Positions 1 to 64,000 of a DNA stretch of 64,000 nucleotides are shown here, in pieces. Under the pieces are notes generated by a model. The model was not told the DNA's origin, ran no database searches, and saw only the letters and a program-made list of their open reading frames with translations. The position numbers were made by a program, and so were the translations under genes. Origin of the DNA: Candidatus Vogelbacteria bacterium. GTDB lineage: Bacteria; Patescibacteriota; Minisyncoccia; Phycocordibacterales; XYD1-FULL-46-19. The stretch covers positions 1,509-65,508 of the forward strand of contig JACPIA010000009.1 in assembly GCA_016188295.1 (NCBI GenBank), given 5' to 3'. Every line of letters starts with the position of its first letter. The stretch's first letter is position 1.

Positions 1-318
1 TCGACATTATTACGATCATAAATAATTCCCCGCTCAGGGTAAATGTCGGTGTGGCGCAAGTGATTATTTTTACTCCGCTCGGCATAAGCCACTCCTTTAA
101 TAATTTGGAGATAACCTAATTGGCCGATAAATAACCCTCCGATCAGTATGAACAAACCAAACAACAGATATAAAGTCGTCTTAGGAATAGCTTGTTCAAT
201 CCGTCCTTCAAATTGTTGATTATTAAATGAAGGTAAATTACTGGAATCGAGCATCACTTCGTCCGGATCCAGCGGCTCATAGTGGCGTTTACGACGCCGC
301 CAAGAATCGAATATGCTC
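1..318 (-). CDS. mrdA: Penicillin-binding protein 2 (MrdA), N-terminal part. Partial: it runs off the window start.
   Basis: Own translation of minus strand from ATG at 318: MSIFDSWRRRKRHYEPLD...TM helix...ERGIIYDRNNV, the typical PBP2 N-terminus (RG-I-DRNG). No stop before window edge. Follows mreB-mreC-mreD order. Confidence 0.55.
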
Positions 319-558
319 ATACAATTTATTGATTATAACCACCAACGCTAAAGTAGCAATGGCTGGCCACGGCCAAGTAAGTGTTTCGCCGGCCGGTACC
401 GTGTGATACCACCATTCAAAGATCAAGACCAATCCCGCTGATTCATAATAATGAGACAAAGTAACCATGGCCGCCCCAAGTAATGAGGCTGATAGCCACC
501 ACGGCAAAAAGATGAATGACAAAAAAATAATAATAGTAATACTATGACGCCAAATCAT
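289..558 (-). CDS. Small hydrophobic protein in the MreD position (MreD-like, short)
   Basis: 89-aa ORF with 2-3 hydrophobic helices, directly between mreC and the PBP2 start. Call rests on position only. Confidence 0.3.
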   Translation of the reverse strand: MIWRHSITIIIFLSFIFLPWWLSASLLGAAMVTLSHYYESAGLVLIFEWWYHTVPAGETLTWPWPAIATLALVVIINKLYEHIRFLAAS

Positions 559-1354
559 AAATAATCACCGCAGGTAATTCAAAAATATTTAACGGCGAAC
601 GAAACAAAATAGTTTGAAAAGGATTATTAGGATTATTATCGATTACTCCAACCACTCCCACCAATGACGGTGTAGTAGTGGGTACTACAATGGTATCACC
701 AACAATCACTCCAACTGCTCGTGGTAAAGAAATAGCAAAGCTACCGCCCCCACGACCAATCGCTTGTGCGGGCACTCGCCGCTGACCAACCAAAACATTT
801 AATTGTTCGCCCGGAGCCGAAAATAGACGTACTTGGCTAGTGTCGGAGCCGACAGCAGTTACTCGACCAAGTAAGACCCCGTCACTAGCCACCATCATCC
901 CGGTACTGATCGGCCGACTACTATTTTTAGATCCAACATCAACAATTAAAGTATCATAGGGTGAGCGATTAGGCTGACTAATTACCAAAGCGGGAATCCC
1001 TTGAAGGTAAACCCCACCACGGCCCCAAGCCGATTCTAGAGCTTGCCATTTGATTTGCTCGGTTTGGTGAACTATCGCTTGAACTTTTAATTTTTCATTC
1101 TCGGTAATTAAGGTCCGGTTCTCACTGACTAAAGTACGGCGAGTTTTACCGGTCTCAGCTAGAACATTTAGACTAGTATCGGCGACCGCCCCGGCCAACC
1201 ATAAAGGCCGCGACCACCATGATATTACGCCAAACAAACGTAAACCAGCCCAACCCAAAATCATTATTAAAACAAATAAACTCAAAACAACGGCCATTTG
1301 TCGCACTCGCTGTTTAAGAAAAAATTTAGCTAAACTATCGCGTTGGTAATTCAT
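542..1354 (-). CDS. mreC: Rod shape-determining protein MreC
   Basis: N-terminal basic stretch plus TM, coiled-coil (ENRTLITENEKLKVQ), C-terminal beta domain (PYDTLIVDVGS...GMMVASDGVLLGRV). Immediately downstream of mreB. Start chosen at MNYQRD; the ORF is open to 1444. Confidence 0.7.
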   Translation of the reverse strand: MNYQRDSLAKFFLKQRVRQMAVVLSLFVLIMILGWAGLRLFGVISWWSRPLWLAGAVADTSLNVLAETGKTRRTLVSENRTLITENEKLKVQAIVHQTEQIKWQALESAWGRGGVYLQGIPALVISQPNRSPYDTLIVDVGSKNSSRPISTGMMVASDGVLLGRVTAVGSDTSQVRLFSAPGEQLNVLVGQRRVPAQAIGRGGGSFAISLPRAVGVIVGDTIVVPTTTPSLVGVVGVIDNNPNNPFQTILFRSPLNIFELPAVIIYDLAS

Positions 1355-2369
1355 CTTCATCATCCAGTAGAATATCACGATATGCGGCAATGTCCTCAAG
1401 AATAACTCCCGTACCACGGACCACCGCCGTAGTTGGTTCATCAACTAAAATAATTGGAATTTGTAACTCCTTTTCGAGCAGTGCCGGCAAACCGTCAATC
1501 ATCGCACCGCCACCGACTAAAATCAAGCCCCGATGCATAATATCAGCAATCACTTCCGGCGGAGTAGTCTCCAGCACCTCTTTAATCGCTTCGACCAACA
1601 AGGTAATTGACGAAGACATAGCCTCGCGGATGTCGCCGTCAGTCACAATCACCTCCCGCGGCAAACCAGTAACTAAGTCACGACCTCGGATTGAGGCTTC
1701 ATGTGGTTCTTTGCCTTTAATCACCGAGCCAATAGCCATCTTAACATCCTCAGCTGTACGTTCACCCAGTAAAATTTTAAATTCATCTCGGATATAAGAG
1801 ATAATATCTTGATTAAGCCGATCGCCAGCCACATGTAAATTGCGTGATTTTACGATTCCGCCTAACGAAAGCACAGCAATGTCCACCGTACCACCACCGA
1901 TGTCCACCAACATTGTCCCCACTGGATCATGCACCGGCAAACGGATACCAAAAGCGGCAGCCATCGGCTTCTCGATAATATGGACTTGTCTGGCGCCGGC
2001 ATTTCTAGCAGCGTCGCGCACAGCGCGACGCTCTACATTAGTAATCCCCGACGGTACACTGATCACTACGCGTGGCCGAAAAAAGATTCGCCCTGGGATT
2101 TGGGCGACCGCCTTTTTCATAAAATAAGCAAGCATCTCCTCAGCCACCTCAAAGTTGGAAATAACACCATTAGCTAGTGGTTTAACGGCGGCAATATGGG
2201 CCGGTGTCCGACCGATCATCTTGTTAGCATCTACGCCCACCGCTACCACTCTGCTTGTTTTTTGATTCAAGGCTACAATCGACGGCTCATTTAATACAAT
2301 ACCGTGCCCCTTAACGTAAATTAAAGTAGTGGCCGTACCCAAATCGATCCCGAGATCGTGGGAAAACAT
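1335..2369 (-). CDS. mreB: Rod shape-determining actin homolog MreB
   Basis: MFSHDLGIDLGTATTLIYVKGHGIVLNEPSIVAL..., actin-fold phosphate motifs DIGGGTVD and VGGGA. Start moved to the conserved MFS; the ORF is open to 2390. Confidence 0.9.
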   Translation of the reverse strand: MFSHDLGIDLGTATTLIYVKGHGIVLNEPSIVALNQKTSRVVAVGVDANKMIGRTPAHIAAVKPLANGVISNFEVAEEMLAYFMKKAVAQIPGRIFFRPRVVISVPSGITNVERRAVRDAARNAGARQVHIIEKPMAAAFGIRLPVHDPVGTMLVDIGGGTVDIAVLSLGGIVKSRNLHVAGDRLNQDIISYIRDEFKILLGERTAEDVKMAIGSVIKGKEPHEASIRGRDLVTGLPREVIVTDGDIREAMSSSITLLVEAIKEVLETTPPEVIADIMHRGLILVGGGAMIDGLPALLEKELQIPIILVDEPTTAVVRGTGVILEDIAAYRDILLDDEDELPTR

Positions 2370-2386
2370 TTCATACCAACGTTTAA

Positions 2387-3640
2387 TCATATATTAACAG
2401 CGCGATTTAACACTTCATCTAAAGCCACCAATTCCGTTTTACCGACACCACGATTGAACCATTCCACCGAATTATTAGCTAACGTTTTGACACTGATTAC
2501 TAAACGATGAGGAATACCAATCAGATCCGCATCACCAAACTTTTCTCCCGCACCTGCTACGCGATCATCAAACAATACTTCAATATTTTTAGCTGACAAT
2601 TCTTCATAAATAGTCTTGGCTTTAGTTGTCACTACCTCATCATTACCGAGCATAATTAAATGAATAGCAAATGGAGCTACATTGTCCGGCCAATTAATAC
2701 CGGTGTCCGTACCGCATAATTCGGCAATTGTACCAAACAAACGCGTTACCCCCAAACCATAACTACCCATCACTACCGACACTCGTTCGCCAGCTTCATT
2801 GACGTAAGTAAGCCCCAAAGCCTCGGCGTATTTAGTACCCAATTTAAAAATATTGCCCACTTCAATCGCCGTCTCTTTAGATAACTCTTTTTCGTCCAAA
2901 CCCAATTCCGCTAACACTTCCGGTCTATAAACCTCATCATTAATCGCGATTTCTTTGTCCCGCGACAAATAAATAATATCCTCACCAGCCGAGCAGATCG
3001 CTTGGAATTCGTGACTGTATTTACTAAAAGTACCACCCGAAGCGAAAGTTAAAAAAGTTTGAGCCCCAATCCCTACTCGATCAAACACTCGCCGATAGGC
3101 CACTTTAGCTTTTTCATAAAAAGTATCCAGTCCAGCTTGATCCACATTAAAGGAGTATAAGTCCTTCATCAAAAACTCACGTCCGCGTAAAATACCGCTT
3201 TTGGCTCGGACCTCATTGCGGAATTTGGTTTGGATTTGGTAAACATACACCGGCAAATCACGATAAGATTGAATGTGATCAATCATCAATTTAGCGAGTG
3301 GCTCCTCGTGAGTAAAACCTAAACCAAGTTCAGTGTCATTTTTTAATTTAGTTTTAAACCAATTGTCCACCACCTCATCACTCCAACGACCAGAGGCCTG
3401 CCAGACCGCTGGATCTTGGAGTGTCGCCAATCGTAATTCTTGACCCCCGATTTTATTCATTTCCTCACGGATAATTTGACTGATTTTATCCAACACGCGC
3501 AAACCTAATGGTAACAAGACATAGACCCCCGCCAATGACTTAGCAATAAAACCACCGCGAATCAATAACTTGGCATTTTTAGCCACCTCATCTTTAGGAT
3601 CCTCCCGCCGCGTCTTGGTAAACAGCTGTGATTGCAACAT
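2387..3640 (-). CDS. proS: Prolyl-tRNA synthetase, short bacterial form without the editing insertion
   Basis: N-terminus LFTKTRREDPKDEVAKNAKLLIRGGFI, class II core motifs, C-terminal anticodon-binding domain. 417 aa. Confidence 0.85.
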   Translation of the reverse strand: MLQSQLFTKTRREDPKDEVAKNAKLLIRGGFIAKSLAGVYVLLPLGLRVLDKISQIIREEMNKIGGQELRLATLQDPAVWQASGRWSDEVVDNWFKTKLKNDTELGLGFTHEEPLAKLMIDHIQSYRDLPVYVYQIQTKFRNEVRAKSGILRGREFLMKDLYSFNVDQAGLDTFYEKAKVAYRRVFDRVGIGAQTFLTFASGGTFSKYSHEFQAICSAGEDIIYLSRDKEIAINDEVYRPEVLAELGLDEKELSKETAIEVGNIFKLGTKYAEALGLTYVNEAGERVSVVMGSYGLGVTRLFGTIAELCGTDTGINWPDNVAPFAIHLIMLGNDEVVTTKAKTIYEELSAKNIEVLFDDRVAGAGEKFGDADLIGIPHRLVISVKTLANNSVEWFNRGVGKTELVALDEVLNRAVNI

Positions 3641-3684
3641 ATTCTCCTATCTTACTGCAGAACCAAATAAAAAGAAAATATTGG

Positions 3685-4788
3685 TTAAAGTAATCGACTG
3701 ATGTCGTGCCAGGTAACTACAAACATTAGACTAAGTAGTAAAACAAAACCGATTAAATTTAAAATATTGGCAATTCGCGGTTTAATCGGTGAACCCTTAA
3801 TGGACTCAATTAAGACAAAAAGTAGACGTCCTCCATCTAGAGCCGGGAATGGGATTAAATTAAGGACCGCCAAGTTGATGGAAATAAAAGCCACAAATGA
3901 GAGTAAGTAAGCCAAACCAAGAGTCCGGGCATCACCGACTAAACCAGCCAAACCGACCGGTCCAGTCACCGAGTCAAGTGTGGCCAGACCTTGGACCGCT
4001 TGTACCGCCAAATGCCCTAAACCCTGGACTGTTAACTTAGTTAGAGAGATCGTCATCTTAAACGCTTGCCAAGGTGCTTGCCACCACGCAAAAGCAACTG
4101 TACCCACTTGTCCCAGTATCACCCCAAGAGCGGGTTGATTTGGCGCTCCGGCAATCAAGCCCATTTCGGGTTTTACTCGATAATCAACTGTCTCTCCTTT
4201 TGAGGTAACCACTTTTATACTCAGACCATCGCCACTAGTGCTAATAAAATTAATTGCTTGTTTAGCACTAGTGGGCACTAACTCTTCGCCAGCTCGGGTT
4301 AGTAAGAGGACTTGATCGCCGGTTTTAAGACCCACTTTAGCGGCTGGCGTACCTGGCACTATCGTTAAAATAGTTAAGTGGATGTCTTCAACAATGGCAC
4401 TAGCCGGCACACCTTCGACACTCATCGGCACACCGACCCCTAGAGCGATACTCAAAAACAACCAAGCTAAAATAATATTGGCGGTCACTCCTGCTATTAA
4501 TACTAGTGCTTGAGTCCATTTAGATTTAGCGATCAAACTGTCGGGAGTCGAAGTTACCCCCGACACTAGCTCCTCCGGTGTCTCGCCAAAAATACGAACA
4601 AAACCGCCAAATGGGATTAAATTAAGCGAGTAGAGTGTTTCCCCATAACGGATACCAAAAACTTTAGGGGGAAAGCCTAGTCCAAACTCATCCACTCTAA
4701 TACCCGACCACTTAGCTACCACAAAGTGACCCAGCTCGTGGAAAAAGACAAGTACCGCCAAAATAATCAAAAAAATAATGACGGTCAT
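3685..4788 (-). CDS. rseP: Site-2 zinc metalloprotease RseP/RasP with PDZ domain
   Basis: HELGHFVVAK (HExxH) in first TM, central PDZ-like segment, C-terminal LDGG motif (ALDGGRLLF). Confidence 0.85.
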   Translation of the reverse strand: MTVIIFLIILAVLVFFHELGHFVVAKWSGIRVDEFGLGFPPKVFGIRYGETLYSLNLIPFGGFVRIFGETPEELVSGVTSTPDSLIAKSKWTQALVLIAGVTANIILAWLFLSIALGVGVPMSVEGVPASAIVEDIHLTILTIVPGTPAAKVGLKTGDQVLLLTRAGEELVPTSAKQAINFISTSGDGLSIKVVTSKGETVDYRVKPEMGLIAGAPNQPALGVILGQVGTVAFAWWQAPWQAFKMTISLTKLTVQGLGHLAVQAVQGLATLDSVTGPVGLAGLVGDARTLGLAYLLSFVAFISINLAVLNLIPFPALDGGRLLFVLIESIKGSPIKPRIANILNLIGFVLLLSLMFVVTWHDISRLL

Positions 4789-5339
4789 TCGTTTAATATC
4801 TCAATTTCACGCTTGTCAGCACTAACTTCCAATTTACTATTACCATCGTCAACCAACTTTTGTAACTCGGTTTTATAACGTCGCTCATCATCCTCACTTA
4901 ACTCACCCGCCTTACGTCTGGTTGATAAATCAGAGAGTATCTTCTCTCGCTCTTGGCGTAATGAAATTTTAGCCTCTTCTAATTTAGCTTTTAAGGTTTT
5001 AACCAACATCTTGCGTCGCTCTTCAGTTAACGGCGGAAAATTGAGCCGCAATCCCGATCCATCAGCTACCGCATTAACACCCAAATTAGAGGCCGCTACC
5101 GCTGACTCAATCGTTTTAATTTGACTGTGATCCCAAGGATTAATCCGTAAGGTCCGAGCATCCTCGATTGAAATCACTGCTATATGTTTAAGTGGTGTCA
5201 GAATACCATAAGATTCGACCATAACGTGGTCCAGCAACCCCGGTGTGGCTCGACCAGTGCGTAACGAAGCCGATTCGTTAGTAAACCACCCTAAGACGGA
5301 CGCAACGCGTTGTTGGAAAGGAGAAAAAGAATAATTCAT
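4785..5339 (-). CDS. frr: Ribosome recycling factor
   Basis: RTGRATPGLLDHVMVESYG...LNFPPLTEERRKMLVK, 184 aa. Confidence 0.9.
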   Translation of the reverse strand: MNYSFSPFQQRVASVLGWFTNESASLRTGRATPGLLDHVMVESYGILTPLKHIAVISIEDARTLRINPWDHSQIKTIESAVAASNLGVNAVADGSGLRLNFPPLTEERRKMLVKTLKAKLEEAKISLRQEREKILSDLSTRRKAGELSEDDERRYKTELQKLVDDGNSKLEVSADKREIEILNE

Positions 5340-5350
5340 GACTATTTTAA

Positions 5351-6061
5351 CTATTTACTCTGATTGTAAGATACTGGTAATACGAGCGCAAGTTCTTCTA
5401 ATAATAATTTAGGGATACTACCCGGAATTGAGAGCCAGTGCCTAGCTTCAGCAATCACTTCGCTACCATGATTGGTTAAATTTTGAGCAAATTCCCGCTC
5501 TAGTAACGCTAACCAAACTCCTAATTTAGCCTTGCGCTCAGCGCCTTCATCCTCAGCGAGCAAATTCTCGATAATTACTAAACGTTTACTCACTGGCGAG
5601 ATCAGAAAATCAGTGACTGATTTAAGTAAAACATGAGCCAATGGATTAACCCAAAGACCAGTGTCCACTACGCGCACTCGCGAGAGTAAAGTAGGCAATA
5701 ATGAAGCATTACCCTCGATAATAAAAAAGAAATGAGTATCAGTAGTAGGTTCCTCGAGGGTTTTGAGTAATACGTTTTGCGCTTCACGAGTAAGTGTTAG
5801 ACAACTAATTACAAAAAATTTTTTACCATCGGCATAGGCTCGGCGTGACTGCAACACCGTCAACTCGCGAGCCTCCTCAATCCCTAGACTGTCATACTCG
5901 CGCAAGTAAAAATCAGGATAACTGACTAAAGAGGCACCGGCTAATAACTGCTGGCTGATAAATTGATCTAAAACCTCACGCACTAAAACCCGATCTCCTT
6001 TTAAGATGTAAGCGGAATATAAACTGCCATTATTTCCAATTAACTTTGATGAAACGTCCAT
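5351..6061 (-). CDS. holB: DNA polymerase III delta-prime-like clamp-loader subunit
   Basis: AQNVLLKTLEEPTTDTHFFFIIEGNASLLPTLLSRVRVV matches the delta-prime sensor region (NALLKTLEEP...LPTIxSRC). No P-loop, as is usual for delta-prime. Confidence 0.55.
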   Translation of the reverse strand: MDVSSKLIGNNGSLYSAYILKGDRVLVREVLDQFISQQLLAGASLVSYPDFYLREYDSLGIEEARELTVLQSRRAYADGKKFFVISCLTLTREAQNVLLKTLEEPTTDTHFFFIIEGNASLLPTLLSRVRVVDTGLWVNPLAHVLLKSVTDFLISPVSKRLVIIENLLAEDEGAERKAKLGVWLALLEREFAQNLTNHGSEVIAEARHWLSIPGSIPKLLLEELALVLPVSYNQSK

Positions 6062-7095
6062 TATTTTGAGATAATACTTTTTTTGTAAGTATCTAAATGC
6101 TCAAGGGCCACTCCAGTACCTTTAACCACGCAATAAAGCGGATCATCAGCGAGTATCGCTTTAACCCCCGTGCGCCGATACACTAACTCTGGTAAGTGAC
6201 GTAATTGCGACGAGCCGCCGGTCATGGTGATACCTCGATCAATAATGTCGGAGGAGAGCTCTGGTGGCGTGTCATGAAAAACGGTTTTAATCGCTTTAAT
6301 CATTTCTCGTAGTTCATTGTCGATCGCACGACAAATCTCATTGGTTTTAACTTCCACCGAACGCGGTAAACCAGTCATAAAATCTCGACCCTTAATGGTG
6401 TAAATCAGCTCTTCTTCCACTGGTACAGCACTGCCAATAGCAATTTTTACTTCCTCAGCTGTCTTGTCACCAATCGCCAAATTAAACGTCTTTTTGATGT
6501 AATCAGCAATTGCTTGATCAATTTTATTACCAGCATATTTGACAGAGGTAGAGGCAACAATACCACCTAAAGAGATAACAGCGACATCGGTAGTACCACC
6601 ACCAATGTCTACAATCATATGACCATGAGCCTCGTAAATAGGAATACCGGCACCGATGGCGGCCAAAATCGGTTCTTTAACTACATAGGCATTTTTGGCG
6701 CCAGCTTTGACTGTAGCCTCAATAACCGCTCGCCGCTCGGTCGAGGTCACACCAGCTGGCACCGAAACTAAAACATCGGGTTTAAAGATGTTCCACCGAC
6801 CTAGTGCTTTGCTGATATAATATTTAAGCATCACCTCAGTAACACGGTAATCAGCAATGACACCATCTTTCATTGGCCGATAAGCCACAATATTGTCGGG
6901 CGTCTTGCCAACCATCTCTTTAGCCTCTGCACCAACCGCAACAACCTTGTTATCAATTTCAGAAATAGCCACTACTGATGGCTCATTTAACACAATCCCC
7001 TGTCCGGGCAAAAAAACCAAGGTATTAGCCGTCCCTAAATCAATTCCTAATTTAGGTTTAAAGTTTATAGACATTTCCCCGTCATTATGTCCCAT
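6061..7095 (-). CDS. Second MreB/Mbl-type actin homolog
   Basis: MSINFKPKLGIDLGTANTLVFLPGQGIVLNEPSVVAI..., DIGGGTTD, MTGGSS. Likely true start at MSINF (7074). Confidence 0.85.
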   Translation of the reverse strand: MGHNDGEMSINFKPKLGIDLGTANTLVFLPGQGIVLNEPSVVAISEIDNKVVAVGAEAKEMVGKTPDNIVAYRPMKDGVIADYRVTEVMLKYYISKALGRWNIFKPDVLVSVPAGVTSTERRAVIEATVKAGAKNAYVVKEPILAAIGAGIPIYEAHGHMIVDIGGGTTDVAVISLGGIVASTSVKYAGNKIDQAIADYIKKTFNLAIGDKTAEEVKIAIGSAVPVEEELIYTIKGRDFMTGLPRSVEVKTNEICRAIDNELREMIKAIKTVFHDTPPELSSDIIDRGITMTGGSSQLRHLPELVYRRTGVKAILADDPLYCVVKGTGVALEHLDTYKKSIISK

Positions 7096-7148
7096 TCTCG
7101 CCCTCGGAGCAACTTGACTAAAATTGGAGAAAAAGAAAAGCCACTTAA

Positions 7149-7162
7149 TATGTCATGACATA
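7149..7162. promoter_or_regulatory. Perfect 14-bp palindrome TATGTCATGACATA in the promoter region of the second mreB
   Basis: Read directly. Lies about 55 nt upstream of the mreB2 start codon in a 200-nt intergenic region. Candidate operator. Confidence 0.2.
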
Positions 7163-7239
7163 AATCACGTCATATCATTTTTCTAAATATCCTTATTTTT
7201 GACGACCGTCTAATATAAGGATGAAATATTGAATTACAA

Positions 7240-7262
7240 CCACAGAGGACCGTCCTATGTGG
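7240..7262. repeat. Solo REP-like palindromic hairpin (CCACAGAGGA-CCG-TCCTATGTGG)
   Basis: Matches, with one mismatch, the hairpins that flank the Y1 transposase gene at 35668-35696 and 36361-36383. Confidence 0.55.
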
Positions 7263-7299
7263 TAAAGGATGTGGTGTAATAAAAACAACAAACCCGCCT

Positions 7300-9342
7300 C
7301 TATTGTGTCAAATTGGGAACTGAGGTGGGAACCACTGGCTCGGGTGGCAAAATATTATGGTCAACAGTGATATCGCTGTCCCAAGTGCCACGAGAGAGAG
7401 TGGTGGGTGGCGATTGGTACACTTTTTTGTAAGAACCATCGGATCGTTTTTCTTCAATCGAAAGCGAGTAGACACCGGGACGAACGAGAACATAAAAACG
7501 GCCAAGACCATCAGCCACCACATGTTTTACTTCTTGATTTAAATCCGGGATCGAGAGTCGAATAATCGCAAACGGAATTGGTAATTTAGTCTCACGCCAA
7601 GTAATAGCGCGAACATGTCGTTTAATCCCCCACAGACGTTCCAACACTGCCAATAAAACGTAAGCCGCTAATAGGCCAAAGGAGAGCCAACTTGGCGCGT
7701 AAGTGGCACTACCTACTGCCGTTAATAAGCCAATAGCATAAATACTCTTTTGGATTCGCGCTCTAATTAATTCTTTTTTAGCATTAGCCACTAGAGTGGT
7801 AGACTGACTTTTAGTAAACTCGTTCCAGTCAAAACCAATCGGATCAAGTGGTACATTGCGGTCAATCACTTCATCAGGACCAGTAACGAAAGATTCTCCA
7901 AAATATAAGTTGCCATAAAGCTCATCAGCACTACGTCCAGCCAAAGTAGTCGAAGGAAATTGGTAATGGGTCTTTCCGGCCTTAAGAGTATAGGTACCAG
8001 GTGGAAGAAAAAAGCCATAGCGTCCATCAATATCGGTAATAGCACTCGACATTTCTTTACCCTCCTGTTCGATGGTGACATAGGCCGGGTCAATTGGTTG
8101 TTTAGTCACCGCATCATAGACAGTACCCCATGGTTTATGCTTTTTTCTGAAGCCTAAATAACCAGATAGAGCTCCCAAGGCGCGCAAAATAATCAAATAT
8201 AGATCGTACCAAGAACCAATCGCACTGAGGGGCACTAAAATTTGGGCCGAACCAACCAGTAAACCAGCGCCGACCACTAAAGGAGCTACCACTTGTTCCA
8301 CGATGGTAACCGGTATTAAGGCGACAGCTCCCTCAACTTGTAAGTGACCAGTGATCCGTTTTAGACTTTGATTGTTATAATTGATAATGTAAATAGCGAC
8401 CGGATATTTACCCCCGGCACCTAGTGGAGCAATTGTCGCCGAATAGCCTTTACCATCAGCGGTCAATTTAAGTAAAAAAGAAAAACTACTTTTAGGATTT
8501 AACGGATTAGAAATAGTGACCCCAATCGTTTTTAACACTTCCGGCACTTGCTCGTAGGATAAGTAAATGGTAGTCTCCTTATCCGCTCGCAATAAAATCG
8601 TCTCTCCAGCTTTAAGATATTGTGGTGGTTGTCCCGATTGATAAAAGACAAACCCCTCAATCTCAAAGTCGCTACGACCAGCACTTGGTAAATCAGCAAA
8701 TGGATCAATTGGTGACTCAGTAATTGGCGGGCAATCATCGCTGACACATTCTTCTGGTGGTTCTTCACAATCATCACCAATACATGGCTCATCAGGATTG
8801 GTTAGGGGGACAGTCGCTTGGGCGACCGCACCCGAGGAATAAGCATCAGTGTTCGAACGAACAAAAGCGGTGTAATAATAAGTGATACCAGGGTCAACTA
8901 AAATGTCGATCACTGCCTCGCTTGTGCCATCGTAAATTAAAGTACCTTGATCTGGAGCGGTAATAAATGAGTCGGTAGAGCGGACAATACGTACGGCGGT
9001 AAAATCGGTAAAACTGGGATTATGCCAAGTTAAATCAATGTTTTGACTATCGCTGTTATAAACTGCCTGAAAATTGGTAACGTTTGGAATGGTAGTAGCA
9101 TAAATACAACTACCATCATCTTCATCAGCATTGGCATCATAATTTAGAGCCGTTGGATCGATACAACCGGGTGTCGATCCTCCCCCTCCACCACAATCTT
9201 CAGTACACCCCCCTCCACTAGTCACGGTCCCACTAACATTTATCGCATCGGAGGCGGTCTGGGCATAAGCACTGATATTAAAAATATTGAAGAATAACAC
9301 CAAACTAGCTAATAAGTAAAAATTAAAAAAGTGGCATCGCAT
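7300..9342 (-). CDS. Large secreted/membrane surface protein
   Basis: Signal peptide. Gly/Cys-rich segment (CIDPTALNYDANADEDDGSC). Fn3-like segment (NIDLTWHNPSFTDFTAVRIVRS). Internal TM helices. Two CarboxypepD_reg/Cna-B-like beta-sandwich segments (DIDGRYGFFLPPGTYTL; DGLGRFYVLVRPGVYSL). Translationally coupled to the upstream genes. Confidence 0.6.
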   Translation of the reverse strand: MRCHFFNFYLLASLVLFFNIFNISAYAQTASDAINVSGTVTSGGGCTEDCGGGGGSTPGCIDPTALNYDANADEDDGSCIYATTIPNVTNFQAVYNSDSQNIDLTWHNPSFTDFTAVRIVRSTDSFITAPDQGTLIYDGTSEAVIDILVDPGITYYYTAFVRSNTDAYSSGAVAQATVPLTNPDEPCIGDDCEEPPEECVSDDCPPITESPIDPFADLPSAGRSDFEIEGFVFYQSGQPPQYLKAGETILLRADKETTIYLSYEQVPEVLKTIGVTISNPLNPKSSFSFLLKLTADGKGYSATIAPLGAGGKYPVAIYIINYNNQSLKRITGHLQVEGAVALIPVTIVEQVVAPLVVGAGLLVGSAQILVPLSAIGSWYDLYLIILRALGALSGYLGFRKKHKPWGTVYDAVTKQPIDPAYVTIEQEGKEMSSAITDIDGRYGFFLPPGTYTLKAGKTHYQFPSTTLAGRSADELYGNLYFGESFVTGPDEVIDRNVPLDPIGFDWNEFTKSQSTTLVANAKKELIRARIQKSIYAIGLLTAVGSATYAPSWLSFGLLAAYVLLAVLERLWGIKRHVRAITWRETKLPIPFAIIRLSIPDLNQEVKHVVADGLGRFYVLVRPGVYSLSIEEKRSDGSYKKVYQSPPTTLSRGTWDSDITVDHNILPPEPVVPTSVPNLTQ

Positions 9343-9347
9343 AATTT

Positions 9348-10085
9348 TTAGAGAGCCGTAGCGGTGACGGTAATAGCGGCCGAGTAAACACCGGTGGCCG
9401 GCGTGGCACTAGCTCCCGCCTCGGCTCTAAAGCGAACTAAGGTGTCAGTACCACTGGTCGCTGATGTTTTTCGACTAATTGTTTGATCAGTAGTGGTTAA
9501 AGCGGTCCAACAACTACTAGCAGTGTCACTGCTACCAGCATTGCAACTGGTTCCATTATCTTTAAAAGCGGCCACAATATCAGTCCCCTCCGGAGTAAAA
9601 CCAAATTCTTTAGCCGTGGCCGCTACGGTCCAAGTAAAATCAGGATCAACACCGGTCGGCCCATAATTGGCGAAATTATTACCACTAGAGGTAAAGGCCG
9701 GGCTGGCCCCCGCTTTGATTGCTAAGGTATAACCAGCGGCATTATCAGTTGATACTGTCCAAGTGGCACTACCGTTAGCTTGGCCACCGTCAGTGTCAGT
9801 GATCGTCCCACTCAAGGTAACATCCGCCGGTGCTGTGATCGACAAAGTTCCGCCTTGCATCGCTTGGTAACCAGCATGGAGATTATAGCTAGCACTGGTA
9901 GAAGTGCCAGTACCAAGTTCCCCGACGGTGTCCTCCATTACAAAGTTAGCCGAATTTGAACGCACTCCAGCAAAATTAATACTGTCACTTTGTAACCGAT
10001 AATTAGAACTGGCCGCCACATAAGCTAAGGCCATTGAAGAAGTCAGACTAAACAAGCAAATAATCGCCAAAAGATACCGGATCAT
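9348..10085 (-). CDS. Secreted Thr/Ser/Gly-rich surface protein
   Basis: Signal peptide MIRYLLAIICLFSLTSSMALA, then a low-complexity beta-rich sequence. Third gene of a coupled 4-gene operon. Confidence 0.5.
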   Translation of the reverse strand: MIRYLLAIICLFSLTSSMALAYVAASSNYRLQSDSINFAGVRSNSANFVMEDTVGELGTGTSTSASYNLHAGYQAMQGGTLSITAPADVTLSGTITDTDGGQANGSATWTVSTDNAAGYTLAIKAGASPAFTSSGNNFANYGPTGVDPDFTWTVAATAKEFGFTPEGTDIVAAFKDNGTSCNAGSSDTASSCWTALTTTDQTISRKTSATSGTDTLVRFRAEAGASATPATGVYSAAITVTATAL

Positions 10086-10921
10086 ACTTTAATTATACGA
10101 TAACCAAAAATAAGCACTATTAAACCGCTCAAGCCAAATAAAATATAACGCCACCACCACGGACAAACTAAAAACCAAATTCGTTTAACATCAATCAGAT
10201 CACCGTAACCACGATTAAGTTCTAGACTCGCTTGATATAACCCGGTCGGCAAAATTAAATCATTAATATCCCGAATCCGAGTACTATTCGGCAACACATA
10301 CCAGGGGTCAATCACCGCGTGTCCCAATTCCTGTCCGCGCCAATTAGTAATTTTAATTAAACCATAGGGATTCAAATAAGCATTGCCATCATTAGTAAAG
10401 GCGATATAGAAACCAATATTTTGAGTGGGAATATTAATTAAACCGTTTAACAAACCAAATCTAGTCACTCGCCCAGACTCTTTAACTTGACCCGGGATCT
10501 TAATAAATAGCAAGGAATTTAATTGGGTAGTGATCGTCGCTTTATTACCGACTGCTTCTGTGCCTTTAATCACTATGGCGATTTGACCATGACGCGTGCC
10601 TGGATAAGCACCGGTCGGCACACTGACTTTAATTGGTACAGCAATCGTTTGATCAGGATTGAGAGTCAAAGTGGTAGTAGGCACGGTTACATTCTCGATC
10701 AAAGAATTTTGCTCAACCACCAGATCTTCTACAGCTAATCTAAAATCCACTGACTGAGTTAAACTATTAATCACTGTCAGATTAATCCATTTAGTTTCAC
10801 CCGGATTAATTATCACTTCTTGTTTAGCGGGAGTAATTGAAATGACGGCTGGTGGTGCCGCCTCGACCAGATCAAATAAACCAAAACTGATTCCGATCAA
10901 TCCTAAAAATAACCATTTCAT
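10082..10921 (-). CDS. Surface protein with N-terminal signal peptide and C-terminal TM anchor
   Basis: MKWLFLGLIGISFGLFDLVEA at the N-terminus and a C-terminal hydrophobic WFLVCPWWWRYILFGLSGLIVLIFGY. Start and stop overlap the neighbouring genes by 4 nt. Confidence 0.5.
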   Translation of the reverse strand: MKWLFLGLIGISFGLFDLVEAAPPAVISITPAKQEVIINPGETKWINLTVINSLTQSVDFRLAVEDLVVEQNSLIENVTVPTTTLTLNPDQTIAVPIKVSVPTGAYPGTRHGQIAIVIKGTEAVGNKATITTQLNSLLFIKIPGQVKESGRVTRFGLLNGLINIPTQNIGFYIAFTNDGNAYLNPYGLIKITNWRGQELGHAVIDPWYVLPNSTRIRDINDLILPTGLYQASLELNRGYGDLIDVKRIWFLVCPWWWRYILFGLSGLIVLIFGYRIIKV

Positions 10922-12012
10922 TGTTTTACCGGGGTTAAGACAAAGATATAATCCTCACCAGTATGATCACGGAAAATCGGCGTAACCACTCCGGCCTTAC
11001 CTGATGGATCAACATTTACATTAACTTTGTCGGAAAACATTTCCGCCACTTTATCCTTTAGACTTTGAGGAGTGGAACTGGTGGCCGGTACCACCACTAC
11101 TCCTTGAGCCGGTAAAGTACTAGGCTTGACACTACTGCCACCAACTGGTAAACGACGCAAAATCTCGCTGATACCGGATTTAATGTCTTTAATATCAGCT
11201 TGAATTTGCGACAAACCCGGATCAACCACTGCTGGTGTCGACACTGATTTTCCGTTAAAAAAGCGTGTCCAATTAGTCATCATATTGGTCCAAAGATTAC
11301 CTAAACTAATTATGGTTTTAGCGGCGAGTGAAAAGACTTGGTCAATAACCTCGGTAATCCACTCCAAAATAGCGACACCACTAAAATTAAGACGGGCGGT
11401 AGCCGCGGTTAGTAATTGCTCTTTACTCGACATCACTGAGAATGGGAGGGAGGTCGTTTGAACGATAAACCACATTGATCCCTGATCAGCCCAAGTTAAA
11501 AGCTCGTCAGTTCTAAGTGCTAATTTGTCAACCAAAATACCGGCTGTCAAATCAAACGTTAGGGCAGTAGAAAAATAGACTTGATCCGCTCCCCAACTTA
11601 AAGTTGTAGCGGTAGTATCTAGTAACGAGACCGATCGCTCTAAAGCAAAATTAGCGGAGGCCAATGCGGAAGTGGGAACCACTATTGATTGAGTCAAGAA
11701 ACCATGAGGGACAATTGTGATTAAAGTAAAGTAGACCAGCACGCCAATTAAGCCGGTCAAAGCCCCACTCATTTTTGTTAAAGTGACTAAACTTGATTGG
11801 AACAAAACCGGATGTAAATGATTAGTAAGCAGTGGCAATTTAGACAAAGCCGATTCGAGAATAAACCACTGATCCTCGATACGCTCGGCCTCTAATTTTT
11901 TTTGGTAACACTGTCTATCTAACTCCGTCTTAGACAATCCTAAACGCTCGCTGGCATTAGCTAGTTTGATATACTTTCTCCCATTATAAAAAAACTCATC
12001 AGCGATGTTCAT
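10918..12012 (-). CDS. Membrane protein, first gene of the surface-protein operon
   Basis: Cytoplasmic N-terminus (ERLGLSKTELDRQ), one TM (LTGLIGVLVYFTLITIV), long extracytoplasmic part. Confidence 0.45.
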   Translation of the reverse strand: MNIADEFFYNGRKYIKLANASERLGLSKTELDRQCYQKKLEAERIEDQWFILESALSKLPLLTNHLHPVLFQSSLVTLTKMSGALTGLIGVLVYFTLITIVPHGFLTQSIVVPTSALASANFALERSVSLLDTTATTLSWGADQVYFSTALTFDLTAGILVDKLALRTDELLTWADQGSMWFIVQTTSLPFSVMSSKEQLLTAATARLNFSGVAILEWITEVIDQVFSLAAKTIISLGNLWTNMMTNWTRFFNGKSVSTPAVVDPGLSQIQADIKDIKSGISEILRRLPVGGSSVKPSTLPAQGVVVVPATSSTPQSLKDKVAEMFSDKVNVNVDPSGKAGVVTPIFRDHTGEDYIFVLTPVKQ

Positions 12013-12066
12013 TCACCTAATAATAACACTTGTGATTTAAGCTTATTTTGCTACTTAAATTGCTTG

Positions 12067-12095
12067 TGGATAAGTAGTAAACTAATCGCTATAAT
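12067..12095 (+). promoter_or_regulatory. Candidate sigma70-like promoter for priA (TGGATA-17-TATAAT) ending 6 nt before the ATG (leaderless or near-leaderless)
   Basis: Hexamers read directly with 17-nt spacing. No Shine-Dalgarno between -10 and ATG. Confidence 0.3.
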
Positions 12096-12101
12096 GACGA
12101 G

Positions 12102-13970
12102 ATGAAAGTACTCACTGTCGCTCCAATCACTAATCGTTTACCATTGTCCGAACTGACTTATTTTACTAAGGAGCAAGTCACCCCTGGTGCGTTAGTAGAA
12201 GTTACTATTAACAAACGGGTCTTTCCGGCTTTAGTATTGGCGGTTAATGAGGCGGGAACAATTAAACAATCATTGCGTACCAGCACATATGCTCTTAAAA
12301 AAATCAAACGGGTAATTAGTCTTGATTTATTTTTACCACCATTTATGAGTGGTGTAAAAGCAATCAGTGATTGGTATCAGATCTCGCCCGGAGTCGTACT
12401 TAAGACGCTCATTCCGGCAGCCATTTTAGACAATCCAATACTTAATATAAAAATTAAAAAAATAATTAATCAAGATGTTAACTTAAAAAATGAAATTAAA
12501 GCCTTGCAACAACCATGGTCGGAACGCCTCGCCTCCTATAAAGGTTTGATCCGCGAAATGCTGGCTAAAAATCAGTCGGTAATGATTATTTTCCCCGGTA
12601 CCGCTGATATCGCTCAAGCGGCTCCCATTTTGGGTCGTGGCTTGGAGGATTATATTAAAATATTTTCCGGCCGAGAAACTAAAATAAAAATCAAAAAAAC
12701 GTGGAAAGAAAGTTTGGCCCAAGCTAAGCCCGTAATAATAATTGGAACTCCACTCATTCTCTCCCTACCAAGACCAGATATCGGTCTAGTTATTTTGGAT
12801 CAAGAAAACAACACCGCTTATAAACAATTTATAGCCCCTTATTTTGATCTCCGACACTTAGTCAAAGAAATCACCACCCATTTAAATTGGCCTCTCCTTT
12901 TAGGTGATACAGTTTTATCTTTAGATACTTTATACAAGCTCGAACAGAAAGAGTATACCCCAGCTGGCTCTTTGCGCTACCGTCTGATCTCCGAGGCAAA
13001 AACTACTTTAATTGACGGCCGTAGTCAAACAGATATCCATGGTAAAAAAATCTTCTCCGTTATTACTGATGAAGTCAAAGAAAAGATCAATCGAATAGGT
13101 CAAAATAACGGCAGTGTTTTTATTTTTAGCGCTCGCAAGGGTTTAGCTCCTACCACTATTTGTAATGATTGCGGTACCACCGTCGTTTGTCCTACTTGCC
13201 AAACACCATTGGTGGTCCATCGCCATCCGCCGGCTGGCGGACACCCCAAAAATGTCTTTTATTGCCATCACTGCGGTACCCGAAAAGAGATTGATGATAA
13301 ATGTGTAATTTGCGGCAGTTGGCGCTTGGCCAGCTTGGGGATTGGCACCGAACGGGTAGCCGAAACTTTAGCCAGCCTCTTACCCAACCGAATAATTACG
13401 ATTGTTGACGCTGATCATACCCCTACCCCGATCAAAATTAAATCAGCTTTAGAGACTCTCAATCAACCAGGCGGAATAGTAGTCGGTACCGAACTAGCTC
13501 TCAATTATCTACCAACTACGATTTCTTTGGTCATTGTTGCGGGTATTGATTCGTTATTTATGGTCCCAGATTATCAAATGAATGAGCGGATTTTTAATAT
13601 TTTAATCGATTTAAAAAGCCGGGCCACGCGCCAATTTTTAATCCAAACCAGACATCCGGAAACCGCTCTCTTTCATCAAGCGCTTGAGGGCAATATTGCC
13701 GAGTTTTACCGTGAAGAATTAACTTTGCGCCAGAAACTTGATTATCCGCCCTTTAAATTATTAATCAAAGGTAGTCTGACTAATCCCAAGATAAAAGTTA
13801 ATCAAGACCGATTAGAAAATCTCCTAAAACCGTGGCAACCGCTATTTTATGAACATCATTTCTTATTAAAATTAAAAGCTGATGAGTGGCCAAGTGAGGA
13901 ACTCGCCCAAGTTTTTAGTCAGCTACAACCTAATTGGCAAATTGACATTAACCCAACTAGTCTGATGTAA
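12102..13970 (+). CDS. priA: Primosomal protein N' (PriA)-like with degenerate ATPase motifs
   Basis: N-terminal 3'-DNA-binding-like domain. Cys4-Cys4 zinc ribbon (CNDCGTTVVCPTCQ...YCHHCGTRKEIDDKCVICGS). Helicase core recognisable (IIIGTPLILSLPRPDIGLVILDQENN). Walker A (GxTGSGKT) absent and DEEH replaced by DQEN. Confidence 0.65.
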   Translation: MKVLTVAPITNRLPLSELTYFTKEQVTPGALVEVTINKRVFPALVLAVNEAGTIKQSLRTSTYALKKIKRVISLDLFLPPFMSGVKAISDWYQISPGVVLKTLIPAAILDNPILNIKIKKIINQDVNLKNEIKALQQPWSERLASYKGLIREMLAKNQSVMIIFPGTADIAQAAPILGRGLEDYIKIFSGRETKIKIKKTWKESLAQAKPVIIIGTPLILSLPRPDIGLVILDQENNTAYKQFIAPYFDLRHLVKEITTHLNWPLLLGDTVLSLDTLYKLEQKEYTPAGSLRYRLISEAKTTLIDGRSQTDIHGKKIFSVITDEVKEKINRIGQNNGSVFIFSARKGLAPTTICNDCGTTVVCPTCQTPLVVHRHPPAGGHPKNVFYCHHCGTRKEIDDKCVICGSWRLASLGIGTERVAETLASLLPNRIITIVDADHTPTPIKIKSALETLNQPGGIVVGTELALNYLPTTISLVIVAGIDSLFMVPDYQMNERIFNILIDLKSRATRQFLIQTRHPETALFHQALEGNIAEFYREELTLRQKLDYPPFKLLIKGSLTNPKIKVNQDRLENLLKPWQPLFYEHHFLLKLKADEWPSEELAQVFSQLQPNWQIDINPTSLM

Positions 13971-13981
13971 TATAGATAATT

Positions 13982-14500
13982 ATGATCATTACCCCCATTC
14001 TCCAAAACAAGCACCCAATCTTACGGCTTAAAACCAAACCCTTGGATGTGACCGAGATTAGCTCGACTAAAATCCAAAAAGTTATCAGTCAGATGATTAA
14101 AACTCTAGAATCTTGCCCCGATGGAGTCGCGATTGCCGCTCCGCAAATTGGCGCCTCTTTACCTATTTTCATAGTCTCGATGCAAATGATCGAGGCTAAT
14201 CCGAAGGTCAACCCCCGGCACTTAGTATTTATTAATCCCAAAATTACCAAACTTTCCAAAAAGAAAATAATTTTAGATGAGGGTTGTCTCTCGGTGCGTA
14301 ATATTTACGGCAAAACCAGACGAGCGGTAACCGCTACAGTTGAGGCTTGTGACCAGACCGGTAAAAAATTTACCTGGACCGGACGCGATTTAATGGCCCA
14401 GGTGTTTCAACATGAAGTTGACCATTTAAATGGTATTTTATTTACCGACCACGCCACTGATTTAGAAACTATTGTAGAGACATCAAAAACTAATGATTAA
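13982..14500 (+). CDS. def: Peptide deformylase
   Basis: GVAIAAPQIG, EGCLS, HEVDHLNG motifs. Confidence 0.9.
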   Translation: MIITPILQNKHPILRLKTKPLDVTEISSTKIQKVISQMIKTLESCPDGVAIAAPQIGASLPIFIVSMQMIEANPKVNPRHLVFINPKITKLSKKKIILDEGCLSVRNIYGKTRRAVTATVEACDQTGKKFTWTGRDLMAQVFQHEVDHLNGILFTDHATDLETIVETSKTND

Positions 14501-15323
14501 ACTGGCTTTTTTAGGTACTGATGATTACGCCGTCAAAGCGTTAGATACTTTGATTAGTCGAGGTCTAGTGTTTCAATTAGTTGTCAGCACTCCAAATAAG
14601 CCGGCTGGCCGAGGTTTAAAGTTGACCCCCCCGCCGATTGTAAAATATGCCCAGGAACATCATTTAACTGTCATCCAACCCGATAATTTAAAAACAGTTT
14701 CAATAGAATTGGCCGCCGGAGACTGGGATGTATTTATCGTTGCCTCATATGGCAAAATTATCCCCACCGCTATTTTAAGTTTGCCTACACATGGTACTCT
14801 TAATATCCATCCATCACTACTACCTAAGTATCGTGGCCCCTCGCCACTCGAGTCAGTCATTTTAGCTGGTGAAGTAGAAACGGGCATTACCATCCTCCAA
14901 GTGGATGCTGAATTAGACCATGGACCAATTATTGCTCAAGACAGAATGGTTTTAACGACTGAGACAGCCGGTGAACTTGGTTACATCTTATTTAAACGCG
15001 GAGCCGAAATAATAGCCGACATTTTACCAGATTATTTAGCGGATAAAATTATCCCGCAAAATCAAGATCATACTCAAGCCACTTTTACTAAGAAATTTGA
15101 AAAGAACGAGGCCGAAATTAATTTAGCTGATAATCCGATGACTAATTACCAAAAAATCCGAGCCTTTACTCCCCGCCCGGGCGCTTTTACCTTTGTCTCC
15201 AAGAATGGTAAGACTATCCGTCTTAAAATAATAAAAGCTCACCTCTTGCCAGGTGAGCTCGTTCTCGATCGCGTCATCCCGGAGGGAAAACGCGAAACGA
15301 GCTGGCAAGAATTCAATCAATAA
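14493..15323 (+). CDS. fmt: Methionyl-tRNA formyltransferase
   Basis: FLGTDDYAV...VVSTPNKPAGRGLKL..., formyltransferase N and C domains. Overlaps the def stop. def-fmt synteny. Confidence 0.9.
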   Translation: MIKLAFLGTDDYAVKALDTLISRGLVFQLVVSTPNKPAGRGLKLTPPPIVKYAQEHHLTVIQPDNLKTVSIELAAGDWDVFIVASYGKIIPTAILSLPTHGTLNIHPSLLPKYRGPSPLESVILAGEVETGITILQVDAELDHGPIIAQDRMVLTTETAGELGYILFKRGAEIIADILPDYLADKIIPQNQDHTQATFTKKFEKNEAEINLADNPMTNYQKIRAFTPRPGAFTFVSKNGKTIRLKIIKAHLLPGELVLDRVIPEGKRETSWQEFNQ

Positions 15324-15371
15324 CCTTATGTAAAATAGATCAACGACCGTTAAAGTATTTTACAGGGTGAT

Positions 15372-15731
15372 TCACCCTCGTAACATTTTCTTGACCTCAC
15401 GGCCGCCACGTTTTTTGAGATCAGTTTGTTTGGTGCGGCGTTTTTTAACCACTTCTAAAATTTCATCGCGAAGATCATCAATGGCGGCATACAAATCATC
15501 AGCCGTGGCCTCGGCATGGTAACTGGCTCCACTACCCTTAATCGTCACATCAGCTCTAAACATTTCTCCGTCTTGTTTATGATGCCGGGTAGTTTTGGCA
15601 ATTTCCATCATAGCAAACGCTTCATTTTTAACCACATCCACAAAACGCCCCACTGGAATGAGGCGTTTGTTAACATACCCCTCTATCGCGGAGGTTAGGA
15701 CGAGGCCGGTGGCCTTAAGAGAGAGCTTCAT
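15372..15731 (-). CDS. hpf: Ribosome hibernation promoting factor / RaiA (S30EA family)
   Basis: MKLSLKATGLVLTSAIEGYVNKRL...FRADVTIKG. Start moved to MKLS; the ORF is open to 15773. Confidence 0.75.
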   Translation of the reverse strand: MKLSLKATGLVLTSAIEGYVNKRLIPVGRFVDVVKNEAFAMMEIAKTTRHHKQDGEMFRADVTIKGSGASYHAEATADDLYAAIDDLRDEILEVVKKRRTKQTDLKKRGGREVKKMLRG

Positions 15732-15772
15732 GCCTCTATGATACCCCCCGCCAAGACTATGGTCAATCGACA

Positions 15773-17182
15773 TTAAATTTCCTCTACCAAGAGCATGTTG
15801 GTATCAATCGAGTGACCAAATGGCATCCCGGCGACGACCACCACCTTGTCCCCTTTGTTGGCCAATTTATTAGTTAGAACTAATGAGCGAATCAATGACA
15901 ATACTTCATTTAAAGTCTTGAATTTTTTAATATTCATTGGATAACAGCCATACGAGAGCATCATTCTCCCCACCGCTACCTGATTGGGGGTTAAAGCGAT
16001 CACCGACTCTTTAGGCCGATAACGTGAGATCATCCGCGCAGTGTGACCGGTATTAGTTAAGGCGACAATCACTTTAGCTCCCACCTCACTAGCCGCCTGC
16101 ACTACCGCCCGACTCACCACTCCCGCCACACTGTGATTGAACTCTTTAAACTGATTAGCCCGATGCAATAACTCTCGCTCTACTCGACAAGCAATAGCAT
16201 TCATCATTTTAACCGACTCCACCGGATAGTCACCTAAAGTTGTTTCCTCCGAGAGCATAATTGCATCAGTACCATCCAAAATCGCATTAGCCACATCGGA
16301 CACCTCGGCTCGTGTCGGTACTGGCGACTTAATCATTGATTCTAGCATTTGAGTAGCGGTGATCACTGGTTTACCTGCCCGATTACATTTTTTAATCAAT
16401 TCCTTTTGGACTAGTGGCACTTCTTCGGCCGGAATCTCGATCGCTAAGTCACCGCGGGCCACCATAATCCCATCAGCTAGATTGATAATCTCATCAATAT
16501 TCTCCAACGCCTCGGGTGTCTCGATCTTAGCAATAATTCCAGCAGTTGATTTATTTTTCTGTAAAATAGAGCGTAATTCGATAATGTCACTCGGTCGACG
16601 AACGAATGAGAGTGCAATATAATCAACTTTATGTTTAAGGCCAAACTCCAAATCTTTGCGGTCTTTGTCGGTAATTGAGCTGATCGAGAGATAAGCCCCC
16701 GGCAAATTAACTCCGCGCCGCGATTTGATCTCACCGCCCACAATTACCTTACAAATCACTGCTTTACCTTTAATATCAATGATCTCCAATTTCTTTTTAC
16801 CGTCATGTAGTAAAATCTGCCCGCCGATCTTAACTTCTTTAGGTAAGAGCGGATAGTTAATGCTGACGTGCTGATCATCCCCCACTACCTTTTCCGTGGT
16901 TAAAGTAAAGATAGCACCCGGTTTTAGTATTACTGACTCAACACCAAAGTCACCGATTCGGATCTTAGGCCCACCTAAGTCTTGGAGGATAGCAATCGGT
17001 TTATTTAATTTCTGACTAATCTTACGTGCTAAATGGACTTTAGGTTCATGCTCAGCAAAGTCTCCGTGGGAGAAGTTGATCCGAACCACATTCATCCCGG
17101 CTTTGACCAACTCAGTCATGGTCTTTTCATTGGCAGTCACCGGTCCGACCGTGGCCACTATTTTGGTCTTTTTACGATACAT
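15773..17182 (-). CDS. pyk: Pyruvate kinase
   Basis: KTKIVATVGPVTANEKTMTELVKAGMNVVRINFSHGD..., MVARGDLAIEIP. Confidence 0.9.
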   Translation of the reverse strand: MYRKKTKIVATVGPVTANEKTMTELVKAGMNVVRINFSHGDFAEHEPKVHLARKISQKLNKPIAILQDLGGPKIRIGDFGVESVILKPGAIFTLTTEKVVGDDQHVSINYPLLPKEVKIGGQILLHDGKKKLEIIDIKGKAVICKVIVGGEIKSRRGVNLPGAYLSISSITDKDRKDLEFGLKHKVDYIALSFVRRPSDIIELRSILQKNKSTAGIIAKIETPEALENIDEIINLADGIMVARGDLAIEIPAEEVPLVQKELIKKCNRAGKPVITATQMLESMIKSPVPTRAEVSDVANAILDGTDAIMLSEETTLGDYPVESVKMMNAIACRVERELLHRANQFKEFNHSVAGVVSRAVVQAASEVGAKVIVALTNTGHTARMISRYRPKESVIALTPNQVAVGRMMLSYGCYPMNIKKFKTLNEVLSLIRSLVLTNKLANKGDKVVVVAGMPFGHSIDTNMLLVEEI

Positions 17183-17209
17183 TTATTTAATTGTCTTAAA
17201 TTTGATAAG

Positions 17210-17998
17210 TTACTTGATTTCGTAGCGAAGAACGATATTAACCACCACTTCCTGACTGCCTGGCTCAATCGCTGGAGTCACTGGGGCCATTGAGGCTTTA
17301 ATCATATCGCCACCCATTTCAAGACCGTAATATGGCATCGGTTGATTGTTGTAAGCTTCCTCAATCGAGAGTAATTGACCAAGACGGAAGCCACCTGCTT
17401 TAGCAATCGAATTGGCTTGTTCGCGTGCTTTAATAATCGCTAAAGCGCGCGCCTCATTTCTCACTTTACTTGGATCATCAATCTTGAAAGAGAGCTGGGA
17501 GACATTATTGGCACCAGCCACTACGACACCAGCTAGGATTTCACTTACTTGCTTAAAGTCACGAACTTTAATCGAGACACTTTGGGTGATAGTGTAACCC
17601 ACAATATCAGCTGGCGGACAGGCGCCACCATCACGCGGACAACCATAATACTGGTAACGCGGCTCGACGGAATAATTCTCGGTCTTGATATCTTTATCAG
17701 CGACACTTTTGGATTTAAGAAAATCATTAATCTTCTGTGTTTTGACCGAGTTTTGCTCTTGGAGTGCAGCTAAGTCCTTGCCACCCTGATTGATCACACT
17801 GTAACTAAACTCCGCTACATCCGGTACCGATATTACTTTACCCTCACCAGTGGCCGAAAAACTGCGGAAGGAGCCCGGCTGAATTGACTGACTATAAGTC
17901 TCGGCATAGCGCACTACCGAGTAACCGATAGCAATCAAAACCAATAAAATGATCACTAGTACGCCTTTGCGAATATTGGGAGTCAAATCATTAAACAT
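17210..17998 (-). CDS. SIMPL-domain (YggE/DUF541-like) periplasmic protein
   Basis: N-terminal TM anchor, then VISVPDVAEFSYSVINQGGKDLAALQEQNSVKTQKINDFLKS, typical of the SIMPL family. Confidence 0.6.
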   Translation of the reverse strand: MFNDLTPNIRKGVLVIILLVLIAIGYSVVRYAETYSQSIQPGSFRSFSATGEGKVISVPDVAEFSYSVINQGGKDLAALQEQNSVKTQKINDFLKSKSVADKDIKTENYSVEPRYQYYGCPRDGGACPPADIVGYTITQSVSIKVRDFKQVSEILAGVVVAGANNVSQLSFKIDDPSKVRNEARALAIIKAREQANSIAKAGGFRLGQLLSIEEAYNNQPMPYYGLEMGGDMIKASMAPVTPAIEPGSQEVVVNIVLRYEIK

Positions 17999-18052
17999 AT
18001 ATTTATTTTAATTAAACTAATAAACTACTATAGCACTGCTTTTTACTAAAAT

Positions 18053-18595
18053 CTAGTGCAATAAAACATACACCCCTAAGACGACACCAGCCAACAATAC
18101 TTGTAAACTGGCTCCTAAAATCGGCCGGCCATCCAAGCGAATTGTAGTATGAACCCATTGATGAAAGCGTTGTAATGAGACTAATGGTTCCCGACGCCAC
18201 TTAAAGTAAACAAATTGGAGCGCATCAGGTAGGGCGCCACCAATCGCTCCCATTATTACCCAAGTCCACACCGTCCAATCATAAAAACTAGCCAAAATAA
18301 TCAAAGCGCCAAGCAAACCAAGAGCAAAGTCCGTACCAATTTTAGCTAAATCGTAAATAAAAGCTTGACCCACTATAATATCATCATTAAGAGCATCCAC
18401 TTCATCGCGCGCAGCCGATGCCAATTGATAGTCCCAATGTGGGATCATATCAAGAACAAAGTGACTGGTAAACGCCAAACCGAGACCGAGCACCGGATTA
18501 GTTGGTACCAGACCAGCTACTACCGCTCCGACTGCCGCATGTGTCCCTAAAGTCATTATCAGAAATAATAACATAAAAATACCCCAAGTCATCAC
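18053..18595 (-). CDS. YdjM/DUF457-like membrane-bound metal-dependent hydrolase
   Basis: Multi-TM protein. SHFVLDMIPH resembles the YdjM SHILADMLTP motif. Confidence 0.4.
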   Translation of the reverse strand: MMTWGIFMLLFLIMTLGTHAAVGAVVAGLVPTNPVLGLGLAFTSHFVLDMIPHWDYQLASAARDEVDALNDDIIVGQAFIYDLAKIGTDFALGLLGALIILASFYDWTVWTWVIMGAIGGALPDALQFVYFKWRREPLVSLQRFHQWVHTTIRLDGRPILGASLQVLLAGVVLGVYVLLH

Positions 18596-18633
18596 TGGAC
18601 TCGGGGTAGACTGATCAGGTCACTGACGAAACT

Positions 18634-18975
18634 TCAATTGAGTATGATTTTGTTGGGATCTAAAAAATGCTTTCGAAGAGTCCTCATATTCCATAGCCGT
18701 CGGTGAAACACATCAGAAGCACTAGAATTTTTTTCCCGACGACGTCTATTGAGAAAATCTATCGTGGCATTACAATGCCTGATTCGAGCGGCCACTTTTG
18801 GAGTCATTGTGGTTATTCCGTGCCTAATCAGAAAACCAAGATCTGACTCGATCCGATCATCAAGATCGTTGAGATAACCCGCCGCCTTCTCCAAATCAAA
18901 ATCGCCATTACCAAAATAGACTCCACGCTGTTTTAATTCCTCTCCGATCTTTTCGGTAAGATCTCTTCTTTGCAT
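18634..18975 (-). CDS. Hypothetical protein
   Basis: ORF with start taken at MQRRDLTEK. No recognisable domain. Confidence 0.35.
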   Translation of the reverse strand: MQRRDLTEKIGEELKQRGVYFGNGDFDLEKAAGYLNDLDDRIESDLGFLIRHGITTMTPKVAARIRHCNATIDFLNRRRREKNSSASDVFHRRLWNMRTLRKHFLDPNKIILN

Positions 18976-19091
18976 AGTAGTGATCTCCTCCGCTATTGTT
19001 AGTGAAAGACCAATATTGTTTACGACGATACAATATCGTATCATTAATGTACCGTCAAGGGTCGTAGTGGATATCCACTTGATAGTATTGG

Positions 19092-19100
19092 TGGTATAAT
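19092..19100 (+). promoter_or_regulatory. Extended -10 element TGgTATAAT 7 nt upstream of the repeat-protein ATG. Predicts a leaderless transcript.
   Basis: Sequence gtgGTATAATaattattATG read directly. No Shine-Dalgarno. Confidence 0.3.
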
Positions 19101-19107
19101 AATTATT

Positions 19108-19683
19108 ATGGCTTTACAATCAAGTACCAACAAAAGCCAACTTAATACTAAAAACATTACCAATCTTCATCCAAATGTCTGGGGTGACTTTGTCAATTTA
19201 CGTGGTAGTGTCCATGCAATTTACGGCGATGTTTCGCTCCACAAAATTACCGGCGATAGTAGTGCCATCCGTGGCAACATTACCGGTATTTTCGGCGACG
19301 TGTCTAAAATCCAAGGTGATGTTAGTAATATTAAAGGTGACGTGTCGAACATTAAGGGTGATGTCAGTAATATTTCCGGCGACCTCTCTGGTGTTTTAGG
19401 TAACGTTGGTTCTATTCGCGGTTCGATCACCAATATCCGCGGTGATGTAAGTAGATTAAAAGGCAATATTAGCGACTTGGTGGGCAACGTTGATGATCTC
19501 TCAGGTGATGTTACCAACATCTCCGGTACCGTCACTAATATCAGAGGTGATGTCAGTCGTCTCGCCGGTATTGTGACCAACCTGACCGGCGACGTCTCAG
19601 GTCTGTCTGGCAATGTTTCGGGTTTAGAAGGTGATGCCACCGGCCTCTCTGGTGACATCCAATCAATTGTCAGTAAAAAATAA
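19108..19683 (+). CDS. Heptad-repeat protein, about 22 tandem 7-residue repeats with consensus GDVSNIx
   Basis: Translation: ...IRGNITGIFGDVSKIQGDVSNIKGDVSNIKGDVSNISGDLSGVLGNVGSIRGSITNIRGDVSRLKGNISDLVGNVDDLSGDVTNISGTVTNIRGDVSRLAGIVTNLTGDVSGLSGNVSGLEGDATGLSGDIQSIV. No signal peptide. Hydrophobic V/I at fixed repeat positions. Confidence 0.7.
   Translation: MALQSSTNKSQLNTKNITNLHPNVWGDFVNLRGSVHAIYGDVSLHKITGDSSAIRGNITGIFGDVSKIQGDVSNIKGDVSNIKGDVSNISGDLSGVLGNVGSIRGSITNIRGDVSRLKGNISDLVGNVDDLSGDVTNISGTVTNIRGDVSRLAGIVTNLTGDVSGLSGNVSGLEGDATGLSGDIQSIVSKK
19225..19668 (+). repeat. Tandem 21-nt coding repeats, synonymously diversified
   Basis: Example units: ggtgatgttagtaatattaaa / ggtgacgtgtcgaacattaag / ggtgatgtcagtaatatttcc. 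Protein repeats are near-identical while DNA units differ at wobble positions. Confidence 0.7.
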
Positions 19684-19693
19684 AATCAGATCG

Positions 19694-20953
19694 TCAGTGA
19701 TTATAATCCGTTAAAAAAGCTCTTTTAAACTCATTAAAATAATCGTCTAAAATAGATTGGCGGATACGAGCGACCAAATTGACCAAAAAGTAAATATTAT
19801 GGATTGAGCCTAAGGTGGCCCCCAACATCTCTTTAGCGTGAAAAAGGTAAGCTAAATAAGCTCTAGTATATTTTTGGCAAGTGTAGCATCGGCAATCGTT
19901 TTCAATCGGTCTAAAATCCTCACGATATTGTTGATTCAAAATATGGAGCCGGCCGTGATGAGTTAAAAACGTCCCCGTGCGGGCAAAGCGGGTCGGGATT
20001 ACACAGTCAAAAGTATCAGCTCCATTTTCCACTCCATCAAAAAAATCTTCCGGTTCACCGATGCCGAGCAAATGGCGTGGCTTATTTTTAGGCAAAATGG
20101 CATTGACCCATCCCACCGCGGTACCCAAATCATCTTTATTAAATGAGCCGCCAATCCCAAAACCAGCAAAATCCATACTGCTAATTATTTTTGCCGACCG
20201 CTCCCGCAAATCTTGATGACGTCCTCCTTGGACAATCCCAAATAAACCCTGTTTATTGGCCGCCTCATTATTAATCAAATGAGTATCTAAACTACGCTTA
20301 GCCCAAGCATGCGTACGCGTCAGTGCCTCTTGTTGATACTCATAACTGGCTTGAGGCGAAGTACATTCATCAAACGCAAAAATAATATCCGCCCCTAATT
20401 TGTGTTGAATAGCCATTGAGCTCTCGGGGGTCAACCGATGTTCACTACCATCTAAATGCGATCTAAACGTAACACCATCATTGTCTATTTTTGCTAATTG
20501 ACTAACTGAATCAGGTAAATTTTGATCAGTGTAAGGATCCTCTGAGATAAAGTTGTCAAAATTTACCGGTTCAGTTTTTTTAGCCACCTTACTTACTCCC
20601 CCTTTACCAAACGCCTCACCGAGCGAAAAGACTTGAAAGCCGCCTGAATCGGTCATGATTGGCCCACTCCACTGCATAAACTGATGTAGTCCTCCGGCTT
20701 TAGCTACCAAGTCAGCCCCGGGTTGTAAATACAAATGATAGGTATTAGAGAGCACTACTTGGGCACCCGTGCTTTTTACTTGCTCCGGCGTTAGCGCTTT
20801 AACTGTCGCTTTAGTACCTACCGTCACAAAGGCCGGTGTCTCGATCTCGCCGTGAGGCGTGCTGATTACTCCGACGCGACCTAAAGTATTATTTAATTCT
20901 TTAGTGATTTTAAATTTTATAGGTTGACTCATCGATAGATTAAAGAGAACCAC
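19694..20953 (-). CDS. tgt: Queuine tRNA-ribosyltransferase
   Basis: TPHGEIETPAFVTVGTKATVK, zinc site CRCYTCQKYTRAYLAYLFH. Confidence 0.9.
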   Translation of the reverse strand: MVLFNLSMSQPIKFKITKELNNTLGRVGVISTPHGEIETPAFVTVGTKATVKALTPEQVKSTGAQVVLSNTYHLYLQPGADLVAKAGGLHQFMQWSGPIMTDSGGFQVFSLGEAFGKGGVSKVAKKTEPVNFDNFISEDPYTDQNLPDSVSQLAKIDNDGVTFRSHLDGSEHRLTPESSMAIQHKLGADIIFAFDECTSPQASYEYQQEALTRTHAWAKRSLDTHLINNEAANKQGLFGIVQGGRHQDLRERSAKIISSMDFAGFGIGGSFNKDDLGTAVGWVNAILPKNKPRHLLGIGEPEDFFDGVENGADTFDCVIPTRFARTGTFLTHHGRLHILNQQYREDFRPIENDCRCYTCQKYTRAYLAYLFHAKEMLGATLGSIHNIYFLVNLVARIRQSILDDYFNEFKRAFLTDYNH

Positions 20954-21783
20954 AATAAAATGGCGATAGCGAGTGAGATTAATTTGATAGACAGATTATT
21001 AACCACCAAATATTGCCACGGACTCGTGGTTTGAGTGTCAGCTAATTCATCAGCAAAAAATTGGTGCACCACCAATTCCACCGCCTCGCGATTATCAAGC
21101 GACGTTAGTACCCCACTCTCGGATTTAGAAATAGTGCCGCGTTCTTCGGATACTACCAGAGCTAAAGCATCAGACTTTTCGGTTACGCCAGCGGCAGCGC
21201 GATGACGCGTACCAACTCTAGCAAAGTCAGCAAAATGCTCGGCCAATGGTAAATGGACACCAAAACGCTTAATTCGATTATCATCAATAATTACTGCTCC
21301 ATCGTGTCCCGGTGATGACGGATCAAAGATACTTAATAAAAGTGCGGAAGAAATCCGCCCATCCAAAGCAAAACCACCCTCCAATAAAGAGTCGAGTGGA
21401 TAGTCGCGAGGGAAGACAATAATTGCTCCCCGCTTACCACTAGCTAACACCATCACCGCCTCGACAATCATATTGGCGGCATTACGTGAAAGGAGACGAG
21501 TACGCTCCCGAGCCAAGTTACGACCCTTAACCGTAAACCATTCGAGGAAGCGTCTAATCTCTCGTTGAAAGACCACTACAAAAATAATTAAAAAGAAGGT
21601 CACTAACGGTTGAAAAATCTTTTCAGTCAAACCTAGATCCAGAGTTTTAGCCACTAAATTAATCAAGACTAAAGAAACCAAAGCGGTCAACATAAAATAA
21701 GACCGGGTTTGACGGATAAAAATCAAGGCCAAATAAATAATCGAGGTCACAATTAAAATATCAAAAATCGCTCGGATAATCAT
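20929..21783 (-). CDS. cdaA: Diadenylate cyclase (c-di-AMP synthase) CdaA/DacA
   Basis: Three N-terminal TM helices. DAC domain motifs GAIIV, DGAVIIDD, GTRHRAAAG. Confidence 0.85.
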   Translation of the reverse strand: MIIRAIFDILIVTSIIYLALIFIRQTRSYFMLTALVSLVLINLVAKTLDLGLTEKIFQPLVTFFLIIFVVVFQREIRRFLEWFTVKGRNLARERTRLLSRNAANMIVEAVMVLASGKRGAIIVFPRDYPLDSLLEGGFALDGRISSALLLSIFDPSSPGHDGAVIIDDNRIKRFGVHLPLAEHFADFARVGTRHRAAAGVTEKSDALALVVSEERGTISKSESGVLTSLDNREAVELVVHQFFADELADTQTTSPWQYLVVNNLSIKLISLAIAILLWFSLIYR

Positions 21784-21793
21784 ATTTTTAAAA

Positions 21794-22054
21794 CTAAGCG
21801 GCCCAAGCTTTTAGTTCATCATAACCAACCGAACCACACAACCACTTATTAGTGTGAGTATTGATAAAAAAAGGCACCCCGCCACACTTATCACCATCAT
21901 CATAAGTAGTCAATAATTTAGCATTAGTCTCATTATGCCAAGTTTCTATACGATCAATCTTTACCCCAACCTCGACTTCCAAACGATCTAGGAGCGAGAT
22001 CATGACGTGACAATGGGGACACTCCGTACCATAAAACATTAATAAGTGAGACAT
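21794..22054 (-). CDS. Small thioredoxin-fold redox protein (CPHC motif)
   Basis: MFYGTECPHCHVM..., 86 aa, glutaredoxin/thioredoxin-like. Confidence 0.55.
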   Translation of the reverse strand: MSHLLMFYGTECPHCHVMISLLDRLEVEVGVKIDRIETWHNETNAKLLTTYDDGDKCGGVPFFINTHTNKWLCGSVGYDELKAWAA

Positions 22055-22066
22055 AGTTTTGCTACT

Positions 22067-22903
22067 CTACCACGTTACTTGAGGAAAGTCACTAGTAAGC
22101 TCGGTGGAGTAGTAAAACTCATAAGCTAGCCGGCCAAAAGTGTATCCCTCCCCACCTACTTTAATCAAAGCGCCCCCCACGGCCGGATTAGCCTTAGGTT
22201 GGGAATTAGCAAAGCCAATATTAAATAAAGTGCTCATAATCTCTGGTCGATTATGGATATGATAACCAGCTCGCTCCCATTCGGCTCTAATCTCGCGGAT
22301 AAACAAAGCAACATATAAATACGTGTAGTAATGATCATGTTGATCGGTCAAGCGTTCAAAACGCAAGGTGTCTACATTGCCATCACCAAAATCAAGCAAG
22401 TGTTCGTAACTAGTCCCGGGATAACGTAACGACTCTCGATCAATTAAATTAGCTTCGATCTCGCGGGCCGTATCCTCTTTTAGACCAGCTACCCCCCAAG
22501 AAAACTTGGTTTGGACTCCAAACAGAGCCAGTGGTTCAAAAATTTGCTTGTATATTTCTCGTTCCGAGGTAAAAAGACGTAATTGTTCCGGTACGATTGG
22601 CGCCACAATTAAGCGCGCCGGCACACCGGTCTCTTGACTGACCCGCTGGATCACGGCGACATCACGCTTAAGTGCCCCTTGTAAAGTTTGCCACTCTGGC
22701 GATTCCCGCCAAGCTAATTTAGCATCGGGACCAAAAGTAGTGAGTGCCCAAATATGATTCGGGTCCAAGGCCCCCGAGACATTGGTCCAGCCAAAATAAT
22801 TAGCGACTAAAACTGACCCGCTTACTAAAATCGCCAAGCCAATAACTAGCCCAATACCTAAAAATATTTTAGACCACAATGATTTAAGGACAACAAGTTG
22901 CAT
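22067..22903 (-). CDS. Membrane-anchored hypothetical protein
   Basis: N-terminal TM (IFLGIGLVIGLAILVSGSVLVA), then a 250-aa extracytoplasmic domain with no motif I recognise. Confidence 0.45.
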   Translation of the reverse strand: MQLVVLKSLWSKIFLGIGLVIGLAILVSGSVLVANYFGWTNVSGALDPNHIWALTTFGPDAKLAWRESPEWQTLQGALKRDVAVIQRVSQETGVPARLIVAPIVPEQLRLFTSEREIYKQIFEPLALFGVQTKFSWGVAGLKEDTAREIEANLIDRESLRYPGTSYEHLLDFGDGNVDTLRFERLTDQHDHYYTYLYVALFIREIRAEWERAGYHIHNRPEIMSTLFNIGFANSQPKANPAVGGALIKVGGEGYTFGRLAYEFYYSTELTSDFPQVTW

Positions 22904-22935
22904 TTAGTTTTAGACAGAATATCATAAATGTACAT

Positions 22936-23106
22936 GATGATCGAACAACCACAATCAATCGAGCACAGAAGTGTTGCTTCAGATATTGCATTGTTAGAAG
23001 AAATGAAAGCAAAATGTCCTGATCCACATAAAAAATTAACCACTATACTTTGTGAAGAGATTTTAAGACATCATGTGTTAGTCGACAACATGGAAGAAAA
23101 GCATTA
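22936..23106 (+). CDS. Candidate small ORF (56 aa)
   Basis: Own translation: MMIEQPQSIEHRSVASDIALLEEMKAKCPDPHKKLTTILCEEILRHHVLVDNMEEKH. Stop 1 nt before the next ORF's ATG. AT-rich. Confidence 0.2.
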
Positions 23107-23107
23107 A

Positions 23108-23407
23108 ATGACTGTTATTGATAATGACCAAGTAAGAGAGCAGATTGTGCGTGGCTTAGATTTAGCCGCTTATTCGGTATCCGAACAGAATCAGATTATT
23201 GAGCTCCTGCGCGAAGCCATCTCCTCTCGCGTCAATGTGGCTATTTTTGAGCAATTGACCACCGAAGAACAGCGCGATTTACTTGAATTAGCCGATCAAC
23301 ATAATAGTCAAAACGTGATTGAGTATGTTAACAATAAAATCCCCGACTTTGAACAGTTAATTAACCGTGTCGCCTCTACTACGATCGCCGAATTCCGTAA
23401 TCGCTAA
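23108..23407 (+). CDS. Small acidic hypothetical protein
   Basis: 99-aa ORF, E/D/Q-rich, helical. Confidence 0.4.
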   Translation: MTVIDNDQVREQIVRGLDLAAYSVSEQNQIIELLREAISSRVNVAIFEQLTTEEQRDLLELADQHNSQNVIEYVNNKIPDFEQLINRVASTTIAEFRNR

Positions 23408-23408
23408 G

Positions 23409-23843
23409 TTATTTAAATAATATTGGTATTTCCACCGCCGCATCGTTTTGCGACAAACCGGAGGGATTATCTCGCTGTAAAATCAAAGTTCCATGAGGAT
23501 TGCCATTATTGGGTTTAGTAAAATTTAACGCCGCTTGGAATGGTACAAACTCCTCCGTCATCCACTCACTTTGAGCTTGGGCCACTCCTTGAGCGATAAT
23601 CAAACCGTCCCAATCGGTGAGCACGACCGGGAAAGAAGCTTCAAAAAACCAAGTGCCGCGCGCCTCACCAGTAATTGACAACGGTGAACTGATTGAATCA
23701 CCAGCCCTAGGAGTAGTAACCCTAATTCTAGAGTCAGTAGTAGCTTGGAGTAAGTCATCAGATTGACTCTTGAACCAAAAAGCACCACCACCCAACATAA
23801 TCATTAGAATTAAGAATCCAATTATAATAATTGATCGTCTCAT
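23409..23843 (-). CDS. Gmad2 (GerM-associated immunoglobulin-like) domain protein, membrane-anchored
   Basis: N-terminal TM, then PLSITGEARGTWFFEASFPVVLTDWDGLIIAQGVAQAQSEWMTEEFVPFQAALNF, matching the Gmad2 signature. Confidence 0.5.
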   Translation of the reverse strand: MRRSIIIIGFLILMIMLGGGAFWFKSQSDDLLQATTDSRIRVTTPRAGDSISSPLSITGEARGTWFFEASFPVVLTDWDGLIIAQGVAQAQSEWMTEEFVPFQAALNFTKPNNGNPHGTLILQRDNPSGLSQNDAAVEIPILFK

Positions 23844-24703
23844 TGGAAATAATCGATCAATGCTTTAACCCCCGCTAAGTTTTGCGACCATTCAATCGTC
23901 TCGTGGTTTTTGAGTTCGACCGTAATAGCGGGGATATTGATTGAGGCTAACCAGCCCTCGGCATCACCGGTAATCGGATAAGCGTCAAAAGATTGTATCG
24001 CCGGGTAACCGGACGCCGTGGCGTAGACAGTCATAATATCAAGAGTCACTGGCAAAATCCCATTTTGACACTCCGAAGCATAAACGGCGTTGGCTTGGCT
24101 ATGCCAAAACACTACTGCTTGCGGTCTATTAGCAAGCACGAAATCACGCAAAGCCATCGCTTCAGGCTCCGAAAAAGCGGCCGTACCAGCACTCACCGGC
24201 CTAGCTTGCCAAGTACTTCGAGCTTGCCATTTGCAATCAAAATTGCGGTTAAGATCCACTTGGTGGGCATTAAATCGGCTAGTAGCTAAAACCGTTTTAC
24301 TAGTTGTCGCTTGGTTCGCCTCAAATAATCCTTCTTGACCCACCACTTTGTACATCCCGTCCGGATTAAGATTAGGGATCACGGTTACGGTTATATTTTT
24401 AGGTACCGACTCGGGATGAGCTTTAAAGTAATCAACAAAAGTGTAAGCCAACAGCACGCTATTCCACTCATAGCCACCATGGATACCGCCAATAAACACT
24501 AATTCAGTCGGGCCGGTACCAAAGTGATAGGCCATAATATTGCGCCCTTCTACGGATTGACCGATAATTTGATACTCAATGGTTGGCTCCGTTACCACCG
24601 GCGGTGAAGCTAATTGACTTCGCTTGTAGACGTAAACTCCCAATCCAATTAGCACTAGTAGTAAAACCGCCCCGACTACTTGTTTACTAAACAACCAAGA
24701 CAT
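23840..24703 (-). CDS. M14-family zinc carboxypeptidase (MpaA/gamma-D-Glu-DAP peptidase-like), membrane-anchored
   Basis: IGQSVEGRNIMAYHFG...GGIHGGYEWN...VIPNLNPDG...DLNRNFDC. Paralog of the next gene. Confidence 0.7.
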   Translation of the reverse strand: MSWLFSKQVVGAVLLLVLIGLGVYVYKRSQLASPPVVTEPTIEYQIIGQSVEGRNIMAYHFGTGPTELVFIGGIHGGYEWNSVLLAYTFVDYFKAHPESVPKNITVTVIPNLNPDGMYKVVGQEGLFEANQATTSKTVLATSRFNAHQVDLNRNFDCKWQARSTWQARPVSAGTAAFSEPEAMALRDFVLANRPQAVVFWHSQANAVYASECQNGILPVTLDIMTVYATASGYPAIQSFDAYPITGDAEGWLASINIPAITVELKNHETIEWSQNLAGVKALIDYFQ

Positions 24704-25587
24704 TATTTAGTATAGTATTTAAGGATCGCTTGAACCCCGGCTTGATTTTTATTCCACTCGGTAGAGGTGTGATTAGTGAGAAGGACACTAATAGCTGGTA
24801 TTTCTTTTTTAGCTAACCAATTAACCAGATCACCAGTAATAGCGTAAAAATCAAAACGCTCATGAGCCGGATAACCTGAAGCCTTGGCATAAGTATTAGT
24901 TAAAATTAAAGTCTCAGGTAAGATGCCATCGTGACAATTAGAGGCAAAGACACCCCCGGCCGAACTGTACCACACTACCACTGCTTTAGGATTTTGATTC
25001 TCAACATAATTTTTGATCGCCAAACTCTCCGGCTCGGAAAAGACAGTACTCCCCGCTTTGACCGGTGTATTTTGCCATACACCGGTGGCTTGCCAATCAC
25101 AATCAAAATTACGATTTAAATCTATTTTATTAGCATTAAAACGACCAGCCACTTGAGCAGTTGATGAAGAAATGACGTCAGCAACCGCAAATTTAGCGGT
25201 CGTGGTACTAATCACTTTAATTAAACCGTCAGGATTTAACACCGGTATCACTGTTACGGTTATATTAGCGGGCACCGCATCAGAATTAGTTTTTAAGTAA
25301 TCCATTAATTCGTAAGCCACTAATGAGGTGTTCCACTCATAGCCACCATGGATACCGCCAATAAACACTAATTCAGTCGGGCCGGTACCAAAGTGATAGG
25401 CCATAATATTGCGCCCTTCCACTGACTGACCAATAATGGTTTTAGTTTTATCTTCTATTACTGGAGTGGTGGTGGCGGTGATTATTGGTGGCAGAGTAGT
25501 AATTACTGTTTCCTGACTGGACCAGAACCAGTAAGCTCCGCCAGCAATGACTAAAATAATAATAATAAAAATTAGGGCGTTTTTCAT
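24703..25587 (-). CDS. M14-family zinc carboxypeptidase, tandem paralog
   Basis: Same motifs. Shares an 89-nt identical DNA tract with the downstream paralog (24462-24550 = 25331-25419). Confidence 0.7.
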   Translation of the reverse strand: MKNALIFIIIILVIAGGAYWFWSSQETVITTLPPIITATTTPVIEDKTKTIIGQSVEGRNIMAYHFGTGPTELVFIGGIHGGYEWNTSLVAYELMDYLKTNSDAVPANITVTVIPVLNPDGLIKVISTTTAKFAVADVISSSTAQVAGRFNANKIDLNRNFDCDWQATGVWQNTPVKAGSTVFSEPESLAIKNYVENQNPKAVVVWYSSAGGVFASNCHDGILPETLILTNTYAKASGYPAHERFDFYAITGDLVNWLAKKEIPAISVLLTNHTSTEWNKNQAGVQAILKYYTK

Positions 25588-25661
25588 ATATAACCATTAT
25601 AAACCGCTTTGGTCTAAAAACCAGCCCGACTCTACTGATTGTATGCTATAATCACTGATAA

Positions 25662-26537
25662 ATGACTGGTTTGGGGGTGATAATTGGTGGAGGTGAGATT
25701 GGACAAGCGGTGGCCAATTTATGCCAACCGAGTAAGTTGGTGGGTATTTGGGATAACGAGCCTAGTCGCTCCACCCTTGCTTCACCAACTGATTTGAGCC
25801 AAGCGGACGTGGTGTTTATCTCTGTGCCAAGTCAATTTATCCGCCAAGCCCTGATGGAGAACACTCCTCACCTTAAACCAAGCGCCACCATTGTGGCTTT
25901 AACCAAGGGATTAGAAGAAGAGAGTAATAAATTAATCCCCGAGATTTTAGTTGAATTGCTCCCCACTCACAATTGGGCTTTGCTCTCCGGCCCGATGATC
26001 GCCGAGGAGATTTTGGCGGGTAAACCAACCCAAGCCGTTATTGCTACCGAGCAAGTGGCGACTAATGAGCTAATCAAAACTATTTTAGACGAGACTAAAA
26101 TCGTGACCCGCTATACCAGCGAGGTTAAAGCAGTGGCCCTACTGGCTGCCCTCAAAAATATTTATGCCATCGGTTCAGGTATTTTAAGTAGTTTAAACAT
26201 GGGCCAAAATATACAAGCTACTTTTATAACTAAAGCTCTCGCTGAAATGGTAGCAATACTTAAAATCGAGCAAGCCGCCAGTCCTCTCGTTTACGATTTA
26301 CCGGGTTTGGGCGATTTACTGGCCACCAGTTTAAGTGCCGACTCGCTTAATTGCCAAGTGGGTCAAGCTCTCGTCCGTGGCGAGATACCAATCATCTCCG
26401 AGGGTGTCCATGCAATAAGGTGTTTAAACACGCGTCTGGCCGGCCAACTGACTAACTTCCCTCTCTTTACCACACTGTATGATATTATCGAAAACAAAGC
26501 GAAACCCAATTTATTAATTAGAGCGATTTATGGCTAA
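25662..26537 (+). CDS. gpsA: NAD(P)H-dependent glycerol-3-phosphate dehydrogenase-like
   Basis: N-terminal GxGxxG-like stretch IIGGGEIGQAVA. WALLSGPMIAEEI (GpsA GPSFAxEV region). KNIYAIGSGI. Confidence 0.6.
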   Translation: MTGLGVIIGGGEIGQAVANLCQPSKLVGIWDNEPSRSTLASPTDLSQADVVFISVPSQFIRQALMENTPHLKPSATIVALTKGLEEESNKLIPEILVELLPTHNWALLSGPMIAEEILAGKPTQAVIATEQVATNELIKTILDETKIVTRYTSEVKAVALLAALKNIYAIGSGILSSLNMGQNIQATFITKALAEMVAILKIEQAASPLVYDLPGLGDLLATSLSADSLNCQVGQALVRGEIPIISEGVHAIRCLNTRLAGQLTNFPLFTTLYDIIENKAKPNLLIRAIYG

Positions 26538-27687
26538 AGATCTGGCTTTAGTGCTTGATGTGGGCACCACCAGTATTAAAGCGTTAGTATTCGACCCTGA
26601 ACGACAAGTAGTGGCCAAGAGTTATCGGACAATCAGTAAACACATTTCCCTAGGCGGTGGGATAGTGGAGCAGGACCCTAAAGAAATTTTAAACACCGCA
26701 CAAACAGTATTACGCGAGACGGTACGCGATACCGGCCTCTCAATTGATAATTATCTAGGTCTTGGCCTTACTAACCAGCGTGAGACGACAGTGGTGTGGG
26801 ACGGACACACCGGCAAACCGGTATATCCGGCAATTGTCTGGGAGGACCGTCGCACCAAAAGCCGGTGTGAGACATTAGCTAAAACTCACGGCCAATTGGT
26901 ACGCGAGCACACCGGCTTGCCGATTGACAGCTATTTTTCGGCTTCCAAAATTAATTGGATTTTAAATCATATCCGCACCGACAATACTAATTGGCTAGCG
27001 GGCACGGTAGACACTTGGCTAATGTGGAATCTGCTCGATAGTCAACCACATCTCACCGATTTTACTAATGCTTCACGCACCCTCCTGTTTAATATTAAAA
27101 CTAAAACTTGGGATGAGATTTTACTAGAGCTATGGCAAGTGCCAGCGCGTTTACTACCTAAAGTCCAACACTCACTTTCTCTCTTTGGTCATTTGCGCCC
27201 GGAAGTGTTGGGCAGTACTTTGCCGGTAGTGGCGGTATGTGGCGATCAGCAAGCCAGTATGTACGCCGCTAAACAAGCCGGCGCTAGTACTAAAGTTACT
27301 TATGGCACTGGCACCTTTGTGATGGCCGAACTTGGCGAAGAGTTTAAATTACAAGACGGCTTTTTTACCACTCTCACACCAACTAAAACTGGATTTATCT
27401 ACGCCCATGAGGCTAAAATAGGCGCTTATGCTCAACGCATCGATGAGCTCTTGATCCGAGGTAAATCTCTGGATCAAGTCGTACGCGAGATGACCCAGGC
27501 CACTGGCCAGAAACTGGAACAACTTTCACCTACTCCTAATAAAATCATCTTAGATGGCGGTATTACCCAAGCTCTAACACTCCTTTCGGCTCAACAAGCC
27601 GCCAATCCTAATATCCAATTTGTGCTTCAGCAACCTTTTGATGGTACTGCTTTGGGTATTGCTGAAATGATTTTTAATCAGAAATAG
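26530..27687 (+). CDS. glpK: FGGY-family kinase, glycerol kinase-like (C-terminally short)
   Basis: LVLDVGTTSIKALVFD...QDPKEI...GLTNQRETTVVWD...PAIVWEDRRT. 385 aa, against about 500 aa for canonical GlpK. Confidence 0.65.
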   Translation: MAKDLALVLDVGTTSIKALVFDPERQVVAKSYRTISKHISLGGGIVEQDPKEILNTAQTVLRETVRDTGLSIDNYLGLGLTNQRETTVVWDGHTGKPVYPAIVWEDRRTKSRCETLAKTHGQLVREHTGLPIDSYFSASKINWILNHIRTDNTNWLAGTVDTWLMWNLLDSQPHLTDFTNASRTLLFNIKTKTWDEILLELWQVPARLLPKVQHSLSLFGHLRPEVLGSTLPVVAVCGDQQASMYAAKQAGASTKVTYGTGTFVMAELGEEFKLQDGFFTTLTPTKTGFIYAHEAKIGAYAQRIDELLIRGKSLDQVVREMTQATGQKLEQLSPTPNKIILDGGITQALTLLSAQQAANPNIQFVLQQPFDGTALGIAEMIFNQK

Positions 27688-27768
27688 AGGGGCTTTTCTT
27701 AATCAGCTAATTGTTTTAAGATAAAGTCAGAATAGACTTTTCAAATATAAGCAAAAGGAGGTGAAGAC

Positions 27769-27933
27769 ATGTCCCGCCCCAGCCCTAGACCCACAGTCTT
27801 AGGAAGAACCGATTCGGCAAGTTGGAGCAGAGAGGCTCGTCGCAAAATGTTAGAAGCGATTGAAGCTGGACAACGCGATCCTGGTAGGCGAGTCGGTCCG
27901 AGCAAACCGTTCTGGCTTAAAAGGAGAGGTTAG
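27769..27933 (+). CDS. Candidate small basic protein (54 aa)
   Basis: Near-perfect SD AAGGAGGTG 6 nt before the ATG. Own translation: MSRPSPRPTVLGRTDSASWSREARRKMLEAIEAGQRDPGRRVGPSKPFWLKRRG. Followed by a perfect 12-bp hairpin (27951-27982). Too short for the supplied ORF track. Confidence 0.3.
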   Translation: MSRPSPRPTVLGRTDSASWSREARRKMLEAIEAGQRDPGRRVGPSKPFWLKRRG

Positions 27934-28187
27934 ATTTTCCTTTTTCTCCAAACAGGCCCAATTATTCGTAATTGGGCCTGTGTTATGTCTAAACCCATTG
28001 TCAACCTCACCGGCCTAAAGGCCGGAGCTTGCACTGTTCCGTTCTGCTTCCCATTGCTTGTCGATATATTCACGTACCGTGGCTTCTTTTGGATTTCAAA
28101 AACCCTTGGCGAATTCTGGCGGAAACCCCTGTCGCGTCGCTTTGCGACGGTCCGAATTTTGGCGAAAACGGCGATTCTATTTTTTTG

Positions 28188-28258
28188 CTGCCAGACTTGG
28201 ATTCGAACCAAGATACTCGCCTCCAAAGGGCGAAGTCCTACCATTAGACGATCTGGCA
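28188..28258 (-). tRNA. tRNA-Gln (anticodon TTG)
   Basis: Manual fold of the minus strand: acceptor TGCCAGA/TCTGGCA (U1:A72 as in bacterial tRNA-Gln), anticodon stem TCGCC/GGCGA, loop CTTTGGA, T-arm CTTGG-TTCGAAT-CCAAG. No encoded CCA. Confidence 0.8.
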
Positions 28259-28309
28259 ATACCTACAGACTATGCCATATTTTAATTCAATTTCCAAACA
28301 GCACTGGAG

Positions 28310-29344
28310 TTACTTTTCGGTTAATAATTTAACTAGCGCCAGTTCGAGAGGTAGTTGAGGTACATACGGATTCTCTAGGCGGAGAGAGGCAACCAAGAGC
28401 TCACGGAGGAGATCCGGAAGCATTGTGCTAGTCGGTTTGATCACCACTTCGGTCAAAAATTTTTCCTCATCCTTATCAGTCTCATTAAAAATATCAGTTT
28501 TTAAATCGGGTGAGTATTTAAGAAGCATCGCTAATCGCACCTCCCGAAGCAATAGTCTAATAAATAAATTAATGTCTTTGTTCTCTGCTACTGCTTGCGC
28601 CACCACACTTAAAGCTCCAGCTAAATCATGATTAAGGGTGGTTAGGATTAAATTATAGACCAACCATGAACTTGGCGCACCAGTGATCGCTTCCACTTCT
28701 TTAGTGGTAATTTTTTTATCTTTACTACTGCTAATTACTTTTTGGACAAGACCTAAAGTATCGCGGAAAGAACCGTCACCTAAAAAAGCTAGCACACTGG
28801 CTGCCCCTTCATCAAAAATATAACCCTCTTCTTTACCTACCGTGACCACTAATTTTTTAAGTATCTCGTTGGTCGGACGTTTGAAAACGAATGTTTGACA
28901 GCGTGAGATAATAGTGTCCGGTACTTTCGCTAAATCAGTAGTGGCTAAAATAAAGATCACGTGTGCCGGCGGTTCTTCCACTGTTTTAAGGAGAGCATTC
29001 CAGGCCTCTTTGGTGAGCATGTGAACCTCATCGATAATATACACTTTAACTTTAGATTCGAAGGGTAAAGTGTTGACCGCTTCACGAAGTTCGCGAATCT
29101 CATCAATGCCGCGATTGGATGCGGCATCGATCTCATATAAATCATGACCTTTACAACCAAGTTCTCTGGCTAAAATTCGCGCAACACTGGTTTTACCCGT
29201 CCCCCGTGAACCGGAAAAGAGATAGGCATGAGTGGTGGTCTCATTTTTAAGCGAGCCCTTAAGTACTGAGACAATGTGATCTTGACCGATCACTCTAGCA
29301 AAACTGTCCGGCCGATATTTACGATAAAGAGTTTGAAGCGACAT
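28310..29344 (-). CDS. dnaX: DNA polymerase III gamma/tau subunit (short form)
   Basis: YRPDSFARVIGQDHIV...LFSGSRGTGKTSVARILA (Walker A), DEVHML, SRC sensor. Confidence 0.85.
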   Translation of the reverse strand: MSLQTLYRKYRPDSFARVIGQDHIVSVLKGSLKNETTTHAYLFSGSRGTGKTSVARILARELGCKGHDLYEIDAASNRGIDEIRELREAVNTLPFESKVKVYIIDEVHMLTKEAWNALLKTVEEPPAHVIFILATTDLAKVPDTIISRCQTFVFKRPTNEILKKLVVTVGKEEGYIFDEGAASVLAFLGDGSFRDTLGLVQKVISSSKDKKITTKEVEAITGAPSSWLVYNLILTTLNHDLAGALSVVAQAVAENKDINLFIRLLLREVRLAMLLKYSPDLKTDIFNETDKDEEKFLTEVVIKPTSTMLPDLLRELLVASLRLENPYVPQLPLELALVKLLTEK

Positions 29345-30347
29345 AGCTATTATTTAGTATAACAGACACCCCTTGAGCCGTCTCGGCTGACATTAACTCT
29401 TCTCTGATTTTGGCAGTATTAGGCCAATCTTTAACGTAAGCACCAAAAAATTTACGCATGACCGCAAAATTTTTAGTATGACCGCCAAACAGCGCATTAT
29501 TAGTTGGACCCGGACGATATAGCTGTTCAAACAATCTCGCATGTTCTTGTAATTTAAGTAACCGATCTGTAATGGTAATATTTGTTTGATCGCTAAAAAG
29601 CCAAGGGTGGCCATAAATTGCTCGGCCAAGCATTATCCCGTCTAAATTATAGTCAGCGGCTTTTTGTTTAGCCTCGGCCACCGTTTTAACATCGCCGTTA
29701 GCTAAAGTTAAAACGCCGGTACCGGTAGCTAATCTGACTAACTCCCCCGCGAGTTTCCAATGAGCGGCCACTTTAGACATTTCTTTGCGGGTGCGCAAAT
29801 GCCATGTAATTGCCGCTGGTTTTGCCTCGATTAATTTAGGGCCCCAGGTTTCAAATTCCATAGTGTTGTAACCTAAACGAGTTTTAACCGAAACCGGCAA
29901 ACCCGATCCCTCTTTAGCAGCTAAGATAATTTCTTGAGCTAATAAGGAACTTTTAATCAGCGCCGCCCCGGCTCCCTGCTTCTCGATTGTTTTATCCGGA
30001 CAGCCCATATTGATGTCGATACCGACAAAACCGAGACTGGCGACCAGTTTGGCCGCCTCAAACATTTTGTCGGGTTTAGAGCCAAATAGTTGAGCGATTA
30101 TCGGCTGTTCAATCGGGGTAAAATAAAGCTCGCGCAATAATTTAACTCGCCCCTTGTCCGAGCATAGACCATCAGCCGAAACAAATTCGGTAAAAAATAA
30201 ATCTGGTTGCCCACACCCGGCAATAATTTGTCTAAAAGCCGAGTCAGTCACATCGGCCATCGGGGCTAAGACAATGATCGGTCGATTTAAACTCTGCCAA
30301 ATATTAGTCATTAAATTTGTAAAATACTTTATTGCCAAAGCGCACAT
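29319..30347 (-). CDS. dus: tRNA-dihydrouridine synthase
   Basis: IVLAPMADVTDSAFRQII..., TIM-barrel Dus motifs, catalytic Cys in GIDINMGCP. Confidence 0.85.
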   Translation of the reverse strand: MCALAIKYFTNLMTNIWQSLNRPIIVLAPMADVTDSAFRQIIAGCGQPDLFFTEFVSADGLCSDKGRVKLLRELYFTPIEQPIIAQLFGSKPDKMFEAAKLVASLGFVGIDINMGCPDKTIEKQGAGAALIKSSLLAQEIILAAKEGSGLPVSVKTRLGYNTMEFETWGPKLIEAKPAAITWHLRTRKEMSKVAAHWKLAGELVRLATGTGVLTLANGDVKTVAEAKQKAADYNLDGIMLGRAIYGHPWLFSDQTNITITDRLLKLQEHARLFEQLYRPGPTNNALFGGHTKNFAVMRKFFGAYVKDWPNTAKIREELMSAETAQGVSVILNNSYVASNSLS

Positions 30348-31167
30348 CTAGATAATCAAGCAAGATGTGTTTAGTTTTAAACTCTTGCTGGAAGGTGTTG
30401 GAGTGCCATACTGACGATAAATTACGCCCAGTTACTTCTAAATCTTGATCAAGATCAATTCGCAGTTGCCAAGTCAAGATCGGACCAAGATTATAATTTC
30501 TGACGGTAAATACCGCATCCCCCGCCGGCCAAAGTTCCGCCGACTCAAACCGGATTACATCGCTCGAGGTCGTAGCTAGTAGTGATGGGCCAGCGGCCGC
30601 GAATTGGACCAGTTTGAGTAAATAAAAAGCCGGTACTGGCTCGGCCGGCAGAGTGACCGGTGAGGTTGTTCCAATGATCTCAAAAAAGAGGGCTCTAGAA
30701 AACCACGGTGCCGGCGCGTACACTAAACCAGTCTGATCAATAAAAAAACATCGATCATGACCTACCCCCACACACCAAAGGGCCAATGGCGAGCGTTCGA
30801 CTATCTTAATCTCCACTTCATTAAAATTACGGCGATAAATCTCAACTCTTTGTAATCGTGGTAAAGTAGTTGATAATTGCTGTTTAATTTTAGCTATCGG
30901 GTACCAGACAATATGATTTTTAGGAATTACATAAAAATAACGACCAACACTCAATGATTCGACCACTAGCATGATCTCACTGTCAGTGACGACCTTATTA
31001 CCGACGACCGTTACAGTTTTGATTTGCAACCACGGTGTCTCAATCATAAAAACTAAACTAGCTAAAATCAAAATAGCGAGTGCCAACCACCAATAATAGC
31101 GCCGTGAGCGTTCACGACGGCGCAACTTATTAGAGCGCTCTAAAACCTCGCGATGAGATAAAGTCAT
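30304..31167 (-). CDS. ftsQ: Cell division protein FtsQ/DivIB-like (POTRA domain)
   Basis: Basic cytoplasmic N-terminus, one TM, then IKTVTVVGNKVVTDSEI...RVEIYRRNFNEVEIKIVERSPLALW. Confidence 0.55.
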   Translation of the reverse strand: MTLSHREVLERSNKLRRRERSRRYYWWLALAILILASLVFMIETPWLQIKTVTVVGNKVVTDSEIMLVVESLSVGRYFYVIPKNHIVWYPIAKIKQQLSTTLPRLQRVEIYRRNFNEVEIKIVERSPLALWCVGVGHDRCFFIDQTGLVYAPAPWFSRALFFEIIGTTSPVTLPAEPVPAFYLLKLVQFAAAGPSLLATTSSDVIRFESAELWPAGDAVFTVRNYNLGPILTWQLRIDLDQDLEVTGRNLSSVWHSNTFQQEFKTKHILLDYLDVRFGNKVFYKFND

Positions 31168-31173
31168 ACTGAT

Positions 31174-32433
31174 TTAGACTAAATACTCGCCGTCAAAATA
31201 CGGTCGCAAAGCAGTCGGTATCTTTACCCGACCATCTTTGGTCTGATAATTCTCTATCACCGACACCAATAAACGAGGAGTCGCCGCTAAGGTCCCATTT
31301 AAAGAGTGAGCAAAACGGAGCTTACCTTCGACATCTTTGTATTTAGTATTAAGACGACGAGTCTGAAAATCGTGGAAGTAAGAGATCGAATGAGTTTCAC
31401 GATACTTACCTTCGGCTGGTACCCAAGCTTCAATATCATATTTTTTGACCTGGCCTAAACCTAAATCACCACTACAATTAACAACCACCCGATAGGGCAA
31501 CCCTAAAACTTGCATTAATTTTTCTGCCGTCTCTAGCAACGCCTCATGCCAGCGGACACTCTCCTCGTGATTAGCCTCGCATAAAATTACTTGCTCCACT
31601 TTATAAAACTCGTGGACTCGGATTAAACCCTTAGTATCTTTACCGTGACTCCCGGCCTCGCGACGGAAACAAGGTGAAAAGGCAGCGATTTTTTTAGGCA
31701 ACTCGGTGACGGGAATGACCTCATCTAAAAAGTAGCCCATGGTCGCCACCTCGGCCGTGCCAGCTAAAAAGTCACCATCTTGGGTTTGATACAAATCATC
31801 AATTCCTTGCGGTAAATAACCCGTCCCTAAAAAAGCCTCCGGTCGGACAAGTGACGGCACAATCATCTGCTCAAAACCATCTTTAGAGAGTAGTTCCCGT
31901 GCTAATTGCCATAAAACAAATGAGAGTGTAACCGCCCCACCCGTAAGGAAGTAACCCCGAAAACCGGCTACTTTAGCACCACGTTCAAAATCAACTAAAT
32001 GATGCTGTCCCAACAACACCGTGTGATCTCGTGGTTGAAAATCAAAATTAGGCTTGTCACCCCACACCTTAAGCTCTACATTATCCGCCTCAGTGTCACC
32101 CTCTGACACCGACATGTCCGGAATATTGGGCACCTCCAGCATCAGTTTTTGCCACTCTCTGGTAGTTTCGCGCAATCGCTCCTCGCCTAAAGTAAGTGCT
32201 TCTTTGACTTTCTTCATCTCACTAATTAAAGTTTGCTTGTCATCGTTGTTTACTTTAGCAATAGCGTCACTAGCCTCATTTTGTTTGGCTCGTAAAGCTT
32301 CGACTTCTCGGAGCACTACCAAACGTGAATCATCTAAAGTAATTAACTGATCAAGATTAACGGTTAAGCGTTTTTTGCGTACCGCCTCTTTAACCAAATC
32401 TAGATTCTCGCGGATAAATTTAATATCAAGCAT
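31174..32433 (-). CDS. serS: Seryl-tRNA synthetase
   Basis: N-terminal coiled-coil arm, class II motifs (FRREAGSHGKDTKGLIRVHEF; GYFLTG). Confidence 0.9.
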   Translation of the reverse strand: MLDIKFIRENLDLVKEAVRKKRLTVNLDQLITLDDSRLVVLREVEALRAKQNEASDAIAKVNNDDKQTLISEMKKVKEALTLGEERLRETTREWQKLMLEVPNIPDMSVSEGDTEADNVELKVWGDKPNFDFQPRDHTVLLGQHHLVDFERGAKVAGFRGYFLTGGAVTLSFVLWQLARELLSKDGFEQMIVPSLVRPEAFLGTGYLPQGIDDLYQTQDGDFLAGTAEVATMGYFLDEVIPVTELPKKIAAFSPCFRREAGSHGKDTKGLIRVHEFYKVEQVILCEANHEESVRWHEALLETAEKLMQVLGLPYRVVVNCSGDLGLGQVKKYDIEAWVPAEGKYRETHSISYFHDFQTRRLNTKYKDVEGKLRFAHSLNGTLAATPRLLVSVIENYQTKDGRVKIPTALRPYFDGEYLV

Positions 32434-32474
32434 TTATCTCCTACAATACCAAAATTTGTTACAATACACCATAT

Positions 32475-33338
32475 ATGGCACAGATTGAGATCCTTTTGCC
32501 GTCCGATTACCCACCCTATTTAGCTGAGATTCCCGAGCCGCCAACCAAACTATTTATTGAGGGCAATTTGCCGGGCCCGGATTACCATTTACTCACCGTG
32601 GTAGGTTCGCGTAAATTCTCGCAGTATGGTCGCGAAGCGTGCGAAAAATTGATTACTGGTCTGCGTGGTTACCCGGTGGCAATCGTGTCCGGACTCGCTT
32701 TAGGGATAGATACTATTGCTCATCAAGCAGCCTTAAAAGCAAAGCTACCCACCATCGCCTTCCCCGGCTCTGGTTTAGATCGTAAAGTATTGCATCCCCA
32801 CTCCAACCGGCGCTTAGCCGATGAGATCGTGGCCGCCGGTGGAGCACTAGTGGCCGAGTTTCCACCGACTATGCCAGCCGGTTTACATACCTTTCCTAAA
32901 CGTAACCGTTTAATGGCTGGCTTAGCTGAAGCAACTTTAGTGATTGAGGCTGGCGAAAAATCGGGGACTTTAATTACCGCGCGACTGGCCCTAGATTATA
33001 ATCGGGAGGTGCTAGCCATACCAGGCTCAATCTTTAGCCCTAGTACTTTAGGAACTAATGAATTAATTAGAAGAGGCGCAACAGTGGTCACCAAGTCCGA
33101 ACATATTTTAGATGTGTTTGATTTAGTCCAAGTCGGCGTTGTTAGCCAACCAACTTTATTCGAAAAAGTATCTGATAAAGAAAAAATCATTTTAGAGTTA
33201 TTAGCGATCGAGCCTTTGCCCCGCGACGAAGTGATCGCTCGCTCCCTACTTACCATCAGTGAAGCCAATACCACTTTAGCGATGTTAGAAATCAAAGGCG
33301 TGATTATGGAGAGTTTAGGTGAGATTAGATTAATGTAA
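32475..33338 (+). CDS. dprA: DNA processing protein DprA/Smf
   Basis: VVGSRKFSQYGREA...IVSGLALGIDTIAHQAAL...RNRLMAGLAEATLVIEAGEKSGTLITA. Confidence 0.85.
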   Translation: MAQIEILLPSDYPPYLAEIPEPPTKLFIEGNLPGPDYHLLTVVGSRKFSQYGREACEKLITGLRGYPVAIVSGLALGIDTIAHQAALKAKLPTIAFPGSGLDRKVLHPHSNRRLADEIVAAGGALVAEFPPTMPAGLHTFPKRNRLMAGLAEATLVIEAGEKSGTLITARLALDYNREVLAIPGSIFSPSTLGTNELIRRGATVVTKSEHILDVFDLVQVGVVSQPTLFEKVSDKEKIILELLAIEPLPRDEVIARSLLTISEANTTLAMLEIKGVIMESLGEIRLM

Positions 33339-33453
33339 ATAAAAACCAAGTATACCAAATCTCCGTATATACGTGGAAGTGGTATACTTAAATAAAAGAC
33401 TTAAATTCAATTAAATTGCGGTAAAATGTTTTTTGTAGTATTACTTAAGGGAC

Positions 33454-35664
33454 ATGAAATTGTTAATTGTCGAATCGCCGGCGAAAGCGAAAACTATTTC
33501 TAAATATTTAAATGATGAGTACACCGTCCGCGCGTCGGTGGGTCATATTCGAGATCTCCCTAAATCTAATAAAGATGCGATTGACATCAAAGCCGGCTTT
33601 ATCCCCCACTACGAGATTAGTAAAGGTAAAGAGAAGGTCGTGGCCGATTTAAAAGCGTTAGCTAAAAAATCAAGTGAGATCTTACTCGCGACCGACCCCG
33701 ACCGCGAAGGTGAGGCCATTGCTTGGCACGTCGCCGAGATTTTGAATCTCGGAAATAAAAAATCCGAAATAACAAATAACAAAATTAAACGTGTCGTCTT
33801 TCATGAGATTACTAAAGAGGCGGTGCAAGAAGCAATTAAACAACCACGCGATATTGATGATGATTTGCGGCGCGCGCAAGAAGCGCGCCGCGTTCTCGAT
33901 CGCCTCTTTGGTTATGATCTCTCCGGTCTTATTTGGCAAAAAGTCCGCTATGGCCTCTCGGCTGGCCGGGTACAATCTCCAGCCCTCCGGATTTTAGTCG
34001 AGCGTGAACGCGAGATTAAAACCTTTATCCCTGAGGCCTTTTGGGTCTTAACCGGTTTATTTAAACTAAAAAACGGTACCGAAATGCCCGCCACTTGTGT
34101 GGTCGAGCCTAAGACCGAAGCTGAGGCTAATGACATTGTATCTCGAGGCCAAAAAGCTACTTGGCAAATTAATGACGTTGAGGAGAGTGAGACTAAACGC
34201 CAACCGCGCGCGCCCTTTACCACCTCAACTTTACAACAAACCGCCTCCTCGCGTTTAGGCTACTCGCCAAGCATGACTATGCGCCTAGCTCAAAAGTTAT
34301 ATGAGGCCGGACACATTACTTACATGCGTACCGACAGTACTAATTTAAGCCAAGTAGCAATTAAAGAGATTGAGCAAGTCGTTAATAAACAATATGGCGC
34401 GGGCTTATTTGAGTATCACGCTTACACTACTAAAAGTAAAAATGCCCAAGAGGCTCACGAGGCGGTCCGCCCCACTCACGCCTCCATTAAAAGTGCCGGC
34501 GCCAGTGGACCAGAAAAAAAGTTATATGAATTAATTTGGCAACGGGCCGTGGCCAGTCAAATGCAGACGGCTTTAATTAAGCGGACTAAAATTACACTCA
34601 AAGCTAGCGACGCTAAAGTACCCCTTTATGCCACTAACGGCTCGCGCACCATCTCCCCCGGCTGGTTATTAGCCGATCCGGACGCTCGCGGGGAGGAGGT
34701 GGAGTTGCCTGAGGTCAATATGGACGACTCCGTGACTGTTATTAAATTAGAATCGGAAGGTAAAGAAACCCTCCCACCTAATCGCTACACCGAAGCTGGT
34801 TTAGTTAAGGAATTGGAAAAACGTGGTATTGGCCGCCCGAGTACCTACGCCAGTATTATTAAAACGGTCATTGATCGCGGTTATGTCAATAAAGAGGGTC
34901 GGGCGTTAAAACCAACCGAAATCGGTGAGGTGGTCAGCACTTTTTTAGAGAATCATTTTGGTAATTATATTAGTGATTCCTTTACTGCCGAGATGGAGGA
35001 TGAGCTCGATGAGATCGCCACCGGCAAACGAGAGTACACTAAAACGCTTGAAGATTTTTACACTCCCTTTACTAAAAGTGTCAGGGAGAAAAAGGACATC
35101 ACTAAAATTACCGACCTTGGCCCGGCTCCGGCGGAGATGAAATGCCCGGAGTGTAACGGCCAAATGATTATTAAATTAAGCCGGACGGGTAAGTTTTACA
35201 GTTGTGCTCGCTTTCCCGACTGTACTGGCGCCCGGACGATGGAGGGCAATGTTTTAGAAGGTCCAAAAGAGACGGGCGAAAAATGCCCTGATTGTGTCAA
35301 GGGCAAATTAGTCTCACGCGAGGGCCGCTTTGGGATGTTTGTGGCTTGTAACCGTTACCCTAAATGTAAATTTATTAAAAAAGATGATACTGCCGAGCAA
35401 CCGGGCGACACTGGGGTAACGTGCCCCATTTGTAAAACGGGTACTATGGTAGAGAAGCGCGGTCGCTTTGGCTTATTTTATGGCTGCTCCAACTACCCTA
35501 AATGTAAACATATTATTAAAAGTAAGCCGACGGGCCAAATCTGTAATTACCATCGTGAAATTGGCCCCTGCACCCAATTAATGATGGAAGGGACCAAAAC
35601 CATCCCCGAGCGTTGTAGCGACAAAGCATGTCCCAACCACAATCCTCATAAACTCCCAAAATAG
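33454..35664 (+). CDS. topA: DNA topoisomerase I with C-terminal zinc ribbons
   Basis: MKLLIVESPAKAKTISKYL (Toprim), active-site region with Tyr (GHITYMRTDS), four C4 zinc-ribbon motifs at the C-terminus. Confidence 0.9.
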   Translation: MKLLIVESPAKAKTISKYLNDEYTVRASVGHIRDLPKSNKDAIDIKAGFIPHYEISKGKEKVVADLKALAKKSSEILLATDPDREGEAIAWHVAEILNLGNKKSEITNNKIKRVVFHEITKEAVQEAIKQPRDIDDDLRRAQEARRVLDRLFGYDLSGLIWQKVRYGLSAGRVQSPALRILVEREREIKTFIPEAFWVLTGLFKLKNGTEMPATCVVEPKTEAEANDIVSRGQKATWQINDVEESETKRQPRAPFTTSTLQQTASSRLGYSPSMTMRLAQKLYEAGHITYMRTDSTNLSQVAIKEIEQVVNKQYGAGLFEYHAYTTKSKNAQEAHEAVRPTHASIKSAGASGPEKKLYELIWQRAVASQMQTALIKRTKITLKASDAKVPLYATNGSRTISPGWLLADPDARGEEVELPEVNMDDSVTVIKLESEGKETLPPNRYTEAGLVKELEKRGIGRPSTYASIIKTVIDRGYVNKEGRALKPTEIGEVVSTFLENHFGNYISDSFTAEMEDELDEIATGKREYTKTLEDFYTPFTKSVREKKDITKITDLGPAPAEMKCPECNGQMIIKLSRTGKFYSCARFPDCTGARTMEGNVLEGPKETGEKCPDCVKGKLVSREGRFGMFVACNRYPKCKFIKKDDTAEQPGDTGVTCPICKTGTMVEKRGRFGLFYGCSNYPKCKHIIKSKPTGQICNYHREIGPCTQLMMEGTKTIPERCSDKACPNHNPHKLPK

Positions 35665-35667
35665 AAT

Positions 35668-36348
35668 CTACCACAGAGGACCGTCCTCTGTGGTAGTAAG
35701 TGTGTTATAATTTAGCCAATCTTCTAAAAATTGTTCAAAATCCAAATTGGACTCAAAATAGGTTGGGAAAGATTTTTGGTCTAAAATCCTAGATTCTTGG
35801 CGACTATCACCAATATAATCTTGATAGCTAGAATATCGGTAATCAGACAAATATTTCTTGGTTTTAATTATATTTTTTATACCATCTTCCCGCCAATTTG
35901 GTTCAATTAATTTAACTGGGTTTAAATGAATATAAGAAAACAAGTATTTAAGGTAGCGATCAGCATCAATATATTGGGCTTGAAAACGACTCTCAAATAG
36001 AGAACCACGTCTTTTCTTGGTCAAATTAAAATACATCGAATAAGCCGTCAGCAATTTCTTCATAAACAAACTAGTCCCGCCCTCTCGATGCTCTCGAATC
36101 AATAAATGGAAATGGTTAGGCATTAGACAATAAGAACCAATACTGACTAATGTTTTTTGTCGATCAAAGTCAAAAATTTTATTTGGTGGTATATCTCGTA
36201 CTGTGATACTCCTAGTAGAATTACAAAGGTAGAGTAGTTTAATAAAACGATTATAATCAGAGTGATTTAGAAAAATATTTCTTTTGTCATTGCCACGGCT
36301 GTAAATATGATAATATTCATCAATGGCAAATTCGATCTTACGTTCCAT
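35668..36348 (-). CDS. Y1 HuH tyrosine transposase (IS200-like / REP-associated RAYT-like)
   Basis: HuH motif CLMPNHFHLLI. Downstream catalytic-Tyr motif YIHLNPVKL, as in RAYTs (YIxxNPV). 226 aa. Confidence 0.65.
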   Translation of the reverse strand: MERKIEFAIDEYYHIYSRGNDKRNIFLNHSDYNRFIKLLYLCNSTRSITVRDIPPNKIFDFDRQKTLVSIGSYCLMPNHFHLLIREHREGGTSLFMKKLLTAYSMYFNLTKKRRGSLFESRFQAQYIDADRYLKYLFSYIHLNPVKLIEPNWREDGIKNIIKTKKYLSDYRYSSYQDYIGDSRQESRILDQKSFPTYFESNLDFEQFLEDWLNYNTLTTTEDGPLW

Positions 36349-36383
36349 TACTACATCTTACCACAGAGGACGGTCCTCTGTGG
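35668..36383 (-). mobile_element. IS200/RAYT-like minimal element: Y1 (HuH) transposase gene bracketed by inverted REP-like hairpins
   Basis: Hairpins CTACCACAGAGGA-CCG-TCCTCTGTGGTAG (35668-35696) and CCACAGAGGA-CGG-TCCTCTGTGG (36361-36383) flank the ORF exactly. The interior is visibly more AT-rich than topA and rel on either side. Confidence 0.65.
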
Positions 36384-36407
36384 TGGTGGACATGGTATAA
36401 TTTTAAA

Positions 36408-37847
36408 ATGGCAGAAATATCTGGATTAAAAGAGTTAATTGATCTATTACCGGCTGATACCCAAATTGGTTTAATTGAGCGAGCGTACACGTTTGCGACC
36501 CAAGCCCATGCTGGTCAAAAAAGATTTTCCGGCGAGGACTATATTACTCACCCGGTGGAGGTAGCTAAAATTTTAGCCACCATGCGAGCCGATATCGAGA
36601 CCATTGTCGCCGGCCTTCTTCATGATGTTTTAGAAGACACTACAGTAACTCGCCCAGAATTGGTTAAAGAATTTGGTGAGACGGTCACTTTTTTAGTCGA
36701 CGGCGTTACTAAACTCGGTCAACTTAAATACCAAGGAGTAGAGCGCCACGTTGAGAGCCTACGCAAATTATTTGTGGCAATGGCTAAAGATTTGCGGGTA
36801 ATTATGATCCGCTTAGCTGACCGCCTGCATAATATCCGGACTTTAAATCATATCCCTAAGAATAAACAAAAACGAATCGCCATCGAGACGCTGGAAATTT
36901 ACGCTCCGCTCGCTAATCGTCTCGGAATGTGGAAAATCAAAGGCAGTTTAGAAGATAGTGCCTTTCCTTACGCTTACCCTAAAGAGTATGCGCTGGTAGT
37001 GACTTTGCGTAAGACTAAAGGCCGGGAGAGTGTTAAGCGATTAGAAAAGTTGTATCGCACTCTTTCACGTGAAGCTATCACTCAAGGGATTAAAGATATT
37101 AAAATTGAATATCGGATCAAATATTTATACAGCTTGTATGAAAAGTTAAAGAAACATGATATGAATATTGATCAAATTTACGATCTCTCGGCCTTACGCG
37201 TGATTGTGCCAACAGTAGCTGACTGTTACCAAATACTCGGTTTAATCCATACTTTGTGGAAACCGGTCTCTGGCCGTCTTAAGGATTATGTAGCCAATCC
37301 TAAACCTAATGGCTATCAAAGTATTCACACCACTATTTTTGTGGGAGATAACAGTATGGCTGAAGTTCAGATTCGCACCGAGCTTATGCATGAGAAAGCG
37401 GAGTATGGTGTAGCCTCGCATTTAATTTACGACGAGCACGGCAAAACTAAAAAGACCCGCTTGACTGATCCTAAATTGGCCTGGCTTAATAAATTACTCG
37501 AGTGGCAAAAACATCCTCATCAATCGGAGGATTATCTGGCCATCCTTAAAACTGACTTTTTTGAGGATCGGATTTTTGTCTTTACGCCCAAAGGCGATGT
37601 TATTGAGCTACCGGTGGGAGCAACGCCCCTTGATTTTGCATATGCTATCCACTCCGAGATTGGTGATCATGCTAATGGTGCCACGGTAAATGGTAAATTT
37701 GTGGCTTTGATGACCCCACTAAAAACTGATGACATAGTCCTGATTGAAACTAAAAAATCAAGTAAACCTTCCGTTAAGTGGCTGGAACATGTTAAAACCG
37801 GCATGGCCCGCAAACACATTAAGTCGTATATTCAAAAATTGAATTAA
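36408..37847 (+). CDS. rel: Short RelA/SpoT-homolog (HD hydrolase, synthetase and TGS domains; no ACT domain)
   Basis: HPVEVAKILA...HDVLEDT (HD). RVIV...GRLKDYVANPKPNGYQSIHT (synthetase). IFVFTPKGDVIELPVGATPLDFAYAIHSEIG (TGS). Confidence 0.85.
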   Translation: MAEISGLKELIDLLPADTQIGLIERAYTFATQAHAGQKRFSGEDYITHPVEVAKILATMRADIETIVAGLLHDVLEDTTVTRPELVKEFGETVTFLVDGVTKLGQLKYQGVERHVESLRKLFVAMAKDLRVIMIRLADRLHNIRTLNHIPKNKQKRIAIETLEIYAPLANRLGMWKIKGSLEDSAFPYAYPKEYALVVTLRKTKGRESVKRLEKLYRTLSREAITQGIKDIKIEYRIKYLYSLYEKLKKHDMNIDQIYDLSALRVIVPTVADCYQILGLIHTLWKPVSGRLKDYVANPKPNGYQSIHTTIFVGDNSMAEVQIRTELMHEKAEYGVASHLIYDEHGKTKKTRLTDPKLAWLNKLLEWQKHPHQSEDYLAILKTDFFEDRIFVFTPKGDVIELPVGATPLDFAYAIHSEIGDHANGATVNGKFVALMTPLKTDDIVLIETKKSSKPSVKWLEHVKTGMARKHIKSYIQKLN

Positions 37848-38791
37848 AGCGAGAAGTGGCGTACGGAGTATAAGTCATCATCAGGGTCAGTCTCTATCGA
37901 TACCTCGGTTACGGGTAACTTTTCCCCACTTATTACCTCATCTACTGCCGGAGTATTCGCTCCACTTTGAGCCATTAAGGCCAAAATATGACGTAAATCT
38001 ACATCGGAAAAAAAATCAATGGTCACTCGCCCACCCTTATCCTTACGGTCAACTTTAACCCGGGTGCCGAATTTTTCCGTTAATTGCTCCTCGAGCTCAA
38101 TGATTTCCGGTGGAATAAAAGTATCCTTTTTACGGACTTTATCATAAGCAATGCGTCGGGCAATTTGCTCTGATTCACGAACATTAAGCCGTTTAGTCAC
38201 AATTTCATGGAATAAGGCGATTTGCTCCTCTGGTCGATCAATTAGCATTAAAATCGGTCGCGTATGGCCTTCGGTAATTTGACCAGCCATTAAGGCATCA
38301 AGAGCTACTTGCGGTAAAGCAAGCATACGCAGACTATTAGAGACATACTCCCGACTGCGACCAACCCGCTTGGCCACCTCGGTATGTTTGAGTCCAAACT
38401 CATTAACTAATTGATGAAAGGCTTGCGCTCGATCGAGCGGATTGAGATCTTCGCGTTGCAAGTTCTCAATTATTGCCAACTCCAACTTCATCTTATCGGT
38501 TTGTTCGCCAGTCTTAATTACTGCGGGCACCTGATTGATACCGGCAATTTTAGAAGCCCGTAAACGACGCTCCCCAGCAATTAATTCATACTCCACCGAG
38601 AGACCGCCGTCTTCACGCTCAATCTCTTTGCGTGTTACTACTAATGGTTGTAAGACACCGTATTGACGGATCGAGTCGGCCAAGTCACGCAGGCGATCCT
38701 CGTTAAACTCGTGTCGCGGCTGAAAAGGATTGGCTTTAATTTTATCGACTTCGATCCAGAAGATCGAGTCACCACGGTCAATTGGTTCCAT
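37844..38791 (-). CDS. parB: ParB/Spo0J-family protein (no adjacent parA)
   Basis: VLQPLVV...YELIAGERRLRASKIAG (CTP-binding GERRxRA box), HTH segment, C-terminal dimerisation region. Confidence 0.8.
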   Translation of the reverse strand: MEPIDRGDSIFWIEVDKIKANPFQPRHEFNEDRLRDLADSIRQYGVLQPLVVTRKEIEREDGGLSVEYELIAGERRLRASKIAGINQVPAVIKTGEQTDKMKLELAIIENLQREDLNPLDRAQAFHQLVNEFGLKHTEVAKRVGRSREYVSNSLRMLALPQVALDALMAGQITEGHTRPILMLIDRPEEQIALFHEIVTKRLNVRESEQIARRIAYDKVRKKDTFIPPEIIELEEQLTEKFGTRVKVDRKDKGGRVTIDFFSDVDLRHILALMAQSGANTPAVDEVISGEKLPVTEVSIETDPDDDLYSVRHFSL

Positions 38792-38848
38792 TAGCTACAT
38801 TGTAACATGTTTGATTTTAGGCTAAAAATTGTTAAGATAGCAAATATT

Positions 38849-38932
38849 GCCGTGGTGGCGGAATTGGTAGACGCGATGGACTCAAAATCCATTGATCGCA
38901 AGATTGTGAGAGTTCGAGTCTCTCCCGCGGCA
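38849..38932 (+). tRNA. tRNA-Leu (anticodon CAA)
   Basis: Manual fold: acceptor GCCGTGG/CCGCGGC, anticodon loop CTCAAAA, long variable arm, T-arm GAGAG-TTCGAGT-CTCTC. Confidence 0.8.
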
Positions 38933-38940
38933 CTAATAAG

Positions 38941-39789
38941 GTGGAAACTAAACCTAAAATCATCGTAATTGTCGGACCGACCACTACCGGCAAAAGCGCC
39001 TTGGCCATCAAATTGGCCAAGGCTTTAAATAGTGAGATTGTCTCTGCCGACTCACGCCAAGTGTATCAAGGCTTAAATATTGGTAGTGGTAAGGTGACCA
39101 AAAAAGAAATGTCCGGTATCGTCCACCATTTATTGGACATTGCTTCGCCTAAACAACGCTTTACCGTCAGCCGATTTAAACAAGCCGGTAGTAAGGCAAT
39201 TACCCAAATTTTACAGAGTGGTAAAATACCGATCGTTGTGGGCGGCACCGGCTTTTACCTTGACACGTTAGTTAACGGTTTGGTGTTGCCAATAGTTAAA
39301 CCGAATTTAGAGTTGCGTCAATTTTTAAGTAAAAAAACCGTTACTGATTTATACCAACAATTAAAACAACTGGATCCAACTAGAGCGAAGACGATTGACC
39401 AACATAATCCCCAGCGTCTCATCCGGGCAATTGAGATTGCCACCACCTTAGGTAAAGTACCTAAGATCAAAGTGAATCTTAATTATGATCCTCTATTTAT
39501 TGGCCTAGATTATCCGGACGATATTCTAAAACAAAAAATAAATAAGCGTCTCAGAGAGCGCTTAAAACAAGGATTGGTAGCTGAGGTTAAAAAACTCCAC
39601 CAACAAGGTCTGAGTTGGAAACGGCTTGAGGAATTAGGTCTGGAGTATCGTTCGGTAGCCCGTTATCTGCAAGGCAAAATAAATAAGTTAGAATTGGTGA
39701 CTGAATTAGAGTCCGCTATTTGGCATTTTGCTAAGCGCCAACGCACTTGGTTTAAACGAAACAAAGATATTAATTGGCTAATTAGTTAG
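38941..39789 (+). CDS. miaA: tRNA dimethylallyltransferase
   Basis: IIVIVGPTTTGKSALAIKLAKALNSEIVSADSRQVYQGLNIGSGK (P-loop). Confidence 0.9.
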   Translation: METKPKIIVIVGPTTTGKSALAIKLAKALNSEIVSADSRQVYQGLNIGSGKVTKKEMSGIVHHLLDIASPKQRFTVSRFKQAGSKAITQILQSGKIPIVVGGTGFYLDTLVNGLVLPIVKPNLELRQFLSKKTVTDLYQQLKQLDPTRAKTIDQHNPQRLIRAIEIATTLGKVPKIKVNLNYDPLFIGLDYPDDILKQKINKRLRERLKQGLVAEVKKLHQQGLSWKRLEELGLEYRSVARYLQGKINKLELVTELESAIWHFAKRQRTWFKRNKDINWLIS

Positions 39790-40113
39790 CTTATCGAGTG
39801 AGCCACGCAAATCGCTTTTAGCAATCTCCTGCTCCAACTCTCGTACATGCTTAGCTACTACATCGTCAACAGCTTCTTTTTGCTTTTCTTCCAAATCACG
39901 CCAATATTCCTTTTGATGTGTAATAAATCTCTCTAACTCTAACGCTAAATTACCAATCAATTGGTGTTCATTAGTTAAAGCGGTTAGCAAGTGATCAAGA
40001 GTACGCTCCGACATCTCGGCTAAATTATCTAAGATAGCCACCTTAAGCCCTTCAGTTAAAGGCGATACTGCTAATAGTTCCCCAATTTTTTCTGCTTTTT
40101 GTTCGATAGTCAT
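39778..40113 (-). CDS. Small helical hypothetical protein
   Basis: 111-aa ORF, E/K-rich, overlaps the miaA stop. Distal gene behind the 563-aa protein. Confidence 0.35.
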   Translation of the reverse strand: MTIEQKAEKIGELLAVSPLTEGLKVAILDNLAEMSERTLDHLLTALTNEHQLIGNLALELERFITHQKEYWRDLEEKQKEAVDDVVAKHVRELEQEIAKSDLRGSLDKLTN

Positions 40114-40122
40114 AATTTTATT

Positions 40123-41814
40123 TTACATTGTCTCCCAGCCATATTTGACAACATTTTTAACTGCTTTTTTAGTTGTCCAAATACCAGCTTTAATCGCTAC
40201 CTTTTTAAGGGAAATAACTGTCCCGGGCGATAATTGTCGATCTGAGATTTTACCACTGATACCCCACTCTTTAACCCCGATACCATTCTCTTTAGCCGCT
40301 TCTTTAGCTGCTTCTAAAATTTGAGCATCGGTTGGATTGTTCACCCCATGATGAACTAAATAATTTTTAGTGATATTCCAGAGATTGCCATCTGTTAGTA
40401 AGACTTCTTCCTCGATCGATAATTCGGGCAACGATAAAGATTCTGGATCGGCGCGCTTACCGCCCAAAAAGTTACTGACCCAATCTTTGACTTTACCACC
40501 ACTGGGAATATTAGAACTATCAGAAATCGCCGGAACTTCACTGGTACCAACCGCCTGCTTTATGACATGTTTAGCCCCTTGACCAATTGCTGTCTTAACT
40601 TGTCTACCGCCCCACCAAGCGCCAACCTTAACACTACCGACATAAGTTACCACACCGATGGCCACACTGGCCAAAGCGGCCTCAATGCCCGCCGCGACAT
40701 AACGCTTATACCACTCCTGATCTAAATTTTTACGGAAAAGTTGTTGGTGATTGATTAAATCACGAGTCATCTGACTGTGTCGTAAACTCTTAATCGAACC
40801 TCTGATTTCATCCTCGATTTGAATCAAACGTTCAGGCGTCAAAATCAACTGGCCACGAAAATTGGTCTTGCCTAAGAATTTAGTCTGAACTTCATTTAAC
40901 GATTGAGATACAATCCGGTCTTCAAACGCCTGATTAGTTTGAATCTTTTCGCTCGAGACTAATTGCGATGTCGCTTCGTATTGGTCGGCAGTAATGAAAT
41001 CACCTTCGTTCAAAGTTTTTAGAATACTATTCATTCGCTCGGCTTCGTGCTGGGCCTCATCATGGGATAATCGTCCCGATTCTTGGCGAATAGAGGCAGA
41101 TTGATTACTAAGATCCTGAGCCAACTCGCTCGTCTTAGTCCTAAAACCTTCAGCCTGATGCACCTCCCAAAAACCAAAAGTGCTTAAGCCCTTGATCCGC
41201 TCCCGAGCAAAACGCCAAGCATTAACCGCTTTCTCGGTAATGAGGATTTTGCCTAAATCTACACCAGCCTCCTTAAAACGTCGCCAAGCTAATTGTTGGG
41301 CTGTTTCGCCAGCAAGTTTAGGGGGTTTCGATTCGTCTTCCGGCGTCCAGCCAAGTTCTAACCCAGTTTCATTGTCTTTCGCTTCCTCACTTATTGATAA
41401 TTCACTATCTCCAGACTCGTCTTCTAATCTAGGACCTAAGATTAGACCGCTATCCTCCGCCTCGTCTGATATCGATTCCGCGACCGATTCTCCGGTTGGC
41501 AAATTCTCCGGTGGTGGACTTTGTCTAGCCATCTCAGCCAATTGTTGTTGCCAAGCTAATTCTTCTGCTTTTGCTTTTTCTCCTGCTTCTGCTTTCGCTT
41601 TCGCTAATTTTCTTTGTTGGGCCTGCTCTTTTTGAGTTAATACTTCGGTCTCACGATAAATTAGACCTGCCTTATTTTTAGAACTACCAGTAAAACCAAA
41701 TCTTCTAGCCTTATCTTGGTCACCTTGATCAAATCGAGGTGGTCCAGCTTTTGTTTTTCCCACAAACCTTGATTTTGGTTTTGGTCCTAACCTTGGCTTT
41801 TCAAACTTACGCAT
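40123..41814 (-). CDS. Large hypothetical protein with basic K/A-rich N-terminal region and one TM helix
   Basis: Start moved to MRKFEKPRLG (41814). The longer ORF to 41976 would overlap tRNA-Trp. KAKAEAGEKAKAEE repeats, TM VAAGIEAALASVAIGVVTYVGSV. Confidence 0.45.
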   Translation of the reverse strand: MRKFEKPRLGPKPKSRFVGKTKAGPPRFDQGDQDKARRFGFTGSSKNKAGLIYRETEVLTQKEQAQQRKLAKAKAEAGEKAKAEELAWQQQLAEMARQSPPPENLPTGESVAESISDEAEDSGLILGPRLEDESGDSELSISEEAKDNETGLELGWTPEDESKPPKLAGETAQQLAWRRFKEAGVDLGKILITEKAVNAWRFARERIKGLSTFGFWEVHQAEGFRTKTSELAQDLSNQSASIRQESGRLSHDEAQHEAERMNSILKTLNEGDFITADQYEATSQLVSSEKIQTNQAFEDRIVSQSLNEVQTKFLGKTNFRGQLILTPERLIQIEDEIRGSIKSLRHSQMTRDLINHQQLFRKNLDQEWYKRYVAAGIEAALASVAIGVVTYVGSVKVGAWWGGRQVKTAIGQGAKHVIKQAVGTSEVPAISDSSNIPSGGKVKDWVSNFLGGKRADPESLSLPELSIEEEVLLTDGNLWNITKNYLVHHGVNNPTDAQILEAAKEAAKENGIGVKEWGISGKISDRQLSPGTVISLKKVAIKAGIWTTKKAVKNVVKYGWETM

Positions 41815-41846
41815 ATTTTTGCTTTTTATTATACCACAATAATAAG

Positions 41847-41918
41847 CGGGCCCACCCCGACTCGAACGGGGAACGACGGTTTTGGAGACCGCTGTTTTAC
41901 CATTGAAACTATGGACCC
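41847..41918 (-). tRNA. tRNA-Trp (anticodon CCA)
   Basis: Manual fold: acceptor GGGTCCA/TGGGCCC, anticodon stem GCGGT/ACCGT, loop CTCCAAA, T-arm CCCCG-TTCGAGT-CGGGG. Confidence 0.75.
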
Positions 41919-41938
41919 AGACAAAGTTAGTATGACAC

Positions 41939-41968
41939 AAAAATAGGCTGTCCTCCAGCCTATTTTTT
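41939..41968. terminator. Bidirectional intrinsic terminator (A5-TAGGCTG-tcctc-CAGCCTA-T6)
   Basis: Hairpin flanked by an A-run and a T-run. Overlaps the rpmG stop codon. Confidence 0.45.
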
Positions 41969-42118
41969 CGACTCATTATGGGTAGTTTGCTTGCGACACC
42001 ATCTGCAGTATTTTTTAAGCTCGATTTTACGCTCCACCCCTTTGCGATTTTTACGGCTCCAGTAATTGGTCCGCTTACAGGTTTTGCAGACTAGCTTGAT
42101 TAGATTATCTTGCGACAT
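41960..42118 (-). CDS. rpmG: 50S ribosomal protein L33 (C4 zinc-ribbon type)
   Basis: Own translation: MSQDNLIKLVCKTCKRTNYWSRKNRKGVERKIELKKYCRWCRKQTTHNESKK. Matches L33 (C-x2-C...KYC-x2-C). Too short for the ORF track. Confidence 0.8.
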   Translation of the reverse strand: MSQDNLIKLVCKTCKRTNYWSRKNRKGVERKIELKKYCRWCRKQTTHNESKK

Positions 42119-42238
42119 ATATAGTTATTTATTAGATACTCGACTACTATACCTTATCACTTCTAAAAAAACAATATTCAAAATAAAAAGTCCCGACCAC
42201 CTCAACTTTAGGCGACCGGGACCAAGATTAACTAAAAA

Positions 42239-43276
42239 TTAATAGCGACTAGCCCAGAGATTAAATTCCTGAAGCTCGTCACCTAAGACAGTGATAACCA
42301 CTTTGTCGTGGCCGGCTGGCAAGGAAACCCAACTTTGCCCCGACGAGACATTGGTCGCAACAAGCGGCCCATCACCTGTCTCGGTCCATAACCGAATCTC
42401 TAATTGCAGATATGGCTCGGTTGAGAGGAATAAATTTCTCCCCCCTAGTCGAGCCCAATAGACCTTAGCTGGCAATAGGACGCCATTCCGTTCCACCATT
42501 CCGGTGACTTCCTGATGATAGTAAGAAACATTATCAGTAGTTGGTTCAGGAAACAAATCACTGACTTGACCAACTAAAGATATACTGATCAGTGACTCTG
42601 TGGCTGGCGCAGGATTAGTGATCATGCCCACTTGGTACCGTTCGCCAGTACGAGCATTACTGATCTCATACCGTTGGTTTGGCGTCAATGGATCATACCA
42701 GACATCAAAACCGTGTTGGTAGTCATCATAGAAGTAAGTCCCGCCATTAAAACGGAGCACTATTTCGGACCCAGACACATCAACAGGTGGCTCGTAAGCC
42801 ACAAATTGATTTTGCCATGCAGGCTGTAACTGAATGATCAACGGATCGCCCGGTGCCAGTACTTCTACCTCTGGCATCTGGCCGTAGGCGACGAAATCCC
42901 AACCTTTATCATAAGCATAGAGATTGAGATTAAACTTAGTGGCTATCCCCAGACTATTGGTCGGCAGACCCGATAACGGCTCGTCTTTAAGATCAACCAC
43001 GATAACCGGCGGTTGCTTATCGACTGTCACCTCAAGGTAAGACACTTCGAGATTGTTGTTGAGTTGGAAGTAGCCGTGAACATATTGCCTGTTTCCGTTG
43101 TCGAACAATCGGCCGAAAGAAAAATCACCGGCATATTGAGTGATAACGCCATGCGTCAGAAAGGCGTTAGCCGCTCGCTCACTGTTAACCATAGATACCG
43201 ACTCTTGAGTAGATGCTTGAGCCGAAATGATCAACATCATTACCATCGTTACCATCATTTTCAATAGCTTCATCAC
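42239..43276 (-). CDS. Secreted hypothetical protein
   Basis: Signal peptide MMKLLKMMVTMVMMLIISAQA, then 320 aa of beta-rich sequence with no motif I recognise. Confidence 0.5.
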   Translation of the reverse strand: MMKLLKMMVTMVMMLIISAQASTQESVSMVNSERAANAFLTHGVITQYAGDFSFGRLFDNGNRQYVHGYFQLNNNLEVSYLEVTVDKQPPVIVVDLKDEPLSGLPTNSLGIATKFNLNLYAYDKGWDFVAYGQMPEVEVLAPGDPLIIQLQPAWQNQFVAYEPPVDVSGSEIVLRFNGGTYFYDDYQHGFDVWYDPLTPNQRYEISNARTGERYQVGMITNPAPATESLISISLVGQVSDLFPEPTTDNVSYYHQEVTGMVERNGVLLPAKVYWARLGGRNLFLSTEPYLQLEIRLWTETGDGPLVATNVSSGQSWVSLPAGHDKVVITVLGDELQEFNLWASRY

Positions 43277-43479
43277 TATTCTCCTGTGGTCACCAAACGA
43301 TGAGTCGTGGTAAGGCTAAAACCAACAGCCGCCAATTTACTGACCCGTTCTGGCACGACTGGCGCCGGAACGGTTAAAACATTGATCGTCGCGGTCGGTG
43401 TCAAATCGGGCTGAAAAAATCGGCCCCAAACAAATACCATCAAAAACATCGTTAAACCACCAACCAGCCACCATTTCAT
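43276..43479 (-). CDS. Small membrane protein
   Basis: 67 aa, one TM. Stop overlaps the downstream gene's start (ATGA). Confidence 0.35.
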   Translation of the reverse strand: MKWWLVGGLTMFLMVFVWGRFFQPDLTPTATINVLTVPAPVVPERVSKLAAVGFSLTTTHRLVTTGE

Positions 43480-43591
43480 AATTTCATTCTCCTTAATTTA
43501 CAAGGCACTAACTGAAAATAGGCCCCATGACCTATTAACCGTACTGTCTTAGAGTATAGCAAATAGTTGACGATATGTCAAGGTATAAGGT

Positions 43592-43643
43592 GCTACATTA
43601 CCAGCTTCGGAGGCCGGCGTTCTATCCATTGAACTACAAGAGC
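43592..43643 (-). pseudogene. Truncated tRNA-like fragment: 5' two-thirds of a tRNA with a CCG (Arg-type) anticodon, no T-arm
   Basis: Minus-strand read GCTCTTG-TA-GTTC-AATGGATA-GAAC-G-CCGGC-CTCCGAA-GCTGG folds as acceptor-5', D-arm and anticodon arm. No T-stem or acceptor-3' complement follows. Confidence 0.3.
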
Positions 43644-43700
43644 AAATTAAACACGTCCTTGATCATCTTGACCAGGGACGTGCGTTATAGCATTAAATCT

Positions 43701-44369
43701 CTATGCGACTAGACGGCCAAAACAAAGCCCAGAGGCTTGTCGTTGCCTTGCTTTACAAAAAGCTTGTCGGGCCGGCTCATTAAGATGACTTAACTTCTCC
43801 GGCAAAGGATGGTCATATGGACCGCAGAATTCCGTACGAGAGTTCCAATACACTCGATTAGCCTCAATTACCAAATAATGTTGCGTAATAGCGATATTTG
43901 ATCGTGAGGTGATTGCTGATCGTCTAGCACCAAGTCGAGGAGCAATCGCTACTCGGACATACGGAACTCTGGCATTGAGATAAAAATGTCCGCTGATCGG
44001 CAACTCCTCGATATCAACTGACGGGATCAGGGGTTTAGACAAGGCATCCAATGGGTGACCAGTGGTGTCACAAACTACCACCGCCTCACCTAACATAAAT
44101 TGTCCACCGCCATATTCCATCTCCCAAACAAAAAAATCGACCTCATGACGAATGATTGGCGGGATGTTAAAAATACACCCACCGCTACTAGGTTTTAACA
44201 ACACCACGGCAAATCTTTTTCCGGCTCCAACCGAATAACCTCCCGCTATTAAAGCTCCGATGATTGATTTTTTTTTGGGAAATCTGGCTAGTACCACTGT
44301 CCGACCCTCCAGCTTAAAGACCAAAATTAACCAACTTCTATCATAACACCAGACTAATTGATTCCACAA
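43701..44369 (-). CDS. Hypothetical 222-aa protein between tRNA-Tyr and the tRNA-like fragment
   Basis: ORF with no motif I can assign. Gly-rich P-loop-like segment GALIAGGYSVGAGKRF. Followed by a 10-bp hairpin (43655-43686). Confidence 0.45.
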   Translation of the reverse strand: MWNQLVWCYDRSWLILVFKLEGRTVVLARFPKKKSIIGALIAGGYSVGAGKRFAVVLLKPSSGGCIFNIPPIIRHEVDFFVWEMEYGGGQFMLGEAVVVCDTTGHPLDALSKPLIPSVDIEELPISGHFYLNARVPYVRVAIAPRLGARRSAITSRSNIAITQHYLVIEANRVYWNSRTEFCGPYDHPLPEKLSHLNEPARQAFCKARQRQASGLCFGRLVA

Positions 44370-44411
44370 GGGATTTGATTGTGCCTACCCTATCAAGTTC
44401 GATTTCCTTAC

Positions 44412-44497
44412 TGGTGCGCCGGGTTGGATTCGAACCAACGTAGCCCGAAGGCGACAGATTTACAGTCTGTTGTAATTGACCACTCTACCACCGACGC
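44412..44497 (-). tRNA. tRNA-Tyr (anticodon GTA), CCA encoded
   Basis: Manual fold: acceptor GCGTCGG/CCGGCGC, anticodon stem ACAGA/TCTGT, loop CTGTAAA, long variable arm, T-arm GTTGG-TTCGAAT-CCAAC, 3' CCA. Confidence 0.8.
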
Positions 44498-44507
44498 ATG
44501 TCCACGA

Positions 44508-47183
44508 TTATGCCACAGCGTGCGTGGTTTTGCCACGACGCTTAGGTTTAAAGCTTTTTTGGAGCTCTAGGTGAGGTACGCCATCTTTAATCGTCACCAA
44601 CACTTCCCCACCCCCTTCTACCTTGCGGGCAATAATAAACTCGGCAATCGGATTAAGTAGTTTGGTCTGAATTAGACGTTTAAGCGGCCGAGCGCCATAC
44701 TCCGGCGTATAGCCCTCGCGAGTCAAGTAAGGTAACACCTCTGGTGCAATTTTAAGCGCGATCCCTTTTTTAACCAAACGTTCACCAACCAGTGACAACT
44801 GGAGCGAAACAATCTCTTGAATTATCTCTGATGATAACGGATTAAAAATAATGATGTCATCTAAACGATTTAAGAACTCGGGACGGAAATAATTTTTAAG
44901 TGAATCACTGATCCGCTCTTTAACTTCGTCAAAGTTGGTCGTCTTTTCATCACCGACTCCAAAGCCCATTTTTTGGAATTTGGTAATAAATTCACTGCCA
45001 ATATTGGAGGTCAAGATAATAATCGTATTTTTAAAGTTAACCACTCGACCCTTAGAGTCGGTTAAACGCCCATTATCTAGCACTTGTAAGAGCAAGTTAA
45101 AAATCTCAGGATGGGCCTTCTCGATCTCGTCGAACAAGAGCACCGAGTATGGCCGATGTCTCACTAACTCCGTAAGTGAACCGCCCTCCTCATAGCCCAC
45201 ATAACCCGGCGGAGAGCCGATTAATTTAGACACCGAATGGCGTTCCATATACTCGGACATATCCACCCGGATGAGTGACTTTTCATCATTAAAAATAAAT
45301 TGAGCTAAAGTTTTAGCCAACTCTGTTTTACCAACTCCGGTAGGGCCGAGAAAAATAAATGAGCCAATTGGTCGATTAGGATCGGCAATCCCGGCGCGCG
45401 AGCGGCGTACAGCATCACTGATTTTTTTAATCGCCTCATCTTGGCCGCGGACCCTCTGATGCAACTCACTTTCTAGTACCAACAATTTTTTAGACTCCTC
45501 CTCTAGCATTTTAGTCACCGGGATACCGGTCCAGCGCGCCACCACTTTAGCGATCTCTTCATCCGTTACCTCCTCTTTTAAAATTTTGCGGGCACTTTGC
45601 AACTTTTTAAGCCTAGCGTCTTTAGCCCGCAACTGCTTTTCTAAATCAGGAATCCGACCATAACGGATCTCGGCCGCTCGCGAAAGATCAGCTTTAGCCT
45701 CCGCTTGAGTCGCCTCTAAACGAGCAATCTCTAAGCCAGCTTTGACTGCTCGGATCTCGGTAATAATCTGTTTTTCATTCTTCCATTTGAGCTCTAGCTC
45801 ACTGGTCTTCTCTTTCAAATCACCAATTTCTTTTTCGATTTTTTTAATTCTAGACTTACTACTTTTATCGTCATTTAAATCAACTTCTTTTTTAAGGGCT
45901 TCCCGCTCCACCTCTAAGCGCATAATTTTACGCTCGGATTCCTCAAGCAGACTCGGTTTATTCTCTAATTGTAGACGGAGCGCCGAGGCGGCTTCATCAA
46001 TCAGATCAATCGCTTTGTCCGGCAAGAAGCGATCGGTAATGTAACGGCTCGAGAGGTTAACCGCCGCAATAATCGCATCATCAGTAATATGTACCCCATG
46101 ATGAAGTTCATATTTTTCTTTTAAGCCGCGCAAAATAGTGACGGCATCATCTACTGTCGGCTCCTCCACAATTACTGGCTGAAAGCGTCGCGTTAACGCC
46201 TGATCACGCTCGATGTATTTTTGATACTCTTTAATAGTAGTGGCACCAATGGCCCGCAAAGTGCCTCGCGCCAAAGCTGGCTTAAGCATATTAGAGGCAT
46301 CAATCGCTCCCTCGGCTGCCCCAGCTCCCACAATAGTGTGGAGTTCATCGATAAATAAAATTACTTTATCCTCCGATTTTTCAATCTCCTTCATAATATT
46401 TTTGAGCCGTTCCTCAAACTCACCACGATACTTGGTGCCAGCCAACAACATCCCCAAATCAAGTGAGACTAATTCTTTATCTCGAAGCGATTCAGGCACA
46501 TCACCCTTAGCAATGCGAATAGCAAGCCCCTCAACTATGGCCGTTTTACCAGTACCAGCCTCACCAATTAACACTGGATTATTCTTAGTCCGGCGCGATA
46601 AAATTTCCATCACTCGACGAATTTCATTCTCGCGACCAATTACCGGATCAAGCTTATCATTTCGCGCCAAAGTAGTTAAACTGCGAGTATATTTTTCTAA
46701 AGCTCTAAATTTAGGTGAGTCATCAATAGTACCTTGACCGGAACGGAGATCCTCCAACACTCGCAAGACATTAGTTTGATCAACTCGAAAACGAGTCAAG
46801 ATCTCCTTAGCGCCACTTGGTGTATCGAGTAAAGCCAACAATAAATGCTCGGTCGAAACAAACTCGTCCGCTAAATTGCCGGCCATTTTAGCGGAGCTAT
46901 CAAAAATTTTGACTAACTCGGGGGTTAAATAAATTTGGTACGACGGCGCCACCACTTGACCACTATCACCACTATCAATGTGCTCCAGTAAATGATCAGT
47001 CAGCATTGTCGTGTCAATCTCTAGTCTATCTAAAATAGAAATAACCATACTCTCTTCTTGTAAGAGCAGAGCGGCCAAAAGATGTAGCGGATTAACCTGA
47101 TTTTGGCCACGTTCTAGCGCCAACTCATGAGCTTTGCGGATGGCCTCACGGGCCTTCGTGGTGAAGTTTTGAAAAGGTAACAT
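44508..47183 (-). CDS. clpB: ClpB-type AAA+ disaggregase (Clp_N repeats, two AAA modules, long M-domain)
   Basis: [15 protein letters not shown] and [15 protein letters not shown] Walker A boxes, coiled-coil middle domain, 891 aa. Confidence 0.9.
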
Positions 47184-47203
47184 ACTCTATTATTTTACAA
47201 CTT

Positions 47204-47995
47204 TTATTTTACAGAGTCAATTAGGATATTGAGATATTTGCCCGGGATAGCAGTACCGGTACCAGAGACCATCCCTACAATCTCACCTTTAAGATTAAGG
47301 AGTGGGCCACCAATAGTTTGAGTGGTGGCCGCGGTCGTTAACAATGAAGTTAAACTAGTGCTTGCCACCCCACTAGTAACGCCAGTAATATTACCGATAG
47401 CAACAATCGGATCCGTCGCCGCGGCCCCTAGGGCTACTACCATTTGACCGATAGTAGTATCTGCCCCCGAAACTGTAGGCCAAGTAGAGATATCACCCTT
47501 AACGGTGATCGGTTTGTCTAAACGGAGCACCACTAGACCGGTTTTAGTATCAACATTAACTAAAGTAGCACTAGTTGAGGAGCCTAATGAGGATGAAACT
47601 TCGTAATGGAAACCCCGATTAGGAACTACTAAATTGGTAGTAATCACTAAATTGTTTTTATTAAGAAACAGAAAGCCCGTGCCTTGTTTATTTTCATCTC
47701 GACTATAAGTAGACTTGGCCTCAATATGAACTACGCCACCCGAAGCTTGGTTGATCGCTTTGATCAGCAAATCCTCACCAGTTACTATTAATGGCACCTC
47801 TTTAACCGTTCCAACCGCCGCCGGGGCTTGGACTACCTTTTCGACTGTGCGCTCGATTACTTGATTGATGGTCTGAGTAACCCCCTGCGGACTTTGGTCC
47901 ATCAGCGACACAGTAACGATCCCAGTCGCAATTGAAGTGATAAAACTGACTAACAAAGCCAGCATGATAATTTGATTTTTATTAAGCTCTTCCAT
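47204..47995 (-). CDS. Membrane-anchored trypsin/HtrA-like protein lacking the catalytic His and Ser
   Basis: GTGFLFLNKNNLVITTNLVV aligns to HtrA GSGFII...TNxHVV with His replaced. QTIGGPLLNLKGEIVGM aligns to GNSGGPLxNxxGEVIGI with Ser replaced by Ile. Confidence 0.45.
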   Translation of the reverse strand: MEELNKNQIIMLALLVSFITSIATGIVTVSLMDQSPQGVTQTINQVIERTVEKVVQAPAAVGTVKEVPLIVTGEDLLIKAINQASGGVVHIEAKSTYSRDENKQGTGFLFLNKNNLVITTNLVVPNRGFHYEVSSSLGSSTSATLVNVDTKTGLVVLRLDKPITVKGDISTWPTVSGADTTIGQMVVALGAAATDPIVAIGNITGVTSGVASTSLTSLLTTAATTQTIGGPLLNLKGEIVGMVSGTGTAIPGKYLNILIDSVK

Positions 47996-48051
47996 GTCAC
48001 CTTACTATACTTTATTTATTCGGATTTTGTCCACTAAAGCCAATTTGGTAT

Positions 48052-49146
48052 TTATAATTTAGGCTGTTGGCGCAGTTTAGTCACGACAAGAGCAGACACC
48101 CGCGCCACTCGATCAATATCACTGGTACTCGTCTTAGTATCTAAAGTAATCCTAACCGTACTCTCGGCCTGCTCTCGATCTCCACCTAAAGCCAGTATAA
48201 CATGGCCCTCGAAGTGGCCGTGATTATTACAAGCACTGCCGGTGGAGATGGCGATCCCTTTTTGATCAAGCTCCACCACTAATTGCTCGCCTGAAACACC
48301 GGCTACCGACACATTAATATTATGCGGTAAGCGTTTAACCAGATCGCCATTTACCATGACTCCCGGAATGGCAATCAATGATTTAATTAATTTATCGCGT
48401 AATAATGTTAATTTTTTAGTCTCGATCTCGCGTTTGCTATTCCATTTGACTAAAGCCTCTACGCCGGCAACAATAGCCGAAACATTCTCGGTCCCCGAGC
48501 GTAAACCAAACTCTTGACCACCGCCAAGCAACAAGGGTTTAAGTGGCGTACCGTGGCGGACATATAAAACTCCCACCCCAGCCGGTCCACCAACCTTATG
48601 AGTGTTTAAAGTCATTAAATCAACGCCCAGATCATTTACTTTTAAATTTAAAAAGCGGCTCGCTTGACAAGCATCAGTGTGAAAATACGGCGTGCTAATT
48701 TTATATTTATTTCTATGCGCTTTAATAATTTTACTAATTTCTTTAAGCGGTTGAATGGTGCCCAACTCATTACTGGCGTAAATTACCGACACTAATTTAG
48801 TCTCGCGAGTTAATAACTTTTTAAATTGTTCTAAATCCAGCAAACCTTTTTTAGTGACCGGCACTATTACAGCCTGTCGCGCTAAACCGGGCTCACGGAT
48901 AGAAGCATGTTCAATCGCACTGATCAAAATACCGCCAGTAAAGCTATTGATTACTGTATTATTGCTCTCGGTGCCACCGCTGGTAAAAATAACCTCATCG
49001 GATTTAACACTAAGCAAGCGAGCCACTTGAGTACGCGCTTTATTTAAAGCCATGCGCGCCATCCCCCCTTCCTGATGAATACTCGAGGGGTTAGACGCAC
49101 CAGCGGCGATATCCAGATATAGACGCTTCATCTTGGGACTTATCAT
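48052..49146 (-). CDS. Cysteine desulfurase (class V aminotransferase, IscS/NifS family)
   Basis: FTSGGTESNN, PLP-lysine region NTHKVGGPAGVGVLYV, active-site Cys in STGSACNNHG. Confidence 0.85.
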   Translation of the reverse strand: MISPKMKRLYLDIAAGASNPSSIHQEGGMARMALNKARTQVARLLSVKSDEVIFTSGGTESNNTVINSFTGGILISAIEHASIREPGLARQAVIVPVTKKGLLDLEQFKKLLTRETKLVSVIYASNELGTIQPLKEISKIIKAHRNKYKISTPYFHTDACQASRFLNLKVNDLGVDLMTLNTHKVGGPAGVGVLYVRHGTPLKPLLLGGGQEFGLRSGTENVSAIVAGVEALVKWNSKREIETKKLTLLRDKLIKSLIAIPGVMVNGDLVKRLPHNINVSVAGVSGEQLVVELDQKGIAISTGSACNNHGHFEGHVILALGGDREQAESTVRITLDTKTSTSDIDRVARVSALVVTKLRQQPKL

Positions 49147-49152
49147 AGTATA

Positions 49153-49620
49153 ATGAGAGATATGTTGCCACTCGAAGGCCCCTACATTTTAATTTACGCT
49201 TTAATTTTAATCGTGGTGATTTTAATTAGTTGGATTGTTTATTTAGAGCATCGACTCAATCGCTGGTGGCGTGGTAAAAAAGCCAGTGATTTAGAGAGTG
49301 TGATGATTGCCATTGGCGGAGCGATTGATGATTTTGAGACCCGGCATGGCGTGATTAATGAGCAATTAATCGACATTAACCGTCGTCTAAAAAAGAGTGT
49401 CCAAAAAGTTCAGACCTTACGCTACAACCCTTTTCGTGATCAAGGTGGTAATCAAAGTTTTACTACCGCTCTCATCAATGAAGAAGGTGACGGCGTGATA
49501 ATCTCCAGTATTTACTCTCGCGATAAAGTCAGTGTCTACAGCAAACCAATCCGAGGACTCTCCTCGGAATATGAATTAACTGATGAAGAGCGTGAGGTTT
49601 TAGAACAGACGAAGAAGTAA
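49153..49620 (+). CDS. DUF4446-like membrane-anchored protein
   Basis: N-terminal TM. RYNPFRDQGGNQSFTTALINEEGDGVIISSIYSRDKVSVYSKP resembles DUF4446 proteins (recalled from memory). Confidence 0.4.
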   Translation: MRDMLPLEGPYILIYALILIVVILISWIVYLEHRLNRWWRGKKASDLESVMIAIGGAIDDFETRHGVINEQLIDINRRLKKSVQKVQTLRYNPFRDQGGNQSFTTALINEEGDGVIISSIYSRDKVSVYSKPIRGLSSEYELTDEEREVLEQTKK

Positions 49621-49667
49621 ATTAATCTTTACCTTTAGGGTGGAAAATGGTACTGTGGGAACGCTGT

Positions 49668-51191
49668 ATGACTAAATCCGCCCCTAAAACTGAAGTGGCA
49701 ACCAAGCGCCCACCGGTGGTAGTAATTATGGGTCACGTTGATCATGGTAAATCGACCTTACTTGATTACATCCGCAAAACCAATGTGGTCGCTAGTGAAT
49801 CTGGCGGAATCACTCAGCATATTAGTGCTTATGAGGTTAAACACCAAACAGCGGAAGGTAAGGAGGAATTGATTACTTTTTTAGATACACCCGGCCACGA
49901 AGCATTTGAGTTGATGCGTACCCGCGGTGCCTTTATCTCGGATATTGCAGTCTTGATTGTCTCGGCCGAAGAGGGAGTTAAAGCCCAAACCATGGAGGCA
50001 ATTAAATCAATTAAAGCAGCCAATATCCCTTATTTGGTGGCGATCAATAAAATTGATCGCCCCGGTGCTAATCCGGAGCACGTTAGACAAGAACTCGCCG
50101 AAAAAGAGGTTTATGTTGAGAGTTATGGTGGTCAAATACCGGCGGCCGAAATTTCAGCTAAAGTAGGCACTGGCGTTAATGAATTACTCGATTTAATTTT
50201 ACTCTCAGCCGATTTAACGGATTTAACCGGAAATAAAAACAGTAACGCGACCGGTTTTGTGTTAGAGACTCATATGGATCCAAAGAATGGCGGCACAGCG
50301 ACTTTGGTGATTAAAAACGGTACGTTAAATTTAGGCGACTTTGTCGTGGCTGGCAGTACTGTCACTAAACTCAAGAAAATAGAAAACTATAACGGAGTGA
50401 TGGGTAAAAACTTTACTTTCTCCGCTCCAGTTAAGGCCTTTGGCTTTAGTGAATTACCACCGGTTGGTGCAACCTTTGCTAGTTTTGGCGATAAAAAAGA
50501 AGCGGAAGTGGCGATGGTAGCCAATAAGCAAACACCAACCGTGCGCCAATTAGCCGACAATACTAACAGCGAAACAGCGACTATTATTCCGGTGATTTTA
50601 AAAGCGGATGTAACCGGCTCATTGGAGGCACTGGAGAAGGCAGTACGTGCTCAAGCCAGTGGCAACGTTGAGATTAAAATTTTAGCCACTGGTATTGGAG
50701 CGATTAATGATAATGATATTAAATCAGCCAGCGCTTCAGACCAATCACTGGTTTTAGGTTTTAGAGTCAAAATTGAAAAGGGGGCTAAAGATTTAGCTAA
50801 GCGCTTTAATTTAATTGTTGAGACCTTTGATATCATTTACAAATTAACCGAACGCCTAGCTGAATTGGTGGTCGCCCGCACTCCGCGAGTATTGGTGGAG
50901 GAGACGGTGGGGAAAGCCAAAATTTTAAAGCTCTTTGGTAAAACTAAGGATCGCCAAATTGCCGGTGGCCAAGTGTTGAGTGGTAAAATCTTGCGCGGTC
51001 GGGAAGTTAAAATTCTACGTCGTGATTTTGAGATTGGCCGAGGCCGGATTGTCGAATTGGAACAACAAAAAACCAAAACTGCCGAGGTGGCTGAGGGTAA
51101 TCAATTTGGCTCGATGATCGAGTCGCGTATCGCCTTGGCTATGGGCGACACTATCGAAGTATTTGATAATGTGGAAAAAGTGGCGGAATAA
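49668..51191 (+). CDS. infB: Translation initiation factor IF-2 (short form starting at the G domain)
   Basis: [31 protein letters not shown]. Start taken at MTKS; the ORF is open from 49647. Confidence 0.85.
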
Positions 51192-51197
51192 GGCATA

Positions 51198-51488
51198 ATG
51201 AATACGGCCAGCAACAAACGCAAACAAGCAATCATGGCTGCCAGTGCTGAATTTTTAACACGGGTCAGTGGTCGGCAATCGTTGATTACCGTGACCGATG
51301 CTGACGTCTCGCCTGATGGTCGTAATGCTACCATTTACATCTCGGTATTACCGGGAAGCGCGAACAAGCAAGCACTGGAGTTTTGTAACCGGCAATTGAG
51401 TGACTTGCGCGAGCACGTTGGTGAGCGGGTACGGTTGCGGACACTCCCCCACTTTGAAGTTGCACTTGATCCAAACATCCAATTATAA
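51198..51488 (+). CDS. rbfA: Ribosome-binding factor A
   Basis: 96 aa: ...LITVTDADVSPDGRNATIYISVL...LRTLPHFEVALD. infB-rbfA synteny. Confidence 0.65.
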   Translation: MNTASNKRKQAIMAASAEFLTRVSGRQSLITVTDADVSPDGRNATIYISVLPGSANKQALEFCNRQLSDLREHVGERVRLRTLPHFEVALDPNIQL

Positions 51489-51491
51489 TAA

Positions 51492-51566
51492 GGCACGGTG
51501 GTGAAATGGTAACACTGCGGTCTGCAAAACCGCCATGCGCGGGTTCGATTCCCGCCCGTGCCTCCA
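51492..51566 (+). tRNA. tRNA-Cys (anticodon GCA), CCA encoded
   Basis: Manual fold: acceptor GGCACGG/CCGTGCC, anticodon stem GCGGT/ACCGC, loop CTGCAAA, T-arm GCGGG-TTCGATT-CCCGC. Confidence 0.8.
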
Positions 51567-51571
51567 GAATT

Positions 51572-52060
51572 ATGAATCGCAAGCGAAGGTGGACCTTACC
51601 ACAACTAACTGATGTAGTAAAAAGTGTTTACAGTTTAAGACAAGTTTTAAGTAAGTTAAACCTAAAACCAACCGGCGGTAATTACAATCAAGTCAAAAAG
51701 TATATTTTAGAGTCAAAATTGGATACTAAACACTTTAAGGGTAAAGCTTGGAACAAAGGTTTGTGTGGAATTGGAAAACCAATATACTCACTGAAAGATA
51801 TCTTAACAGTCGATAGTAGCTATCAGAGCTATAAACTCAAAAATCGGTTGTTTAAAGCTGGACTTAAACAACCTAAATGTGAAATATGTGGTTGGTCTAA
51901 AAAATCAGTCGATGGACGTACCCCAGTTGAACTTGATCACATTAATGGTAATAATAGAGATAATCGGATAATTAATCTGAGAATATTGTGTCCTAACTGC
52001 CATAGCCTACAATCAACTCATCGTGGTAGAAATAGGACTATAAAAAAGCCGGGGTGGTGA
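51572..52060 (+). CDS. Free-standing HNH endonuclease (homing-endonuclease-like)
   Basis: Starts 6 nt after tRNA-Cys and ends 13 nt inside tRNA-Leu. CEICGW...VELDHINGNNRDNRIINLRILCPNCHSLQ (HNH, Cys4-type). Low-GC coding. Confidence 0.7.
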   Translation: MNRKRRWTLPQLTDVVKSVYSLRQVLSKLNLKPTGGNYNQVKKYILESKLDTKHFKGKAWNKGLCGIGKPIYSLKDILTVDSSYQSYKLKNRLFKAGLKQPKCEICGWSKKSVDGRTPVELDHINGNNRDNRIINLRILCPNCHSLQSTHRGRNRTIKKPGW

Positions 52061-52134
52061 AATTGGTAGACACGCAACACTTAAAATGTTGTGAGCGTAA
52101 GCTCTTGCGGGTTCGATTCCCGCCCTCGGCACCA
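52048..52134 (+). tRNA. tRNA-Leu (anticodon TAA), CCA encoded
   Basis: Manual fold: acceptor GCCGGGG/CCTCGGC, anticodon stem CAACA/TGTTG, loop CTTAAAA, long variable arm, T-arm GCGGG-TTCGATT-CCCGC. Confidence 0.8.
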
Positions 52135-52425
52135 CGTAGGAAAAGTCAATGCCTCGCGGCGCGGAACGCGCCGCTCGGCGACCAAATCGTACGGATTTTT
52201 CGGGGCAAAAAGAAATTCCCGATTCCGTAAAATATGGTTCGCGCCGATGTTTTTCATAAATGTTGTCATTTCGGAAAGATTTTCTGATTCCAGTAAGTTA
52301 GTGGCTTGATTTAAGGATTTTACGAACTCACGAGCCGGTTCGAGCCAAGACAAACCTTTTTGTTCAAAGTCGACAATTTTCTCTTGCAAAGATACTTTCT
52401 GCAAGATGAGAACGTTCTTTTCCAA
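52081..52425 (-). pseudogene. Possible gene remnant (114-aa ORF whose 3' end runs antisense through tRNA-Leu)
   Basis: ORF with coding-like N-terminus (LSWLEPAREFVKSLNQATNLLESEN) and no stop before it overlaps the tRNA by 54 nt. Could be a disrupted gene or an artefact. Confidence 0.15.
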
Positions 52426-52530
52426 GAAGCGGCACTTGCCGCTTCTTGACTTTTATGGTCTGATATGCTATCCTTGGATGAAATCCAAGCATGGTGCTTA
52501 GATAAGTTGAACCTTGAAAAGGAGGCAAAT

Positions 52531-52800
52531 ATGAACCGCGGAAAGTGGTACTTCGTTTACACCTACCGAGACACATTTGGAGGAGGCCTTGCCGGTACGA
52601 CCGAGCATGAAGAAATTCCTCTGAAGGCGACTACCGAAGAGGGAGCGATCGTGGAGGCGAAAGTAATCTGGGAGAAGAAAGTCGCCGAAACTCGCACCTA
52701 CTGGGAGAAGCAAAAGAAGGAATGGGCGACTCCGCCGGCAAGTTCGTTCAAGGACGGACCCCACACACCTCGTGTCATCTACAAAATCTCGCTACAATGA
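52531..52800 (+). CDS. Hypothetical protein in high-GC insert
   Basis: SD AAGGAGG 7 nt upstream. MNRGKWYFVYTYRDTFGGGL..., 89 aa. Stop overlaps the next start (ATGA). Confidence 0.45.
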   Translation: MNRGKWYFVYTYRDTFGGGLAGTTEHEEIPLKATTEEGAIVEAKVIWEKKVAETRTYWEKQKKEWATPPASSFKDGPHTPRVIYKISLQ

Positions 52801-52811
52801 GGAGGATGACG

Positions 52812-53286
52812 ATGACACAAGAACAACGCTGGACGGCTCTGTGGCAACGTCTTGGTGCGAGAGGAGACGCAAGCGTGGTCTACAACGACCTCGCTATGCG
52901 ATACTCCGAACCGCACCGAGCGTACCACACTCACGGTAGAAGTGGCGAGAAATGCTTCGTTGCCCGACAACCTCGGACAATCAGTAGCAAATTTCATCAC
53001 AGCAACGAAGCACACTTCGGCTCCCACCAATCCTGATGTTCAGCTTCTCGTTGATGTCGATCTCTCGATTCTCGGTCAATCCGAGGACAAGTTCGATGAA
53101 TACGAGCGGCAGGTTCGTAAGGAATACGAGTGGGTCGCCGAGAATGCGTTCGTCGCCGGACGGTCGGCAATCCTCAAGTCGTTTCTCGACCGACCGACTA
53201 TCTACTCGACGCAGTTCTTCCGCAACAAGTACGAAGCGCAAACTCGGCGAAACATCGCCAGATCACTTGCCCGCCTTCGGACGTAA
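52812..53286 (+). pseudogene. Frameshifted, internally shortened remnant of an HD-superfamily phosphohydrolase (the family with RWxxLWxRLG...EPHRxYHT at the N-terminus and DLSILG...EY.WV C-terminal block)
   Basis: Frame 0 gives MTQEQRWTALWQRLGARGDASVVYNDLAMRYSEPHRAYHT, then diverges to a stop at 53036. Frame +1 from about 52930 gives ...ATKHTSAPTNPDVQLLVDVDLSILGQSEDKFDEYERQVRKEYEWVAENAFVAGRSAILKSFLDRPTIYSTQFFRNKYEAQTRRNIARSLARL. The family match is from memory. Confidence 0.4.
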
Positions 53287-53287
53287 C

Positions 53288-53323
53288 ATGGGCATTCTCG
53301 CAAGAGGGTGCCCATTCTTTTTT
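53288..53323 (+). terminator. Intrinsic terminator (ATGGGCATTCTC-gcaa-GAGGGTGCCCAT + TCTTTTTT)
   Basis: Hairpin plus T-run 2 nt after the stop of the HD remnant. Confidence 0.55.
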
Positions 53324-53570
53324 GAAAGAACAAAGAATTTGCCGCCGAGACTGAAATTCGTTAGAATTTCAGTAATCCGAACTCCGCCAAAGAAAAACTT
53401 GAAAGGGAAGAAATTTTTTAATCATACAAATTTAGAAACGGGAGATGCTAGATATGGCGTTTTTGTTTAGCTTGACGTAAGAGTGATATTATGCTTTGCT
53501 CTACTCGGCGCAATAATCGGGTCATAATGACTCGATCGCACATTTCAAAACTCAAAACTGGAGGTAAATA

Positions 53571-53834
53571 ATGAGGAGTTTAATGAGGAGTTTCTTTCTT
53601 GTTCTCGAGGACGCAGTGACTGTTCTGTGGTTCGGGATTCAGATTATCCTGTTGTTTGTTTTCATGTTCATGATAGTCTCGAACATCCCCTGGACGTCGG
53701 AAGATTTGTTGATGGTATTCTCGCTGGTTATGATCTGGACCGCGATCAGCTATTACCTGATCAGTATCTTCATGACGGAGCTGACGATGCCAGGCTCGAA
53801 GTGGATTCGTTTCAACAAATTGAAATTCTCATAA
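53571..53834 (+). CDS. Candidate small 2-TM membrane protein
   Basis: SD GGAGGT 8 nt upstream. MRSLMRSFFLVLEDAVTVLWFGIQIILLFVFMFMIVSN... Start region contains a 12-nt direct duplication (atgaggagttta/atgaggagtttc). Confidence 0.35.
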   Translation: MRSLMRSFFLVLEDAVTVLWFGIQIILLFVFMFMIVSNIPWTSEDLLMVFSLVMIWTAISYYLISIFMTELTMPGSKWIRFNKLKFS

Positions 53835-53881
53835 AAATGTTTTATCCTTACTAAGTAATAATGTAATGGATTTGAAACAAA

Positions 53882-53954
53882 GCCCTGTTAGCTCAGTTGG
53901 TAGAGCAGTCGCCTCTTAAGCGAACGGTCGTTGGTTCGAATCCAACACGGGGCA
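53882..53954 (+). tRNA. tRNA-Lys (anticodon CTT)
   Basis: Manual fold: acceptor GCCCTGT/ACGGGGC, D-arm GCTC-AGTTGGTA-GAGC, anticodon loop CTCTTAA, T-arm GTTGG-TTCGAAT-CCAAC. No CCA. Confidence 0.8.
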
Positions 53955-53971
53955 CTCGGAAAAATAAATAT

Positions 53972-54053
53972 GCTGGGGTGGCGAAATTGGCAGACGCACT
54001 TGCCTTAGGAGCAAGCGGGGTAACCCATGGAGGTTCAAGTCCTCTCCCCAGCA
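53972..54053 (+). tRNA. tRNA-Leu (anticodon TAG)
   Basis: Manual fold: acceptor GCTGGGG/CCCCAGC, anticodon stem CTTGC/GCAAG, loop CTTAGGA, long variable arm, T-loop TTCAAGT. Confidence 0.8.
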
Positions 54054-54067
54054 CTAGAATAGAACTT

Positions 54068-55030
54068 ATGTCTAATCCCAAAAAAATTTTAGTAACCGGT
54101 TGTGCGGGCTTTATTGGCAGTAATTTTATAAAACAGTTTAAGAAAAAATGGCCAAAAACTAAGATTATCGGTCTTGATAATTTCTCGACCGGCAGACAAG
54201 ATGCGCTGGACCCGTCAATTATTTTTTACGAGGGATCAATTTTAGACGAAACGCTTTTGGAAAAAATTTTTTCTAAACACAAACCGGAATATGTTTTTCA
54301 TTTCGCCGCACTACCCCGAGTTTCTTACTCGATTGAGCATCCACGACACACCAGCGAAGTTAATATTATTGGAACTATTGCGCTGTTAGAAGCGGCAAAA
54401 AATCATAACGTAAAAAGATTGATCTATTCATCATCTTCATCTGTCTACGGTGGTGCAAAAAAACTGCCGACCAAAGAATCAGAAAATTTCCCCGACCCCA
54501 AATCTCCTTATGCTGTTCAAAAATACATCGGCGAGCCGTTTTGTAAAATTTTTAGCGAGCTATTTGGACTAGATACTGTCTGTCTCCGTTATTTTAATGT
54601 TTTTGGTCCCGGCCAATATGGCAATTCACCATACTCCACAGTCATATCGGCCTGGCTGGAGTCATCATATTTTCCGAACCAGAAAAAAGCATTTATAGAG
54701 GGGGCTGGCAACCAATCAAGGGATTTTTGTTATATCGATAATGTCGTCCGAGCCAATATTTTAGCTATGCAATCAAAAAATAATTTTAAAGGGGAAGTAT
54801 TTAATATCGCACATGGAAACCAGATAACGATTAACGAGGTAAAAAAACTAATAGAGAAATATACCAATAAGAAACTAATGTTAGAAAAACGTCCATCGAG
54901 ATTGGGGGATGTAACGCGTACTTGCGCTGACATTTCCAAAGCTAAAAAGTTTTTAGGCTACCAGCCAGTTGTAGATTTTGATGAGGGATTAAGACGGACA
55001 GTCGTCTGGTTTGAATCCCGCAAAAGATAA
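54068..55030 (+). CDS. NAD-dependent nucleotide-sugar epimerase/dehydratase (SDR extended family)
   Basis: ILVTGCAGFIGSNF (GxxGxxG), catalytic YAVQK (YxxxK). Start at MSNPKK; the upstream part of the reported ORF covers two tRNAs. Confidence 0.8.
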   Translation: MSNPKKILVTGCAGFIGSNFIKQFKKKWPKTKIIGLDNFSTGRQDALDPSIIFYEGSILDETLLEKIFSKHKPEYVFHFAALPRVSYSIEHPRHTSEVNIIGTIALLEAAKNHNVKRLIYSSSSSVYGGAKKLPTKESENFPDPKSPYAVQKYIGEPFCKIFSELFGLDTVCLRYFNVFGPGQYGNSPYSTVISAWLESSYFPNQKKAFIEGAGNQSRDFCYIDNVVRANILAMQSKNNFKGEVFNIAHGNQITINEVKKLIEKYTNKKLMLEKRPSRLGDVTRTCADISKAKKFLGYQPVVDFDEGLRRTVVWFESRKR

Positions 55031-55179
55031 TAATTTCTTAATTTACATTGACAAAGTAAGGTCTATTATGCTATAATAAAAAGCAGAAGAGACGGCCTAA
55101 AACCTATCGTTTTGGAGCCCCAAAATAAGGTCATTGACATTCAATTGACTACAAATCCCCTATCGGGGGGAAGGAGGTT

Positions 55180-56340
55180 GTGATGATCGCATTGCGCAAA
55201 TACCACGGTGTTGGCCTGGCATTGTACGGGGTGTTGTTCTTGATTACCTACGTACTACTGTCTCTGCCAAATCCGGAGGACATGTGGTTGGCAAAGGATT
55301 TTAACATCTTCGTCGCCCTTCTCGTCTTGTTCTTACTCTACGGCACAATACCGAGCATTAAATCGGTTGCTGGAGATGAGATTGCTATTTTGTACTTTTA
55401 CGGAATAGCTCTCGCTGAAGCTCTTCCTGGTCCAGTGTGGGTGCCCTATGGCATCATTCAGTTGGTTAAAGGATCAACCAGGACAAATCAACGAGAGTTG
55501 CCTGACGGCAGAGTGTTTGAGGGCGACACCAAAGACACTGGCGGTGTAGTACCAGCCGGTCTGGTCGCACCAATTAGGATCCCCTTCGGACTGTATGACC
55601 AAAAGGATGAATTAAAGAGAAGGAAGATTGGGAAGAAACACCAGTACATAATCCCAGAGACTAAGGCTTCAGAAAAAGACCCCTTGGCAAAGCGCCGAAT
55701 AGTCGCAACAGTAACTATCTTTTACACCTGGGTCATCAATCCAACGGCGGGCGAATTCCTCAAATTCCTCCAAGTTATCGGTATACGTTCTCTGGAGGAG
55801 CAAATCCAAGAAGTAAACAAACAAATTGAGGATACGATCATCGGCACGTTGAGCGGCAACTTAGCATTGATGACTGCCGCGACAGCCAGACTCAACTTCG
55901 ACGCCATTAAAGAGGAGATTGATGTTGAAGTTCAAGGGTTAGTTAGTGGCTGGGGAATAACAGTAAAAACCATCCAGCTTAAGAGTATAGATTTCAACCA
56001 TACTCTCAACAAAAGTCTGACTGATTTGGCCGAGGCAGACAATAAAGCCCAGACCAAAATCGTCGATGCCGAAGCGGAAAGAGTCACAAGAGTGAAAGAA
56101 GGTGCGGGTACAGCACAGGCTCGATACTCTTTCATGGCCGCCGAAGCAAAGGGTAACACAGCCTTAGCCAACGCTGCTCGTGATCCAGTCGCCAGAGAAA
56201 TGGCCCATCTCCAAGCCGCTGTAGCAGTAGCCAAAGAAACAAAGCCAATCATCAACTCTGGTAATGACAGTGCGTTAGGCGCATTGATTAACTTGACCAA
56301 CATCAACGCGGCTAGAAAAACAACCGAGGAGAAATCATAA
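55180..56340 (+). CDS. SPFH/band-7 (stomatin/HflK-like) membrane protein
   Basis: Two N-terminal TM helices. SPFH core (TVTIFYTWVINPTAGEFLKF...WGITVKTIQLKSIDFN...KAQTKIVDAEAERVTRVKEGAGTAQA) and Ala-rich coiled-coil tail. Confidence 0.65.
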   Translation: MMIALRKYHGVGLALYGVLFLITYVLLSLPNPEDMWLAKDFNIFVALLVLFLLYGTIPSIKSVAGDEIAILYFYGIALAEALPGPVWVPYGIIQLVKGSTRTNQRELPDGRVFEGDTKDTGGVVPAGLVAPIRIPFGLYDQKDELKRRKIGKKHQYIIPETKASEKDPLAKRRIVATVTIFYTWVINPTAGEFLKFLQVIGIRSLEEQIQEVNKQIEDTIIGTLSGNLALMTAATARLNFDAIKEEIDVEVQGLVSGWGITVKTIQLKSIDFNHTLNKSLTDLAEADNKAQTKIVDAEAERVTRVKEGAGTAQARYSFMAAEAKGNTALANAARDPVAREMAHLQAAVAVAKETKPIINSGNDSALGALINLTNINAARKTTEEKS

Positions 56341-57083
56341 TGACCACTGGTCAAGTAGTTATGTTGCTGTTGGTTATTGCCGCGATTATGGTGGTAAACA
56401 ACAAGAGCAACCCACTCAATAGAGTATCCGGCCTTTTCAAAAAAGGAATCGGTGGCAATTTTGACTGGTGCAAGCAAACGCTTAAGAACGAATACTTCCA
56501 AATCCTTGGGGCTGGAGCCATCTTTATAACAATGCTCTATCTCCTCGCTCCGGCGGTGTGGGGATGGTTCTGGGGTACCGAGGCTGATCCGGTCAAAGGT
56601 GTAAACGCTTTTGAGGGTCATCGGATACTGATTTTCGGTATCATCTTGTGGCTCATGATTCGATTCCTACTATTTAAAGAGGAGTCGAGTAAGGCCACCA
56701 AAACCGCTCTCTCTCGCCTTGCCACTTTAGTCTTGATTGGGGCAATCGCTTTTGAGTTTTACCAAGACTTCGGCCAAAAAGCCACTACGGCAGTGGCAAG
56801 TATTAAGTTACCATGGTCGGCGAACTCGGAAGCGAAAGTGCTACACCTTGGTGGAGGTCATTATGATAAAAACCCGATTAAGGTGCCGGTTGGAGCGAAG
56901 CAGAAAATTCTGCCGTTACCGGCCAAGACAATAATCAGGGAGACCCTCCCTCCAGATGCCCGTGGCTGGAACGTCAAAGACACTCTCATGAGTGACGGCG
57001 TTACCGCCTGGCGCGAAGGACGAGAGATCGTGATCTCATCAAGCATTGATGTACCAGATGAGATCATCTTCAACTGGTGGTAG
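56340..57083 (+). CDS. Membrane protein translationally coupled to the SPFH gene (possible NfeD-like partner)
   Basis: TAATG overlap. Three to four TM helices followed by a soluble C-terminal domain. Partner role inferred from operon position only. Confidence 0.4.
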   Translation: MTTGQVVMLLLVIAAIMVVNNKSNPLNRVSGLFKKGIGGNFDWCKQTLKNEYFQILGAGAIFITMLYLLAPAVWGWFWGTEADPVKGVNAFEGHRILIFGIILWLMIRFLLFKEESSKATKTALSRLATLVLIGAIAFEFYQDFGQKATTAVASIKLPWSANSEAKVLHLGGGHYDKNPIKVPVGAKQKILPLPAKTIIRETLPPDARGWNVKDTLMSDGVTAWREGREIVISSSIDVPDEIIFNWW

Positions 57084-57111
57084 TTAATGGTAGTTAATTG
57101 AATAAAGCATA

Positions 57112-57150
57112 GGGGCGGGAGACAATCGTATTGTCCTCCCGCCCTTTTTT
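57112..57150 (+). terminator. Strong intrinsic terminator (GGGGCGGGAGACAAT-cgt-ATTGTCCTCCCGCCC + TTTTTT)
   Basis: GC-rich 14-bp stem plus T6 run after the SPFH operon. Confidence 0.6.
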
Positions 57151-57166
57151 AGTGCTTTGATTTAAA

Positions 57167-57418
57167 TTAATTGCAACCAATCGTATTGCAGATAATCTGC
57201 AAGATTCCATACACTGCCACCATAATAAAGAGTCCGGTTACTCCCCAGATCATATGCCGGCGGCCAACGATTCGAGCCTCATCACTGTCCTCCCCGCTAA
57301 ACAGTTGGAAGACGCCCCACAAAAAGTACAACAGCGCCGCGGCAAACAGTAAAGTAATGACTGGATTAAGGATATTAATTTTAATACTTTCCAGTAGTGG
57401 GATAGAAGTATAGACCAT
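57167..57418 (-). CDS. Pilin-like two-helix membrane protein (array member A)
   Basis: ILNPVITLLFAAALLYFLWGVFQLFSGEDSDEARIVGRRHMIWGVTGLFIMVAVYGIL is the same unit as members B-D. Start moved to MVYTS to avoid overlap with member B. Confidence 0.45.
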   Translation of the reverse strand: MVYTSIPLLESIKINILNPVITLLFAAALLYFLWGVFQLFSGEDSDEARIVGRRHMIWGVTGLFIMVAVYGILQIICNTIGCN

Positions 57419-57434
57419 TATTGAATTAACTATT

Positions 57435-57788
57435 CTAGTTTGGAATTTCCGGGGCACTTGGAACTGCAAATTCAGATCCACCTAGAAATACAGTCTGGAC
57501 TAAACCAACCAAGCCCCAAATTGAGACCATTACCGCGATGACGATAACACCATAAACCATAATACTACGAGCGGCTTTTTTATCATCATCTTCCGATGAG
57601 GTAACATATTTAACCAAACCGTAGATAAAGTATAATACGGCAATACCGATTAAAATTGGAATAGCTGTAGCAACTAAACTATCAATACCCCCGAGTAAAC
57701 CTCCGAAATAATCAACATTAACTTCTTGAGCTAAAACAATGAATGGCAACAGTGCCACCGATCCGCTTGTTAAAACTTTTTTAAACAT
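57435..57788 (-). CDS. Pilin-like secreted two-helix protein (array member B; VirB2/TrbC-like topology)
   Basis: Signal peptide MFKKVLTSGSVALLPFIVLAQE, helix 1, polar loop TSSEDDDKKAARSIMVYG, helix 2. Confidence 0.5.
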   Translation of the reverse strand: MFKKVLTSGSVALLPFIVLAQEVNVDYFGGLLGGIDSLVATAIPILIGIAVLYFIYGLVKYVTSSEDDDKKAARSIMVYGVIVIAVMVSIWGLVGLVQTVFLGGSEFAVPSAPEIPN

Positions 57789-57866
57789 AAACCTTTAAAA
57801 CTAATTAATAATTTTTGATAATAATCTAAGCAAAGCCCGACCGTTTGCTATGACTTTATTATACTA

Positions 57867-58586
57867 CTACCGAAATTTAGGTAAAGAGACAGTTGTGGGT
57901 AGCGTGCCGTTAAAAAAGGTTTGGGTCAAAATCCCCACCAACCCCCAGACCGAGACCATTACAAATAGAGCAATTACGCCCCAAATCATCATTTGTTTAG
58001 CTTCCTCACGAGCCTTTTCATCACCAGTATTACGAATTAAATTAGCCAAACCCCAAATAAAGTAAATCAAGGCTAAACCAATAATCAAGCCGATTAAGGG
58101 GTTTAGAATTCCACCAACCACTTTAGTGACTAAACTAGCAAAAGTATCGCCGACAACTCCTCCTCCGCCACCATCAATAGGTAACCCCCCCGTGCCAAGC
58201 GCGTAAGCTATTGGCACTAAACTGGTCGGCGCTATTTGATTAACGGTATTTTGAATTACACTGGAAATCACAAAAGCACCAAGGACGATCGCCGCGCCGA
58301 TAATCGTCCAAAAAAAGGCTTCTTTAGCCTCGCTTAATTTACTTTCATTGCCTTGAGCTTGGACAAAGAGGAAGCCGACGTAAATAATCGCGATGACTAA
58401 AATCGGCACGCCAATTTGGATCACTAGGTTCAGTAAAGTTTTAAGCAAGTCTTGAACATTATCAATATTGGTCGGATTATCGATTTGAAATCGAACTGAT
58501 ATATTTTCTCCAACATTTGCAGCGTAAGCTACTCCCCCGACTGACAATAAAGTGATGATAATTAGAATTAGGGCTAAATATCTCAT
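57867..58586 (-). CDS. Pilin-like protein with internal tandem duplication of the two-helix unit (array member C)
   Basis: Signal peptide, then unit 1 (...FVQAQGNESKLSEAKEAFFWTIIGAAIVL...), Gly-rich linker, and unit 2 (...IRNTGDEKAREEAKQMMIWGVIALFVMV...). Confidence 0.5.
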   Translation of the reverse strand: MRYLALILIIITLLSVGGVAYAANVGENISVRFQIDNPTNIDNVQDLLKTLLNLVIQIGVPILVIAIIYVGFLFVQAQGNESKLSEAKEAFFWTIIGAAIVLGAFVISSVIQNTVNQIAPTSLVPIAYALGTGGLPIDGGGGGVVGDTFASLVTKVVGGILNPLIGLIIGLALIYFIWGLANLIRNTGDEKAREEAKQMMIWGVIALFVMVSVWGLVGILTQTFFNGTLPTTVSLPKFR

Positions 58587-58594
58587 AAAATCAA

Positions 58595-58972
58595 TTATAA
58601 ATTAACGACGCTTGTTTTAATAAAGACCACCGCAATTGCTTTAACGATGGCATAAGCACCCAAGGCCAGTGCAAAACCAATTAAAGTGTTGGTGAATATC
58701 GCTTTAGCCTCTTTACGAGCCCCGTCGTTGCCGGGATTAAGCACGATCTTAATCCCCGCCCAAGCAAAACCCACTACCGCCAAAGGGGTAGCAATATCAA
58801 CGATCAAAAACTTCATCAAAGTATTAGCTAATTTCATTAAATCACCAAAGTGACAACTCTCAATTCCCTCGCAAGGAATCAACCCATTCCAATCCGGATC
58901 AGTTTGACCCAAGACTGATACCGGCAGAGCCATTAAAACAAATAGGATCGTAAAAATTAGATAAGCGCGCAT
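58595..58972 (-). CDS. Pilin-like secreted two-helix protein (array member D)
   Basis: Signal peptide MRAYLIFTILFVLMALPVSVLGQ. Cys-containing mature N-terminus. Unit ...IVLNPGNDGARKEAKAIFTNTLIGFALALGAY... Confidence 0.5.
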   Translation of the reverse strand: MRAYLIFTILFVLMALPVSVLGQTDPDWNGLIPCEGIESCHFGDLMKLANTLMKFLIVDIATPLAVVGFAWAGIKIVLNPGNDGARKEAKAIFTNTLIGFALALGAYAIVKAIAVVFIKTSVVNL

Positions 58973-58975
58973 AAA

Positions 58976-60274
58976 TTATTTCATTAAAGCGTTTAATTCA
59001 TCATCCGCCCGTCGCACCGCTTGTGCCGAGAGCACTCGACCAGTCCCCACCGCATCAATTAGCAAGTTAAAAATCCGATTACTTTGAGTCGGATCCGGAT
59101 CAAGCCAAGTACGAGCCAATAATGCTGATTGATACACTACCGTGCCAAAAGCGCTCTCTACGCCCGCCGCGAGCAAGTCGCGGCGGGCCGGCGCTACGCC
59201 TAATTGATCCGCCATTAACGCCACACTCTCCGGCGCGGCTAAAAGCTTGGCCGCCGCTTGAGCGGCGGCCAGTTGTTTGGTCGAGCGGACAACCGCCACT
59301 CCTTGAAAACGTCCGATAGTCTGCTTACGACTAGTTTGGTCGCGTTGAGGTATTATCGCGGCATCAAAGTTTAAATTAGGATTCTTGACCACTAGGCGCG
59401 GACGCTCGCTGGCATAACCCAAATACAACGCTAAAGAACCGATAGTAAAAAAATCTTGAGCATTAGGTAACGCTCGACTCCAAGTGTAAGTGGTCTTAGT
59501 TGGTGCGGCAAACTGAGTGTAAAAATCAATAGCGGCCTCAGCTGGTGCTGGTACAAAACCATAAGCATCAGCCAAGTTACTGACTGGTATCCCCCGTTCA
59601 TAGGCGGTAATGGGTGTCCCGGCCTGCATTGAGAGTAAAGCAACAATATCTTTAGCGTGAGGGACATTAGTACTCTCACCTAAAGCAATCGCACTTTGTT
59701 TAATGATTTTATTGTCACCAAACACTGTTAGATTATTGACAATATTTAAGACCTCACTCCAGCGCTCGGGCACTCGGACAATTCCGGCATTAGTCACCAA
59801 GTCACGATTGTAATAAAGCATCAGTGGATCAATAGTCAATGGTAGAGCCAGCACTCCTTCCGGCGCGATAAAAATCTGAGCCCCCTCCACAAAATTATTT
59901 TTAAAAGTGGCTAACGGATACGTTTTAGCATCAAACGGAGTCAATTTATTACGTTGACGGATAATCATCGTATCATTAAATAGTAATAAGTCAGGTCCGG
60001 CACCTTGAGTCAGAGCTTCCACTAAATCACTCTCAAGCTGCTCCGGCGCTTTATAAACATAATTAATACTAAATTGTTTTTTGGCCGCTTTATTGACCTC
60101 ATTGATTACCGGCTCCATTACTGGAAGTGAATTAGTCCCCCACAAAGTGAGCCTGATACTATTATTGGCTAATCCACCACTGTAGCCCGGTATTATTCCT
60201 GAAAACACTAACACCCCGATAATCAAAGCCGCCCCAAAAACGATCAGTAAAATAATTTGAAACCAGTCTTTCAT
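58976..60274 (-). CDS. Membrane-anchored extracellular solute-binding protein (family-1 SBP fold-like)
   Basis: N-terminal TM anchor, then LTLWGTNSLPVMEPVINEVNKAAKK...GAGPDLLLFNDTM... resembling sugar-type SBPs. No permease or ATPase genes nearby. Confidence 0.5.
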   Translation of the reverse strand: MKDWFQIILLIVFGAALIIGVLVFSGIIPGYSGGLANNSIRLTLWGTNSLPVMEPVINEVNKAAKKQFSINYVYKAPEQLESDLVEALTQGAGPDLLLFNDTMIIRQRNKLTPFDAKTYPLATFKNNFVEGAQIFIAPEGVLALPLTIDPLMLYYNRDLVTNAGIVRVPERWSEVLNIVNNLTVFGDNKIIKQSAIALGESTNVPHAKDIVALLSMQAGTPITAYERGIPVSNLADAYGFVPAPAEAAIDFYTQFAAPTKTTYTWSRALPNAQDFFTIGSLALYLGYASERPRLVVKNPNLNFDAAIIPQRDQTSRKQTIGRFQGVAVVRSTKQLAAAQAAAKLLAAPESVALMADQLGVAPARRDLLAAGVESAFGTVVYQSALLARTWLDPDPTQSNRIFNLLIDAVGTGRVLSAQAVRRADDELNALMK

Positions 60275-60765
60275 ATTGTTTTAGTTAAAATAAGACCAAA
60301 GTGATGCGAGCCGGCCGTAACCTCACCCACTAGTCTAAAACCACCTTGCGTTAAAACCTCTTTGACCGCACTAACTGATTTTTGCCAGTCAATTACCACC
60401 ACTCTACCGCTCGGTTTTAAAATCCGCGCCACTTCTTTGACTAATATATAACTGTGAGTGCTTAATGAGAGCACATTGGCCACCAATACCCAATCAGCCA
60501 CCTCATCGGGTAAAGTGGTACCACCTAAAACCTCAGCATCCGCCCACAAAGGCTTGACCATCTTTAAATTAAACTGCTGGACTGTCGCGCCTATTTTAGT
60601 CACCAACTCTTTTTGAATCTCAATGGCGTAAATAATACCATTACCGCCCACCCGCTCGGCTAAAGCTTCAAGATAAGCGCCGCTACCGGCGCCGATATCC
60701 ACTACGGTTTGACCATTTTCGATACCAAGTGATTTAACAATCGAACCAGGATTAGCAAAGGCCAT
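60271..60765 (-). CDS. Class I SAM-dependent methyltransferase
   Basis: VVDIGAGSGAYLEAL (motif I), IIYAIEI (motif II). 164 aa. Confidence 0.7.
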   Translation of the reverse strand: MAFANPGSIVKSLGIENGQTVVDIGAGSGAYLEALAERVGGNGIIYAIEIQKELVTKIGATVQQFNLKMVKPLWADAEVLGGTTLPDEVADWVLVANVLSLSTHSYILVKEVARILKPSGRVVVIDWQKSVSAVKEVLTQGGFRLVGEVTAGSHHFGLILTKTI

Positions 60766-60796
60766 ACCCTATTATACTATAATATTGTAAAACATT

Positions 60797-63232
60797 TTAT
60801 AAACAAGTGAGCGAGGCTAAAGTATCATCTGGACGCAACTTCATAATCCGGACTCCTTGAGTTTGGCGACCGAGTGTGGAGATTTCGTCAAGTTTAGTAC
60901 GAATTACTTGCCCTTGGCGCGAGATCGCCACAATCTCGGAAACATCCTCAGTGATGACTCGTGCGGCCATTAAACCACCAGTTTTGCCGGTAATTTGAGC
61001 TGTCTTAATCCCCGAGCCACCACGTTTTTGGACTTTGTACTCGCTCAATTTGGTCTTTTTGCCTAGACCATTTTCTCCCATCACTAAATAACTGCCGATT
61101 TTAGCCACCGGCGTAATGGCATCAGCGCCAATTATGAGATCACCTTTAGTGAGGCGCATCGCTCTAACACCGGCGGCAGTACGACCCATCGCCCGAATAT
61201 CTGACTCTTTAAATCTAATTGATTGGCCGCGCTTAGTAGCCAAAATTACTTCATCACCTTTATCGACCGTAACCACCGAAAGTAATTGATCGCCCGCCGT
61301 CAATTTAATAGCAATAATCCCACTACGCCGGACATCACTAAAACTTTGTCCGGCTACTTTTTTAGCCACTCCTTGTTTGGTAACCATTATCAAAGCCTGT
61401 GGCGCCTCGCTTTTAGATTTGGGAATCGCCAACACCGAGGTGATTTTTTCCTCATCGGAGAGTGCTAAAAAGTTCATCACCGATTTACCCCGCGTGGCAC
61501 GCTTACCCTCCGGCACATCATACATTTTAATTTGATAGGCTTTGCCTTTGTCGGTAAAAAAGAGTAGATCATCGTGAGTATTGGCGGTTAAAAAGAGGGT
61601 CACAAAATCTTCTTCTTTAACATTTAGATCAATGACACCCACCCCACCGCGCTTTTGGGATTTATACTCACTAGGATCAGTGCGCTTAATGTAACCACCG
61701 GCGGTAAGCACCAAAACATTATCGGTCTCCGGTACCAAATCCTCCACCGTAATTTCTTTAGCGCCACTTTTAACCACTTTAGTCCGACGAGCATCGGCAT
61801 ATTTGTCTTTAATGGTCACAAATTCGTCGCGGACAATTTTAAGCACTTTTTTGGCATCGGCCAAAATACTTTTGAGTTCTTTGATGAGCACCTGCTTCTC
61901 CGCTAACTCATCCTCTACTTTTTGGCGTTCGAGACCGGCCAACTTTTGCAAACGCATTTCCAAAATCGCTTGCGCTTGAATCGGTGAAAATTTAAACTCT
62001 TTGACTAAATTCTGGTGAGCCTCTTCGGTATCTTTGGAGGCCCGAATGAGTTTAATAATTTTATCAATATGATCAAGCGCAATTTTTAGACCCAATAAGA
62101 TATGCTCGCGCTCCAAAGCACGATCTAAATCAAACTTAGTCCGGCGAGTGACAATTACTTGGCGATGAGAAAGAAACTCCTCCAGCATCACTTTTAGTGA
62201 CAGTAATTTAGGAACACCATCAACTAAAGCCAACATATTGTAGTGGAACATCGTCTCCAAATCGGTGTGTTTATACAATGCATTTAACACTTTTTGCGGG
62301 TGCATCCCCGCTTTAAGATCAATCACCACTCGGATATCTTTAGTGGACTCATCGCGAATATCTTTAATGCCCTCCACTTTTTTATCATGGACCAAGTCAG
62401 CAATCCGAACAATTAACTCCGATTTATTGACTTGATATGGGATCGAACTAATAATAATTTGAAAATTGCCCACTTTATTCTCCACAATCTCGGCCTCGCC
62501 GCGGACCAGTACTCCGCCGCGGCCGGTGCCATAAGCATGGTGAATATCTTTTTGATTGAATACCAGACCGCCGGTTGGGAAGTCAGGACCTTTAACAAAC
62601 TCGAGCAAATCTTCGGTTGTCGCCTCCTCATTGTCGGTTAAATAAATCAGCGCCTCTATTAATTCGCCCAAATTATGGGGCGGAATTTTAGTGGCCATAC
62701 CCACCGCGATACCAACTGTGCCGTTTAAGAGTAAATTAGGGATGACTGATGGCAATACCGTCGGCTCTTGATGAACGCCATCGTAGTTGGGAACAAAATT
62801 AACAGTCTCCTTTTCAATATCAGCGAGCAGTTCAGCTGCCAGTTTAGACATCCGGACCTCGGTATAACGCATAGCCGCCGCGCTATCGCCATCAATTGAG
62901 CCAAAATTACCTTGACCGGCCACTAAGGGGTAACGCATGGCGAAATCTTGGGCCAAGCGGACCATCGCATCATAACAAGCGGTGTCACCATGAGGATGAT
63001 ATTTACCGAGCACATCGCCGACCACAGTGGCCGACTTACGAAACTTAGCATTAGCCGTCAAACCAAGCTCATGCATCGAGTACAAAATGCGACGATGCAC
63101 CGGTTTTAAACCATCACGGACATCAGGTAAGGCGCGAGCGACAATAACCGACATCGCATAGTCCAAATATGAGTCCTTCATCTCCTCGACAATATTGATC
63201 GGGATAATTCCTTTATCTTTAGGTTTGTCCAT
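60797..63232 (-). CDS. gyrA: DNA gyrase subunit A
   Basis: [20 protein letters not shown] with active-site Tyr, C-terminal beta-pinwheel repeats. Confidence 0.9.
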
Positions 63233-63238
63233 AAGTAA

Positions 63239-63511
63239 TTACTTTAAATAAGATTTGACCACTTGCCAACCGGCTACTACTCGCTCCCATTGAATGATGA
63301 CTACTGACGGTACTTCTGGTATTGGCGGTGTTATCGCTTCACGCACCGGTTTAAATAAAGTGACCAGCCAAATTAAGGCGATAATAACGGTAATAATTAG
63401 GGCTACGGTAAAAGCGATAACTTGACGCTCATGATGTGGTCGGGCTTGTAACTTTTGTAAGCGATCGAAGTTAAACATAAAATTATTCGGCCAAGAGGAG
63501 TACCACCTCAC
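63239..63511 (-). CDS. Small membrane protein
   Basis: 90 aa, one TM (VIAFTVALIITVIIALIWLVTLF). Confidence 0.3.
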   Translation of the reverse strand: MRWYSSWPNNFMFNFDRLQKLQARPHHERQVIAFTVALIITVIIALIWLVTLFKPVREAITPPIPEVPSVVIIQWERVVAGWQVVKSYLK

Positions 63512-64000
63512 CCTCTTTGGTTTCTAAGTCGCGACGTTTAATCGCTAATTTATCAACCGCTTTGATCCCCTCCTCACCAATCTCCTTTAAAAAAATTTTA
63601 AGTTCTGGATCAGACTCGCCACTATAAAGTACCGGGATTACAATTTTAGGCTCAAGGGAAGCGGCGATTTTAGCGGCCTCTTTGGCGGAGAGCCGATCAC
63701 CGCCACCAATCGGCACAAATAAAATATCGACAGCGCCAATACTCTCGAGAGCCTCGGGGTCAATGGCTAAGGTCGCCAAAACGCCTAAATGGCACACTCG
63801 CATCCCGTCGAGATTTAGAGCGTAAATAGTGTTGATGTAATCATTAGCCCCAGGTGAAGCTAATCCTTCAATAAAAATGCCACCGACCTCATAAGCACCG
63901 GGGCCGTCAATAATGAATGGTTCTTTACCACCACCGGTCAGATTCTCACCACCTTTAAAACGCTGGTCGGACAAACTAACTAATACCACATCCGCCCCAA
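63483..64000 (-). CDS. MBL-fold metallo-hydrolase (UPF0173-like), C-terminal part. Likely continues beyond the window.
   Basis: MRVCHLGVLATLAIDPEALESIGAVDILFVPIGGGDRLSAKEAAKIAASLEPKIVIPVLY matches the C-terminal half of UPF0173/MBL hydrolases. The N-terminal His-motif region is not in the window. Confidence 0.5.
   Translation of the reverse strand, partial: GADVVLVSLSDQRFKGGENLTGGGKEPFIIDGPGAYEVGGIFIEGLASPGANDYINTIYALNLDGMRVCHLGVLATLAIDPEALESIGAVDILFVPIGGGDRLSAKEAAKIAASLEPKIVIPVLYSGESDPELKIFLKEIGEEGIKAVDKLAIKRRDLETKEGEVVLLLAE

Follow-up and report, generated by a model that had tools for sequence, protein, structure and literature searches.

We identify, on the minus strand of a 64-kb window (the whole stretch of 64,000 nucleotides of Candidatus Vogelbacteria DNA that was analysed), a gene for a solute-binding-like protein (SBP) followed by four small pilin-like genes, which the ORF list places at 57167-60274. 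We number the positions of the pilin-like units within the array as slots 1 to 5. The features of the locus, in the direction of transcription, are:

60271-60765, minus strand: small class-I SAM methyltransferase (Pfam Methyltransf_31/11/25)
58976-60274, minus strand: SBP-like gene, 432 aa
58595-58972, minus strand: slot-1 pilin-like protein, 125 aa, with leader, predicted extracellular head and two-helix hairpin
57867-58586, minus strand: slot 2+3 fusion protein, 239 aa, with two PF18895 domains
58230-58475, minus strand: slot-2 part of the 239-aa protein (aa ~38-119)
57891-58184, minus strand: slot-3 part of the 239-aa protein (aa ~135-232)
57789-57866, minus strand: non-coding spacer 5' of the slot-4 gene, with promoter-like site, GGTCG box and ATTATTA repeats
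57435-57788, minus strand: slot-4 pilin-like protein, 117 aa, with leader (MFKK...VLA/QE, slash at the putative cut) and two-helix hairpin
57167-57418, minus strand: slot-5 pilin-like protein, 83 aa (ORF 57167-57481, start at ATG 57418)
57112-57144, minus strand: GC-rich stem-loop between the array and a convergent gene pair, likely terminator

The slot-5 gene most likely starts at ATG 57418, and a separate gene call for the corresponding public contig likewise predicts a protein of 83 aa. Upstream, the methyltransferase stop overlaps the start of the co-directional SBP gene by 4 nt and the two genes are probably on the same transcript; a methyltransferase precedes the SBP in most, not all, related loci. 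The array genes are real genes; over 80 species have kept them, and purifying selection acts on them.

A preliminary description of this DNA had recognized four consecutive minus-strand genes sharing one repeated unit. All four ORFs are present, and each exceeds the gathering cut-off that Pfam sets for PF18895 (T4SS_pilin; 26.6 bits), with 28.2 bits for slot 1, 62.6 bits in two domains for the 239-aa protein, 27.2 bits for slot 4 and 28.3 bits for slot 5. These profile matches place the four small proteins in the family that Pfam names T4SS_pilin. An HMM built from related loci picks exactly these four ORFs from the 64-kb window, again with two domains in the 239-aa protein, and precomputed annotation of homologues gives PF18895 with or without PF04956. 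The unit consists of a helix, a polar loop such as NTGDEKAREEAKQMMIWG and a second helix, and the five units align with pairwise identities of 13-36%.

Hydropathy analysis finds, behind an N-terminal hydrophobic segment, two TM helices in each of the 125-aa and 117-aa proteins and four in the 239-aa protein. The 83-aa slot-5 protein has two TM helices and no leader, and its orthologues likewise have only two hydrophobic segments in 30/33 genomes. By the -3/-1 rule of thumb, putative signal-peptidase sites are VLG/Q, AYA/A (the leader of the 239-aa protein) and VLA/Q (the slot-4 leader), which agrees with the signal peptides proposed earlier for three of the four genes. The slot-1 protein is predicted to carry an extracellular Cys-x9-Cys head, GLIPCEGIESCHFGDL, between leader and hairpin. 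For the 239-aa protein, AlphaFold2 models a leader helix and hairpins at 44-76/81-118 and 149-185/190-225, joined by a disordered Gly-rich linker (123-143), in line with the earlier view that the unit occurs there twice.

Small two-TM proteins of many families look alike, and Pfam-type profile searches returned weak chance matches to other TM families, as would be expected if the array encoded holins, bacteriocin immunity proteins or a similar unrelated family. We consider this most improbable. A holin or immunity profile had been named in advance as the finding that would overturn the pilin assignment; none matched in PHROGs or NCBIfam, PHROGs yielding two matches at E~0.002-0.004 to unnamed membrane proteins and NCBIfam only one consistent match, to a pilin-like conjugal transfer family. 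The array lies in a chromosomal, housekeeping context, and no phage genes were found in the 64-kb window.

How closely the units resemble classical VirB2 is a separate matter. The TrbC/VirB2 model (PF04956, cut-off 27.9 bits) scores 29.0 bits against the 239-aa protein, from its slot-2 half, and 19.6 bits against slot 1; it does not match the slot-4 and slot-5 proteins. Aligned by hhalign against four Agrobacterium-type VirB2/TrbC proteins, 37 CPR pilins gave a probability of 0.3% (E 0.22), which is no detectable homology, and direct similarity to classical VirB2 is weak. The earlier comparison with VirB2/TrbC pilins is supported by PF18895 membership and by the slot-2 match, which barely exceeds the cut-off, and not by direct alignment with VirB2. 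The pilin profile drew only spurious GPCR matches from PDB sequences, and a Foldseek search of the PDB for pilins returned nothing at E<1; neither search retrieved a solved pilin. With Agrobacterium VirB2 and RP4 TrbC the array proteins share size, a long leader, two hydrophobic helices and a short polar loop. They differ in that virB2 lies between virB1 and virB3 in the plasmids examined, whereas this array is unlinked to virB1, virB3 or virB4, and in having five different subunits where those systems have a single major pilin. In NCBIfam, three of the four proteins match best to the Mbov_0395 family of Mycoplasma ICEs (NF045849), of monoderm T4SS origin, although there is no ICE context here and only the two-domain protein exceeds the cut-off of 40 bits (57.2 bits, against 29.2 and 24.5 bits for two single-domain genes); the slot-1 protein has no match to this family. 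No PF18895 protein is known to form a filament, which counts against a filament view.

Comparison across genomes indicates that the array comprises five ancient orthologous slots conserved across Paceibacteria, with no recent paralog expansion. Best cross-genome matches stay in the same slot in 161/165 cases, each slot has its own consensus sequence, and for slots 1 and 2 the same-slot orthologues in other genomes are closer than the paralogs in the same genome. Slot 1 finds its best match at array position 1 in 58/60 genomes and the N-terminal half of the 239-aa protein at position 2 in 55/60; its C-terminal half best matches the third gene from the array end in 36/59 genomes, slot 4 the penultimate gene in 42/59 and slot 5 the last gene in 45/59. 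Because the two halves of the 239-aa protein are orthologous to two different neighbouring genes, which are separate in most relatives, the protein is a fusion of slots 2 and 3, not the internal duplication first suggested; close relatives (L088 and L089) have the same fusion. This fusion explains why five subunits are encoded by four genes here. Related species-level genomes that we fetched have 4-8 pilin-like ORFs after the SBP on the same strand, and of 60 complete arrays, 33 have five genes.

The preliminary description had further proposed paralog expansion and diversification under selection. Such an array of recently expanded, diversifying paralogs would serve antigenic or host-range variation, as in the virB2 arrays of Bartonella or Anaplasma; the low identity between units is in keeping with it, and a 2025 census suggests this reading for Patescibacteria arrays generally. 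The positional orthology described above and the mapping of the two halves of the 239-aa protein to different slots speak against it, and gene-wide dN/dS, estimated with saturated dS, is 0.08-0.25 for the pilins (0.07-0.11 for the SBP), indicating purifying selection on the pilin genes and contradicting diversification at the gene level. We therefore hold recent expansion to be improbable.

The product of 58976-60274 is, on profile and hydropathy evidence, an orphan membrane-anchored MalE-like (family 1) solute-binding-like protein. It scores 59.8 bits with SBP_bac_8 and 48.2 bits with SBP_bac_1, its profile matches oligosaccharide SBPs in the PDB, and hhalign relates it to E. coli MalE with 96% probability. 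Modelling predicts a two-lobed, oligosaccharide-binding-like fold: the AlphaFold2 model of a homologue fused to slot 1 (P0025; pLDDT 91.7) has oligosaccharide-binding proteins as its nearest folds, with Foldseek TM-scores of 0.7-0.8 (target-normalised). Fold and family profiles match the MalE-like cluster-B SBPs (T. maritima MalE2, CpMnBP1, C. thermocellum CbpB), and tri- to penta-saccharides are the ligands of the closest solved structures. In the alignment with MalE, the ligand residue E111 pairs with the invariant D149, an indirect hint that a small ligand may bind in the cleft between the lobes; the sugar-stacking tryptophans of MalE are not conserved, W230 aligning to Ser. Unlike the MalE-like SBPs of ABC importers, the protein has no permease or ATPase nearby, is followed by pilin-like genes and is anchored by a conserved TM helix instead of a lipobox. 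This single N-terminal helix has F5, Q6 and F24 invariant or nearly so. The family comprises 1,944 clusters at 50% identity (E<=1e-30), and at least 594 genomes encode a relative.

The SBP gene is translationally coupled to the array, and occasionally fused to it, and is not a mere neighbour; the earlier account was right that the SBP is an orphan without permease or ATPase and fell short in describing it as simply abutting the array. In 74/77 related loci the SBP gene is succeeded by pilin-like genes in the same orientation; in the three exceptions the locus runs into the edge of its contig. A median of 6 nt separates the SBP gene from the first pilin gene, and the distance is at most 15 nt in 55/77 loci; here slot 1 starts 3 nt past the SBP stop, in the same reading frame. 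At least two lineages have SBP+slot-1 fusion proteins (P0025, P0121 and L058). P0025 shares 51% identity with P0121, which means that the fusion persisted as the two diverged, and 36% with L058. Of the former slot-1 leader, these proteins have only a shortened, non-membrane helix, which agrees with the predicted topology. Elsewhere other ectodomains are fused to slot 1, such as Peptidase_S8 in L051. One Microgenomatia array has no SBP, which counts against the reading proposed below.

Synteny without shared function would give a different account of this arrangement, with the SBP serving a distant ABC permease or acting as a lone receptor, and the array unrelated to it, both held together only by the frozen gene order of a reduced Paceibacteria chromosome. 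The genes that flank the array (an MBL-fold gene, gyrA, the methyltransferase and, at a greater distance, IF-2) hold their positions just as firmly, so unrelated genes do keep their order here; as gyrA is functionally unrelated and also syntenic, SBP-pilin adjacency alone is weak evidence. The boundary of the array is variable downstream, whereas the SBP-slot-1 junction is constant, with gaps of 0-15 nt or overlaps in most genomes, and the fusions retained in two lineages, together with the fusion of slot 1 to other ectodomains, speak against chance neighbourhood. None of the neighbourhoods showed a permease or an ATPase: ABC ATPase or permease motifs were not found in the 64-kb window, ORFs with Walker A plus LSGGQ or with an EAA loop were absent from the window and from 84 loci, and ABC-transporter Pfam families were absent from seven annotated neighbourhoods. 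We regard synteny without shared function as unlikely, though still deserving of weight.

Within the array, one junction stands apart. The spacer before slot 4 has a median of 111 nt in relatives and is at least 60 nt in 53/59 arrays, compared with medians of 8-17 nt at all other junctions. Here a promoter-like site, TTTACC-16-TATAAT, runs from 57885 to 57858, and GGTCG is present in 33/54 such spacers where 1.5 would be expected. The spacer has no Rfam match and no significant fold. The stem-loop at 57112-57144 has a folding energy of -25.9 kcal/mol (z = -5.3 against shuffles) and is likely a terminator, maybe bidirectional, that closes the operon.

As the preliminary description had stated, no T4SS ATPase or channel gene lies in the window: VirB4, VirD4 and VirB6 were not found there. 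Among 77 related loci, none has virB4 or virD4 within ~10 kb, and the only Walker-A ORFs of 400 aa or more within that distance encode IF-2. VirB4 itself is encoded in 2,417/3,035 Patescibacteria genomes, Vogelbacteria included (PMC12102498). In the part of Table S3 of that work covering Paceibacteria, the virB4 locus has a single PF18895 gene of its own, so the array could, to the extent of that table, serve something else.

Pilin arrays as such are not new in Patescibacteria, having been described already (Wang et al. 2023, Cell; Quinonero-Coronel et al. 2025). VirB2-like arrays are known and essential in the saccharibacterium S. epibionticum (PMC10633639, PMC12857230), the one organism for which a pilin array has been shown to be required for epibiotic growth; its T4SS locus SEML1_0006-0019 encodes six divergent pilins (Wang et al. 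2023, Cell). The census by Quinonero-Coronel et al. (2025) counts 441 Patescibacteria arrays of 2-11 genes and finds a pilin gene near virB4 in 1,135/1,948 assemblies, so that such proximity is common and not universal. This array shares with those the tandem PF18895 genes of low mutual identity (census mean ~25%; here 13-36%), a monoderm ultra-small host, a chromosomal locus and the absence of a relaxase. Saccharimonadia and Microgenomatia arrays, in contrast, lie inside or beside a virB4 cluster, whereas this one lies apart from all T4SS genes and has as its partner, next to gyrA, an orphan MalE-like protein. Neither an SBP nor gyrA is mentioned in the text of the census, and those of its Paceibacteria rows that were available to us contain mainly one pilin gene beside virB4, not the present array (Quinonero-Coronel et al. 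2025). What is new here is the set of slots, the slot 2+3 fusion, the purifying selection, the SBP coupling and fusions, and the pre-slot-4 spacer.

We propose, with a probability of about 0.5, that the locus represents, in Candidatus Vogelbacteria, a vertically inherited operon present across the class Paceibacteria, for a surface or envelope assembly that bears an oligosaccharide-binding module through slot 1. The operon reads (gyrA-methyltransferase-) orphan MalE-like protein, then five distinct VirB2-like (PF18895) subunits. Slots 1-4 would be exported by Sec and cleaved, slot 5 would be inserted without a leader, and all would form hairpins with both ends outside the cell. From these subunits a hetero-oligomer may then form at the surface or in the envelope, as a filament or conduit of VirB2 type; its probable builder is the VirB4/TrsD/VirB3/VirB6 machine, which most Patescibacteria encode at another locus. 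Candidates for the abundant subunits are slots 4 and 5, which lie behind their own conserved promoter-like spacer. Slot 1 would be an adaptor, with an ectodomain attached to its extracellular N-terminus or in contact with it. For most lineages this ectodomain would be the neighbouring oligosaccharide-binding protein, which in some is fused to slot 1; other lineages have a subtilase or an unknown domain in its place. The assembly may thereby gain glycan recognition or capture towards a host surface. Even when fused to slot 1, the SBP retains its N-terminal TM helix; slot 1 would then be tethered to the membrane, which speaks against its moving to the tip of a long filament.

Major-plus-minor pilin sets are known from type II secretion (GspG with GspH-K) and type IV pili (PilA with FimU/PilVWX). 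They comprise about five distinct, ancient, co-encoded small subunits, some of which start the fibre or sit at its tip and can bear an adhesin. The likeness to this array is by analogy only and lies in the fixed set of about five subunits; type IV pilins, with their single N-terminal helix and prepilin-peptidase site, have an unrelated fold and assembly machinery, and the prepilin-peptidase motif is absent from the array proteins.

The same five subunits could instead form a membrane hetero-oligomer of fixed stoichiometry that is not a pilus, an SBP-dependent uptake or sensing device independent of any T4SS. Five hairpins (10 TM helices) and a TM-anchored SBP would, by analogy, follow the logic of TRAP or TTT systems, in which a binding protein works with a membrane component other than an ABC transporter. 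That the slots are five, ancient and not interchangeable suits a complex of fixed composition more than a homopolymer, and the conserved SBP helix would hold a fused slot-1 hairpin in the membrane. The lack of T4SS genes within ~10 kb in 77 loci and of an ABC partner for the SBP nearby points the same way, as does the pilin gene that, in the Paceibacteria part of the published table, the virB4 locus has of its own. Against this, the TM helices have no conserved charged or polar residues that could line a translocation path and instead have small-residue packing motifs (WG, GxxxG type), as in pilins; the family is profile-related to TrbC/VirB2; and sets of one major and several minor pilins are likewise fixed in composition. 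In cultured Paceibacteria, T4SS pilins are among the five most expressed genes of unknown function with a signal peptide, a level that suits structural subunits (PMC10936435). We judge a non-pilus membrane complex to be doubtful, with about one chance in a handful.

Our preferred reading of a surface or envelope assembly joined to a glycan-binding module makes the orphan sugar-binding protein a testable clue to the role of arrays that are so far unexplained. Paceibacteria are the largest class of ultra-small bacteria. More speculatively, and with a rather small likelihood, their array may be no secretion-system accessory and may form the core of a hitherto unrecognised surface organelle, an assembly of five hairpin subunits with slot 1 physically joined to a MalE-like oligosaccharide receptor. 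If so, these organisms would recognise glycans of the host surface, and perhaps capture them and pass them inward, by a device that depends on a binding protein and has pilin-like subunits in place of an ABC permease.

The array lies in a housekeeping stretch of the chromosome of Candidatus Vogelbacteria (Paceibacteria, Patescibacteria/CPR), where the minus-strand genes from gyrA to an 83-aa protein are separated by short gaps or overlap their neighbours. Within this run, an orphan membrane-anchored solute-binding protein (SBP) precedes four small genes that together encode five pilin-like units, referred to here as slots 1 to 5:

60797-63232, minus strand, gyrA
60271-60765, minus strand, small SAM methyltransferase, overlapping the SBP start by 4 nt
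58976-60274, minus strand, SBP-like protein, 432 aa, 100% identical to a Candidatus Vogelbacteria entry at NCBI
58595-58972, minus strand, 125-aa small protein (slot 1)
57867-58586, minus strand, 239-aa small protein (slots 2 and 3), labelled "hypothetical protein HYV76_02580" by NCBI
57789-57866, minus strand, non-coding spacer before the slot-4 gene, with equivalents in related loci L002-L084
57435-57788, minus strand, 117-aa small protein (slot 4)
57167-57418, minus strand, 83-aa small protein (slot 5)
57112-57144, stem-loop, folding energy -25.9 kcal/mol, z -5.3
55180-57083, plus strand, SPFH/Band-7 protein (386 aa), then a protein with four transmembrane (TM) segments (247 aa), overlapping by 1 nt

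A longer version of the slot-5 ORF, reaching a GTG at 57481, would overlap the preceding gene; the start is called at 57418 instead. The strong stem-loop separates the array from the convergent SPFH/Band-7 gene pair, whose 247-aa member has no family match. This pair keeps its position in close relatives at 23-49% identity, a fast divergence compared with the 92-94% of gyrA. The SAM methyltransferase gene occupies the same position in most, not all, related loci.

All four small proteins score above Pfam's gathering threshold for the T4SS_pilin family (PF18895), in agreement with the preliminary description of a pilin-like unit in four genes, and the 239-aa protein contains two such domains. 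The same protein barely passed the Pfam TrbC/VirB2 model (29.0 versus 27.9 bits), and the sole consistent NCBIfam match of the small proteins is the Mbov_0395 pilin-like conjugal-transfer family. A scan of PHROGs returned no holin or similar match, leaving nothing relevant to a holin-type identity, which had been named as a competing assignment. Hydropathy indicates a leader and two TM segments in the 125- and 117-aa proteins, a leader and four in the 239-aa protein, and two without a leader in the 83-aa protein, so that leaders are seen in three of the four, as first described. AF2 models are consistent with these layouts and depict the 239-aa protein as two hairpins with a disordered Gly-rich linker. 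Pairwise identity among the five units is 13-36%, and an HMM built from related loci picks out no window ORFs other than these four. Foldseek comparison of the 239-aa model with the PDB gave no match at E<1, a null that is uninformative in either direction because helical hairpins hold too little fold information. Matches to beta-adrenergic-receptor TM1-TM2, obtained when a profile of 37 pilins was searched against PDB sequences, were judged spurious. Alignment by hhalign with Agrobacterium-type VirB2 was not significant, a weak test given that the VirB2 alignment comprised only four close sequences. PF18895 membership is secure. Support for homology to classical VirB2 is marginal, owing to the borderline TrbC score, the non-significant hhalign result and the retrieval of no solved pilin. 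The original VirB2/TrbC pilin reading is thus retained for its family membership, and its VirB2 component is reduced to marginal standing.

Pfam scans of 46 window proteins, representing the larger ORFs, detected no VirB4, VirD4, VirB6, relaxase or ABC-transporter component, and motif scans detected no ABC ATPase or MalF/G-type permease. Within these searches, VirB4/B6/D4 genes are missing from the window and the SBP is without permease or ATPase, both as initially noted. The window content is ordinary housekeeping genes, including MreB/MreC, tRNA synthetases, topoisomerase I, ClpB, IF-2, RelA/SpoT, DprA and ParB.

Several further features of the window are recorded here:

542-1444, MreC
1335-2390 and 6061-7095, two MreB paralogs
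7300-12012, minus strand, a run of four genes, of which three have secretion leaders: a 680-aa protein (CarboxypepD_reg domain, Gly/Cys-rich start), a 245-aa protein, a 279-aa protein (FixG_C Ig-like domain, C-terminal TM segment) and a 364-aa protein without a Pfam match
23840-25587, two M14 carboxypeptidase genes in tandem
32475-33338, DprA
35668-36348, IS200-like Y1 transposase
40123-41976, 617-aa ORF without a Pfam match, overlapping tRNA-Trp (41846-41918) on the same strand

The gene set at 7300-12012 may be a second surface-protein cluster. The listed start of the 617-aa ORF is probably too far upstream, given its overlap with the tRNA gene.

VirB2-like pilin arrays of Patescibacteria have already been published (PMC10633639, PMC12857230, PMC12102498), and the literature describes what the type IV secretion (T4SS) genes and pilin arrays of these bacteria do as completely unknown, although they have proved essential in the single species examined for this. 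Southlakia epibionticum carries six divergent pilins inside an essential T4SS cluster (Wang 2023, PMC10633639; reviewed in PMC12857230). The census of Quinonero-Coronel et al. 2025 (PMC12102498) counted 441 arrays of 2-11 genes each and found VirB4 in 2,417 of 3,035 genomes, Vogelbacteria included, with virB4 of Paceibacteria located near dnaA; its text makes no mention of an SBP or of gyrA. In the available part of its Table S3, a lone PF18895 gene belongs to the virB4-trsD-virB3 locus of Paceibacteria and lies 2-3 genes away from virB4 (Wolfebacteria GWC2_39_22, PF18895 at gene 55 and virB4 at gene 58; Nomurabacteria GWF2_30_133, genes 343 and 345). The SBP-linked five-slot array is mostly missing from that part of the table, presumably because many of its slots fall near threshold under the score and coverage cut-offs, and published array counts for Paceibacteria are therefore likely too low. 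In cultured Paceibacteria, T4SS pilins rank within the top five expressed genes of unknown function with signal peptides (PMC10936435). A full-text literature search for an SBP-pilin association found nothing relevant.

Full-length SBP homologues (~430 aa, ~40% identical) occur in Yonath-, Wolfe-, Nomura-, Taylor-, Zambryski- and Campbellbacteria, among others. The family comprises 1,944 50%-identity clusters at E<=1e-30, and at least 594 species-level genomes carry an SBP relative. For 80 of these SBP loci we retrieved the sequence with 10 kb on either side, predicted the ORFs and ran an iterated pilin HMM against them; the counts rest on 77 related loci, which include two found earlier, one duplicate of those having been dropped. 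Many of the 80 were labelled "uncultured Candidatus Saccharibacteria" by their submitters, labels that we treated as unreliable because their genes are arranged as in named Paceibacteria lineages. In 74/77 loci the SBP gene has pilin-like ORFs behind it in the same orientation, and the other three loci stop at a contig edge. Complete arrays (n=60) hold 4 to 8 genes, apart from one locus with a single pilin-like ORF, and five genes is the commonest size (33 of 60). The upstream side is also conserved, with gyrA, an MBL-fold gene and, in most cases, the methyltransferase; downstream genes are more variable, with IF-2 often 4-7 kb away. On these comparisons, we regard the SBP-pilin array as an ancient operon found throughout the class Paceibacteria. 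A four-gene pilin array also occurs on a Microgenomatia (Pacebacteria) contig (L085, 10001-11695), where neither an SBP nor virB4 lies within 10 kb; ahead of the array are a 59-aa ORF and seven genes of 155-568 aa that lack annotation. Approximately 6 kb downstream of the array in a Yonathbacteria relative (L002/L003, 19334-21317), a REP_ORF2-G2P replication-protein gene and a serine recombinase suggest an integrated element near the variable border.

The small proteins correspond to fixed positions in the arrays of other genomes.

Best matches elsewhere of the five pilin-like units, by array position
125-aa protein: first array gene, 58/60 genomes
N-terminal half of 239-aa protein: second array gene, 55/60
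C-terminal half of 239-aa protein: third gene from the end, 36/59
117-aa protein: penultimate array gene, 42/59
83-aa protein: last array gene, 45/59

Across the 33 complete five-gene arrays, the best cross-genome match stays in the same slot for 161/165 proteins. Every slot has a separate consensus: slot 1 combines a leader with a PC...C head, slot 2 contains NP...GFLFV...AK...IGAAI, and slots 3-5 have FxWG...MxWG...VWGLV...nTF in common, slot 5 being without a leader in 30/33 genomes. This slot fidelity replaces the paralog expansion proposed at first with an array of five fixed subunit types. Since the halves of the 239-aa protein map to different slots, the protein is a fusion of slots 2 and 3, also present in two close relatives, and not the internal duplication it had been taken for. 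Compared with those two relatives, the pilin genes show a dN/dS of 0.08-0.25, the SBP one of 0.07-0.11 and gyrA one of 0.02-0.03, values that are rough because dS is saturated (>1). Nothing in them points to diversifying selection across whole genes and, at this rough gene level, they contradict the suggestion of diversification under selection.

Hydropathy places one TM helix in the SBP, at its N-terminus, and profile and fold searches relate the protein to oligosaccharide-binding MalE-like proteins, among them T. maritima MalE2 (maltotetraose), CpMnBP1 (mannotriose), CbpB (cellotetraose) and a sophoro-oligosaccharide binder. Comparison with E. coli MalE by hhalign gave 96% probability; the MalE ligand residue E111 aligns with invariant D149 of the SBP, and the MalE stacking tryptophans are not conserved. 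Besides D149, conserved residues of the SBP include W172, W265, R364, D366, W390 and D392, all in the ectodomain (residues ~35-432). Within the TM anchor, F5, Q6 and F24 are invariant or nearly so, which is unusual for a passive anchor. The SBP stop is a median 6 nt from the slot-1 start (<=15 nt in 55/77 loci, overlapping in 11), and the window has a 3-nt gap in the same reading frame. This adjacency may be frozen synteny, as gyrA beside the SBP is conserved to an equal degree. In at least two lineages, SBP and slot 1 form one protein (P0025 and P0121, 51% identical; L058, 36% identical to P0025). In these fusions the TM helix at the N-terminus is preserved along with the entire SBP body, followed by the former slot-1 leader, shrunk to a short non-membrane helix, the Cys-Cys head and the hairpin. 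Such a layout would be expected if the slot-1 N-terminus lies outside the cell, beside the SBP ectodomain. Other lineages place different ectodomains on slot 1, for example a Peptidase_S8 subtilase (L051, 4722-6347) and domains of 200-390 aa without an identified family (L018, 11258-12418; L036, 1644-2909; L039, 11308-12714; L084, 11319-12374). Slot 1 thus acts like an anchor or adaptor for extracellular modules, and these large N-terminal ectodomains indicate that the PF18895 hairpin also serves as their C-terminal anchor. The products may form a membrane complex and not a fibre, because fusion to a TM-anchored SBP argues that at least slot 1 remains in the membrane.

Ahead of the penultimate gene, that of slot 4, the junction measures >=60 nt in 53/59 arrays (median 111 nt), and every other junction has a median of 8-17 nt. 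TATAAT-like boxes are present in these spacers. A GGTCG box, ~46 nt upstream of the start codon, occurs in 33/54 (1.5 expected) and is followed by ATTATTA repeats in 35/54 (5.1 expected). In the window, TTTACC-16-TATAAT overlaps the stop of the 239-aa gene, with GGTCG next. Searches of the spacer found no Rfam family and no significant RNA folding. We infer that the spacer may supply slots 4 and 5 with an internal promoter, accompanied by a leader or operator.

We propose, as the best-supported reading, that the five VirB2-like subunits of this conserved operon would come together as a hetero-oligomer at the surface or in the envelope, probably serviced by a T4SS core encoded elsewhere, in which slot 1 would join the assembly to an oligosaccharide-binding ectodomain and slots 4 and 5 would likely be the abundant subunits. 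Pilus formation by proteins of the PF18895 family is putative. The array as such is of a known type; its SBP-coupled, T4SS-detached five-slot form appears to be undescribed and, judging from the genomes compared, appears universal in Paceibacteria. Going by the available census table, profile-based censuses at standard thresholds probably overlook Paceibacteria arrays to a large extent. The SBP-coupled five-slot form provides a concrete handle on the function of Patescibacteria pilin arrays, as five fixed subunit types and a sugar-binding ectodomain turn the vague idea of a "host-contact filament" into specific experiments: which glycan the SBP binds, whether it touches slot 1, and which of the slots, if any, build a fibre are questions now open to experiment.
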